Shown one piece after another: positions 1 through 64,000 of a DNA stretch of 64,000 bases. The stretch covers positions 62,001 to 126,000 of the forward strand of contig CAXHJY010001087.1 of the NCBI GenBank assembly GCA_964016885.1, given 5' to 3'. The notes under the pieces are model-generated. The model was not told the origin of the DNA. It did not search any database and saw nothing but the letters and a program-made list of their open reading frames with translations. Position 1 is the stretch's first letter, and every line of letters starts with the position of its first letter. Origin of the DNA: Eledone cirrhosa. Its lineage: Eukaryota. The position numbers and the translations under genes were made by a program.

Positions 1-125
1 TATCTCTTGGCATTCCACCACCAAGTCACTCTTCTACTCCTTGAACCTCTTCTCCAGTCACATACCTCATTTGTGGCCTTCAGTAGATAGTCTCTCAGGA
101 ACTCCCACTGCTCCTATATATTGTA
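1..125 (-). mobile_element. RTE-type LINE ORF2 fragment (degraded, runs off window)
   Basis: Minus-strand translation gives EQWEFLRDYLLKATNEV...RVTWWWN; the TWWWN motif is typical of the RTE endonuclease-RT linker. Confidence 0.5.
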
Positions 126-161
126 TGTCACTATTTCTTCTTCCTTATTGTCAATCTATGC

Positions 162-314
162 CAGGTATGGGCAACCTTTTTAGAGCAGTGGGTTGCATAG
201 GATGAGGCAGTCCACACTACTAAAAACATTTAAGGTAATTTTGAAATTAGGCATGCCATTCAGAAGGTCAAATGGGCCATGTGTGGCTTGTGGGCTGCAG
301 TTTGCCTATGACTG
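162..314. mobile_element. hAT/Charlie-like MITE remnant
   Basis: Imperfect terminal inverted repeats CAGGTATGGGCAAC ... GTTTGCCTATGACTG; no clean TSD. Confidence 0.5.
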
Positions 315-658
315 ATGTATAATGTAATCAATAGCATAAACCTCAGCTGGAATTCTCATCTATTATTGCTATGATGGGAGTATTTTCAACCAGAAAATGT
401 TCAAAATCTTCAGACCAAGTTATCAGGAGTAGAAGAGCCTAAAAGAACACCTTATTATTTCACTACATACAATATCAAAGACAAGATGGTCATTGGCATT
501 TAGATGGTGTGAGAAATTCAGTGACTGAGATGAATAAAGTTACAAATTTAACAACAGAGTGTATGTCTGATCTTTGGGGGTATCAAAAAAATACTTAGAT
601 ACCTTTGAGTGTCTATTGATGTCAGCTATTTAGGTTGAAGTCCTCAAATAAGTGCATG

Positions 659-1318
659 CAGGGTTGATGTTAGCAAGGGCCTTGTCTCAGGGGGTACCAG
701 GGGGACAAACCATCTTTTGTCCCTGCTACTCTTTCCCAATTAAAAAAAACAAAGAAAATCCCACTAACAAGTCATACATATGTATAATACATATTTTTAC
801 ATGTTTATTTATGTGCATATATTTATATGAACCCTAAGTTGCAATCAGTATTGGATTTTGTTCGTTCAATATTTACATCCATTTGCTAAAAATTAAAAAA
901 GATTAACTCAACTGAAAGATTCTTTTACCGCTGTGCAGAGACTCAAAACTTGGCTGCGATCGACCAATACTCAGCAAAGGTTGAATTATATTCTGATATG
1001 CCACGTTCATAGAGATGTTTTGAAAAAGATTAGTTGTGAAGAAGTTGCTAAATTATTTGACAGCAATGATGGAAAGTTCTAATAGACAAAAATTTTACTT
1101 TACATTTTTTTTATTCAAAGTCTGTTTTATTTTTTATTATGATAAATTCTTTTTAAGCTTATTTTTTTATATCTGAACTTCATTTGAATATATAAAATTT
1201 AATTAGCGTAAAATTTTACTTATGTGATAGGCACCATAAGCAATACTAACATGCCCCTTTAAGAATCAACAAATGTTGGTTTGTCCCTCTCACATTTTTA
1301 AGGCAAATGAAGCCCCTG
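659..1318 (+). mobile_element. Internally deleted hAT transposon retaining the C-terminal dimerisation-domain fragment
   Basis: About 913-1083 translates (one frameshift) to ERSF.AVQRLKTWLRSTNTQQRLNYILICHVH, a hAT dimerisation motif; ends are CAGGG...CCCCTG. Confidence 0.6.
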
Positions 1319-1394
1319 GATGCTAGCATCAAAGCCTACAAAACAACTACCTAAAATGTAGACATCAGTGCATCTACAAAGTATAACTAGGGCT

Positions 1395-4300
1395 ATAATA
1401 ATAATGAAAATATTGTGTACAGTGCTCAGGTGCACTACAACTCATCAAAAGTGTATGTATAGTACATAGGGTAATGTACAAACGTCAGGAAAATGAACAG
1501 TGCATGAGTCATGATATACACATGTGTGCATGTGTATGGAAGGGGGACATCAGGTGTAGTTTTGGCGAATTTCGGGAAGCATGAGGGTTTTAAAGGATGC
1601 AGTGTCTCGGCAGCTAACAACTGACACAGGTAGTTTGTTCCATGCTTCAGCAACTCTAAGCGTGAAAAATGTTTCCGAAAGTCATGGGAGCTGTGCTGTT
1701 TTCTGACTTTGTAGGCATGTCCACGTGTGTTAGACACATGGAGATCAAAAAGGTGCTCAGGGTTGTTGTTGGCGAGATGGTTAATAACTTTGTGGGTGTT
1801 TACCAAGTCCATTGCCAGACGTCGGAGCTTCAATGAATCCATGCCCAGAGAAGCAAGGCGTTCAGAGTATGGTAGATGTCTGATGGAGGGTATGCTCTTG
1901 GTTGCACGTCTATGAATAGTTTTTTGGAGGTCAATGTTCTGAGTAAGATAGGGGTTCCAGACTGATGATGCGAATTCCAAGTGTGGTCGTACCATAGCTG
2001 TATACAGCTTTAAATAGATGGCTGGAGAGTGGCTAACAAACGTCTTGCTGAGTGATGCCAAGACACCCTCGGCCTTCTTGCCAATTTTAGAGATGTGCTT
2101 TGTCCAACGCAAATCGCTGTTGACAGTAATGCCCAGGTCATGTTCACAAGAGGACTTCTTGATATCAGTGTTGTGGAGCGAGTATGTGGACGCTGGATTT
2201 TTCCTCCCAAAATGCATGGTGGTACACTTGTCCACAGCCAGCTTCAGTTGCCAGTCTGTGATCCATTGCTGCATTGTGTCCAGGTCTGATTGTAGGAAAG
2301 AGTTAGAGATTTCAGGATCTGTCCTTTTGATTTCAAGGTACAGTTTGATGTCACCTGCATATTTCAGTACTGTGGCATTCTTTAAGTTGGCATCTATGTC
2401 ATTAATGTATGCAACAAACAAAAGGTGACCAAGAATAGATCCCTGTGGTACACCAGATGACATCTCATATGGTGAAGAATGCTGTCCTAGAACCATGACT
2501 ACCTCTTTTCGGCTGAGAATGAAGGATTTCAACCAGTTAAAAAGATCATCCTTCACACCCATTGCAGAGAGTTTCGCCATAAGTCTTTTGTGTGGCACAG
2601 AATTAAAAGCCTTAGCGAAGTCAAGGTAAACAACATCCACCCATGAGCCGTTGTCAGTGATCCGGGTAATGTCTTCAAGGAACTCGATAAGCTGATCACA
2701 GCAGCTGGAGTTAAGGATAAATCCAAATTACGAGGGCTGGATGAGGCTGTGAGAGCTCCAGAAGTTCCAAAGTGTTTCTCTGAAACCGGATTTCATCAGT
2801 TTGGCAATACAGCTAGTAAGACTGACTGGACGATAGTTGACAGGTGACATGCAGTTGCCCTTTTTGAACAGGGGAATGACACTGGCAGTTTTCCACTGCT
2901 CCGGAGTAGCACCATTGTTGAGACAGTATTGAAAGAAGAAAGAAAGCTGGTGCAAAAGGAAGTACCCGCCACATTTGAGAAGCAGGTATGTAACACCATC
3001 AAGACAAGGCGAGGCATAGTTGTGCTTATTCTTAAGGTGACGTTGCAGCATTGCAGGTGTAAATTCCATAGTTGTTATGGAATTTGATGTTAGAGATGGT
3101 ACATTCTGTTTTTCAACAGTAAAAATGCTTGCATAGCACTCAGCAATGAGTTCTGTGCATTCTTTGGGATCGTCAGTGATCTGGCTTGTGTGGGATTGCA
3201 AAGAGGACCAACTGGAGAGTGAGGTCTCTGCTTTGAATGTACATATTTCCAGAACACCTTACTGTCAGGATTGGTTGCTATGCACTATTCAAATTCAAGC
3301 ACTGCCTTTTTTGTCACTTGCTTGAGATGGCTGGAAGATATATTCCGCTTTTTTCTGTTGTCATCTGATTTATGCAGTTTATATTCCTGTTCAGCGTTCC
3401 GACGTTCTTTCCTGGCAAGTCGGACCACTAAAGTGTCCCAAATTACACTTTTGGGGTGGGTTTTTTTCTGCTTACGTGGTACTGATGCTGCACACGCTAT
3501 CCATATTGAGTCCAGGATGCTCTGGAGTATAGTGTACACATCTCCATAGTTATAGAACTCATGCCAGTTTGGGCGCTGTAGCTCAATGCAGTACAAGTTC
3601 CAATCTGCTTTCTTCCAATCAAAGCAAGCAAATTGGAGATGGTTCTGGTTTTTGTTGCTGCTCGCAAGAATCAGATTGGCAATGATCATAGCATGATCAA
3701 AGTCGCCTAGAGGTTCCTCAGTATACAACTGATAACCACTTCAAGAGTAGTGGTGAAGAGCAGGTCCAAAGTGTTGTCACCTCCAGTTTGAGTCCAGCAC
3801 TAGCTCAAGGAAATCGTTTGCACTTTGTGGCCAACGAAAGGTTTCCCAATCAATTTCAGGATGATTGAAGTCACCTGCAATAAACACATAAGTGGCTGTT
3901 TTCCTGGCAGCAGCTCTGAGGATATCGCAAAGCTGTGTGTCCTGATGGTAGTTTGGGGGGCGATAAATAACACCAAGCAGAAGTGTTGACATAGTCATAC
4001 GTATGTCACAGAAAAAAACTTCTTGTGATTCGTTCAAATCAACGCAAGGAATTACCGAAAAATTTGAACAAACATAGACCATCACACCACCACGACGGCG
4101 ATTAATGCGGTCCTTGCAAAACAGATTGTAACCAGTAATGCTGAAAACCCCATCACAGAGTAAGGAATGTGCCCATGTTTCGTGATTGTGATGAAGTCAG
4201 GGTCGATGCTTCTGACGTAGGAGTTAAACAGATGTATCTTGTTGCATAAACTGCGAGCATTTAAGGACAACAATTTGCACCCTGCTTGCAGTTTATGATG

Positions 4301-4965
4301 GTGTGTAGAGGATGGCAGGTTGTTCTGGTTTAGTTTCCCAGAGTTGTTGCAGTTTTTTCATTGCCAGTTATTGTGGGTAGTGCGCACTTAGACCAGCTGG
4401 TATCTCTCTTCCATGTTTCACCAGCCTTAACAAACCTCCAGATCTGCCCATCATCACGCAGACTAAAACTTTCATGTTGTGCTGAGTTCCGATTCAAGGA
4501 AGCTGCAGCATGTAGCTTTGGACGTACATCAGGTGATAGGCCTGGACGTGTTTGGAAGGTAATCCGATTTTCACGCCCTGCTTTAACAGAGGCCAGATGA
4601 TATGAAATTGCTTCAGCAGGGTCCGAAAAAGACAGCCTGATGAGTCTGGGTTTTGGACCAGGTCGACCAAGGCGGAGAGCACCCTTTGGGGGAACACAGC
4701 CTAGGTCTTTGGCTGAGCTGACAGCAAATGCCTGAAGATCAGCCTTGTCTTCTGGTACCCCAATGGCAATTACTTCATGGGTAGCAGATTCCGTGGTCTT
4801 CTCAGTGTGCCCAGATACGGCAAGAGGTACAGGGAGATTCTTAAGTAAGGCATTCCGATAAGACCCCTCATTGTGGGGTCCTACCCGAATGCTTGCTTTT
4901 ATTCCTGTTACTTCCCTTCTTAAAGCAATCATTTGTTGCAATTCTGCAAAATCTGTACTCGTCGA
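1395..4965 (-). mobile_element. CR1/L2-clade LINE, near full length, with multiple frameshifts and stops
   Basis: ORF1-like 4330-~4960 (VIAIGVPEDK, RLGRPGPKPRLIRL); APE endonuclease motifs LNARSL, GVIYRPP, AGDFNHP, LGDFDH; RT motifs YLDFAKAFNSVPH, SGVPQGSILG, YAGD (YADD mutated); (ATT)n tail near 1395-1405. Confidence 0.9.
1435..2640 (-). pseudogene. LINE reverse transcriptase domain (catalytic YADD changed to YAGD)
   Basis: 401-aa ORF with RT motifs and the CR1-like C-terminal NTRGHAYK. Confidence 0.85.
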
Positions 4966-5299
4966 TTGTTGTTGTTGTTGTTGTTGTTGTTGCTGTTGTA
5001 TCATTTAATGCAAGCATGGATGTATTGTATGTCTATGGCTATATTATTTGATATATTATACATATTCTATAATTCGAAATATCTAATGCAGACAATCGGG
5101 CTGGATGTGGTGTTTTTCACTTAATGTTTTGATTACTTATAGAACCTAAACGTATTTAGTGCCCTAAACGAACCCTACAATTTGTAACCAGTTTTCCCAG
5201 GTTTTCTTTCTTCTTCCCCTTATTTCCGGGAGGGAGAGGCATGGTGGCAGAGTCCTCAAACACGTCTTCGAGTGGGCCCTGTCAGAAGCAACCAATTAA

Positions 5300-5525
5300 T
5301 CCAGCTAAGATCCCCAAATGAAACCAGCCAAGCTCATGGATGTTATCCAACCATCTTGCTTGGGGTCTACCCCCGGTTGGTTTTGCTCATGAAATCTGTC
5401 CAGCCATTCTTTCTGAAGACATTCTAACCACAGGTCTGTATTATCGGAGCTGTGATCTCTCAATTCAGAGAAGTAGCGGCTCTACCTGGAATGACTCTCT
5501 GATCTCCAAGCTACGCACTTAATTC
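5300..5525 (-). mobile_element. RTE LINE 3' ORF fragment (related copy at about 24760-24920)
   Basis: Minus strand reads VRSLEIRESFQVEPLLL.IERSQLR...GRPQARW; a highly similar block lies at 24.7-24.9 kb. Confidence 0.6.
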
Positions 5526-7217
5526 AGCCTCCTGCCTTCCATCACTCTTAAATAAAATAATTTCAGCATACAATTTGGTAAGCCGATGAACTTAGTTTTT
5601 GACATTTCTTGCTCTGATCACACTAAAAAAATTACTAAGCCCTCATTTTCTACTACACAGTCCATACTCACCCACACAAAACCATGTTACAAACTATACA
5701 ACCGTTTCCACCACTTTAGATATTTCCCCAATAGTGCTATGCTGCAAAGATGTTTAATTATTTATTTATTAGTCACAGGAAATTATTATATATTTTATTC
5801 AATTATACAAATTTGTATAAAACTGATCCTTTAAGGTTCAGTAATGAGCCTCTCTGAAGTCTGTGCCCTGCTACCTAGTTAGCCTTGATGGTAGCACTAG
5901 CCCTGTATAACATAACAATTTACTTCCCACTTTAATATAATTTTAAGGATTTGCTTAGTGTAACATATGTTGGACCCTGTATTATATATGGTGTTTGTTA
6001 AATTGTTTTTCTGGAGCAGCAAGGCTCACACGAAACCAGAAACAGGCTTGGACCAGTTAAGAAATGTAGGTCTCATTTCAAACTGTTCATTAAGCATTTT
6101 AGTAATCATATATGATTTACAGGTATATACATGTATATAAAGTGTATCTGATGTACTTACAAGTAACAAGACAGAATATAAGACTGGAAACTTGAAGCGA
6201 GTAGCTCCCACCCTCCTCCTCGAAATCAGAGACCATGCCAATTGTTCTCCTCCTCCCTAATTAGACTTATAATTTTCAAACCCTAAATCAGGACATTCTC
6301 CTTAAACAGGGTCATACCCGATCAAACTGGGACGTATGGTAATCTTATATAAAACATTATCATACACAGATATTTACATATTTACCTACATTTAACAAAA
6401 ATACTTTCTCAAATACGGTAGTGTATAGTTTTGGGGAAGGTTTTGACTGCTATTTCAAGCAGGTAGTGTGGTTGATTGAAAGAAACGTTAGCGTTAGGGT
6501 TAGAGAGAATACCTGCCGTATTTGATAACGGCCCTTTATGTTCTAAGTTTAAATACCACCTTCGGCAAATGGGGCAAGAGTCGATAAAGAAAAATACCGC
6601 TCGGATACTGGGAATCGATGTAATATTCCCCCAAAGCATCATATAAATGGATAGAAGGGGATCGATTGATGTTCTAGAAATAGCAGCCAAACCTCCCTGA
6701 AATCCCACGCCTACCGTCTTATTAAAAAAAGGAACATATTAGATAACGTAAGGCTGACTGCACTAAGCCAAGATGGAAAAACAAAATGATCTGATAGTCA
6801 ATAATGGAATGCCTTTAATCATATGTCTACTGAGTAGGCACTGACTTAGGGCTAAACAACAACTGTCGTTGAATAATAGCTTTGTTTTTAATGTTATAAC
6901 ACAAGAAACGGTTTTTTATGTGTAGAAACTTTGCACCGGTTACACCGGCTCCTTTGTTATTAGCCCTAACGTCTCTATTGTAATTTGCGGGAAACATCTC
7001 AGAAGGTAAAAATAAAAATATATTTTAAATTTTCCGTCTAATTTATTATAAATTCTTTTTTAAAAATTAAAGAAAATTTTAAACATTTAACAAATTTTTT
7101 ACCAAATGTCTTAAAAAAAAAAAACTTTGTTAATACCCATTAAATACCTTGTCTTTTTTTTTATTTATTTTGAGAGTGTAAAAGAGAGGCTTCACATATA
7201 AATTATCTCTCTCTCGC

Positions 7218-7249
<32 letters not shown>

Positions 7250-8825
7250 GATATAAAAAAAAACTGAAAGTTTCAGCCATGTTTCTGACTGTCAACTTGT
7301 AAAGGACAGACTAAAGTGATTTACTCGATAAAGGCATTCAGGAGAGACAAAAAACGTTTTTAATCGAAACATTTGTCTATTACGAAGAAGTGTTAAGATC
7401 CTGCTTAAACTTTTTCATTTACATTGTAGCACTAAAAACGTGAGATAGTTCACAATATATGTAAAACCTATATATATTATATATAGGTGTATATACTGAA
7501 ATTGATCAATGCCTTGTGAGTGAAATTTGGTAGACGAAAACTACAGAAGCCTGTCGAATATTTATGTATGTCTGTGTTTATGTCCCATAACATAGCGAGT
7601 CGACAAAAAAAAGGGATCGATAAATTAAGACCAGACCTAAAAAGGAGTCGATATGATCGATTGAATCTTGGCGGTGCCCCAGCATGGCCGTACTCTCTAA
7701 TGAGTGAAACTCGTACAAGAATAATTGTATATTTATATAAGTTCCAACTGGCTGATACACTTCGCGGTTATTTAATATTCACTTGGTAAACGATCAAAGT
7801 ACATTTGGTTATATAAGTATTATGGTTAGTTAATTCTTTATTTTGTATTTTTTTAATGGAGTAAAAAAGGGAAAAGCATAAATATTTAACGTGGTTGTCA
7901 AACATAATTTGTGTTTGCCGTCTATTTTTGTGTAATTTAGAAAGCACACTGGTTTCCAGTCAATCAGTATTTTGATTTATAACGACTTTTTTAAATAGGA
8001 GGTTATGATGAACGTAAACGTGATTTATATATTTAAATAAATCATTTTACACTGTAATTTTTTAAAAGTAAGTTGGTGTCGTGAGTGGAAGAAGTTCTGC
8101 AGACTATCTTAGTTCTCCTTGGATTTTGTTGCATATATATCTGTGTGTTGTGAAGCCAAGCGCAAGATGAAATGATTATGTACGGGTTTTCCTGCAGAAT
8201 GATCTGCATTTTAACGAATCCCACTTTGAAACGGTCGGATACTTCTTTTTTTTTCACATTTATTTTATTGTGCCTGTCTATGTCTAGTGAGAGCATTCGC
8301 ACACGATCGTAAGGTCGTGAGTTCGACTCACCACGACGCGTTATGTCCTTGAGCAAGGAACTTTATTTTTCGTTCTTCCAGTCCACTAAAATTAAGTTGT
8401 ACCTGTAATTCAAACGATCAGCTTTGTCACATTGTGTTACGCGGAATCACCTTGAGAACTAAGTTTCAGGAATGCTCGGCCATGTCACGCTGAATCTCCC
8501 TGAGAACTACGTTAAGGGCATGCGTGTCAACGAAATGCTCGGTTACTTACATATCAATTTCACGAGCAAATTGTTCCGTTGATCAAACAACAGGAACACC
8601 CGTCATAGGAACCGCCGGAGGTCTAACACACACTACGGATAACAGCTGTCTAGCACCATTTAAACAGCTGAGCTGGGTTGAGCGGGTGCGCGCCAACGTA
8701 TCCACATAACCGGTGTCACACTCAGCGATTGCTGCTGGAATATATACTTTTACTCTAACCTAACTTATCTTTGCTATCTTGAGAGATGTTTATGATATGT
8801 TTACTGTGTTGACATATATATACGT

Positions 8826-9062
8826 GCGTGGCTTAGTGGTTAAGGTGTGCGACTCGTGATCGTTAGTCGTAAGTTCGATTCACGGCAGCGCGTTGTGTCC
8901 TTGAGCAAGACACTTCATTTCACATTGCTCCAGTCTGTTCTGCTGGCAAAAGGGAGCTGTACATCCTTGTCACACACTGTATCATGCTGAATCTCCCTGT
9001 GGAACTATGTTAAAGATAAGTGTGTCTGTGGAATGCTTAGCCATTTACACATTTATTTCACG
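8826..9062 (+). mobile_element. tRNA-derived SINE (related degenerate copy at about 8285-8560)
   Basis: A-box TGGCTTAGTGG, B-box GTTCGATTC, and the shared body GTGTCCTTGAGCAAGACACTT. Confidence 0.7.
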
Positions 9063-9157
9063 AGCAGGCTGATTTTACAACAATGGAGGTCTAACGTGTC
9101 TAAATATGTGCATGTGGTGTGTCAATATATAATTGTGTGTGTGTATATATATATATA

Positions 9158-9470
9158 TCATCATTTCATTTTACGTCCGCTTTTCCCTGCTTGCAAGGGT
9201 GGGACGGGAACTGATTCTGGCATGATTTCTACAGCTGGATGCCCTTCCTTACACCAACCTCATTTACAGTGAGTGCTGGGTGCTTTTTTTCCGTGGCGCC
9301 TACACGTCCACTTTACAGTAGAATGATATGGACCCCAGTCACTCTCATCTCATTTCTACAGCTGAGTGAACTGGAGCAATGTGAAATAAAGGAAACAACA
9401 CATCACCCGGTCTGAGAATTGAACTCACAACCTTTCGATTGCAAGGTCAATGCTCCAACCACCAAGCTAT
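9158..9470 (-). mobile_element. tRNA-derived SINE with RTE-like 3' end
   Basis: Reverse complement of the 31369/48987 SINE family, including the GGAAGGGCATCCAGCTGTAGAAA core and (TGA)n tail. Confidence 0.8.
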
Positions 9471-9563
9471 GTGTATATATATATATACATATTCATCGCT
9501 ATGTGTGTGTATTTATATATGCCTTTTGAGAGGTTTTTGATATGAAATCGTGTGTTGAAACAT

Positions 9564-9714
9564 TGTTATATTTGGAGAGGGTCATATTGTTATAATATTG
9601 CCAGAAATAATAATCAAACACACTGTTTGGTCACGCCAAATCTCCCTGTGGAACAGTGAGTGTGTTTTATTATTTCTGGCAATATTATACAATATGACAC
9701 TCCCTAAATATAAC
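9564..9714. repeat. Short fold-back (about 60-bp arms), related to the ends of the 20.0-21.0 kb element
   Basis: GTTATATTTGGAGAGGGTCATATTG...CAATATGACACTCCCTAAATATAAC; upstream GAAATCGTGTGTTGAAAC matches the reverse complement at about 20982-20999. Confidence 0.6.
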
Positions 9715-10469
9715 TATATATACACACACACAGACATACATACATGTGTAAATATGTGTGTGTGACATTTATATAAATGTTACTTTTTATCTTTGTAGGT
9801 TGATGCTGTTGTGAGGTGTATTACCAAAATATTGGCTGCTCCAAGTCACCCAAGTGCCTTCATTCGCAACATCCATATTATACACACACACACACACTGC
9901 TCTTAGCAGATACATTGGGAGAAGTTGTCACTAACTTTGACCTAACTCTTTCTTTTATTTCTATATATATATATATAATGTCCCACCCTTGCAAGCAGGG
10001 AAAAGCGGATGTAAAATGATGATAATTATATATATATTTCTCTACTGAGTTGTGTGAGCCCTGTCCATTCTTCTAGCAACTGTTCGACATGAGTAAGAAA
10101 AAAAATGAAGGGAGACTGTTTTAAAGAGGGAAGGGTTTCTGTTATATTTCTCTAATGTTATTCACTTTTCAAAGCCTTCTGACTCCCATTCTATGTTTTA
10201 TGTATATGAAATTTTATAAAGGAAAACAAATCCTTTTTGAATGTGGCTGACCTGTAAAATAGGGGGAAAAAGACAACATGAACATTTCATTTCCATTAGA
10301 CTTAACAAATTACCATAGCGATAATGTTTAACCCTGTTTTGCTCTAGAAAGGCAAGGGTGTGGGGTTTCCTTTTTTTTTTTTTTTTTTTTTTTTTACCTT
10401 ATTTTTTTCTATTGTATTTTCTCGGATCTCAACTATTTGTATTTTTCTACATTTTCTACTTTGTCACCA

Positions 10470-11693
10470 ATGAATAATCTAATGGCAAACACTACAACAT
10501 TAATCCACTGTGACATGCAGGATCTAGAGACAGCTGCAACCATAGTTCACTTGAACACAGCAGCTGTCACTGCATCTGTCAATGATAAGACTGCAGTGTG
10601 CAACATTTGCGGAAAAGTGTTCAGCCGACACAATCTGGAACGCCACAAGCGTACTCATCGCGGTGAGAAGCTTTTTTCATGCATGGTGTGTGCTCGAAGC
10701 TTCTCCCAGAAATCACACCTCACCGTACATGAACGAATACATACTGGAGTGCGCCCATTCAAATGCACAATATGCGGGTGTGCATTTTCACGGAAGGATT
10801 ACCTTGTTCGCCATACGCGTACGCAGCACAGTGGCAAAGTGTACAACATCAACAACCAAATTGTCACCACACCTCAAGCGCCCCCTATGAAGAAAAATCG
10901 GGTGAAAAAGACCAACAAAAGCAACACTTCCAAACTACATGTTAGCAATACAGTGAGATCCAGTCAACCTGTTTATAATCATCAACAACAACAACAGCAT
11001 CAAGTGATTTCTAACCAAATTTCACCTGTAACATCGAACCCATTTGACTGTGAAGAATGCTGGCGAGAATACAACCAGTCTCAACAAGCCATTGGTATAC
11101 AGAAGCAGGTTCATCTACCTCCATCATCTGGCCACATTCCAGTTCTGCCATTTGAATGTGATGTTTGTGGGAAAGGATTCTCTACAGCAAGCAAGCTGTC
11201 AACCCATCATAAAACACATTCGCGCCCCAAATTGTTTGACTGCAAGATCTGTGGCAAAGCATTCTCTCGCCGTGATCACTTACGTGTTCACACACGTATA
11301 CACTCCGGAGAGCGGCCATTTAAGTGCGAACTGTGTGGCTACGCTTTCACAAGGATCGACCATCTGGAACGACATAAGCGTCCAAATAAAGGGGCCAGGA
11401 AATTGAGTTGTGTCCCTCGTCTTGGTGTCGTTGTTACTGAGGAAGGGACTTCGCCTGCTGTCGCAATGGAAACTGAACAAAACGGAGAGCAGATTGCAGT
11501 GACAGCTACTACTCCTCACCATGGCAATGGCAATGCTACAACTATAACTACCCTAACCAACGTGCCCCATCACATTACTGTGCCACATCCAGGCAATGTG
11601 CTCTACCATACAAACCTTCCTCCTCCGATCAGCGTTGCTTACCATCCTGCTGTACAGCAGATGGAAGTCTATCACACAGATGTACACAACTAA
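10470..11693 (+). CDS. C2H2 zinc-finger protein (two clusters of 3 fingers plus a degenerate CEEC)
   Basis: Uninterrupted ORF with CxxC...HxxxH repeats and TGVRPF/SGERPF linkers. First ATG at 10470; an upstream exon is possible because a poly-T tract lies at about 10371-10396. Confidence 0.9.
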   Translation: MNNLMANTTTLIHCDMQDLETAATIVHLNTAAVTASVNDKTAVCNICGKVFSRHNLERHKRTHRGEKLFSCMVCARSFSQKSHLTVHERIHTGVRPFKCTICGCAFSRKDYLVRHTRTQHSGKVYNINNQIVTTPQAPPMKKNRVKKTNKSNTSKLHVSNTVRSSQPVYNHQQQQQHQVISNQISPVTSNPFDCEECWREYNQSQQAIGIQKQVHLPPSSGHIPVLPFECDVCGKGFSTASKLSTHHKTHSRPKLFDCKICGKAFSRRDHLRVHTRIHSGERPFKCELCGYAFTRIDHLERHKRPNKGARKLSCVPRLGVVVTEEGTSPAVAMETEQNGEQIAVTATTPHHGNGNATTITTLTNVPHHITVPHPGNVLYHTNLPPPISVAYHPAVQQMEVYHTDVHN

Positions 11694-11909
11694 ACCCTTT
11701 ATTGTTCCCCCTCTTCCTTCTCTTCTCTATTTCCATCTCCTCTTTCTTCCCCTCTTTCTCTCCTGTTCGGCTGTACAGACACTTTCTTCTCTCCATATCA
11801 TATCACTTTTTCAATAACTTCAGTTTCAAACAACATAAATGATGTTAACTCCTCAACACTAACTAGACTACGTTTGCCACTATTCCTTATCCATAGGAAT
11901 ACCATTATA

Positions 11910-12216
11910 TTAACTCTTAATGTCCTGTACAACATGAGCAAGACATACTTAAAATATACAAAACAACCATTAAAAATTAAAGTCTTTACTTCAGTTAATA
12001 CTGCAAATTTTTACAATTTTTCCACTAGTAATCTAATAAATATTTGAATTAACAAACTTGTTTTTAGACATTTTCTGCTAAATTATTACAGGAGGTTAAG
12101 AGTTAATACTACAAATTTTCACAACGATCTGTCCAATAGTAAAAATACTATAAACATTTGAATTAAACCCGTTTTTAGACATTTTCTGCTAAATCATTAC
12201 AATATGTTATGAGTTA
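11910..12216. mobile_element. TTAA-flanked DNA-transposon remnant with internal duplication (related block at about 25920-26160)
   Basis: TTAACTCTT...AAGAGTTAA ends; repeated AACATTTGAATTAA...GTTTTTAGACATTTTCTGCTAAAT. Confidence 0.45.
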
Positions 12217-13613
12217 AATCTAATGTGAACTCTGACTGGAAACACCATTAACTTGTCAAAGATACCCCCCTCCCCCCAAAAGAAGAAGGCTTTATAGGTT
12301 TATATTAATGATTTAACCCTTTCATTACCATATTTTTAATGAAAGACTGCCTATATGTTTCAATGAAGTTTGTAAATAATTAAAACCAACTCTTTTACCT
12401 AAAAATGTTTATGATGAAGGATTTAATAGAAATATGAATATTTTAAAATGAGCAGTTTTGTATCATAAATCCAGGCCAGTTTCAGGCAGATTGGTATTGA
12501 AAGCGTTAAAAGATTGGCCACTAATATTATTTGGTCTTCTAAAAGCATGTTCACTCCACATATAAGCATTTTCTCTGAATCTTGTTCATACACTCTTTCT
12601 TTATCCTTTTCGCATATATATATATTCCTTCTTTTCTTCATACACATACACTTTATGTATGTCTTGTTCTCATACTCTCTCTCACCCCCCTCTCTCTCTC
12701 TCTTTTTCTGCACACATACACTTTATCATCTCTCACTGTATCCATTATAGTTGCCCCTTCTCTCTCTTATCCGAAAGTCTTTAATATTCAACAGCTCTCT
12801 ACCTTTAAGTTCTCTACCCACTCCTACCACTCCTCCACAAGACGGAAAACAGCAACTCTAATAATTTCATGAACTCTAACCTAAAACAGTTAATAGAATG
12901 TGGTAGTGGGAGGAGTGCAGTGAACTGTCAATTGTTGCTATGGGAATATGATTGCCTCCTGCACTGTTATTTGGGAGTGCTCTGAAATCCACCAGGCGTT
13001 GGTGAATAAAAGTCCAAATTTCAAAATGGACCATCTAAACATGTGATTTGTTCTTATTTCACATATTACATATACATCACTGCACACACACATACATCCC
13101 TACACACATATACATCACTGCACAACATACACATCCCAACATATACATATGTACACCCATATACATTTCTACATACATTGAGCCATTACTCAACTTTTCT
13201 TTATTTTTTCATAAGATGGTATGGTGTTATTAAGGAAACTTTGGCTGCTATTTCTAGTTAGTTAAAAGTCCTCATAGAGGCTCCCTTGCTGGCTCTTTAA
13301 ATTATTAGTATATGTAATAGTGATGTCATTCTCCCAGATCTTAGCTGTACTCCAGGTTAACATCATCACCATCACAGCTGTACTACAACTCCAGTATAGG
13401 TCTTACTTGAGCCTGGTAGAGTGTCAGTTAACAGTTGGTGATAGCTGAAGATTTACTGACCCTAAAGAGGAACCCTTGCATTTATAATGTTAAAATGCAA
13501 TCTTTTGTTGTGGGGTTTAGCAGTTTTTGTTGTTTTTTAACTGTTTAGTGAGACAGAATGGGGGGAAATGCTTGCTTCAGTAAACTCAGCTAAAGAAAGG
13601 CACTAAAGAATTA

Positions 13614-13803
13614 GGTGTTGGTGTTAAACAGGGCAACAGATAAAGTCTAACATCCCAGAACCAGGTATTGGTGTTAAACTGGGCAACAAATTAAGTCTAC
13701 CATCCCAGAACCAGGTGGTGGTGTTAAACTGGGCAACAAATTAAGTCTACCATCCCAGAACCAGGTGGTGGTGTTAAACTGGGCAACAGATTAAGTCTAC
13801 CAC
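13614..13803 (+). repeat. 50-bp tandem repeat, about 3.8 copies
   Basis: Unit GGTGGTGGTGTTAAACTGGGCAACAAATTAAGTCTACCATCCCAGAACCA at 13614, 13664, 13714 and 13764. Confidence 0.9.
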
Positions 13804-16800
13804 TGAAGGAGGCTACAACAGGATTTAAACTCAAAACAAAGATCCAGAATAAATGCCACAAGTTATATTGTTATATATTTATATATCTTTTCTCGGTTTA
13901 TTTATTATGGTATTTCAAGAGAATGATTAGTTTTGTAAATATTTATTTGGTGAAACAGCAACTCTAATAATGTCATGAACTCAGACCTAGAATGTGTTAG
14001 GAGACAGGTGCATTAATATATGATATAGTAGTACAGTCTTTCAGAAAGTTACTGGGGTTGATGTGGGTGACTAAAGCATAGCCACAGTCTGATTTCTGAA
14101 ACCTGTAACAATATATGAATAAAGTGTTTTTCAAATGAATAAATGCTTCGCAACAGTTGCATAATTTATCCAGGAGAAGACAACCCTGTTCGAAGCCAAA
14201 GGAAAAAATAAATAATGCAATTTATTGTTTTACTGAAATAAACTACTGTATTTTCTTGTGTATAAGACACATTGTAATCCCCAAATCTGCCTGTGTGCTA
14301 AACACAAAAGATATGGATATAATAGTAATAATTGTTTCTACTTCTGGCACAAGGCCAGCAATTATCCAGTGCATTACTGGTACTATATTTTATTGACCCC
14401 GTAAGGATGAAAGGTAAAGTTAACCTCGGCAGGATATAATAGAAATAATGTTGTATACTATATACAAGTCATGTATATTATATACTATATACAAGTCATG
14501 TATAGCTGTAAATTTTTTATATTCCCCAAACTTTTCTTCGTAGTTTTGGGACAATCAGTCTTTAAACAGTATGGTATCTGATTAGGATTTGGCTGCTATT
14601 TCTAAGATTGTGGCAACCACGTCGAAGCTCCCTCATTGGATTGGCTCATCTGTTCATATAATTTCATTTACTTTAGGGCAGACATGTCAAACATGCGAAC
14701 CTTTACAAGCATACCTGTGGCCTGCACATAGGTTTTTACAGCGCGAGCATGTTTTATCTTCATAATATAAAATAAAAAAGATTAGTTGTAATGTGCGTAA
14801 TTAGTTGTGTGTGACCTATGTCGCCTGCTTTAGAGTGAAGTTATTAAATTGGTCCCAAATACTTGACTGGTACTCTATCAACCATTGAAAGGGCAAAAGG
14901 CAAAGTTGACCAGCACAGAATTTAAACACTTCAAGACATTTTTCCTGTTGCTCTATCAATTCTGCTTGAATCCTTACCCTGCTACCTTATTCCTCCTGCT
15001 GATGATTCTCTTTCACAAATTGGGTGTCTTTAGATATAGGTATATAAAATGAAAGTGAATGAATATGCGGTGTTCATGTAGCCAAGAGCTTAGATCTTAC
15101 TACTAACTATAGAGCAGATGTGAATGTGTAATTTTCATACTGTGACTAACAACCAGGCTCTTACTACTAACTGTAGCCACAGCACACATGTGAATGTGAT
15201 GTTCATGCTGTGACCAACCACTTAGAGGAGCCATTATGTGGTTATTTAACTTGCTAAATGTAATAGCTACATTTCCCTCAAATCACACCTATCTTAAGAA
15301 AGGACATGAGAAAATGTCCTCTTTGATACAGTATGCCTTTACAAAATGATAAGTTTTCATGAATACATCTTTCAAAATGTAGCAAAAAATCAGTTCAGTT
15401 TTATATACCGATATTGAAAGATCCTATTTAGAGTAAAAAAGATAATGTTAATGTCTTAATATACAAAAACTACACCCATCACTCGCATTTAAATATGTAC
15501 CATGCTTTCGCTAAGGGTTGTAGGTACCAATGCAGTTGCAAGCAGACACCTTTGACCCAGCATGTGCCAGCTGGAAGGAAAAATGCACCAGCACTAGACT
15601 GATACTTTATTAACCCTGAAAGGATGAAAAGCAAAGTGGACCTCAGAATGCATATCCAATGATCTAATCATCATCATCATTTACCATACACTTTTCACGC
15701 TAATATGGGTTAGACGGGTTATCCCATTTGAAGCAAGTTGGGTCAGGTGACTGCGTCTTGCTCATATAGAACTGTTTCTGGCAAGATCTCTACAGCTGTT
15801 GCACTTCCTAACGCCAACCGCATTTACAGTGTGTGCTGAGTGCTTTTTGTTGTGACTCCTACACAACTTTACAGTGTGGACTGGGTGCTTTTTGTCGTGA
15901 TACCTACACGACCACTTTACAGTGTGGGCTGAGTGCTTTTTGTCATGACATTTAAATGACTACTTCCCCCTTAATGTAATAATATATTGACATAAAATAT
16001 TCCATTTCTGTGTCACAAAATTAACCCTTAAAATACAGTAATACTTTGTTAAGTGCTCTAGATATGCTCCTGAAAAATGCAGTGCTATACATGATCAGTA
16101 CAATTGAGATGACAGTTGGATTTGGTATATGTAACACTGGTGAGAAATTAAATGAAGATAGAAACTTAGACATTTCCAAATGATTGAAAAATGTAACGAT
16201 TCACTATCTCAGTCCTTCATATACTGTAATATAGAGGGAAGCCATTGGTCTTGTCAAGAACATGACAACCTCTCTCTGGTGCCATGATAAAATGCACCCA
16301 GTACACTCTGTAAAGCGGTAGTGCCGGTATCACGATAAAATGTATCAAGTACATTCTGTAAAATAGCTGGCATTAGGAAGGGCATCCAGCTGCATTAAAC
16401 CATGCCAAAATATGGAGCATATGAGCAAGATGTGGTTCTGTGATCTGTCTAATCTTGGACTGCGACAAACCATGCTAGCATAGATATATATATGAACCTG
16501 TAGCTCTTGATAGAGTTATAGGGGTGCCATAGTGATATATGTCTTGAACATTTTAAACTTGGCAGAACCCATCCCTTTCCAGGTCTCAATACGCATGATT
16601 TCTTCCATCGAAGAAGAGAGTGAGGAGATGCAGCGGAAGAATCAATTCCCAGTACTGGACTGATACTTCTTTTATCAACCTTGAAAGTATGAAAGGCAAA
16701 GTTGAACTCAGAGTGCAGCGACCCAGAAGTAATACTGCAATCATTCTATCCAATGTTCTAACCGCTCTGCCAATTTGCCATCAATATGGTTAGTAAACAT

Positions 16801-16949
16801 AAAATGATGATGTATGTGATCTAATGTTATGATTCTCAAAAAATTATAAAGCAATTTTAATCAATTAAAATGTAATTTTGTTATGAAATTATGAAACATT
16901 ATAACTTCGAAGTTGTATCATTTGTGAATAACTGAAATAAGCAAGTAGC

Positions 16950-17105
16950 AATTGTAACCATGGCTACATAGTTTTACTGTAACCATGACTACATTGGTTC
17001 ACTGTAACCATGGCTACTTAGGTTCACTAACCATGATTCCACAGCTCCACTACAACTTCTGTATTTACATTATGGCTATGTAGGTCAACTGTAACAATGA
17101 CTACA
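16950..17105 (+). repeat. Degenerate ~25-bp tandem repeat
   Basis: Recurring ACTGTAACCATGGCTAC motif. Confidence 0.65.
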
Positions 17106-17199
17106 GAAAAGGTTATGCAGAGATGAGTGTCCAGACTGTAGCATGTCCTCACACATTTCAACTTTCTTGAGTCTTCTCTCACAAAGCAGTTCACAATAA

Positions 17200-18450
17200 C
17201 AGGACGTTTCCAGAACACCTTTTTACTTTGTTGCTGCAGTCAGAGTCAGGGTCATTCTCAGTAAAATGTTCTAGGTTTTCTGTAATCTTGGCAATGCTCT
17301 TACTGAGGATTCTTTCAGGTGTCATTGGCATTATAGAGACTCTTCTGATTTTGTTGCTGTGCTAACCCATGCAGTTCTTCCGTCTTATTCTGGGTGCATT
17401 GCTATGCTAATTTGTGCAGCTCTGCAGAATGCTCTTCAGACATACTGTATATTTTGCTGTGCTAATTTGGACAGCTCTGAAGTAGAGTCTTCATGTCTAT
17501 TGTACATGTATTTCTATGCTAATTTGTGCAACTCTGAAGAAGAATCTTCATGTCTATTCTGTATGTGTTGTGCTAATTTGGGCAGCTCTGCAGACATATT
17601 CTACAAGTGTTGCTCTGCTAACTCTTACAGTTCTTCAATCAATAAACTCTCACCGCAAGACAATATTAACTCCACTACATCTTCTGTATTTACATTTTCT
17701 ATTTCTCCTTCCCTGGCCAGCTCAACAATGTCGTTGATGACTGCTGGTATTATTTTTTCATCAAATTCCAGAAATGTATTGCATGCTTCTGGCCATAGCT
17801 TATTCCAAACTTTGTTCATGCATTTTTCAGTTTCTTCATCCCAGGCTGCTGCAATATGATAGTTTTTTCCAAACTTCTCTAACAGACTGCTGATCTCTTA
17901 AACAAGTTGTCTGAAAATATACTGAATATAATAGGTCTCCATATTAGAAATGACACCCTGAGTCGTTTGTTGGAGTAAGGAAGTGATATTTGAGAGCAAG
18001 AAAACTACTTCAATGGGAATACAGGTTTAAAGGGTCTCAATATTTTGAGGGTGACCTGAAGCATTACCAATCACCAATAATGCCTTTAGTTCAAGGTTAT
18101 GTTCTTCACAAAAGCTCTTTACTGCTGGACAAAAATACGAAACAAACCACTGAGTAAATATTTCTATTGTCATCTACTACTCTTTGTTTTATTTCTAAAT
18201 CACAGGCAGATGCAATTTTGATATTCCAGCCATAGATTGTGGTGTTTCTGAATGATAAACAAGTACTGGCTTCAGTTTAAAATCACGAGAGGTATTGCCC
18301 CCAAGTAAAAGGGTTAAACGGTCTTTTCTTGACCTTCATCCCAGAAGTTGTTTTTTCTTCTTCAGAGATGGAAGTGTGAGCTGGCAATCTATTCAAGAGG
18401 AAAACTGTTTCATCTACATTAAAAACTAGCTGGGGAGGATAGGTAAAAGA
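17200..18450 (-). mobile_element. Tigger/pogo (TIGD1-like) DDE transposase remnant
   Basis: Fragments YPPQLVFNVDETVF..RLPAHTSISEEEK..GMK and MNKVWNKLWPE match pogo/Tigger transposase motifs; many frameshifts. Confidence 0.75.
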
Positions 18451-19998
18451 AAAAAAATGAGGAACTGAAGAAAGTAGAGGAAATTTTGCAAAGCCACCAG
18501 AATATGAACACAATGTCATCATAGAAAACTGAACCCCACTCTATGACTATATGCCTTTGTATGTGCTCTAATTAGTTTGTTGCCAATGAGTGACAGGGCA
18601 CACACTACACTATTTTAACAAATAAATGAGTATGACTTATTAATTTTAAATATAGCAATTTGCTAACACTCTATCCCTATGTCTTTAAGTCAGGGAATGG
18701 TGTTTAGCAGAAGAAATTCTGATGTTTAGCAGTATAACATCCAAGGAAAGTTTTTATTTTGTATAATACAAACAAATGCAAAGTTTTGTATTGGACTTTG
18801 TGAGACAAAAACATTATTTCCTGCTTATTGAAAGAATAAAGCATGACGGATTCATTGTACAGAGCTGTAAAGTTATTGAAAGACAATATGAAATGTCCAA
18901 CAAGAATTGTATTATAAAGCTACAGAGCTGAGGTTTAAAACAAATATGATGCTGAGAAAGATTAGCATGAATTAAAATATCATTAGACAATGGTTCTATA
19001 TACAGGTATGGAAATATGTTTGTCTGGTTATAGTGTGGGTATATAAGTTACAGTCTAAGTTTGGGTGAAATAAGGTCAAAGAATCCTGAGAGGACACATG
19101 AAATATTTGAGTCTGTGTATGTTGATAGTAAGTGCGTGTGTGTAACTGTGGTTGAAGAACTACGCAAGTTCGTTATCAATGTTTGAATTTTTACGAATGA
19201 CTTACGATTCAAGTGTCTACACATTTCGTCCTTTACGAAGCTAAGGTAGAGAATTGAGACAGAACTCTTAAAGAACAAAAAATATAATAGAGTGCTAAGT
19301 GTCTATTAAATTAGGATAAACTAATCGATGGTAATCGTCTTCTCATATGTGGATAAGTTGAACAAGTCGATTTCTTCATTTCCTGCAGGATTCACACTTT
19401 TAGTTAAAAAATGAAACAAAACAAAAGATAAAATAAAGTTGTGTATTAATTTTTACTTTGAAAATTAATTTTTAAACTGACATTTACGGCAGAACTATAG
19501 TTTAAGTAAGCCCTCGATTTGTTTTCTCAATAATGTATATATTTTATTGATTCCAAAGGGTATATTGCGATTATGTCGAAATTAAAATGATACTTTTAAA
19601 AATACTTTTATTATTGTATAATTCCGTTCGTTAATGTTATATTTATTACTAAATACTTTCGATTTGTGTTTGTAGTAGGCTAAAAGATTTGTTCAGTACG
19701 CCTTCCAATTTAATGTTTATAATAAACTATCAGAATGGCTCGGGAGTTGTTCTAGGGTTCTTATATATTTGATATATATTTATCCTTATCGAGCCTCATG
19801 AAATAAATACGTTTGTTTATATTTTGTTATTGTGTATGCAAAAATATCTGCACACGAATATATAATTATATATATATTAAAATAACAGATTAAAGTTTAA
19901 GCAAAGAATTGTTGCTTTCACCCTTAACGGGATCTTCTGAAACTAAAAAAAATCAATCTGTGAACGCAGAAGTAAATATTTCGAAAAACGTTACACAC

Positions 19999-20029
<31 letters not shown>

Positions 20030-20179
20030 ATACTTTGGGAGGGTCATGTTGCCAATAAGAAACACACGCACCAGTTGCTTTCACTTCAATTTATTATAAA
20101 TTTATAAATTTACAAATTTACAAACTTATAAATTTCTAGTTGGTTGGTTGGTTCCACAACCAGATAGTTGTTTATATAT

Positions 20180-20224
20180 AGTCATAGTCCTTTCGTCACA
20201 CACTCTGTGACCTCTTCAGTGACT
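20180..20224 (-). ncRNA. Minimal type I hammerhead ribozyme (family A, left arm)
   Basis: Reverse complement of 20777-20821. Confidence 0.7.
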
Positions 20225-20776
20225 GGGGATTCCTTTCTTTGTTTCTGTGCCTTTCCTTTCTTCTATCCTACGCCATTTTGTTTCTGTGTGTGTGTTGTGT
20301 GCTCAGTTTGCGCATGCGCCACATCCGGGTGTCTGTGTGTGTTTGTGTTCATTTATCTATTTATCCACACACAGAAAAGACACAATGTTTAGGCAAATTA
20401 CAGAGGCAGTAAGCATAAAAGAATTAAAACCAAAATTAAATAGAAAATATGAGTGGAACAGCAACATCACAACTTACAATTAAGGACAAAATGAAAACAC
20501 ACACAGGACAAAATGAAAACACACACACACATAGAACAAACAACTTACAATTAAGGACAAAATGAAAACACACACAGGACAAAATGAAAACACACACACA
20601 CATAGAACAAACAACCAACCAACAATAAATAAATAAACAAATAGATAAATGAACACAAACACACACAGACACCCGGATGTGGCGCATGCGCAAACTGAGC
20701 ACACAACACACACACAGAAACAAAATGGCGTAGGATAGAAGAAAGGAAAGGCACAGAAACAAAGAAAGGAATCCCC

Positions 20777-20821
20777 AGTCACTGAAGAGGTCACAGAGTG
20801 TGTGACGAAAGGACTATGACT
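20777..20821 (+). ncRNA. Minimal type I hammerhead ribozyme (family A)
   Basis: AGTCA-CTGAAGA-G-GTCACA gagtg TGTGAC-GAAA-GGAC-TA-TGACT: stem I AGTCA/TGACT, stem II GTCACA/TGTGAC, CUA site; stem III is very short. Confidence 0.7.
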
Positions 20822-21035
20822 ATATATAAACAGCTATCTGGTTGTGGAACCAACCAACCAACCAGAAATTTATAAGTTTGTAAATTTATAAATTTATAAA
20901 TATATAATAAATTGAAGTGAAAGCAACTGGTGCGTGTGTTTCTTATTGGCAACATGACCCTCCCAAAGTATAACAATATCGGTTTCAACACACGATTTCA
21001 GATAAAGAATCTTGCTAAACAAATTCAGAAACGAA

Positions 21036-21066
<31 letters not shown>

Positions 21067-21139
21067 TAGCGTCATAATGTCATAATGCAGACAGCAGACA
21101 CACAGACAGATATTATAAGGGCGCAACGTTATATCTATG

Positions 21140-21350
21140 TATCTATCTAAAAAGAAAGACTAAGAATTATAGAGAGACATCGCTAAATTGCCTCATGCGG
21201 TCCCTAGGGCATTGAACATTTAAAATTTGTTTTGCTCAAAACACTCACAGGACCATAAGAATTACATGTGTAAAGTTTGAAAACAATCGGTTGGGTGGTT
21301 CTCGAGTTTTAGGGAGTCAGACAGACATTCTCTATTTTAGATGTATAGAT
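21140..21350 (-). mobile_element. Helitron/Helentron-like non-autonomous remnant
   Basis: Ends ...CAGACAGACA...TTTAGATGTATAGAT, resembling the terminal part of the 45676-46442 element. Confidence 0.4.
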
Positions 21351-24300
21351 AATATCAGTCAGAATAATGTCCTTTTCTACAACTATAAATTGCGAAAAAG
21401 TAAATTAGTAACATTTTTCTTTTGTTTCATCAGTGTAATCTACACATTTGCGAAATTTCACTAAGTCATACAGTATTAGGACACAATGAGGGGACACAAT
21501 TATTATAGCCTTTTTATTAGATTAACAGAAATATAATTATGGAATTATTTTCGAAAATTGATGAAAACGAGAGAAACAAGAACAGTGATTCTTAGTTCAT
21601 AATTTTTTTGTTCCTACTTCAGTGTAATTGTTTGTGGAGAAAGAATTGGCTAAAGCGTTATTTAACCCTTCTGTGTATAAAAAAAACATTTATAATGTTC
21701 TAATTACCAGCTCAATCATGATGAAGTTAGTTATGTTACTAAATTCCTCCAAATTTTTATTTTCAAAATGAATTGAAGATCACAGGCAATGTGTCTCATA
21801 AGAAATGGATAACTTTCTTTCATGAATCACAAAAGTAACATTTTTATATTAACGTAAAAAAAAACATCCGTAATCTATGGAAAAGATTATTTAATTTAAT
21901 CGTAACAAATTACAAGATATTTTAAGAAACAAAGAAAAAGGAAAACGAAGAATGGTTGGAAGTGGAAATAATGAGAATTTGTTTAGGAGAAAAGGAATCA
22001 ACCGAGTTTTTCTTGCCTCTTTTTACCTCCCAAAATGTGTGTGTATATATATATATATATAATTTGTGTGTGTGTGTATATATATATATATATACAATTT
22101 GTGTGTGTGTGCACATATATATATATAAAATAAAAGAAATATATATATATATTATGTGTGCGGAATAACCTTATCACACAAATATCTATACTAGAGACCT
22201 CATAGCTGGGGAAGTAAAAAAAAAAATGAAAAAAAAAAGAATATATATATATATATATATATATAAAAGGGTAGTCATTGTTCAAGTGTTTCTTGTTATG
22301 AGAGAAAAAAAGAGGAGAAATTAGGTCGGCCATGGAAGGGGAAACAAAGGGAAGCAACCTATGGCCGCAGCACAGTTCTCTTTCTATCTCTCGTTAAGTG
22401 GAGGCTGGAATGTAAGTGCTTCATCTCTTACTTTCGAATCAACTCAACTCCCCAAAATAGTCAAACATTCTCCCTCCCTTCATCTCCTATATACAAGTCA
22501 ACCACACTGAAATATCAATATTTTTAGTATCTTCACTCTTGTTTTATATATATAAATTTTCTCACTACTTCTCTCCCCTCATCTCCCATACACAAGTCCA
22601 CCACAGTAAAACACCAATATATTAGCACTCACTTCACCCGTGTATATATATATTTATTAGGAATTTTGTCCGACGGCTTAGCTTTAACTGTTTCGAGAGC
22701 AAAATGATTTTGCTGTCGTTACGGTTAAAGCTTAATATCTACATTTTATTTTCCTAAATATAGAGTACTAAGTTAAATAATGGTCTTATTACTCTTAACT
22801 AGTAACATCTCACCCACATATATGGAAAGGAAGACAGATAAATAGATATTCTTAAGCTCTCATACACATGTCTTAGACAGTGAAACACCAATGTTTTCGT
22901 GTGTTAGTGCTTACTTCATCCTTAACATTTCATTCTCTAGCTTTCCCTTCGAGTCAATAATGAAACACCTATCTTAAATATAACGTCTTTCCTCTTACAT
23001 GTCCGATATACAAGTCCACAGTGTTATATAAATTCTATAAACACCAAATTGCTTCCACATGTCAGATCTACTAAAAACAAGACCACGGTGTAAAACTAAT
23101 TCTATAAACACGATCTCACTTGCACCGTAACATCAATCACATCAATCAGTCTTATATATTCTTCCTTCATATCTGATATATAAGTTTACAACGAAACAAA
23201 ACATGTCCACAGTAAAGCATCGTTCTTCTAATGGCAAACCCACTTTATGACACTTTTCATGTTTACACCAGCATCTATCTTCAATATATTCTTTCTCACC
23301 CTTATGTTTTAAGATCCAAACGTAGAGTGCCTCTGTTAGAAATAGCAGCCAAATCTCCCTTAAATCACACCCTGTCTGTTTTTAAAACGGAAAGGACATG
23401 TTCTAAAAAAGCGAGATGGTCACGGGTAGAACGAGGCTTTGATTAGTCAAAGCTAACTTGAAACAAAACAACCGTTCTTTTAAATATTATTATTTGTCAA
23501 CTTTGCCTTTCATCGTTCCGGGACCGATAAAATGAAGTACCAGTCATATTGGTATCGATTTAATCGACATTCCCCTCCCAGTCACTGCTGACCCTGTGCC
23601 TAAATGGAATTATTATTTATTTATTTATTCACCATCAAGCTTTATCTTATATTTCCCATTCAAGCCACAACTTTCCTTAATATCGAATAAGTCTCTGGGA
23701 ACGGAAGAAAGAAGAATTATTTATTATTGGACGGGATCTTTCTTGAGTATTACTTTTTATTAATGTGTGTCGAAGTCTGGGTATTTGGATTTGTTTAGAG
23801 TAATAATAAATTAAAATGTTCTTCGTAGTTTCTAAAGATTATGGTTTCGTTCTTTTGTTCGGTTTCCCAGCCAAAATTTGTTTACATGCATAAGATAAAC
23901 ATGGATGTGTATATAAAGCCGAGATAAAATCCTTTATATATTCTTGTCAGGATATGTATAAGCCGAAAGAAAACCTTTGTATATATTTGTTAGGTTGATG
24001 ACCGATTTGTTCTTGTATTTTTAAAAATAGTCCTTCGTCGTTTTCATGTTATTTTGAATATCTGTTGAGAGAGAAGAATTTGGTGGAAACCAGGCCAGAA
24101 ACGATAAATTCTCTCTCGTGGAGATATTTCCGGTATTATTTATTTATGGTTATGTTAGCAATGGAAACATGCATTTGGAATCAATTTGAAATAAATACAT
24201 ACACAAAGTAATGGACAGTAATAATAAAATAATGAACGAGGAAGAAAAGAAAAAAAACATGTACGCTCATTCAATTACGCGCTACAACGGAATATTGGTA

Positions 24301-26479
24301 TTGTCCTTTTAAACCTTTCGAGGCAAGCCAAGACATTAACATTACTGCGAGTGATAGCGAAACTGAGGCACTGGAACAGCCAAACACACCCACAAACATC
24401 ATCTGATACTTTAGTAAGATGAGCTGTCAAGGAAAAAAAAGATCGTTGTCAGTGACCCCATATCACTTATGATAATTCTTGTCGTGGGCCAACAAGAAAG
24501 CCTTAACATGGTCGTCCAATCTGCGAAAAATAACTAAATCTCCTCCCACTCTCTTTAATAAAAACAAAAAAAAAAATATACTCGATAACCCAGACTTTAA
24601 CCCTTTTGACATTAAACAGCCCATTGGTTGTTGTTGGTGTTGTTATTGTTATTGTTCTTTTTCTTCTTCTCGTGGGGGCAGAGTCCCCAAACAGTCCTTC
24701 CTGTCAGAAGGAACCATCTCCAACTGATCTGGTTGGATCCACAAGTGAGACCAGGCAAGCTCAGGGTCTACCTCTGGGTCTCTTGCTAGTTGGTTTTGCC
24801 CTTAAAATCTGTCCAGCGATTCTTTCCGAGACATTCTAGCCCATAATATCGGAGCTGTGATGTCTCCATTCAGAGAAGTAGCGGCTCTACCTGGAGTGAC
24901 TCTGATCTCCGTGCTACACACTCTATTGAGTAATGTTATTCCAAAGACACTTTGGAGGAACCACATTTCAGTTGTTTGTATTTGTGATTATTCAGTCATT
25001 ACTCAAGATTCATGACCATAGGTAAGCGTTGGCACGAATACCAAATTGAAGATAGCCAGTTTGGATTTTACACCTACCTCCCTTCTGATTACCGAATGCT
25101 GAAGCTAGCACGTTACTGCACCAGCTCCTGCAATTATCTAAAAATCCTGTAACAAAAGGGTTGTCTCACATGCTTATTGATATGGATGAGTTGTACAGGT
25201 CTACAAAATATTTCTTTCCCTTTCTGTGTCCCTCCAATTTCCTTATTCTTACCCTGTCTCCATAACTCACTCTCTCTCTTGCACCTCCTATTTCTATCTT
25301 TCCCCTCTCTACCCTCTCTTTTATATCTACATCTCTCTGCCCTGGGGTAAACAACAATTGACCAGTCACATTTTCCCACTACAATTTCCCTGCAGACACT
25401 AAACAATGTAGTCCTAGATATATACAGATATACTGGATGACCATAGTTGGAGTGCCCTTAATCATAAAGGGTCTACTCATTTGGGCTGCGACTTTGGCTT
25501 AAACTACTTCTATTACTACCACCACAATACCCCATTACTACTCACCACTACTGCTGCTGCAGGTCTTATATTAAGAATTAGTATTATATTGCTATTGTTG
25601 CTGTTTTTCATGGTTTCTTGTGGTAAATTAAATTCTTTGTATCTTTGTAGCTGTATGAAAATCTTCAATGGTAACTGAAACAGAATCCTAGAACAGTCTT
25701 CTCTGATTTCCTCGACCATGCCTTGCTGATTACCTTCAAATCACACATTGTATTGGCCTCACATCTAGCTAGTCCACAATGAAATAGGCTTTTAACTGTA
25801 TAACACTAAAATTATCAATATGCAGTAAAACAACTTATTCATTTGCTATTATCCAACTTGTTTAACTTTGCATTAGCAATACACTCTTGAAAGGTACAAA
25901 ACAGCACTATGACTGCATCATATGGAAAATTAAAGTCTTTACTCTAATGTTACAAATTTCCACAATAGCCTGTTTTCTAGTAAAGACGCCATAAACATTT
26001 GAATTAACAAACAAGTTTTTAGATATTGTCTGCTAAATCTCATTGTAAGAGATAATATTGCAAATTTCCACAACAGTGTGTCCACTACTAAAGATACTAC
26101 AAACTTCTGTTTGCCAGTTTTTAGATATCTGCTAAATTATTACAGGAGGCAATGTTAAGAAGTATGTTTGATATTATGAATGATTGATGTAACTAATTCT
26201 CTTACATATATGTAAAGAATTAAATTAATCCTTAGACCTCAACGAAGCTTCCATTTTTGACATGTTATTCTCACAAGAGTGAAACGTAAAGAATTATCAA
26301 CAAAAGGTGATTTGGGATTGACATTTAGATATTGATAATATTTCAACAGAATTATTTTAGGTTTTGGTGTTTTATCATTGTTGTTAGTTACAACACACTA
26401 TGAGATCTTACTAGATGTTACATTAACACAATTTTATACAGTCCCAGTGTTATAGACAAAAGCCTGGGGTGTATTTTTA

Positions 26480-27532
26480 ATGATGATGTTTCCCATGCAA
26501 ACTGTTTATCCAAGTTCATCTTCTGTGGACAATCAATACAGATATGACATCAGCAACAAACCATTTCAACAAGCTGAAGATAACAACCACTCAAAATACC
26601 ATCATCACCACCACCACCACCATCATCATCACCATGAACCCACTTGCCCTCATTATTTAAACCATTCAGGCAAAGGGGCTTACCCATGTCGCAACAACCG
26701 AGAACATTTAAATCCTCCAGATTTACAACCTGTTGCCAAGGTGACAAGTCACAGCAGCAAACCTTACAAGTGTGAGATTTGTCGAAAGAGCTTCAGCCGC
26801 CGAGCAAACCTTCAGAACCATGAACACAGTGCATTTTCTGGTGGTGGTGACAGACAGCAACACCATAGTTGTGTTTACTGCCAGAAAGTGTTTGCTCAGA
26901 AAGCACACTTGCGCAGCCATGAGAGAACACACACAGGAGATCGCCCTTACACATGCTTAGCTTGTCTCAAGTCCTTTAGCCAAAAAGCTCATCTCAAAGT
27001 ACATGAACGTACCCATACTGGAGAACGGCCTTTTAAATGCCCAACCTGTCCGAAAGCATTCAGCCAGAAGGATCATCTTAGTAACCATATAAGGACACAC
27101 TCTGGAGAGCGACCTTTCCAATGTTCCCATTGCTCAAAAGCATTCAGTCAGCGTGCACATCTTCGTAACCATGAGCATACACATGCAAGTCGCAAGCCAT
27201 ATGTCTGCACCTTATGTGACAAAGCGTTTGCTCAAAGAATCAACTTGCTTAGTCACATTAGAACTCATACAGGTGAGAAACCATACTCTTGCGATATTTG
27301 TGGGAAGAATTTCTCCCAAAAAGGCAATCTTAAAACTCATAAACGCACACACGGCAATAAAAAGATCTTTGACTGTAATGTCTGTGGAAAAGTTTTCCCT
27401 CAAAAGGCGATCTTACAATGTCACGAAAAAGCACATATGGTGCCAAACATGGCTGAGGTGAACCGGACATCTAACAAGGACCAGGTTTTCCAGTACAATC
27501 TACCAGAATCTGGTGCTGTCAATGAACTTTAA
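26480..27532 (+). CDS. C2H2 zinc-finger protein with poly-His tract and 8 fingers (first atypical)
   Basis: Intact 350-aa ORF; tandem fingers joined by TGDRPY/TGERPF/SGERPF/TGEKPY linkers; run of about 12 His near the N-terminus. Confidence 0.92.
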   Translation: MMMFPMQTVYPSSSSVDNQYRYDISNKPFQQAEDNNHSKYHHHHHHHHHHHHEPTCPHYLNHSGKGAYPCRNNREHLNPPDLQPVAKVTSHSSKPYKCEICRKSFSRRANLQNHEHSAFSGGGDRQQHHSCVYCQKVFAQKAHLRSHERTHTGDRPYTCLACLKSFSQKAHLKVHERTHTGERPFKCPTCPKAFSQKDHLSNHIRTHSGERPFQCSHCSKAFSQRAHLRNHEHTHASRKPYVCTLCDKAFAQRINLLSHIRTHTGEKPYSCDICGKNFSQKGNLKTHKRTHGNKKIFDCNVCGKVFPQKAILQCHEKAHMVPNMAEVNRTSNKDQVFQYNLPESGAVNEL

Positions 27533-28362
27533 AGTCAATCTCTTCTCTTGAGTTAAACTTTTGATTTTTAAGAATTTATAACCCAAATGTGTCACCTTAA
27601 TTAATATCACCTGTTTCATTGTATTGGCTATTCATCAATTTAGATTTCAGTATTAATTAAAAACAATCATTTATTCACAATTGATGTAATATTTTATTTG
27701 TAAAATTGTGCTATGAATGTCATGATTGAAAATAGAAGTGGCGGCTAACATATTGAATGTAATAATGCTTAATTAGTTATACCATCTGAGTTAATAACTC
27801 TTGTCAAGAAAGGCAAGGGAAATAACTCTAAAATCCAAAATGAATAAAAACTTAAGAGTGAAGAGTGATTCTGATCTTTGATGCATACAGTGATAACTCA
27901 GGACATGTTTTGATCTTGTGAAACTTACTCTGCCAAGCATAGTCTTAGGATTTTCAGAGTTATCTCCCTTGCCTTTCTTTATAACAATTATCATTAACAT
28001 TGTTTGTTTTCCTCATTAAGTAAGAAAGTAAATGGACCTTCATCAATTTCGACAAGTTTTCCTGTTCTTTGATCAATGGGATGGCCTATTCATTAAATTA
28101 ATGTGTAAATAGCTGAGTATTCCACAGACACAAATTACTGCTAACAATTCTCAGGGAGATTCAGCATGACACAGTGTGTGACAATGCTGGCCTTGGAATT
28201 ACAGGTACATTTCATCCAACAGGCTTCCACACAGTTTCCACCTACCCAGTTTCATTTTTAAGGCTTGGGTAAAAGATACTCAAGATAGCATGCAGTGGGA
28301 CTGAACCTAGTATCTCATGATTGTGGTGCAAACATTTTACCAATTCATCCATAAGTGTAGCT

Positions 28363-28589
28363 TTAACTCTTTGAGTACCACTGCTACCATTTTTCATATT
28401 TTATTGCCCCTGAATGTAATTATATGTTAATTATTTTGGCCTTTTCCAAGAAATCGTTCAAAATAGAATAAAAGCAATATTTTGATCAAGTTTGCTTTAT
28501 TTACTTTGTTTGGACCTAAAACATACTGATTATACCTTTGGTACATAAGATGCAGGAGATAAAAGATGTACCAGTAAGTCAAGAGTTAA
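28363..28589. mobile_element. TTAA-flanked MITE (piggyBac-like); similar remnants at 12313-12509 and 28964-29248
   Basis: TTAACTCTTTGAGTAC...GTAAGTCAAGAGTTAA imperfect TIRs. Confidence 0.45.
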
Positions 28590-29487
28590 ATGATTAAACA
28601 ATTTATTTATTAATGTTCAGTACATTTATTATGTCAGCTCCCACTTAACTATATGTTGTTCATACAGATGGCAACCCTGGATAATCTTTTCCTATGCTAT
28701 TACATTGGAAAGCATATAATTTATATCAGAAATTATAATTTAAAGATGATGGCTATGAAGGTTTGTTCTTTACTATCTAGAAAGTTTAATTTTTTCTAAC
28801 TATAACTGTAATCTCTATATATTTAAATCTTTAACCCTTTTAATAACACAACACCTGAAATCGATTTTCATTCTACAATACAGAGCTATTTATTTTAGAA
28901 TGTTTATATTCATGTAAAACCTCCCATCATAATTTTATAGAAGAATCTTAGTTAAACTTCAGCTTAACCCATTTGTTACCTTATTTCTAATGAAACACAT
29001 TGCCTGTGTGCTTCAGTTAATTTTGAAAATAATCAAATATTTGGAGTATTAATGACAGAATAATTAAAACGTTGCTTAAAAAAGTTTCAGGAATAAAATT
29101 ATGATGGAAGGATTTTTGCTAAGGTAAGATTCTTTTGTGATTTAATTTTCTTTCTAACTCTGTTATAAATATAAATATTTTAAAATTGAGCAGTTTTGTA
29201 TCATAAATCCAGGGCTGTTGCAGACAGTTTGGTATCAAAAAGATTAAATATTAGAAAGTTAGATGGATTATTAAATCCCTTCAAATTATCATTATTTTCA
29301 AAATTACTTGAAAATCATAGGCAGTGTCTTTCATTAGAACTATGATAGGAAAAGTATTAAAATGTTTCTCCAAAATGCTAAACCCTCTCTGCCAATGTAA
29401 ATTCCATTGTAGATATCCATAGCTTATTGATTTTTTAAAATTATATAAATAAGATCTATTTTTAAAAACGTTGAGCGGATATGTATG

Positions 29488-29726
29488 TATTGAAAATTAA
29501 CCTAGAGTTAGAGGCTTCGACGCACATTTTTTTTACTATGAAAAATAGTCTAACAAATTGGGGATAGAAGCCCCTGGATGGAAAAAATTTGACCATTCAC
29601 CATATAGCAAATATGTGTCCCACAGGCGATGCTACCAACTTCTTTTATGCCAAATTTATTAGACTATTTTCCATAGTCAAAAAAATTCATGCATTGAAGC
29701 TTCTAACTCTAGGTTAATTTTCAATA
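29488..29726. repeat. Inverted repeat with about 75-bp arms
   Basis: TATTGAAAATTAACCTAGAGTTAGA...AATTGG versus CCAAATTTATTAGAC...TCTAACTCTAGGTTAATTTTCAATA. Confidence 0.8.
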
Positions 29727-29729
29727 AAT

Positions 29730-31366
29730 AAGTATATATGCGGAGTTGTATATCCCTGAAGTGCTCAGTGAAACAATCCACCAAATGGTGTCCTATTTGT
29801 CCAATGTATATGGATCCAAAAAGAGAACACCGGAGGGTATAGACTACATGGGGACAGATGAAGGAGTGGTGGATACGAAATGAACCATTAGTGTCTGTGA
29901 GAGGGACAGGTGTTACAGTAGAGACGAGAGCAGGGGTGGGATGAGAGGGATGTGATAGGGTTGGTTTCACGGGTGCAGGTGAGGGCAGTTTGGATCAGGG
30001 TGCGGGACATCCACACGGGATGAAGTGGGAGGCCATGGGTTGGGACTAGGTCTTGGAATTGTGGTCATGGTTACAGAGCCAATAAAGACGAAGAAATTGG
30101 GAGTAGGGTATGGAGAGTTTGGTGTGGGTGGGATGGGAGGAGGTAAAGTACTAGGATATAGGGCAGGGCATAAATCTAAAAAATGTTGAACAGCGCAGAC
30201 GACGTCATCATGAGGGATGATGGTGTAAGGAGTTAAACAGTCGAAGGACATGATTAGTGTCATGGGTGTAAGAGGGGAGGTCAGTTACTAGGATGTGAGG
30301 AGGGTGTCTAGGTATTGAGAGATAATTTCAGTAGGGAGTTAAAGACTGAAACGATAGGGTGGTGGGGATTATCAGGCTTATGTATCTTGGGGAGGAAGTA
30401 GATGGTGGGTGTACTATAAGATTAGTAGCAGTAGGGAGTATGAGGGACAAGATGAGTTGGTGAATGGTGGAGGATAGGAGCTGTTGGTAGCCTGGGGTGG
30501 GGTCAGAGGATAAAGGCCAGTAAAATGGGTATTGTGAAGTTGGTAGAGGGCCTCAGTCCTGCGTGCAAACACCACCACAGTACCACCTTTATCAGCAAGT
30601 TTGATGACAATGTCATTGTGGTGCTGTAGGCTGCACAGAGTGGAGAGTTCAATCTGAATGAGGTTGGTGTGATGAGAGTGCTTCCGGAAATTGAAGCAGT
30701 TCAAAGTGCTTCAACAAGTTTCCACAAATGTCTCAAGGATGCTGAACTGCCCCAAGCTTGAGGTCCACTGGCATTTTCGACAGCTGAGACTTGTGAAACA
30801 GTCTGTTTGGGCCGATGATGGTGTATTGTAAAAGAATGCCTGTAGCTTTAGATGACGTAAGAACCATTCAACCTCAGCACGTGTTCTCATTGCATGTGGA
30901 TGTGGTGGGTAAGAAGTACAAACCCCTGGCAAGGAGGGAGCACTTGGCTTCGGATAGCTACAGATAGTGTTAAGTTAAAGGGTATGGGGACAATCGTATA
31001 AGAGGTACTTGAGGAGAAGAAATTGAAAATACGAGTTTTTAAGAATATTTATCTACTTTAGTAAATAAGTATTCTTAAGTCTCCATTTGCATTTTCAATT
31101 TCTTTTCCTTATATTTTTACCTGTGGGGGACATTTAAAAAAAACCTCACTCAGATTGAACTCTCCACTCTGTGCAGCCTACAGCACCACAATGACATCGT
31201 CATCAAACTTGCTGATAAAGGTGGTACTGTGGTGGTGTCGCACGCAGGACTGAGGCCCTCTACCAACTTCACAATATCCATTTTACTGGCCTTTATCCCC
31301 TGACCCCACCCCAGGCTACCAGCAGCTCCTATCCTCCACCATTCACCAACTCATCTTGTCCCTCAT
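29730..31366 (-). mobile_element. Degenerate, internally deleted Penelope-like element with an inverted duplicate of part of its ORF
   Basis: Minus-strand fragments IKLADKGGTVVV, YFLPKIHKPDNP..PIVS, YTIIPHDD and GIY-YIG-like VVYTL...IYIGQ...FTEH; ~30439-30665 is repeated inverted at ~31142-31366. Confidence 0.75.
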
Positions 31367-31368
31367 AT

Positions 31369-31698
31369 GGAGGCACATGGCTTAGTGGTTAGAGCATTTG
31401 CCTTGCAATCGAAAGGTTGTGAGTTTCTCAGACTGGGTGATGTGTTGTTTCCTTGAGCAAGACACTTTATTTCACATTGCTCCAGTTTACTCAGCTGTAG
31501 AAATGAGATGATAGAGCTGGGGTCCCTATCATTCCACTGCAAAGTGGTTGTGGAGGTGCCATGGCAAAAAGCACCCAGCACTCACTGTAAATGAGGTTGG
31601 TGTTAGGAAGGGCATCCAGCTGTAGAAATCAAGCCAGAATCAGTTCCCGTCCCACCCTTGCAAGCAGGGAAAAGTGGACGTAAAATGATGATGATGAT
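31369..31698 (+). mobile_element. tRNA-derived SINE, near full length
   Basis: GGAGGCACATGGCTTAGTGGTTAGAGC head, conserved body, GGAAGGGCATCCAGCTGTAGAAA core, (TGA)n tail. Confidence 0.85.
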
Positions 31699-31948
31699 AT
31701 ATATATATATAAGGATCGATTGGCTTTCATCAAATCGGACCAAGGAAACAATGTTTCCGTTGGTCATTCCAGTTGCTAGTACTATCTATCAGTCACAACT
31801 CCAAGTAGAAGGAGCAACGTGAAATAAAGTGTCTTGCTCAAGGACATAATGCATCACCCGGTCCAGGAATCGAACTCACAACCTCAAGATTGTAAATCCA
31901 ATTCTCTAACCATTCAGCCACACGCCTTCACTTATACATATATATATG

Positions 31949-34900
31949 CAGTGGTGGATTAACAAAGTAAGCACGTGCTCAGGGCATCAAAGGAAGAAGG
32001 GGCACCTCAAAAATTTTTTATATGATGAATTTACAGTTTAAATTATTAAATTAATTCATTTTATAGCAATTTTCAAAATGAAATAAGAAATGAATAAATT
32101 TGTATAAACATAGTTGTTCATTTCAGTTTATTTGTTAAATCTCAGTTTTTCAGACGTTTATCCTTAGAAATTTTTCTGAAACTCCAATGTATTCTGGTTT
32201 AATTTTAAAATGGCTACATGCTTGTTGAAATGTTTTTGAAGGTTTATGAATATAGCCACCAGCTGAAAGTTTTTTGATACTCCCAATCCCAGCTAACCAA
32301 GGTTTATTTTCTGCTTCTTTTTATTAACAATTCTGTTCATTTTTTTTAGTTTTTTTACAAACTATTATTTGGGTTCACACCATCCTTTTTCAAATCTAAC
32401 CATCAGATCTAATTAACAGATCCCCCAAAAATCTAACCATTCAAATCTAATTAACAGATCCCAAAAACCAAGATGAAACGCATTCAGTTAAGTGGGGCAC
32501 AAAAACAAAAACTTTCAAACAAGAAACAAGAAAAAGCTTCGGAATTAGATTGCAAGACAGCAAAGCTGACTAATTTTTTCTCACAAGTTCCACAACATGA
32601 TTTACAGATTCCAGGTCAAAACCGATATACGTTATCTGAAGTAGACATGAATACGGCAAATACAACTTTGATTACTTCAGAATCAAAATATGATGACATT
32701 AGAAGTACCGAGATGTCGCAAGCATGTTCATCCAGCACATGTCTCACAACTGATCTTACTTTGCCTGTGAATTCTCTTTATTCGGATACCTCTACTGCAA
32801 ATGATGATAGGGCTCAAATAATTGCTGAAAATAGAAGTTTAGAGCACTATGGTGGTGAAATTAATTTGCCTGTAAAAAATGAAGAAAATTACAATTTAGC
32901 GAACGATCCAGGAATGTGGCTTGATTTCTCTGCTAATAATATAGCTTATTGGATTACTTGTGAAGCCAGTATTTGTCAACACCACAACGGGCCATTTGAA
33001 AAGTCTTGCCGTCATTTTAGTAGTGGCAAACCAGTAAGGTATTGCTCACAGAAACTTTTTATTGGGACAAAAGCCAATGGTGAAAAATACAAGAGAGAGT
33101 TACTCTATTCACCATCAAGAGGATCAGTTTATTGTTTTGTTTGTAAACTGTTTGCTCGTGAAAAAAATTCAATTTTTGTTTCAAGAGAAGGGTTCAGTGA
33201 TTGGCGGAATACTATTGTAATTGAAAAGCATGAGAAAAGCATTATTCACCAAGACTCTTTGCTGGCATATTTAACTGGCAGGCAAGGTGCGGGGTTAAAG
33301 TCAGATTTGGAGAAACAAATTCATGAAGAGTGCAATTACTGGGAACATGTTTTGAGGCGTGTCGTAGCTGTTATTTGTACGTTAGCTGAACGTGGCTTGC
33401 CTTAGGAAGTGATGAGAAGTTTGGATCGTTGCAAAATAGGAATTTTTTAGGGCTGCTTGAACTCATAAGCCAGTTTGATCCATTTTTAGCAGACCACATT
33501 TCTAAATATGGAAATTCTGGAAAAGGAAATCCTTCTTACATGTCAAAAACCACTATCGACGAAATTATTCAACTAATGGCACAAAAGGTCCGTGAGTTCA
33601 TTATTAACAAAGTTAAATCTTCTGGTTATTTTAGTTTGCCCATTGTGATTCAACACCAGATTTATCACATAGCGATCAATTGAGTGTTGTACTTAGGTAT
33701 TTACAAGATGGACAGCCTATTGAACGATTTTTAACCTTCATCATAATAGAAAACCACACTGGCGAGAATATGGCGAACCAGGTGCTGCTGCATTTACGTG
33801 AAGCTTGTGGGTTAAATGTTTCAAAATGTAGGGGTCAGACTTATGACAATGCTACTAACATGTCTGGGCGTTATAAGGGGATGCAGCAAAGAATTTTAGA
33901 AACAAACAACTTTGCTATATATGTGCCCTGTGCAGCTCATTCATTAAATCTTGTTGGCCGGAGTGCTGATGACTGCTGTCAAGAGGCTGTTAATTTTTTC
34001 TCCACAGTACAGTAACTCTATAATTTTTTTTCTGCTTCCACTAACTGCTGGAAAATTCTCAAAGATTGTATTAAGAATGAATGTGTCTTGAAATCCCTCT
34101 CTGATACAAGATGGGAAGCACATGCTATGGCAACAGCAGCAATCTTGAAATCGTTCCCTGAGATTTCCGAGGCATTAGAATATATAGCCGAAGATCAATC
34201 ACGAAAGGGAGACGCTAGAAGAGAGGCAAATAATATTGTTGATAAGATGCAAGAGCTAGAATTCGTTTTTATGTTGATTTTTTTAAATGAGATTTTGCAG
34301 AATTTTCACAGAGTAAGCAAAGTTCTACAAAATGAGGATGTGAACTTAAAGACATGTGCAGATCTCTATGTATCATTACCTGACCAACTGAACACCTCAC
34401 GAGATGAATTTGAAAGATATGAAAAAGAGGCGAAGGAAATTCTTCCAGATGTTGATTACAGGACAACTGCAACTCGCAAACGTATTAGAAAAAAAGTACC
34501 CAATGACAGAGATACAGCAGAAGTTTATTTAGATGCCAGAGATAAGTTTCGTATCACCACACTTTACACAATTGTTGACAAACTTGCAGCTGAGATGGAA
34601 AGAAGAGGAGAGATATACAAAGAAATGGCAGAGAAATTTTCTTTTCTTAGTGATGTGCCAAATATAGGCACTCCATCAGCTACTAATATTGAAAGGTATT
34701 CTCAGTACTGTCAAAAGTTGATCGATGCTTATCCAGAGGACTTCAATAGTAATTTCTCAGCTGAGCTTCAGCAGTTTCATTTATATGTGCGCAATAAGAT
34801 GAGTAGAACAGAAAATGTAAAAACAAGATTTAATCATGCTGAACTTTATAAAATTATTGTAAAAGACAATATTCAGTGTGCCTTTCCAAATGTAGACATA

Positions 34901-35291
34901 GCCTTTCGTATATTTTTAACATTAATGGTTACTAACTGCTCAGCGGAGCGTTCATTTTCACGGTTGAAATATATTAAAAATCCCTTCAGAACAACCATAC
35001 AACAATACAGGCTGGATGCTTTATCCCTATTGTGTATAGAAGCAGATGTGTTACGCAAGATTGGTTACAAGGATCTGATCAAAGACTTTGCAAGAAAAAA
35101 AAGCAGGAAAAAATTATTCAATAAATAAAATTATTTTCTCTCTTTCTGTATGTTTTGCTTTATTTTGAAATTTCAATAAATAAAACTTTAATTTACCATA
35201 TATTATTGTTTATTTTTTGATCTACAAATGTATGGGGGCACCATACAAATTTTTAGTGCTTAGGGTCTCTAAGGGTTTTAATCCGGCCCTG
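31949..35291 (+). mobile_element. hAT DNA transposon (ZMYM1/TTF-zinc-finger-type transposase), full length but disrupted
   Basis: TIRs CAGTGGTGGATTAA / TTAATCCGGCCCTG; 8-bp TSD TATATATG at 31941-31948 and 35292-35299; transposase pieces at 32473-35128. Confidence 0.92.
32473..35128 (+). pseudogene. hAT transposase pseudogene (about 4 ORF pieces)
   Basis: YCFVCKLF/GFSDW (TTF finger), NFLGLLELI, CRGQTYDNATNMSG, CAAHSLNL, LSDTRW, SAERSFSRLK; frameshifts or stops near 33405, 33650 and 34015. Confidence 0.9.
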
Positions 35292-35306
35292 TATATATGT
35301 ATATAA

Positions 35307-35360
<54 letters not shown>

Positions 35361-35364
<4 letters not shown>

Positions 35365-35649
35365 GAGATGAAATCGAAAATGCAACTGGAGTCTTATTTT
35401 TTAAAAAAATATATATATTTATTTGGTTCCTTTACCGGTTTCGCAGTTCTTCTGCTTTTCAAAAGGTGAGTTGAGATGGAGGGTCTGTGGTTTTTCTCAC
35501 ATCTCAGATGTGAGAAAAACCACAGACCCTCCATCTCAACTCATCTTTTAAAAAGCAGAAGAACTGCGAAACCGGTAAAGGAACCAAATAAATATATATA
35601 TTTAAAAAAAAATAAGACTCCAGTTGCATTTTCGATTTCATCTCTTTTT
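35361..35649. repeat. Near-perfect ~290-bp palindrome carrying degenerate HHR motifs (family B)
   Basis: Centre at 35505. Left arm (minus, 35429-35466) reads CCTT-TTGAAAA-GCAG aagaa CTGC-GAAA-CCGG-TA-AAGG, followed by AATAAA. Confidence 0.85.
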
Positions 35650-35712
35650 CTTTATACTTTCACTCGTGTAGGACACCTTGGTTATTTTTCATTTTGTAAA
35701 AAAAAACCTCAC

Positions 35713-35778
<66 letters not shown>

Positions 35779-35832
35779 GTATATGTATATATATGTATAT
35801 ATATGTATATATATATATATGTATATATATGT

Positions 35833-37577
35833 ATCATCATCATCATCATCATCAACGTTTAACGTCCGTGTTCCACGCTTGCATGGGTTTGGACGGGAGT
35901 TTTCCCACTTGAGGCAAGAGTGATTGTCTTGCTCGCATAGGACTGTCTGGCAGGTTTTCTACAGTTGGATGCCCTTCCTAACACCAACCACATTTACAGT
36001 GTGGGTCTGGGAGGTTTTTACCGTGTTGCCTACACGGCCACATTACAGCGTGGACTGTGTGTTTTTTTGTTGTGACACCTACGCGATCTCATTTGTTTCG
36101 GCCTGGATGGTGTGGCACCAACATAACTTTACATAGAAGGGGGCGGTGTGGATGGGGTGGGGGTGGTGGGACGGGGGTGTATTTTGTTAGAGATGACAAC
36201 TGGCTGTAGTAGGTTTTACTATGTATTTAGGTAAGGTGGGTCTTCTCTATTACTGAGTACCGCCAAAGGTCTCGGTCCAGTGACATTGTCTTGGAGAGGT
36301 GTAAGTGTGTGAGGTTGGAGTTTATTAGCTCGTCCCAGGTTTTTCTAGGTCTGCCTATTCCGTGGCTACCGTCTATCTTTATTGCCCTGCACTTTGTTAT
36401 ACAGCTATCGACTTTCATGCGCATCACGTGTCCATACCAACGTAGCCTTCTCTCGAGTAAACAACATCTGATCCCTCTTATTTCTAATTTTTTCCTTAGT
36501 TCGTTTATGCTTTGCCGTTCACGTATATTACTATTACACATCCAGCGGAGCATGCAAGCTTCGTTCCTCTCTAGTCTGCGTATATCCTCTGCACACAATG
36601 CTCAGGTCTCACCGCCATGCAACATTGCTGTTAGTATGCAGGCATCATACAACCTGCCTTTCATTTTTAGGGAGAACCCTTTAGCGGCTAATAGTGGTAT
36701 AAGCTCTCTGAACTTTTTCCATCCAGTTCTGACTCTAGCTACTGTACTTTCAGACACCCACCCCCACTGCTGATTTTGTCACCCAGGTAACGGAAGCTGT
36801 CCACTATTTCTATAGAGCCCTCTGCGCAGTTGAAAGAGCTAGTATTTTGTGGGCACTTGCTGCTACTTATTGCACCAGAGCACCGGCCACATGTGAAATC
36901 TATGTTCTTAGTTAGCTTACCTGTGATCCCACTACATCTTTTATGCACCCATACTTTGCATTTAGGACACAAAATGGAGTTTCTACCTATGCCTTTCCTA
37001 CACACTGAGCATGGCCACTTCCTGGAAGGGACCGCCGCCTTATTTTCTTTCCTACAAACTAGAACTTTGGTCTTAGCCAGGTTAATTTTAAGGCCTTTTG
37101 ATTCTAGGCCGTGCTTCCATGTTTGGAATTTCTTCTCTAGCTCAGCCATTGATTCAGCTATGAGTGTTAGGTCATCTGCGTATAGGAGTTCCCATGGGCA
37201 GCCGGTCTTGAACTCCTCTGTTATAGCCTGAAGGGCAATAATAAATAGTAGGGGGCTGAGAACAGAGCCCTGATGGACGCCAACTTTTACGCTAAACTCT
37301 TCACTATATTCGTTGTTAATTCTAACCTTGCTGACTGTTTCTTTATACATGGCTTGTATAGCTCTCACAAGCCATTCGTCGACACATAGTTTTCTAAGAG
37401 GCCACCAGATAATGGAACGGAGGACTCTGTCGAAGGCTTTCTCCAAGTCGACAAAAGCTAAGTATAGGGGTTTACTTTTAGCTAGGTACTTCTCCTGTAG
37501 TTGTCGTACAATGAAAAGAGCATCTGTGGTACTTTTGCCTGACACAAACCCGAACTGCATTTCATCTAGGTCAATTG
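35833..37577 (-). mobile_element. RTE-clade LINE, 5'-truncated
   Basis: RT motifs [29 protein letters not shown]; C-terminal [18 protein letters not shown]; 3' UTR and (TGA)n tail at 35833-35855. Confidence 0.92.
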
Positions 37578-37679
37578 TATGTATATATATATGTATATAT
37601 ATATATATATATATGTATATATAAATATATGTATGTATATATATATATGTATATATATATGTATATATATACATATCTC

Positions 37680-37711
<32 letters not shown>

Positions 37712-38369
37712 TGTATATATATGTATATATGTATATACATATATATGTATATAAATATCTTTAAGTCGTTTGGAAGCCTCGACAATGCAAATGGGTAAAT
37801 CTCCGGGTAACAAGGTCCGGTGGTGGAGAGAGAAATGTAAGTGGGTGTACGTTGAGATGCGTGGTGTGTATAAGATGTGTAGAATGAAGGGAAGAGTATA
37901 AAGGATAAAAATAAAAATAACAACACAAGAGAGAGTTACCTTGGGAGAGATTTAATAGTCCCTATATATTTCGGATTCACATCCATCAACTGGGTTTTTT
38001 TTCCGGGGTGGGGGAAAAGGTTGTCTGTCGTACAACGTCTTTCGCTGTTTGTTGTTTTGAATATCTGAGGTATTCGGCAGAACGCGCGTGCGCGAGAAAT
38101 GGGGTCGGTCGTACAGAGGTCAGCGGCCGAATGAGGGAGTGGGATAGCGCTAGCTGTCAGTCCATTCTCTGCCTGTTTGTTAAATGTTACTGTGTGTGTT
38201 GTGTGTGTGTGTTGTGTGTGTGTGTTGTTGCTTTGTTCATCTGTATTGGCAGTGTAGTATGTTCGCATGGTGGAATGCTACTGTGTGTGTGTGCGTGTGC
38301 GTGTGTGTAGTTGTCTCGTTTGCGTGTGTGTGTGTGCGTGTGTTGTGTGTTGTTGCATCGCTTGTTAAC

Positions 38370-40048
38370 TTAAACCAGCCATTTCATTTCGCTTCTCTCT
38401 GATCGGTTGTTTATTTGCGGTTGCAGTCGTTTGATAAAAAGCACTTCCTTGATACGTAACGTGCCGACGTTTCTTTCAGTCGCTAGAATTGTGACAATGG
38501 GCCTTCCGTCTTTGTTTCCGCATTTGTCTATGTGTTTCCGGAAAGACGAGGCCCTGGTTTTAGTGTGTTCCTTGATCCGGATGTGCAAAGGTCGAATTGT
38601 GCTACCTATGTAGTATTGGTTGCACCTGTCACATTCTATCTTATACACGACGTATGTGCGTAGGCAACAGTTAGCATGGCGTATCGGGCAGTCTCTGAGG
38701 GAGCATGCGTCAGTAGATTTTTCGGGTTTCCTGGAGAGGCATCTTCGCAGGGAGGGGCCCGAGTGGGCCAGGTGGATGTCGAGGCCCTCCCTCCGTATAG
38801 CCTTGCGGATAGCGTTGGTGGTTTTCTCGCCCAGGTGTGGCATTTTAAGGAAGCACTTGCCTTGGGTGCTTCTCTGTCTCTTGCGTCTGGTGTCTCCTAT
38901 TCTGTCTGTGATCGAGGTAGGGTACCCGTTCGTCTCCAGCACCTCGAGGAATCGCTTGGTATGAGTGACACCACTCGCGGGATCTCTGCATATGTTTTTG
39001 ATTCGCGCGATCTCGTTCGTGATGTATCCTCTTTTGGCACTGTTAGGGAGGGCGGACTTGTAGTGAACGAATAGGTCCCTGCAGGCTGCGTTTCTATAGA
39101 AGTTGCAGTGGATCCCTCCTTGTTCCGTGATGTTGATTCGGAAGTCAAGGAGGGCAAGTGACCCGTCTTCGTTGGGGTGTTCAACACTGAAGTCAATGTT
39201 CTCGTCCGTGTTGTTGAACGTCTCATAGATTCTGTTCGCCGTGTCTTGGGAAGATGTGAGGATGAGGATATCGTCCACGTATCTTGAGAAAAAGGCTACG
39301 GCGTTGGGGTGGCAGGCGTTGAGTGCCTTGCGTTCGAGGTTGTCCATGTAGGAGATCGCTAGCACACCTGATAGGCTTGATCCCATGGGCAATCCCGAGG
39401 TTTGTTGGTATATTTGGTCAAGGAATCCGAAGTAGGTGTTGTCGACGACGATGGATAGGAGTTGGTGGATGTCAGTGGTGGTGAACCCGAAGCAGTGTAG
39501 GTCGGTGGATTGGACGCGTTCCATTAGTATATTGACGGCCGGGAGTGCCGTGACCGAGGTGTAGAGAGCGACTACATCAAGGCTGAAGGCATATCTGTTA
39601 TTCCTTCTGGTGTCGGGATCCATTTGATGCAGGCGCTTCAACACCTCCTCGGAGCTGTTAACGTGTCCCGGCAAGGTGTCTAAGATGGGTTTGAGTATTC
39701 TGGCTAGGAGCCATGAAATTTTGTAGAGTGGTCCCTCCACGCTCGATACGATGGGCCTGATTTTCAGGTCAGGTCCCTGTTTGTGTGTTTTCATGAGGTG
39801 GTAGAAGGCGGGTAGTCTGCTGTTCCTCGTGAGGAGGTTGTATCTCAGCTTCTTCGGGAGCTTCCGCCGGTCGCAGATGTTGGTCCAGGCGGAGTTGATG
39901 TGTTCTTCTATCTGCGCGGGAGTGATTCCCGTGACCTTGGAGTAGAGGTTGTCATCGTCAAGGTGTTGGAGGGCCAGGGTGTTGTAGGCCTCTCTGCTGA
40001 TGACGCAGAATTCTTTTCCCTTGTCGGAGGGGAGATAGATGAGGTTCT
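38370..40048 (-). CDS. Penelope-type RT + GIY-YIG endonuclease, N-terminally truncated, open frame with intact YVDD
   Basis: SDKG, IRPIVS, SLDVVALYTSV, GLPMGSSLS, RYVDD, VVYKIEC..C..YYIGST.R, KE...IK...PQINN. Confidence 0.85.
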
Positions 40049-41767
40049 CACCAAATCTCAACTCACCACTCTCTCCAACCTAAAATCGAAGAACCTCATC
40101 TATCTCCCCTCCGACAAGGGAAAAGAATTCTGCGTCATCAGCAGAGAGGCCTACAACACCCTGGCCCTCCAACACCTTGACGATGACAACCTCTACTCCA
40201 AGGTCACGGGAATCACTCCCGCGCAGATAGAAGAACACATCAACTCCGCCTGGACCAACATCTGCGACCGGCGGAAGCTCCCGAAGAAGCTGAGATACAA
40301 CCTCCTCACGAGGAACAGCAGACTACCCGCCTTCTACCATCTCGTGAAAACACACAAACAGGGACCCGACCTGAAAATCAGGCCCATCGTATCGAGCGTG
40401 GAGGGACCACTCTACAAAATTTCATGGCTCCTAGCCAGAATACTCAAACCCATCTTAGACACCTTGCCGGGACACGTTAACAGCTCCGAGGAGGTGTTGA
40501 AGCGCCTGCATCAAATGGATCCCGACACCAGAAGGAATAACAGATATGCCTTCAGCCTTGATGTAGTCGCTCTCTACACCTCGGTCCCGGCACTCCCGGC
40601 CGTCAATATACTAATGGAACGCGTCCAATCCACCGACCTACACTGCTTCGGGCTTACCACCACTGACATCCACCAACTCCTATCCATCGTCGTCGACAAC
40701 ACCTACTTCGGTTTCCTTGACCAAATATACCAAAAAACCTCGGGATTGCCCATGGGATCAAGCCTATCAGGTGTGCTAGCGATCTCCTAATGGACAACCT
40801 CGAACGCAAGGCACTCAACGCCTGCCACCCCAACGCCGTAGCCTTTTTCTCAAGATACGTGGACAATATCCTCATCCTCACATCTTCCCAAGACACGGCG
40901 AACAGAATCTATGAGACGTTCAACAACACGGACGAGAACATTGACTTCAGTGTTGAACACCCCAACGAAGACGGGTCACTTGCCCTCCTCGACTTCCGAA
41001 TCAACATCACGGAACAAGGAGGGATCCACTGCAACTTCTATAGAAACGCAGCCTGCAGGGACCTATTCGTTCACTACAAGTCCGCCCTCCCTAACGGTGC
41101 CAAAAGAGGATACATCACGAACGAGATCGCGCGAATCAAAAACAGATGCAGCGATCCCGCGAGTGGTATCACTCATACCAAGCGATTCCTCGAGGTGCTG
41201 GAGACGAACGGGTACCCTACCTCGATCACAGACAGAATAGGAGACACCAGACGCAAGAGACAGAGAAGCACCCAAGGCAAGTGCTTCCTTAAAATGCCAC
41301 ACCTGGGCGAGAAAACCACCAACGCTATCCGCAAGGCTATACGGAGGGAGGGCCTCGACATCCACCTGGCCCACTCGGGCCCCTCTCTGCGAAGATGCCT
41401 CTCCAGGAAACCCGAAAAATCTACTGACGCATGCTCCCTCAGAGACTGCCCGATACGCCATGCTAACTGTTGCCTACGCACATACGTCGTGTATAAGATA
41501 GAATGTGACAGGTGCAACCAATACTACATAGGTAGCACAATTCGACCTTTGCACATCCGGATCAAGGAACACACTAAAACCAGGGCCTCGTCTTTCCGGA
41601 AACACATAGACAAATGCGGAAACAAAGACGGAACGCCCATTGTCACAATTCTAGCGACTGAAAGAAACGTCGGCACGTTACGTATCAAGGAAGCGCTTTT
41701 TATCAAACGACTGCAACCGCAAATAAACAACCGATCAGAGAGAAGCGAAATGAAATGGCTGGTTTAA
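40049..41767 (+). pseudogene. Second Penelope ORF copy, disabled
   Basis: 1-bp deletion near 40790 (CCTAATGG versus CCTACATGG) and YVDD changed to YVDN. Confidence 0.9.
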
Positions 41768-42157
41768 GTTAACAAGCGATGCAACAACACACAACACACG
41801 CAAACGAGTAAACTACACACACACACGCACACACACAGTAGCATTCCACCATACGAACATACTACATTGCCAATACAGATAAACAAGGCAACAACACACA
41901 CACACAACACACACACTCAAGCGAGACAACAACACACGCTCACACACACACAGTAACATTTAACAAACAGGCAGAGAATGGACTGACAGCTAGCGCCATC
42001 CCACTCCCTCATTCGGCCGCTGACCTCTGTACGACCGACCGCATTTCTCGCGCACGCGCGTTCTGCCGAATACCTCAGATATTCAAAACATCAAACAGCG
42101 AAAGACGCGTTCCGGACTTGTCCGACAGACAACCTTTTCCCCCACCCCGGAAAAAAC

Positions 42158-42193
42158 CCCCTGTTGATGGATGTGAATCCGAAATATATAGGG
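42158..42193 (+). ncRNA. Variant-core hammerhead-like motif in the Penelope 3' region (family C; mirror copy 37960-37994 on minus)
   Basis: CCC-CTGTTGA-T-GGAT gtga ATCC-GAAA-TATA-TA-GGG, then ATTAAA; core is CUGUUGA instead of CUGAUGA. Confidence 0.55.
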
Positions 42194-42472
42194 ACTATTA
42201 AATCTCTCCCAAGGTAACTCTCTCTTGTGTTGTTATTTTTATTTTTATCCTTTATACTCTTCCCTTCATTCTACACATCTCACACATCTTATACACACCA
42301 CGCATCTCAACGTACACCCACTTACATCTCTCTCTCCACCACCGGACTTTGTTACCCGGAGATTTACCCATTTGGATTGTCGAGGCTTCCAAACGACTTA
42401 AAGATATTTACTTATTGTTCCACAATGCTTCAAGCAAACTTCAATACTCTCTTATATATGTATATATATATG

Positions 42473-42605
<133 letters not shown>

Positions 42606-42723
42606 ATATATATGTATATATATGTATGTATGTATATGTATATATATGTATGTATGTATATATATATATATGTATGTATATATATATATATGTATATATA
42701 TATATGTATGTATATATATAGGT

Positions 42724-42754
<31 letters not shown>

Positions 42755-42885
42755 TATATACATATATACATATGTATATATGTATATATGTATATGTATA
42801 TACATAAGTATATATATGTGTATATATATATGTATATATAGTGATGAAACATAAGTCAATTGCATGAACTCATAATCCTTTATTT

Positions 42886-42941
42886 ACTGCTATATATATT
42901 TCGATGATAGCCATTGAATGGCTATGACCTCATCAGGCAGT
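42886..42941 (-). ncRNA. Type I hammerhead ribozyme (family D, left arm)
   Basis: Reverse complement of 43607-43662. Confidence 0.85.
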
Positions 42942-43194
42942 TAGTCAGTTCTTAGATATGCCAGCTCTGTGTTTATAGTGTTGATGGTATCAGAGCCTTG
43001 GGATATTGGTGTTGGAGGCTTAAAGCGTCCGTATGCGGTAGGCCGTCTGAGCACTCGATGCCCATATATATATATATGTCCAATAAATTCCTTTCGTCGT
43101 AACACTGATTCTCTTTTTTCTGTGATATGTATATGTATATATATACATGTATATATCTATGTGTATATATTTATATATGTATATATATATATAT

Positions 43195-43249
<55 letters not shown>

Positions 43250-43606
43250 CTTTTAAATTCCATCTGTGATAACATTTTACACGTTTTTATTGTATGTAAA
43301 CTTCCCCCTTTGTATTTGTCCCCTTCTTTTGTGCCCCTGTGGCTAATAAAGAAATATATCTATCTATCTATCTATACATATATACACATACAGATATATA
43401 CATATATATATATACATATACATATCACAGAAAAAAGAGAATCAGTGTTACGACGAAAGGAATTTATTGGACATATATATATATATGGGCATCGAGTGCT
43501 CAGACGGCCTACCGCATGGACGTTTTAAGCATCCAACACCAATGTCCCAAGGCTCTGATACCATCAACACTATAAACACAGAGCTGGCATATCTAAGAAC
43601 TGACTA

Positions 43607-43662
43607 ACTGCCTGATGAGGTCATAGCCATTCAATGGCTATCATCGAAATATATATAGCAGT
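43607..43662 (+). ncRNA. Type I hammerhead ribozyme (family D)
   Basis: ACTGC-CTGATGA-GGTC ATAGCCAT tca ATGGCTAT CATC-GAAA-TATATA-TA-GCAGT, followed by AATAAA. Confidence 0.85.
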
Positions 43663-43769
43663 AAATAAAGGATTATGAGTTCATGCAATTGACTTATGTT
43701 TCATCACTATATATACATATATATATACATATATATACTTATGTATATACATATACATATATACATATG

Positions 43770-43801
<32 letters not shown>

Positions 43802-43826
43802 CATATATATATATACATATACATAT

Positions 43827-43889
<63 letters not shown>

Positions 43890-43979
43890 GTAGGAGGTGA
43901 GTTTTATTGTAGTACAATAAAGCAATGCAGATATCGGATAAGTAGCACTCTACAGTTTGTAGGACTGGAGTATAAATAA

Positions 43980-45631
43980 TATATAAGATCAAAAGATGGT
44001 TAAAAGAGTTCCATGTATTTTATTATGCGCATTTCAAAAACAAATATCATCTTTTAAATACCAACTTAAAAGAACCAACACGGCACTCTCAGAACTCATA
44101 TGGTCCTTGAAAGACAAAAATATTAACTATAACATCTCTTGGAGGAAGGTTTGTTCTGCCTCTCCATACTTGAATACCTCTCTATCCAAAATATGTAATC
44201 TCTGTTTATGTGAAAAATTTACCATTATATCTAATTTAGATTCTATAATAAATAGACGCACTGACTTGTTTTCTCTCTGCTTGCATAAATTCCACAGAAT
44301 ATTCCATAAAGTATACAGCTAATATCTAATACTTTACCAATTTAAAATCCTTTTTCTCAAAGGCACATATATATATATATATTTCTTTAAAAATATACCC
44401 ATCTTTCTACCTTATTTCAATGTTATTTATTATACATTATATAATACTAGTTCCCCATTCTATATCATTCCTATTTATCACTTCCCTTTCTTCCTTTTTT
44501 CTTTTAATTTCTAACCTCTAATCTGTACCTTTTCTTCCCAGATACTTCTAAATTCTTATTATTACTCACCACAATATATCCACTCTTTCTTCTTCCATTC
44601 TATCACTGGCCATAAAACTTACTATTACCCTTTTAAATACTTTATAGTATCACCTTGAAAAATCCTTCGCAAACATAAACATTTTTTTTTTGACGTTAGA
44701 TTATTCATCCTCAATTCATTATTTTTTCTCCCTTTCATGCTCGTCTAACTTCTACATATTACACATCACAACACATAAAAACCCTAACTAATCTCCTTTA
44801 TTACATTATATTATTACTATTAGGAAATACTTCATAAACATACATATTTTGATGTTAAGGTCTTCTCCTTAAACACTATCTCCTTCTTTGCTTTCTGCGC
44901 TCATTTGTAAACAAACTATTTATATATTACACATACATATTACTTTACGTAAAAACATACTTAAACACTAACTAATTCCTCTAAATTCATAATTCATCCA
45001 CTCTTCTACTTCTTTTCACAATATATCTTTAATTACATTACTATTTTTATTTTTAATAATACATATCAACAATTTATTTCCATCGCACATATTATTAAAC
45101 CCTTCAATATTCAAACCTTAACTTAATATTATTCTTAATACATATTAACAATTTCTTTTCATCGCACATATTATAAACCCTTCAATATACAAACCTTAAT
45201 TTAACATTATTCTTAAATTTTTCTCTTCGTTAATTTTCAAATTCTTTTAATATATTATCTTCCAACGGTTTTTTAACCTCTCTCTGTAAAACAATATATT
45301 TTTCTCAGTTATAAAAGCTATCTCTCTCTTTCTATCACCCATCTCTCCTCCTATCTCATCCTTCCTTATTATACTCCTCCCCCTCCATCCTTTACTCTCA
45401 TCTCCTCCTCTTTTTCATCCCCCCCTCACCCCCCCCCCCCCATATCACACATCAATCTAAAACTACTTTTCATATGTTGATTTAAAACTGCACTATTCAC
45501 AAGTGTTTTTTAACCTTCATATCATGTCTCCCTATTTTATCTGACGAAAACGCAAATGTCATCGCATGATGATATTTGTTTTTGAAATGCGCATAATAAA
45601 ATACATGGAACGCTTTTAACCATCTTTTGAT

Positions 45632-45640
<9 letters not shown>
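43980..45640 (+). mobile_element. 5'-truncated Penelope-like element: GIY-YIG C-terminus, long 3' UTR, HHR, and inverted 3' tip at the 5' end
   Basis: TALSELIWSLKDK...W...Y...KICNLCLCEK...INRR...CLHK; 43980-44051 is the reverse complement of ~45568-45638. Confidence 0.8.
45533..45603 (+). ncRNA. Type I hammerhead ribozyme (family E)
   Basis: TATTTTAT-CTGACGA-AAAC GCAAATGTCATC gcat GATGATATTTGT TTTT-GAAA-TGCGCA-TA-ATAAAATA; 8-bp stem I and palindromic stem III. Confidence 0.87.
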
Positions 45641-45674
<34 letters not shown>

Positions 45675-45675
45675 A

Positions 45676-46442
45676 CTAGCTAAACTACCCGTACTTTGGA
45701 CGGTTCAAGTAGCTTTCGATGTAGCTCCTTAAACTAAACAAAGTAAATTTGAATACATAGTAGAAAAACGTACTTTATGTAAACATGAAAACCTTAGGCA
45801 CTATTCCAGCGAAATAATTAATATGTGAGCTCGGTGTCATCCGTTATACCATGTAACAACAGAAATCCAGTCTAGGTATACATTTTTTTGACAACAGTAA
45901 AAGCGCATCATGAAATAGAGAAGTGAAGTGAATAATAGACACTATTATGTACAAAGCATAATATTGTAAAAGTTATGACATCACTTAATGTATGACCATC
46001 AAGCTTTAAACGATAAATTATACAATGTCAAATCTATAATTTAACTTAGTAATCTGTTAGAAATTGGTGGTTGTGAAATATACAAAATGATATTGTTAGT
46101 CTCAAGGAAGCGTACCTTTTGTTTCAAGTACAAAGAGTAAATTAAAATCCGAATGAGCCGAATTACGAAAGATAACTCTTGTCTTATTTAAAGATAACTC
46201 TTGTCTTACTTAATCACGAAAATTCACACAAATAACCAAAATCTGTTAATGTCTCCAAAGGCCCCAGTATCAATTTTTGAAAGCCTTTGTAGATCATGTA
46301 CAGGTTTTGTGCAAGGAGAAGCTCTGTAAAAAAATATCAAAGAAATCGCATGAATGGTTTAGAATATAGGAGCCCTCATTAAAAATTGTCCACATGCACA
46401 TACACAGACATACAGAAAACTTCGTCTTTATATATATACAGA
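45676..46442 (-). mobile_element. Non-autonomous Helitron
   Basis: Minus strand starts A|TCTGTATATATA and ends with hairpin CCGT ccaaagt ACGG then CTAG|T; inserted in an AT dinucleotide with no TSD. Confidence 0.65.
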
Positions 46443-46531
<89 letters not shown>

Positions 46532-46949
46532 TTAACTGATTAACTAATTAACTGATTAACTAAACATCTAATCATATTTAAACAATGGTTAATTTCTCAT
46601 TTTATATATATATATATTCCATTCATGATTATTAACATTTCTAATTTTATTTATTCATTTCATCTCAAATGTTAAGTTAACTCAACAAGATATGACTTAG
46701 AGTTTTTCGTTCTCTCTCCTTTTCTCTGTCTCCTCTCTCTCTCTATCTTTCTCTCTCTGTTGTTCTGTTCCCTCTCTCTCTTTCCTTCTCTATCTTTCTC
46801 TTTCTCCGTAACCGAACGGCTTATTTTAAAAATATCCAATACTAATAATATAATTAAAGCTACAACTCCACTATCCGGGAGCTTCCAACAGTAATGGTTG
46901 CATTCTTTAAGGGTATGTCAATATTTATTTATAAAACTGATCTATATTA

Positions 46950-47005
46950 TATTTTATCTGATGAAAGCACACCATAATTTAACTTGAAATATGTATAATG
47001 AAATA
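46950..47005 (+). ncRNA. Type I hammerhead ribozyme (family F) at the end of a pyrimidine-rich PLE-like 3' UTR (about 46530-47045)
   Basis: TATTTTAT-CTGATGA-AAG...CTT-GAAA-TATGTA-TA-ATGAAATA, overlapping AATAAA. Confidence 0.72.
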
Positions 47006-47073
47006 AATATGTTTTTATAAATATAGTTTCCATTTGCTAATATCGTATGTATATATATGTATATATATATATG

Positions 47074-47154
<81 letters not shown>

Positions 47155-47171
47155 ATATATATAAATATATG

Positions 47172-47203
<32 letters not shown>

Positions 47204-47206
47204 GAC

Positions 47207-47255
<49 letters not shown>

Positions 47256-47272
47256 TATATATATGTATACAC

Positions 47273-47303
<31 letters not shown>

Positions 47304-47457
47304 CGTATTTAAGAAAGCCACAACAATGCAAAGGGAAATCTCGAGGTAGGAAGTGAAATATAGATAGGAAAAACAGGTGAAAGTGAAAGTTGAGAGAGAC
47401 AAAGATGAAAACAAAACAAAGGTAGAAGGGTTACCGTAGTAGAGATTTTAACACCCT

Positions 47458-47537
<80 letters not shown>

Positions 47538-48017
47538 TATACATATATATATACATATATATATATAATGTGTTTGTGTTTATTTTTTAGATATGTGTGT
47601 TTATATATATATATGTATATAATACAGAGTACCCGAGCTCCCATGGGTACAAGCTGAAGCATATAGACAATATGCCTCCACACCCTCCCACTGCAAAGTG
47701 GTCGTGAAGGTGCCACGGCAAAAAAGCACCCACCACTCACTGTAAATGAGGTTGGTGTTAGGAAGGGCATCCAGCTGTAGAAATCAAGCCAAAATCAGTT
47801 CCTGTATGAGCAAGGCATGGTCAGCAGACCAGACACTGCCCACAACAGCATGGAAGAACGGACATAAAACGGTGATGATGATGATGATGATGATGATATA
47901 TGTATACATATATATATAAATGAAGTAATTCCGTCGGAAAAGTCCAGATAAAAAGAGTGCTCTATGTAGGTAACAGAGCTTAATAGTTATGTAATAAACA
48001 ACATAAGGCAATTATTC

Positions 48018-48071
48018 CATTTACCAGTGGTTTCTTAAAAGCAAAACATTTTGCTTTCAATCCTCAGAATG
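48018..48071 (-). ncRNA. Type I hammerhead ribozyme (family G, left arm)
   Basis: Reverse complement of 48193-48246, with loop differences in stem II. Confidence 0.8.
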
Positions 48072-48192
48072 AAAAATCCTGGTCTGTTTATTGAATTTGG
48101 ATTTTAAAAACAAAAATCTTTGTTTTTAAAATTTTTGTTTTTAAAATTTTTGTTTTTAAAATCCAAATTCAATAAACAGACTAGGATTTTTT

Positions 48193-48246
48193 CATTCTGA
48201 GGATTGAAAGCAAAATTTTTTGCTTTTAAGAAACCACTGGTAAATG
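48193..48246 (+). ncRNA. Type I hammerhead ribozyme (family G)
   Basis: CATT-CTGAGGA-TTGAAAGCAAA attt TTTGCTTTTAA-GAAA-CCACTGG-TA-AATG; GUA site. Confidence 0.8.
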
Positions 48247-48276
48247 GAATAATTGCCTTATGTTGTTTATTACATA

Positions 48277-48331
<55 letters not shown>

Positions 48332-48354
48332 GTGTGAGTTTGGCTTCCCATATA

Positions 48355-48842
48355 CATCATCATCATCATCATCATCATCATCATTTTACGTTCGCTTTTC
48401 CCTGCTTGCAAGGGTGGGACGGGTCTTATTCAGCACAGCATCTCTCCACTCGTCACGGTCCCTCGTCATCTACACCGTGAGCTTCAATGATCTGAGGTCT
48501 GTTCTCACCACCTCCGCCCATCTTTTTCGTGGTCTACCTCTACCACGTCTTCCTTCAACTGGCAATTCCTGGCACTTCTTCACCCATCGGTCATCCTCCA
48601 TGCGCATCACATGTCCATACCACCTTAGTCTCCTCTCCCGTACACTACATTCTATCCCTCTCAGACACAGTTTCTCTCTCAACACATTTATGCTGGGTCG
48701 TTCACGCACATTTACACTGCACATCCAACGGAGCATGCTTGCCTCATTTCTCTCCAGCCGTCGCATATCCTCTACAGTTGCTGCCCATGTCTCACTACCA
48801 TGCAGCATCGCGCTCCTCACACAGGCATCATACAACCGGCCT
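48355..48842 (-). mobile_element. RTE LINE 3' fragment (second subfamily; related copy at 56155-56855)
   Basis: [16 protein letters not shown]...[11 protein letters not shown]...GRPRKRW; 3' end CCCACCCTTGCAAGCAGGGAAAAG plus (TGA)n. Confidence 0.85.
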
Positions 48843-48894
48843 TATATGTATGTATATATATATACATATATATATATATATGTATATATATATG

Positions 48895-48929
<35 letters not shown>

Positions 48930-48952
48930 GTATATATGTATATATATGTATG

Positions 48953-48986
<34 letters not shown>

Positions 48987-48988
<2 letters not shown>

Positions 48989-49383
48989 AAGCACGTGGGT
49001 TAGTGGTTAGAGCATTGGCCTTACAATCGAAAGGTTGTGAGTTCAATTCTCAAACCGGGTGATGTGTTGTGTCCTTGAGCAAGACACTTTATTTCACATT
49101 GCTCCAGTTTACTCAGCTGTAGAAATGAGATGATAGGACTAGGGTCCCTATCATTCCACTGCAAAATGGTCGTGGAGGTGCCACGGCAAAAAAGCACCCA
49201 GCCCACACTGTAAAGTGGACGTGTAGGCACCACAGCAAAAAAGCACCCAGCACTCACTGTAAATGAGGTTGGTGTTAGGAAGGGCATCCGGCTGTAGAAA
49301 TCAAGCCAGAATCAGTTCTTGTCCCACCCTTGCAAGCAGGGAAAAAGCGGATGTCAAATGAAATGATGATGATGAATGATGAT
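48987..49383 (+). mobile_element. tRNA-derived SINE, full length
   Basis: A/B boxes (GGGTTAGTGG, GAGTTCAATTC), same body and tail as the 31369 copy. Confidence 0.85.
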
Positions 49384-49507
49384 ATGTATATACATATATA
49401 TATATATGTATATACATATATATATATATAAACATATATATATATATATATATGTATATACATATATATATATGTATATACATATATATATATACACTAT
49501 TATATAC

Positions 49508-49564
<57 letters not shown>

Positions 49565-49630
49565 CACAAAGGAAATGTGGTAAGGAACCAGATGGACCAT
49601 AACGCACCAGAGTACTCAATACTTAGGGTA

Positions 49631-49734
49631 ATAGGAAAAAGTATGAGCCCGACGGCAGAGCTCAAGCCGTTTTGACGGCTATTTCTGAACTAAAACAGCT
49701 TGAGCTCTGCCGTCGGGGTTATACTTTTTCCTAT
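49631..49734. repeat. ~104-bp hairpin element (second copy at 51815-51918)
   Basis: ATAGGAAAAAGTATGA...GAGCTCAAGC / GCTTGAGCTC...ATACTTTTTCCTAT. Confidence 0.8.
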
Positions 49735-49783
49735 ATATATATACATGTATATATATATGTGTATATATATAAATATATACAAG

Positions 49784-49818
<35 letters not shown>

Positions 49819-49819
49819 G

Positions 49820-49856
<37 letters not shown>

Positions 49857-49865
49857 GTATATATA

Positions 49866-50108
49866 TCTGAGAGATTTGCATGGTGTGGAGGTGGATGTCT
49901 TCAAGAAACATCTCGACACCTTGCTATCCAAGATCCCGGATGAGCCCACAGCAAGGCACGAGGGAAACCTAAGGGCAGCAGCAACAAACTCCCTCTTACA
50001 CCAGTGGCCAACCAATACAGGCTGGAGATAAAATGTGTAGCAACAAGGGCGGTGCCCCAGCTTGGCTTCAGCCGGATGGCTGGAACTAGTAAAAGAGTAA
50101 AGAGTAAT
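49866..50108 (+). mobile_element. 3' end of a CR1/L2-group LINE
   Basis: [27 protein letters not shown]...RAAATNSLLHQ; 3' GGCGGTGCCCCAGC motif (also at about 7670) and (AGAGTAA)n tail. Confidence 0.65.
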
Positions 50109-50574
50109 ATACATATATATAAATGAAAAAAATGAAATTTAATTTCTCACTCTTAGTACGGCTGATACTTAAATATAAGTATGTATACGTACATACATAT
50201 ATTTATACAGACGTACAGTAGTATGTATATATATATGAGTTTACCGAACATTTATTATAATGTTCGGTTTGTTTGTAAACAAACAGCCCAAATTAAGCCG
50301 TATATTGTTCGGCAACCATCGTTGCCTTTTTGTCCAACACTGACAAAGGAACGATGAACTAGTTTCTAGCTTATTATATGTATATATATAATATATCATC
50401 ATTTTACGTCCGCTTTTTCCCTGCTTGCAAGGGTGGGACGGGAACTGATTCTGGCTTGATTTCTACAGCTGGATGCCCTTCCTAACACCAACCTCATTTA
50501 CAGTGAGTACTGGGTGCTTTTTTGCCGTGGCACCTCCACGACCACTTTGCAGTGGAATGATATGGACCCCTGTC

Positions 50575-51640
50575 CCTCCTCCTCCTCCTCATCATCATCG
50601 TTTAACATCTATCTTCCACGCTTGCATGGGTTTGGACGGGAGTTTTCCCACTTGATGCAAGAGTGGTTGTCTTGCTCGCATAGGACTGTCTGGCAGGTTT
50701 TCTACAGCTGGATGCCCTTCCTAACACCAACCACATTTACAGTGTCGAACTGGGAGGTTTTTACCGTGTTACCTACACGGCCACATTACAGCGTGGACTG
50801 TGTGTTTTTTTGTCGTGACACCTACACGATCTCATTTGTTTTGGCCTGGATGTTGGTACCAACATAACTTTACATTGAAAGGGGCGGTGTGGATGGGGTG
50901 GGGGAGGTGGACGGGGGTGTATTTTGTTAGAGGTGCCTACTGACTGTAGTAGGTTTTACTTTGTATTTAGGTAAGACAGGTCTTCTCTATTACTGTGTAG
51001 CGCCAAAGATCTCGGTCCAGTGACATTGTCTTGGAGAGGTGTAAGTGTGTGAGGTCGGAATTTATCAAGTCGTCCCAGGTTTTTCTGGGTCTGCCTACTC
51101 CGTGGCTACCGTCTATTTTTATTGCCCTGCACTTTTTTATACAGCTGTCGTCTTTCATGCGCATCACGTGACCATACCAACGTAGCCTTTTCTCGAGTAA
51201 ACAACATCTGATCCCTCTTATTTCTAATTTTTCCCTTAGTTCGTTTATGCTTTGCCGTTCACGTATATTACTATTACACATCCAGCGGAGCATGCAAGCT
51301 TCGTTCCTCTCTAGTCTGCGTATATCCTCTGCACACAATGCCCAGGATTCACTGCCATGCAACATTGCTGTTCGTATGCAGGCATCATACAGCCTGCCTT
51401 TCATTTTTAGGGAGAACCCTTTAGCGGCTAATAGTGGTATAAGCTCTCTGAACTTTTTCCATCCAGTTCTGACTCTAGCTACTGTACTTTCAGAGCACCC
51501 TCCTCCACTGCTGATTTTGTCACCCAGGTAACGGAAGCTGTCCATTATTTCTATATAACCATCTGTGCAATTGAAAGAGCTAGTATTTTGTGGGCACTTG
51601 CTGCTACTTATTGCACCAGAACACCGGCCACATATAAAAT
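50575..51640 (-). mobile_element. RTE LINE 3' part (same family as 35833-37577), inserted inside a SINE
   Basis: ORF 50967-51545 is nearly identical to the 36.2-36.9 kb copy; SINE halves lie at 50395-50570 and 51641-51791. Confidence 0.88.
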
Positions 51641-51913
51641 CCTAACATCTCATTTCTACAGCTGAGTAAACTGGAGCAATGTGAAATAAAGTGTCTTGCT
51701 CAAGGAAACAACACATCACCTGGTCTGAGAATTGAACTCACAACCTTTCGATTGCAAGGCTAATGCTCTAACCACTAAGCCATGTGCCTCCATTATACAT
51801 GTATATATATATATATAGGAAAAAGTATGACCCCAACGGCAGAGCTCAAGCCGTTTCGACGGTTATTTCTGGATTGAAATGGCTTGAGCTCTGGCGTCGG
51901 AGTCATACTTTTT

Positions 51914-51968
<55 letters not shown>

Positions 51969-52064
51969 ATATATACATGTATATATATACATGTATATAT
52001 ATATATATACATGTATATATATATATACATGTATATATATATATGTATATATATATATAAATAT

Positions 52065-52095
<31 letters not shown>

Positions 52096-52269
52096 CATAT
52101 GTATATATATATATAAATATATACATGTATATATATATATATATATATATGTGTATATATATACATAATAATATATGTAGTAAGAAACAGGGTTGAAGAA
52201 CCACATTGTTTGAAATATTTAACCATGAAGCAGACAGAATGATAAAATAAAATTATACAAACTTTCATT

Positions 52270-52337
<68 letters not shown>

Positions 52338-52381
52338 TATATATATATATATATATATAATGTAGGAAGTGAGTAATATTT

Positions 52382-52417
<36 letters not shown>

Positions 52418-52429
52418 TATATATAAATG

Positions 52430-53080
52430 GGAAAAATGAAATTTCATTTCTCACTCTTAGTACGGCTGATACTTAAATATAAGTACGTATACATACATAT
52501 ATGTATACAGACGTACAGTAGTATATATATAGATACACACATGCACACATATATATGTGTACGTATGGGTTTACCGAACATTTATTATAATGTTCGGTTT
52601 GTTTGTAAACAAACAGCCCGAATTAAGCCGTACATTGTTCGGCAACCATCGTTGCCCTTGTGTTCAACACTGACAAAGGAACGATGAACTAGTTTCTAGC
52701 TTATTAGCTTTCATCAGCACCGTATACCTTCCTGTCAGTCGATTAAACGTTTGAAAGTATATACTTTCTTTATGCATATTAATGGCTGAGCAGCCTAATT
52801 TGTATATCGATATATCGAGTTAGTTAGTCGACCGAAAACGATAAAGGGAAAAAATGAAATTTCATTTCTCACTCCTAGTACGGCTGATACTTAAATATAA
52901 GTATGTATACAGACGATGGTTGCCGAAGAATGTATGGCTTAATTCAGGCTGTTTGTTTACAAACAAACCGAACATTATAATAAATGTTCGGTAAACCCAT
53001 ACGTACATATATATATGGTTTGCATGTATGTATATAATACTACTATACGTCTGTATACATATATGTATGTACGTATACAT
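52430..53080 (-). mobile_element. HHR-containing non-coding element: ~418-nt unit, partial direct repeat, then an inversion (truncated copy at 50123-50375)
   Basis: AAAAATGAAATTTCATTTCTCACTC..AGTACGGCTGATACTTAAA at about 52432 and 52850; ~52913-53080 is an inverted copy of ~52485-52651. Confidence 0.7.
52681..52723 (-). ncRNA. Type I hammerhead ribozyme (family H)
   Basis: Minus strand ACGGTG-CTGATGA-A AGCT aata AGCT A-GAAA-CTAG-TT-CATCGT; GUU site; A.A mismatch at the base of stem II. Confidence 0.72.
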
Positions 53081-53429
53081 ATATATATATATATATATAT
53101 ATCATCTTCGTTTAACATCTATCTTCCACGCTAGCATGGGTATGTATATATTTCATCATCATCATCATCATCATCATTTTACGTCCGCTTTTCCCTGCTT
53201 GCAAGGGTAGGACGGGAACTGATTCTGGCTTGATTTCTACAGCTGGATGCCCTTCCTAACACCAACCTCATTTACAGTGAGTGCTCTCTGCTTTTTTTCG
53301 TTGCGCCTACACAACCACTTTAATGTGAAATAAAGTGTCTTGCTCAAGGAAACAATACATCACCCGGTCTGAGAATTGAACTCACAACCTTTCAATTGTA
53401 AGGTCGTGAGTTACATATATATATATATA

Positions 53430-54151
53430 TGAGGAACAAAGCTTGCATGCTCCGTTGGATGTGTAATAGTAATATACGTGAATGGCAAAGCATAAATGAA
53501 CTAAGTGAGAAATTAGGAATAAGAGGGATCAGATGCTGTTTACTCGAGAGAAGACTACGTTGGTATGGTCACGTGATGCGCATGAAAGACGACAGCTGTA
53601 TAAAGAAGTGCAGGGCGATCAAAATTGATGGTAGCCACGGAGTAGGCAGACCCAGAAAAACCTGGGACAATTTGATAAATTCCGACCTTACACACACCTC
53701 TCCAAGACAATGTCACTGGATCAAGACCTTTGGTGCTACGCAGTAATACAGAAGACCGGCCTTGCCTAAGTACAAAGCGAAACATACAGTCAGTAGGCAC
53801 CTCTTAACCAAAATACCCCCTATCCCACTACCCCCACCCCCACCCCACCCCCATCTACACCACCCCTTTCTCTGTAAAGTTATGTTGGTACCACAACATC
53901 CAGTCCTAAATAAATGAGGTTGTGTAGGTGTCACGACAAAAAAAAAAACACGCTGTAATGTGGCCGTATAGGTAACACGGTATAAACCTCCCAGTCCACA
54001 CTGTAAACATGGTTGTTGTTAGGAAAGGCATCCAGCCGTAGAAAACCCGCCAGACAGTCCTATACGAGCAAGACGACCAATCTTGCCTCAAGTGGGACAA
54101 TTCCCATCTAAACCCATGCTAGCGTGAAAGATAGATGTTAAACGATGATGA

Positions 54152-54152
<1 letters not shown>
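53430..54152 (+). mobile_element. RTE LINE 3' fragment (same family, plus strand)
   Basis: RNKACMLRWMC...[11 protein letters not shown]...GRPRKTW; 3' UTR and (GAT)n tail. Confidence 0.85.
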
Positions 54153-54221
<69 letters not shown>

Positions 54222-54397
54222 GTGTGTATATATATATATATATTGATTCTTTAGAATTTGCCACTGACCAAGTAGGCAGTGAATTTTTTCAGTGCCCTGG
54301 AATTTAGTCCCCGCTAGCTTTATTCCATCCACTGAATTATTATTTTTATATGGGTTCCTAGTGTCCGCGCATTGCCTGGGAACTTAGTTGAGAATAG

Positions 54398-54479
54398 ACT
54401 CCCTGATGACGTAAGGACTTCTCTATAGTTACATTACGTAACTATATTTATTCCCTTACAGAAACTAATTAGTTGGAGT
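54398..54479 (+). ncRNA. Type I hammerhead ribozyme (family I, copy 1)
   Basis: ACTCC-CTGATGA-C GTAAGG..TATAGTTAC attac GTAACTATA..CCTTAC A-GAAA-CTAATTAG-TT-GGAGT; GUU site at 54474. Confidence 0.85.
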
Positions 54480-54936
54480 GGAAATTTTAGTAAGTAAGTT
54501 AATTTTTAATTTTTAAAATTTTCTTATTTTACGTCTTTCATATAATTGTTCTGCATCCCCTGCATAGAACCACAAAGGTACTAAGACATAACATATATAT
54601 TTGCTAGCATGGGTATACATCTGTATACATATGTTGGTAGATATACCAATTCTCTATATTTATCTCCAAATTATTTGTTGAACGAAACTTGCCAAAATTT
54701 ACTGCTATGGTTCATGGTAGTAGTTAGGCTCTTGTCATAATACCACCTCACTCCTCACTGATTAACCTCAGTGTCACGTGATTGATTCTTTAGAATTTGC
54801 CACTGACCAAGTAGGCAGTGAATTTTTTCAGTGCCCTGGAATTTAGTCCCCGCTAGCTTTATTCCATCCACTGAATTATTATTTTTATATGGGTTCCTAG
54901 TGTCCGCGCATTGCCTGGGAACTTAGCTGAGAATAG

Positions 54937-55018
54937 ACTCCCTGATGACGTAAGGACTTCTCTATAGTTACATTACGTAACTATATTTATTCCCTTACAG
55001 AAACTAATTAGTTGGAGT
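54937..55018 (+). ncRNA. Type I hammerhead ribozyme (family I, copy 2)
   Basis: Same sequence as 54398-54479; GUU site at 55013. Confidence 0.85.
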
Positions 55019-55077
55019 GGAAATTTTAGTAAGTAAGTTAGTTTTTAATTTTTAAAATTTTCTTATTTTAGTCTTTC

Positions 55078-55141
<64 letters not shown>

Positions 55142-55146
55142 GTCTG

Positions 55147-55211
<65 letters not shown>

Positions 55212-55216
55212 GTCTG

Positions 55217-55250
<34 letters not shown>

Positions 55251-58200
55251 TTTTAATATGTAAAGTAATTAATGATATTGTCTGACAGATATATAGGTTA
55301 ACCAAAGTGCTACAGATAGTCACTATTAGAACCTAAAATCACCTCTATTAATATAAATTTTAAGAAATTCCACTAGGAGCAGTAACATAATTTAGTTTCT
55401 GCTGAGATAACCATAATTCTAACAATGAACTCACTCTCGAAACAACAACAACAATCTCAATACGGATAAGCGGATCTGTGATCCTTTGAGAAAACTAAAT
55501 AAAATAGGTCCTTTTGTTGATAGACATATATAACCTGTACCAGTATAACCGTTCCATTTTTTGATCTGGGAAAGTTAACGATATTTAGTAGCGTCAAAGC
55601 TGGTTTCAAGTATGCAATTAAGCTGGCTAAATTGTCTGACCCCACCAACCGCAGAGAAGGAAATCGCTCTGCATACATGCACACATACATACATACACCC
55701 CAATAAATCAAGATGGTAACTACATTCCATTTCTCCTTGAGAATTCTTCAGCTCAGGCTAATTCTTCCCACACCACTACAATACCACAGTTTTTCTTACC
55801 TATCCCTTTATAAGTAAGGAAACATGTATACAGTTACACACCCACACACACAACCACTTTCAGAAAATATATAGAAAAAATATAATTAATTTATTCTAAC
55901 ACTTTTCATTAACAACCTCTAAAGAACCTTTACCCTTATATGGACAACTTATCATTACTAACAAGAATCACCTAAGCCATGCCCTTGATGAGATGGCCAG
56001 TCCACTGCAAATCTATTTGTCAACAGTCGGGAATTAGCTCACACACTCTACTATCCCAAGTATTGAGTACTCTGTTAAATAATGGTCTGACTTGTTTAAT
56101 ACTGGTTTAATCCTGATATATATATATTTTATATATATATGTGTGTGTGTGTGTATCATCAACGTTTTTATGTCCGCTTTTCCTCGTTTGCATGGGTGGG
56201 ATGAGCCTTTTTCAGCACAGTGTCTCTCCACTCGCCACATTTCTTCATCATCTCATCAACGAGTCTCAGCAATTTGTGGTCAGTTCTCACCACCTCTGCC
56301 CAGGGCTTTCTTGGTCTACCACTACTGCAGCTTCCTTCCACTGGCATTTCCTGGCACTTCTTCAGCCATCGATCACAATCCAGTCTTCTCTCCTGCACAC
56401 CACCTCGGATTCCTCTTAAACTTAACTTTTCCTTCAGTTTATCCTACCTCTGCCTTTCTCTCACATTTACATTGCACATCCAACAAAGCAAGCCTGCTTC
56501 ATTTCTCTCCAGCCTGCGCATGTTTTCTGCAGTCACAGCCATGTTTCACTACCATGCAGCATCACACTTTGCACACAGATGTCATACAGTCGTCCTTTTG
56601 TTTGTAAGGAGAAACTTTTTGTTGTCAACAGTGGGAGTAGTTCTCTTAACTTCTTCTATTCTAGCTATTTTGCTTTCAGAGCACCCTCCACTATTGCTGA
56701 TTAAGTCACCTAGATAGCAGAAGCTATCAACCACTTCTATGGACCCTTTCTGTGACTTGAAGATGTTTATATTACTGCTGCTCTTCCCTTTGATTACTCC
56801 TGTGCATCTTCTACATGCAAAGTCTTTCCTTCCTTTTGTCTTTGATATCTGTAGCACAGGTGGTGATATTTATTAATGTCCAGATAACTTTGTATAGAAC
56901 ATAGGGATCCTTCCAGTCATGGCTGACCTTGGGTTTATACCTAAAAAGTTCCTTTCTGAGGCACTAGCCTAAGTAAGGTGTTTTTGTGGAAGAATAACAG
57001 TTGTCCATGCATACCAGACTCTCTTCTCCATGGCACAAATGTTGTTCAAAGGAAAAGTAAAGGTTTGACACAGCTTGACACCAGTGATATTGCAACATGA
57101 AATAAAGGACACAATGTGCAATCCAATCCAGGAATCTAACTCACTAACTCTAAATTATGAGCCCAACACCCTAACCACTAAGCCACGCACCTTCACATAC
57201 ATTGTATACCATGGCTAGAAAAGTATTCCAAGGTTTCAGGATTGGTCATTCTTTGAGAAAAAGTCGAATAGTTTCTTTTCCCTCAGAGAAGGTGGCATAA
57301 AATTCCTCTTCTCATGACATACAAACTTAACCGTTTTCATACCAAACAGTTTGAAACCAACCTGGTTCTATAGCACTAAACGGTTTGTTTTAAAGTGTTT
57401 TATCTAAATACATTCCAGCATAATTTTATGTAAGAAACCTTGTTAAATTATGTTCCAAACACTAGCTTAATAATGAGAAAATTATATTACTAAATCCATC
57501 TAAATTCTTCCTTATTTTTTAAATTAATTGAAAATCCTAGGCAGTGTCTTTCATTAGAAATATATTTATCTAAAACCTTCATTAGAATTATAGTAATCAT
57601 CATCATCATCACCATTTACCGTCAATTTACCATGCTAGCATGGGTAAGATGAGTTATCCCATTGTGAGACAAGTCAGATCAGGTGATCATGTCTTGCTCA
57701 TACAGAACCGTTTCTAGCTTGGTTTCTATGGCTGGATGCTCTTCCTAATGCCAACCACATTTACAGACACTGCTTTATTTTATATATATATTATACCTGT
57801 GAGAGAAGTCTAACTATTGTCAATGTGACTTAACAGTGCACCCATTTCTTATTGGGATGAACTGTACTCTCAAACTGTTTAACCTGACTTCAAAAGAACT
57901 TTGATTTGAAGTTAAAAAAGTTAATGTTGTATTTTTACAAACAACATAGTGCAAACTGGCCAAAGGGGGAGTCTCTATAAAGTTACTCAATCTGCTAGAA
58001 ATAGCACCTAACTCTTCCTCAAATCACACCCTACTGTTTTAGAAGAGATGTAGTCTTAAATATCCTTAAAAAGATGTGTACCTGGGTATATAGTAACCTA
58101 GGCTAGCCATACAATGTATGCCTAGATATTTTGTGCCTGAGGCTAGCCCTACAATGTGTACCTGGGTATTAAGTGCCCAGATATTTAGTGCCCTAGGCTA

Positions 58201-59069
58201 GCCATACAATCTTTGCCTCCTTCTCCCAAATAAAATATTTTCAACATACAGATTGTTAAGCTGAGGAACCTAATTTTTTATATTTTTTGCTCTGGCCACA
58301 CTAAAAAAATTAATTAAGCCTGCATGTTCTACTACACAGTCAGCTCTCTGCACTCTGCACTCTGCACTCTGCACTCTAAGTTCAAATCCTCCCAAGATTA
58401 ATTTGCCTTTTCTTTTTTTCAAAGTTGATAAAAGAAGTACCAGTCCAGTACATAAGTCAATTTCTTCTATATCTCTTTTGCATTTCCTTCTCTGGAAGAA
58501 ATCATCTGTGTTCAGACCTGAAGAGGGGATGGTTTAAAATACTCAAGTATGTCATAACAACACTCCTACAACTCCACCAGGAATTATGGGTGCACATATA
58601 TACAACATAACTGAACTTGGATTTGTGGAGAAAGAATGTAGTTCCTTAATTCATAAGTGACGAATGGCCATGATATTTGGAACCTTCAAAATTTGTAAAA
58701 CATTCTTACAATTCAAAGGAAGACTGCTTACACAAGTGACAGCAACAATTTCCTTTTCTTTACAACCTTGCCACTGGGAAGGTGGCCTGTCAAAAATAAA
58801 CTCAAAATTAACCCTTTAGCATTTAAACCGGCCATATCTGGCCAGAATTCTCTCTCCTCTTTCTGTTCAAACTGGTTGTAACCAGCCACTCAAACTGACG
58901 TTAAGGTATTGTTCTCAAAATAAATAATATCAAAATCTCATAGATTCGATATTATGTGAGATAATTATGTGAGATAAAGCCTTTACTGCAAAAATATAAT
59001 AGTAAATATAAAGTAATATAAATGCTAAAGGTTTAAGAGAAAGAGAGAACACACACACACAAATACATA

Positions 59070-59270
59070 CGAGGGTCAGCTAAAAGTTCATAGGCTGACT
59101 ATGAAATTGTCACGCTAGTGCAAAGAAGTCTTGCATGCATTAATTTCAACTATTCTTATTTATAACTGCATTATTTTGTTCCAGGGACTATGATGAAAAA
59201 TAAATCTTATTTGGTCATTTCATGAGGGTATCTTGGTCAGCCTATGAACTTTCTTTTCAGCCAACCCTCG
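59070..59270. mobile_element. Tc1/mariner-type MITE
   Basis: TA|CGAGGGTCAGCTAAAAGTTCATAGGCTGAC ... GTCAGCCTATGAACTT..TTCAGCCAACCCTCG|TA; TA target duplication. Confidence 0.8.
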
Positions 59271-59659
59271 TACATACATGGTATATCTTTTGCAAATCTC
59301 CAGGATAACAATAAACACAATTTGCCAGAAAGACAGATATTTTTATATATACTGATTCATCACACAACAATTTTTGTTATTATTTGTATTCTTTTTTTTT
59401 AAATTTATTATTTAACTTGTTTCTGCAAGATTCCACACATTAAAATGAAAAAAAAAAATAAAAACATCTTTAAAAAATTTTAAAAAAGGAAATATTTCAT
59501 TTTTACTTTATATTAAATTTTTTTTCTCAAATTAAAATCTTTTTCCCCTTCCAATTTGGCAAAATTAAATTATTGCTAATGACAATGGACATTTTAAAAA
59601 GATTCAGCCAGTTATGTTGACCAAAAGATAGAAAAGAATTCTTTCCCTTCATTCTTGTT

Positions 59660-62600
59660 GTTTTTGTTAGTATTATTGCTGTTGTTACTGTTGTTGTGGT
59701 TAGCATTGTTGTTACTGTAGTTGTTAGTATTATCACTACTATTGTTGTTGTTAGTATTATTGCTACTATTGTTGTTGTTAGTATAGTTACTATTGTTGTT
59801 GTTAGTATAGTTACTATTGTTGTTGTTACTATTGTTGTTGTTAGTATAGTTACTATTGTTGTTGTTAGTATAGTTACTGTTGTTGTTGTTAGTATTGTTA
59901 CTATTGTTGTTGTTAGTATAGTTACTATTGTTGTTGTTACTATTGTTGTTGTTACTATTGTTGTTGTTAGTATAGTTACTATTGTTGTTGTTAGTATAGT
60001 TACTATTGTTGTTGTTAGTATTGTTACTATTGTTGTTGTTAGTATAGTTACTATTGTTGTTGTTAGTATAGTTACTATTGTTGTTGTTAGTATAGTTACT
60101 ATTGTTGTTGTTAGTATAGTTACTATTGTTGTTGTTAGTATAGTTACTATTGTTGTTGTTAGTATAGTTACTATTGTTGTTGTTAGTATTATTGTTGTTG
60201 TTGTTAGTATTGTTACTATTGTTGTTGTTAGTATTGTTACTATTGTTGTTGTTAGTATAGTTACTATTGTTGTTGTTAGTATAGTTACTATTGTTGTTGT
60301 TAGTATAGTTACTATTGTTGTTAGTATTGTTACTATTGTTGTTGTTAGTATTGTTACTATTGTTGTTAGTATTGTTACTATTGTTGTTGTTAGTATTATT
60401 GTTGTTGTTGTTAGTATTGTTACTATTGTTGTTGTTAGTATAGTTACTATTGTTGTTGTTAGTATTGTTACTATTGTTGTTGTTAGTATTATTGTTGTTG
60501 TTGTTAGTATTGTTACTATTGTTGTTGTTAGTATTGTTACTATTGTTGTTGTTAGTATTGTTACTATTGTTGTTGTTAGTATAGTTACTATTGTTGTTGT
60601 TAGTATTGTTACTATTGTTGTTGTTAGTATTATTGTTGTTGTTAGTATAGTTACTATTGTTGTTGTTAGTATAGTTACGATTGTTGTTGTTAGTATAGTT
60701 ACTATTGTTGTTGTTAGTATTGTTGTTGTTAGTATAGTTACTATTGTTGTTGTTAGTATAGTTACTATTGTTGTTGTTAGTATAGTTACTATTGTTGTTG
60801 TTAGTATAGTTACTATTGTTGTTGTTAGTATAGTTACTATTGTTGTTGTTAGTATTGTTGTTGTTAGTATAGTTACTATTGTTGTTGTTACTATTGTTGT
60901 TGTTAGTATAGTTACTATTGTTGTTGTTAGTATTGTTGTTGTTAGTATAGTTACTATTGTTGTTGTTACTATTGTTGTTGTTAGTATAGTTACTATTGTT
61001 GTTGTTAGTATTGTTACTATTGTTGTTGTTAGTATAGTTACTGTTGTTGTTGTTAGTATAGTTACTATTGTTGTTGTTACTATTGTTGTTGTTAGTATAG
61101 TTACTGTTGTTGTTGTTAGTATAGTTACTATTGTTGTTGTTAGTATTGTTACTATTGTTGTTGTTAGTATTGTTACTATTGTTGTTGTTAGTATAGTTAC
61201 TATTGTTGTTGTTAGTATAGTTACTATTGTTGTTGTTAGTATAGTTACTATTGTTGTTGTTAGTATTGTTACTATTGTTGTTGTTAGTATTGTTACTATT
61301 GTTGTTGTTAGTATTGTTACTATTGTTGTTGTTAGTATAGTTACTATTGTTGTTGTTAGTATAGTTACTATTGTTGTTGTTAGTATTGTTACTATTGTTG
61401 TTGTTAGTATTGTTACTATTGTTGTTGTTAGTATTGTTACTATTGTTGTTGTTAGTATAGTTACTATTGTTGTTGTTAGTATAGTTACTATTGTTGTTGT
61501 TAGTATTGTTACTATTGTTGTTGTTAGTATTGTTACTATTGTTGTTGTTAGTATAGTTACTATTGTTGTTGTTAGTATAGTTACTATTGTTGTTGTTAGT
61601 ATAGTTACTATTGTTGTTGTTAGTATAGTTACTATTGTTGTTGTTAGTATTGTTACTATTGTTGTTGTTAGTATAGTTACTATTGTTGTTGTTAGTATAG
61701 TTACTATTGTTGTTGTTAGTATAGTTACTATTGTTGTTGTTAGTATTGTTACTATTGTTGTTGTTAGTATTATTGTTGTTGTTGTTAGTATTGTTACTAT
61801 TGTTGTTGTTAGTATAGTTACTATTGTTGTTGTTAGTATAGTTACTATTGTTGTTGTTAGTATAGTTACTATTGTTGTTGTTAGTATAGTTACTATTGTT
61901 GTTGTTAGTATTGTTACTATTGTTGTTGTTAGTATTGTTACTATTGTTGTTGTTAGTATTGTTACTATTGTTGTTGTTAGTATTATTGTTGTTGTTGTTA
62001 GTATTGTTACTATTGTTGTTGTTAGTATTGTTACCATTGTTGTTGTTAGTATTATTGTTGTTGTTGTTAGTATTGTTACTATTGTTGTTGTTAGTATTGT
62101 TACTATTGTTGTTGTTAGTATTGTTACTATTGTTGTTGTTAGTATAGTTACTATTGTTGTTGTTAGTATAGTTACTATTGTTGTTGTTAGTATTGTTACT
62201 ATTGTTGTTGTTAGTATTATTGTTGTTGTTAGTATAGTTACTATTGTTGTTGTTAGTATTGTTACTATTGTTGTTGTTAGTATTATTGTTGTTGTTAGTA
62301 TAGTTACTATTGTTGTTGTTAGTATAGTTACGATTGTTGTTGTTAGTATAGTTACTATTGTTGTTGTTAGTATTGTTACTATTGTTGTTGTTAGTATTAT
62401 TGTTGTTGTTGTTAGTATTGTTACTATTGTTGTTGTTAGTATAGTTACTATTGTTGTTGTTAGTATAGTTACTATTGTTGTTGTTAGTATAGTTACTATT
62501 GTTGTTGTTAGTATAGTTACTATTGTTGTTGTTAGTATAGTTACTATTGTTGTTGTTAGTATTGTTGTTGTTAGTATAGTTACTATTGTTGTTGTTAGTA

Positions 62601-64000
62601 TAGTTACTATTGTTGTTGTTAGTATAGTTACTATTGTTGTTGTTAGTATAGTTACTATTGTTGTTGTTAGTATAGTTACTATTGTTGTTGTTAGTATAGT
62701 TACTATTGTTGTTGTTAGTATTGTTGTTGTTAGTATAGTTACTATTGTTGTTGTTAGTATTGTTGTTGTTAGTATAGTTACTATTGTTGTTGTTAGTATA
62801 GTTACTATTGTTGTTGTTAGTATTGTTACTATTGTTGTTGTTAGTATAGTTACTATTGTTGTTGTTAGTATAGTTACTATTGTTGTTGTTAGTATTGTTA
62901 CTATTGTTGTTGTTAGTATAGTTACTATTGTTGTTGTTAGTATAGTTACTATTGTTGTTGTTAGTATAGTTACTATTGTTGTTGTTAGTATTATTGTTGT
63001 TGTTGTTAGTATTGTTACTATTGTTGTTGTTAGTATAGTTACTATTGTTGTTGTTAGTATAGTTACTATTGTTGTTGTTAGTATAGTTACTATTGTTGTT
63101 GTTAGTATAGTTACTATTGTTGTTGTTAGTATTGTTACTATTGTTGTTGTTAGTATAGTTACTATTGTTGTTGTTAGTATAGTTACTATTGTTGTTGTTA
63201 GTATTGTTACTATTGTTGTTGTTAGTATAGTTACTATTGTTGTTGTTAGTATAGTTACTATTGTTGTTGTTAGTATAGTTACTATTGTTGTTGTTAGTAT
63301 TGTTACTATTGTTGTTGTTACTATTGTTGTTGTTAGTATAGTTACTATTGTTGTTGTTACTATTGTTGTTGTTAGTATAGTTACTATTGTTGTTGTTAGT
63401 ATAGTTACTATTGTTGTTGTTAGTATAGTTACTGTTGTTGTTGTTAGTATAGTTACTATTGTTGTTGTTAGTATAGTTACTATTGTTTTTGTTAGTATAG
63501 TTACTATTGTTGTTGTTAGTATAGTTACTATTGTTGTTGTTAGTATAGTTACTATTGTTGTTGTTAGTATAGTTACTATTGTTGTTGTTAGTATAGTTAC
63601 TATTGTTGTTGTTAGTATAGTTACTATTGTTGTTGTTAGTATTGTTACTATTGTTGTTGTTAGTATAGTTACTATTGTTGTTGTTAGTATTGTTACTATT
63701 GTTGTTGTTAGTATAGTTACTGTTGTTGTTGTTAGTATAGTTACTATTGTTGTTGTTACTATTGTTGTTGTTAGTATAGTTACTGTTGTTGTTGTTAGTA
63801 TAGTTACTATTGTTGTTGTTAGTATAGTTACTATTGTTGTTGTTAGTATTGTTACTATTGTTGTTGTTAGTATTGTTACTATTGTTGTTGTTAGTATAGT
63901 TACTATTGTTGTTGTTAGTATAGTTACTATTGTTGTTGTTAGTATAGTTACTATTGTTGTTGTTAGTATTGTTACTATTGTTGTTGTTAGTATTGTTACT
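59660..64000. repeat. 24-bp minisatellite/satellite array (more than 4.3 kb, runs off window)
   Basis: Unit TTGTTGTTGTTAGTAT(A/T)GTTACTA with shorter and longer variants. Confidence 0.97.

Follow-up and report, generated by a model that had tools for sequence, protein, structure and literature searches.

How did a protein-free repeat carrying two hammerhead ribozymes come to lie inside a (TA)n tract? The question is raised by positions 54242–55082 of the window, the 64,000-nt stretch of an Eledone cirrhosa contig analyzed here. A first-pass annotation of this DNA had described near-identical repeats of about 300 nt, 539 nt apart, each with a hammerhead, lacking an ORF and set in (TA)n, and our analysis confirms this observation. 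The direct repeats (54242–54531 and 54781–55070, plus strand) are 99% identical over 290 ungapped nucleotides at a spacing of 539 nt; a longer alignment of the same repeats (54242–54544 and 54781–55082) covers 303 nt at 99.0% identity with one gap, the two copies being set apart by two substitutions and an indel of 1 nt. Each contains a type I hammerhead on the plus strand, the first at 54398–54479 and the second, identical to it, at 54937–55018 (the core patterns starting at 54398 and 54937). Their GUU triplets have their last bases at 54474 and 55013, positions at which the annotation had placed the cuts and which the sequence bears out; cleavage after them would release a 539-nt monomer (54475–55013, plus strand). 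This monomer is strongly self-paired (z −5.68; 0 of 100 shuffles as good), and its longest Met-ORF, when it is read as a circle, is 43 aa.

TRF places (TA)n on either side of the copy, at 54154–54243 and 55078–55251. The 5′ flank (54154–54241) is the target microsatellite, within which a target duplication is unreadable, and the 3′ flank (55078–55251) is joined to the end of the second repeat at a position that we call site A. An internal copy of site A (54536–54544), 70 nt past the first cut (cut+70), lies at the foot of a predicted hairpin on the plus strand, and a second start site, B (54640–54664, plus strand; cut+190), lies at the base of a predicted long hairpin but is not an end in this copy. 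The whole insertion (54242–55082, plus strand; locus L001) is a lone, 5′-truncated arm of 841 nt, or 1.55 units, begun at site A and reading through two hammerheads; on the model of the unit its 5′ end lies at position 310 and its 3′ end at 70. Elsewhere the window holds a non-LTR RT remnant (1438–2727), two multi-finger C2H2 ORFs (10332–11690 and 26456–27529), a hAT transposase remnant (34016–35125), and, at 59655–64000, about 180 copies of a 24-bp satellite.

The Hammerhead Fold Is Maintained by Compensatory Changes

In hammerhead 1, stem I (54398–54402 paired with 54475–54479) has 5 bp, the CUGAUGA core occupies 54403–54409, and an unpaired C (54410) faces A54460. Stem II (54411–54459) is bipartite and about 50 nt long, with a 6-bp outer helix, a 7 × 7 internal loop, and a 9-bp inner helix, and is followed by GAAA (54461–54464) and a 12-nt palindromic stem III (54463–54474) that ends in GUU, all on the plus strand. 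This architecture departs from the canonical type I hammerhead, which has a 6-bp stem I, a 4-bp stem II, and a conserved loop–loop contact. Rfam hammerhead models run over positions 52000–58000 at E ≤ 5 returned no hammerhead match, only microsatellite noise, probably because of the long stem II, and the ribozyme was recognized instead by a structural scan and by covariation.

For the covariation analysis, 73 hammerheads, about one per arm, were picked from 108 distinct ones. Stem III, and stem I for most rows, are fixed by the search pattern, so that stem III gives no evidence for selection on the fold, and the case is carried by stem II together with the variants of stem I. In this set 95.4% of 1,661 cells are paired, and 112 cells are changed on both sides, compared with 29.3 in shuffles (0 of 500 as high), while controls slid out of register pair at only 30–45%. 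At one position of stem II, pairs of the types U-A, C-G, A-U, and G-C are all present, and the outer stem II is found in five fully compensated versions. Though kinship alone can beat shuffles, the four Watson–Crick types at one pair, together with the slid controls, make the fold secure, and the hammerhead fold is under selection. The basal C·A mismatch of stem II, which the annotation had listed as a caveat, is real but is not a sign of decay: the 3′ A is present in all but one listed type, the 5′ base varies among C, A, and T, and the pair is a feature of the family. A mismatch at the same place is also found in the axolotl HHR_Amex2, as given in the accessible text of PMC7229834.

The palindrome noted in the first pass likewise proved real. 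Its self-duplex has a predicted energy of −10.8 kcal/mol, alone it forms no hairpin, and the catalytic fold of a single hammerhead, with a stem III of 2 bp and a tetraloop, is predicted to lie 2.5 kcal/mol above the minimum-energy fold. The palindromes of two copies can also pair with each other, so that dimeric cleavage may be possible. The minimal hammerheads of Penelope-like elements (PLEs), in the portions of PMC4209133 consulted, are alike in their short stem I, long stem II with an unpaired base at its 5′ end, and palindromic, dimerizable stem III, whereas the present family retains the 2-bp stem III with tetraloop and so should be foldable as a monomer.

A Family of Thousands of ORF-Less Tandem Units

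The exact hammerhead pattern, with stem II left free, has at least 3,558 matches in the genome, compared with 0 for the reversed control, and a pattern spanning the cut has at least 6,055. A DNA search of the species' own 3.0-Gb genome gave 3,050 candidates, and full units among the 40 scored are 92–97% identical. Complete type I hammerhead units follow one another consecutively, as in retrozyme tandems, in arrays of up to about 7 and about 9 units that end at A and B with an inverted arm; the window repeats are partial tandem units rather than LTRs around a unique core. From the loci we took 62 cut-to-cut monomers, 37 of them distinct, which measure 511–594 nt with a GC content of 0.34–0.38. 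Read as circles, all 37 have a longest Met-ORF of 27–63 aa, and none encodes an RT or GIY-YIG ORF. Subfamilies lie up to about 25% apart (20–25%), and all are ORF-less. No signature of A-to-I editing is present in the copies (A>G 0.65%, T>C 0.59%; p = 0.43).

These data dispose of the idea that the unit is single-copy, which the annotation had held open, and with it the reading of the locus as a tandem duplication of local origin, or a DNA satellite, in which a hammerhead look-alike arose by chance. The 99% identity of the window repeats is what such a duplication would leave, but thousands of dispersed copies against none for the control, the compensatory changes, and the fixed ends and inversions described below refute it, and we assign it practically no probability.

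On its sequence features the family is an animal non-LTR retrozyme with a PLE-type hammerhead. The class is thus a known one, the non-autonomous Penelope-like element, and the family is not an autonomous PLE; the number of matches and the arrays support the retrozyme-type, multicopy, and multimeric character that had been proposed. Animal non-LTR retrozymes, in the available parts of PMC7229834 and bioRxiv 10.64898/2026.07.22.740005, are alike in their tandem, ORF-less, low-GC repeats with one type I hammerhead per unit, in their thousands of copies, and in their self-paired monomers. With reported lengths of 51–972 bp (bioRxiv 10.64898/2026.07.22.740005, accessible text), the monomer falls within the range of the class and is not, contrary to the earlier suggestion, unusually long. 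The family differs in its bipartite stem II of about 50 nt and in forming dispersed (TA)n insertions marked by inversions and by two fixed ends, features absent from the accessible text of the same two papers. Circular RNA has been demonstrated for those animal retrozymes, as reported there, whereas the present family is known here from genomic DNA. The retrozyme papers, in their accessible main text, do not mention "octopus," nor PMC7229834 "cephalopod," supplements aside. We found neither this family nor a counted A-with-B rule described in the literature, though supplements or Repbase/Dfam may list the family.

Other hammerhead elements were observed alongside. On the minus strand of the window, at about 52420–52990, an ORF-less-looking element among TA-rich repeats has a minimal hammerhead (52688–52717) with a palindromic stem III and a GUU site, and direct repeats of 74 nt at a spacing of 418 nt; L064, L075, and L155 contain related sequence, and the element is likely another retrozyme family. 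At about 42840–43710 an inverted-repeat element in (TA)n has a hammerhead in each arm (43612–43654, plus strand; 42894–42936, minus strand), with an AUA site and a palindromic stem III. L214–L225 (e.g., G000:C28:19800992-19801760) represent a different family, whose stem II is long and whose palindromic stem III covaries; its tandem spacing is 692 nt in L214, it has a fixed end about 300 nt past the cut, into (TA)n, and it has no match to the window unit.

Insertions Have Two Fixed 3′ Ends, and A Pairs with B

Arms were mapped in 113 non-redundant loci, after 17 overlapping loci had been dropped; 59 were taken in order along one contig (C1) as hammerhead-pattern matches, and 29 and 25 came from two other searches. 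The 197 3′ ends comprise 87 at A, 89 at B, 17 elsewhere, and 4 at locus edges, such that, edges excluded, 176 of 193 lie at A or B. A microsatellite adjoins 174 of these 176 ends, and several of the other 3′ ends are profile breaks or later disruptions. The ends are thus not freely permuted, as the multimers envisaged in the first pass would be, but fall at two sites. The pairing of arms is as regular as their position. Among 74 head-to-head pairs, 56 are AB, none is AA or BB, 14 involve another end, and 4 are cut by a locus edge (p = 1.4e-17); in the position-sampled set by itself, AB was found in 26 of 26. A later set, scored by eye, gave 19 AB pairs and one AA pair (L207), the latter counting against the explanation that we favor below.

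The two arms of an insertion come from a common source. For 38 of 43 pairs the partner lies within the closest 10% of arms, it is best or tied in 19 of 43 and worse than the median in 2, and the median divergence to the partner arm is 3.4%, compared with 14.8%. The idea that A and B arms derive from two unrelated RNAs was considered, as the partner beat the best other arm in only 15 of 45 cases; it is ruled out by the 38 of 43 partners in the closest 10% and by the difference of 1.69% between arms at shared polymorphisms.

Site B, which carries a CTCT in the window copy that correlates with (CT)n tails, shows a further feature of its own. Runs of 4–27 CT units are present at 18 of 52 terminal B sites, whereas all 73 internal B sites have at most 2 CT units. 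Terminal (CT)4–27 runs occur in 15 of 19 loci with an internal CTCT, compared with 0 of 18 loci without it. In AB pairs with a CT run, the far flank lacks such a run in 10 of 12. Reiterative copying during priming likely produces the CT runs. It is possible that they reflect instead a choice of compound targets or later expansion: in the remaining 2 of 12 pairs a CT run is present on the opposite side too, which fits pre-existing compound targets and speaks to that extent against our explanation.

Insertion Anatomy Links the Family to Penelope-Like Elements

Two fixed 3′ ends, an inverted 5′-truncated arm, and a microsatellite target are the marks of PLE mobilization, and all three were found, supporting the earlier suggestion that PLE proteins move the element. 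EN+ PLEs with Neptune/Poseidon-type pseudo-LTRs (pLTRs), in the accessible portions of PMC8557442, PMC3846280, and PMC11167929, share with the family two RT start sites or an optional tail, a head-to-head inverted 5′-truncated arm, a microsatellite target, and a hammerhead upstream of the start sites. The PLE "tail" is described as an optional extension often present on one end (PMC8557442 and PMC3846280, in the passages seen), and in vitro a PLE uses two RT start sites and cleaves and extends both strands of the target (PMC11167929, likewise). The longer end of the family therefore corresponds to this tail, and the tail to the two in vitro start sites. The family differs from EN+ PLEs in having no RT or GIY-YIG ORF, in a tail of 120 nt as opposed to their 30–40 nt, and in the lack of a sequence match to the sampled pLTRs; moreover, where the excerpts of those papers have the tail often on one end, the pairing of A with B is counted here. 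For animal retrozymes the link to PLEs was drawn from co-occurrence and pLTR phylogeny, in the papers' accessible text, whereas in this family it comes from the anatomy of insertions.

Autonomous RT plus GIY-YIG elements of the same genome also end in (TA)n. One such family has a short end and an end 43 nt longer, and in each of the 5 inverted pairs scored by eye a short end is matched with a long one; the PLE at 38–42 kb of the window does likewise, with ends about 50 nt apart. This window PLE (37756–42457) is a head-to-head inverted pair in (TA)n with RT plus GIY-YIG at the C terminus, and it contains, at 42161–42189, a motif that resembles a hammerhead and has CUGUUGA as its core. A recurrent fixed end beside (TA)n was also observed at 43890–44200 of the window and in the flanks of L026, L030, and L071, with a PLE-like GIY-YIG C-terminal remnant beyond it that reads away from the microsatellite. 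In L145, L149, L155, L163–L166, L170, and L180 we observed young PLE families, which we take by resemblance to be Neptune-like, with 3′ UTR hammerheads in which stem III is palindromic and the core is of the U3-A8 variant. We draw no evidence from a weak resemblance, seen by eye, of end A to one Neptune-like 3′ end.

Does the unit instead represent the pLTR and tail of an autonomous PLE, with masters outside the sample and the copies being truncated cis products? The PLE-type traits of the hammerhead, whose long stem II has an unpaired base at its 5′ end and whose stem I is of 5 bp (as in the available text of PMC4209133), would fit, as would the two ends and inversions, which are PLE hallmarks, and only 50 of 10,596 GIY-YIG candidates were looked at. 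These 50, the 30 best and 20 with long frames from 150 scored, were searched for the tandem pLTR of a truncated PLE that the annotation had cautioned about, and in 0 of 50 is the unit a terminal repeat, an absence of a partner that also weighs against our own explanation. The 3′ UTRs of the sampled GIY-YIG loci gave no nhmmer match to the unit, none of another 29 loci, all from one PLE family, has it as a pLTR, and two of the 50 contain separate insertions of the family. Upstream of 49 free 5′ ends and downstream of 22 other 3′ ends we found no shared, fixed ORF-bearing sequence; the flank ORF matches were the head-to-head PLE of L015, one other upstream, and two weak ones downstream. Complete ORF-less units standing head-to-tail up to about 9 times, and subfamilies 20–25% apart that all lack an ORF, argue further against a pLTR, and we regard this origin as quite improbable. 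At L015 (1201–3420) an A-ended arm lies head-to-head with a 5′-truncated autonomous PLE, both with short ends; since the joint pairs short with short it does not name the partner, and it may be either a chimera or a nesting.

Genomic 5′ Ends Accumulate at the Predicted Cut

If the hammerhead cuts the template RNA, cDNAs should end at the scissile bond. Among 127 5′ ends, 16 fall within cut+1 to +20, compared with 4.6 expected (p = 1.5e-5, corrected for locus selection), this bin being 1 of 27 and picked after data inspection. The bin at cut+401 to +420 is raised too (12 compared with 5.7), and the two AT-rich bins that follow cut+1 to +20 contain 7 compared with 10. Genome-wide, 53 matches break exactly at the scissile bond, or 44 after removal of 9 look-alikes from the partner arm; control breaks number 15 at cut+3 and 3 at cut−5, the controls having been screened less closely than the 53. 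Inspection of 29 distinct loci gave 21 true cut-site ends, 7 look-alikes, and 1 mutated hammerhead. Both arms stop at the bond in 8 of 17 two-arm cases, and seven of these 8 are joined with few or no extra bases.

A rough estimate puts the share of passes that stop at the bond at about 2%, roughly nine times as high as the per-base mean of 0.22%. With exact-cut ends at about 1–2% of passes, most templates would be uncut there; the approximately 6,000 copies in which the cut was read through imply that cleavage is partial or that the RNA is circular. In vitro, cleavage was seen for only 1 of 9 Xenopus retrozyme dimers (bioRxiv 10.64898/2026.07.22.740005, accessible text), which weighs against the cleavage reading. 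The excess of 5′ ends is likely an indirect footprint of hammerhead cleavage in living cells. The in vivo activity of PLE-type hammerheads has been called "still a mystery" (PMC7761336, in the passage available), and the genomic 5′ ends of this family, in contrast, point to it. We did not find genomic 5′ ends at the cut of a PLE-type hammerhead described in the literature.

The excess could alternatively stem from RT stalling or fold-back at the palindrome or stem I, the fold being kept for protein binding or priming. The 12-nt palindrome adjoins the site, and some inverted pairs join inside it (L213). Moreover, according to the accessible text of PMC11167929, PLE hammerhead cleavage is dispensable for insertion, as mutants still insert in vitro, and RNA-seq ends at the cut site were not found for the anole Poseidon. 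However, the excess sits at the scissile bond itself, with ends that keep no base of the palindrome and carry 0–3 extra bases. Few breaks (3) lie 5 nt inside the palindrome, and a stalling RT should halt at cut+5, the 3′ edge of stem I, but cut+3 has only 15. We therefore consider stalling or fold-back unlikely.

The form of the template is a separate matter. In the classic retrozyme cycle, 539-nt monomers would be ligated to circles, and rolling-circle RT on these would be the main source of multi-unit arms, a scheme that differs from our preferred reading only in template form. Circles have been demonstrated for coral, mussel, and axolotl retrozymes (PMC7229834, accessible text), and circularization of the family's RNA is expected by analogy. 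They would explain why 6,055 copies read through the cut and about 44 stop there, why 48 of 127 arms are longer than one unit plus 70 nt, why arrays of 7–9 units act as single A/B insertions, and why some arrays are very uniform (L032, with 2 differences in 1,009 sites). Yet circles have no 5′ end, and 21 of the 29 inspected loci stop at the cut. Ten of these 21 pass one or two hammerheads beforehand, fitting partly cut linear multimers. Units within an arm, in addition, differ from each other as two arms do (1.51% compared with 1.69% at shared polymorphisms, p = 0.51), which lends no support to one circle read repeatedly. Circles as the main source thus seem to us a serious but somewhat doubtful alternative.

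A Model for Insertion and Its Implications

We think it probable that the window locus is an 841-nt, 1.55-unit copy of a protein-free hammerhead repeat that was pasted into (TA)n in trans by a PLE enzyme, from RNA that was partly cut. In this mechanism, a PLE protein, probably a dimer, would nick both strands of (TA)n, and cDNA would be primed at A by one nick and at B by its counterpart, the same transcript, or the same pool of transcripts, serving both. Each cDNA would extend upstream until it drops off or reaches an RNA 5′ end made by the hammerhead, and the two cDNA ends would then join head-to-head, or a single arm would join the flank, as in the window copy. Slippage on the CTCT during priming at B likely adds the (CT)n, and multi-unit arms would come from uncut multimeric RNA, perhaps from circles too.

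In L1 twin priming, two primed cDNAs give rise to an inversion, and in R2 a 5′ HDV-like ribozyme sets the template's 5′ end. The family differs from both in that its start sites are both fixed, its arms overlap in sequence, its ribozyme is a hammerhead and not HDV-like, and it is non-coding. For the mechanism in full, in which a PLE dimer would prime both nicked strands at fixed A and B sites with telomerase-like (CT)n slippage and a hammerhead-made 5′ end, so that the family would offer the first genomic evidence found of in vivo template cleavage and of retrozymes moving on partly cut linear multimers and not only on circles, we see the chances as evenly balanced.

Since the class is already described, the element alone is a modest find, and its value lies in making open questions testable. 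These are whether PLE-type hammerheads cut in vivo, whether PLEs mobilize animal retrozymes, and by what route the head-to-head inversions of PLEs come to carry a tail on one side. Reconstitution experiments have a ready substrate here, since the RNA is short and non-coding and both its start sites and its cut are mapped. If the mechanism is true, the family would be a natural record, thousands strong, of the Penelope insertion reaction.
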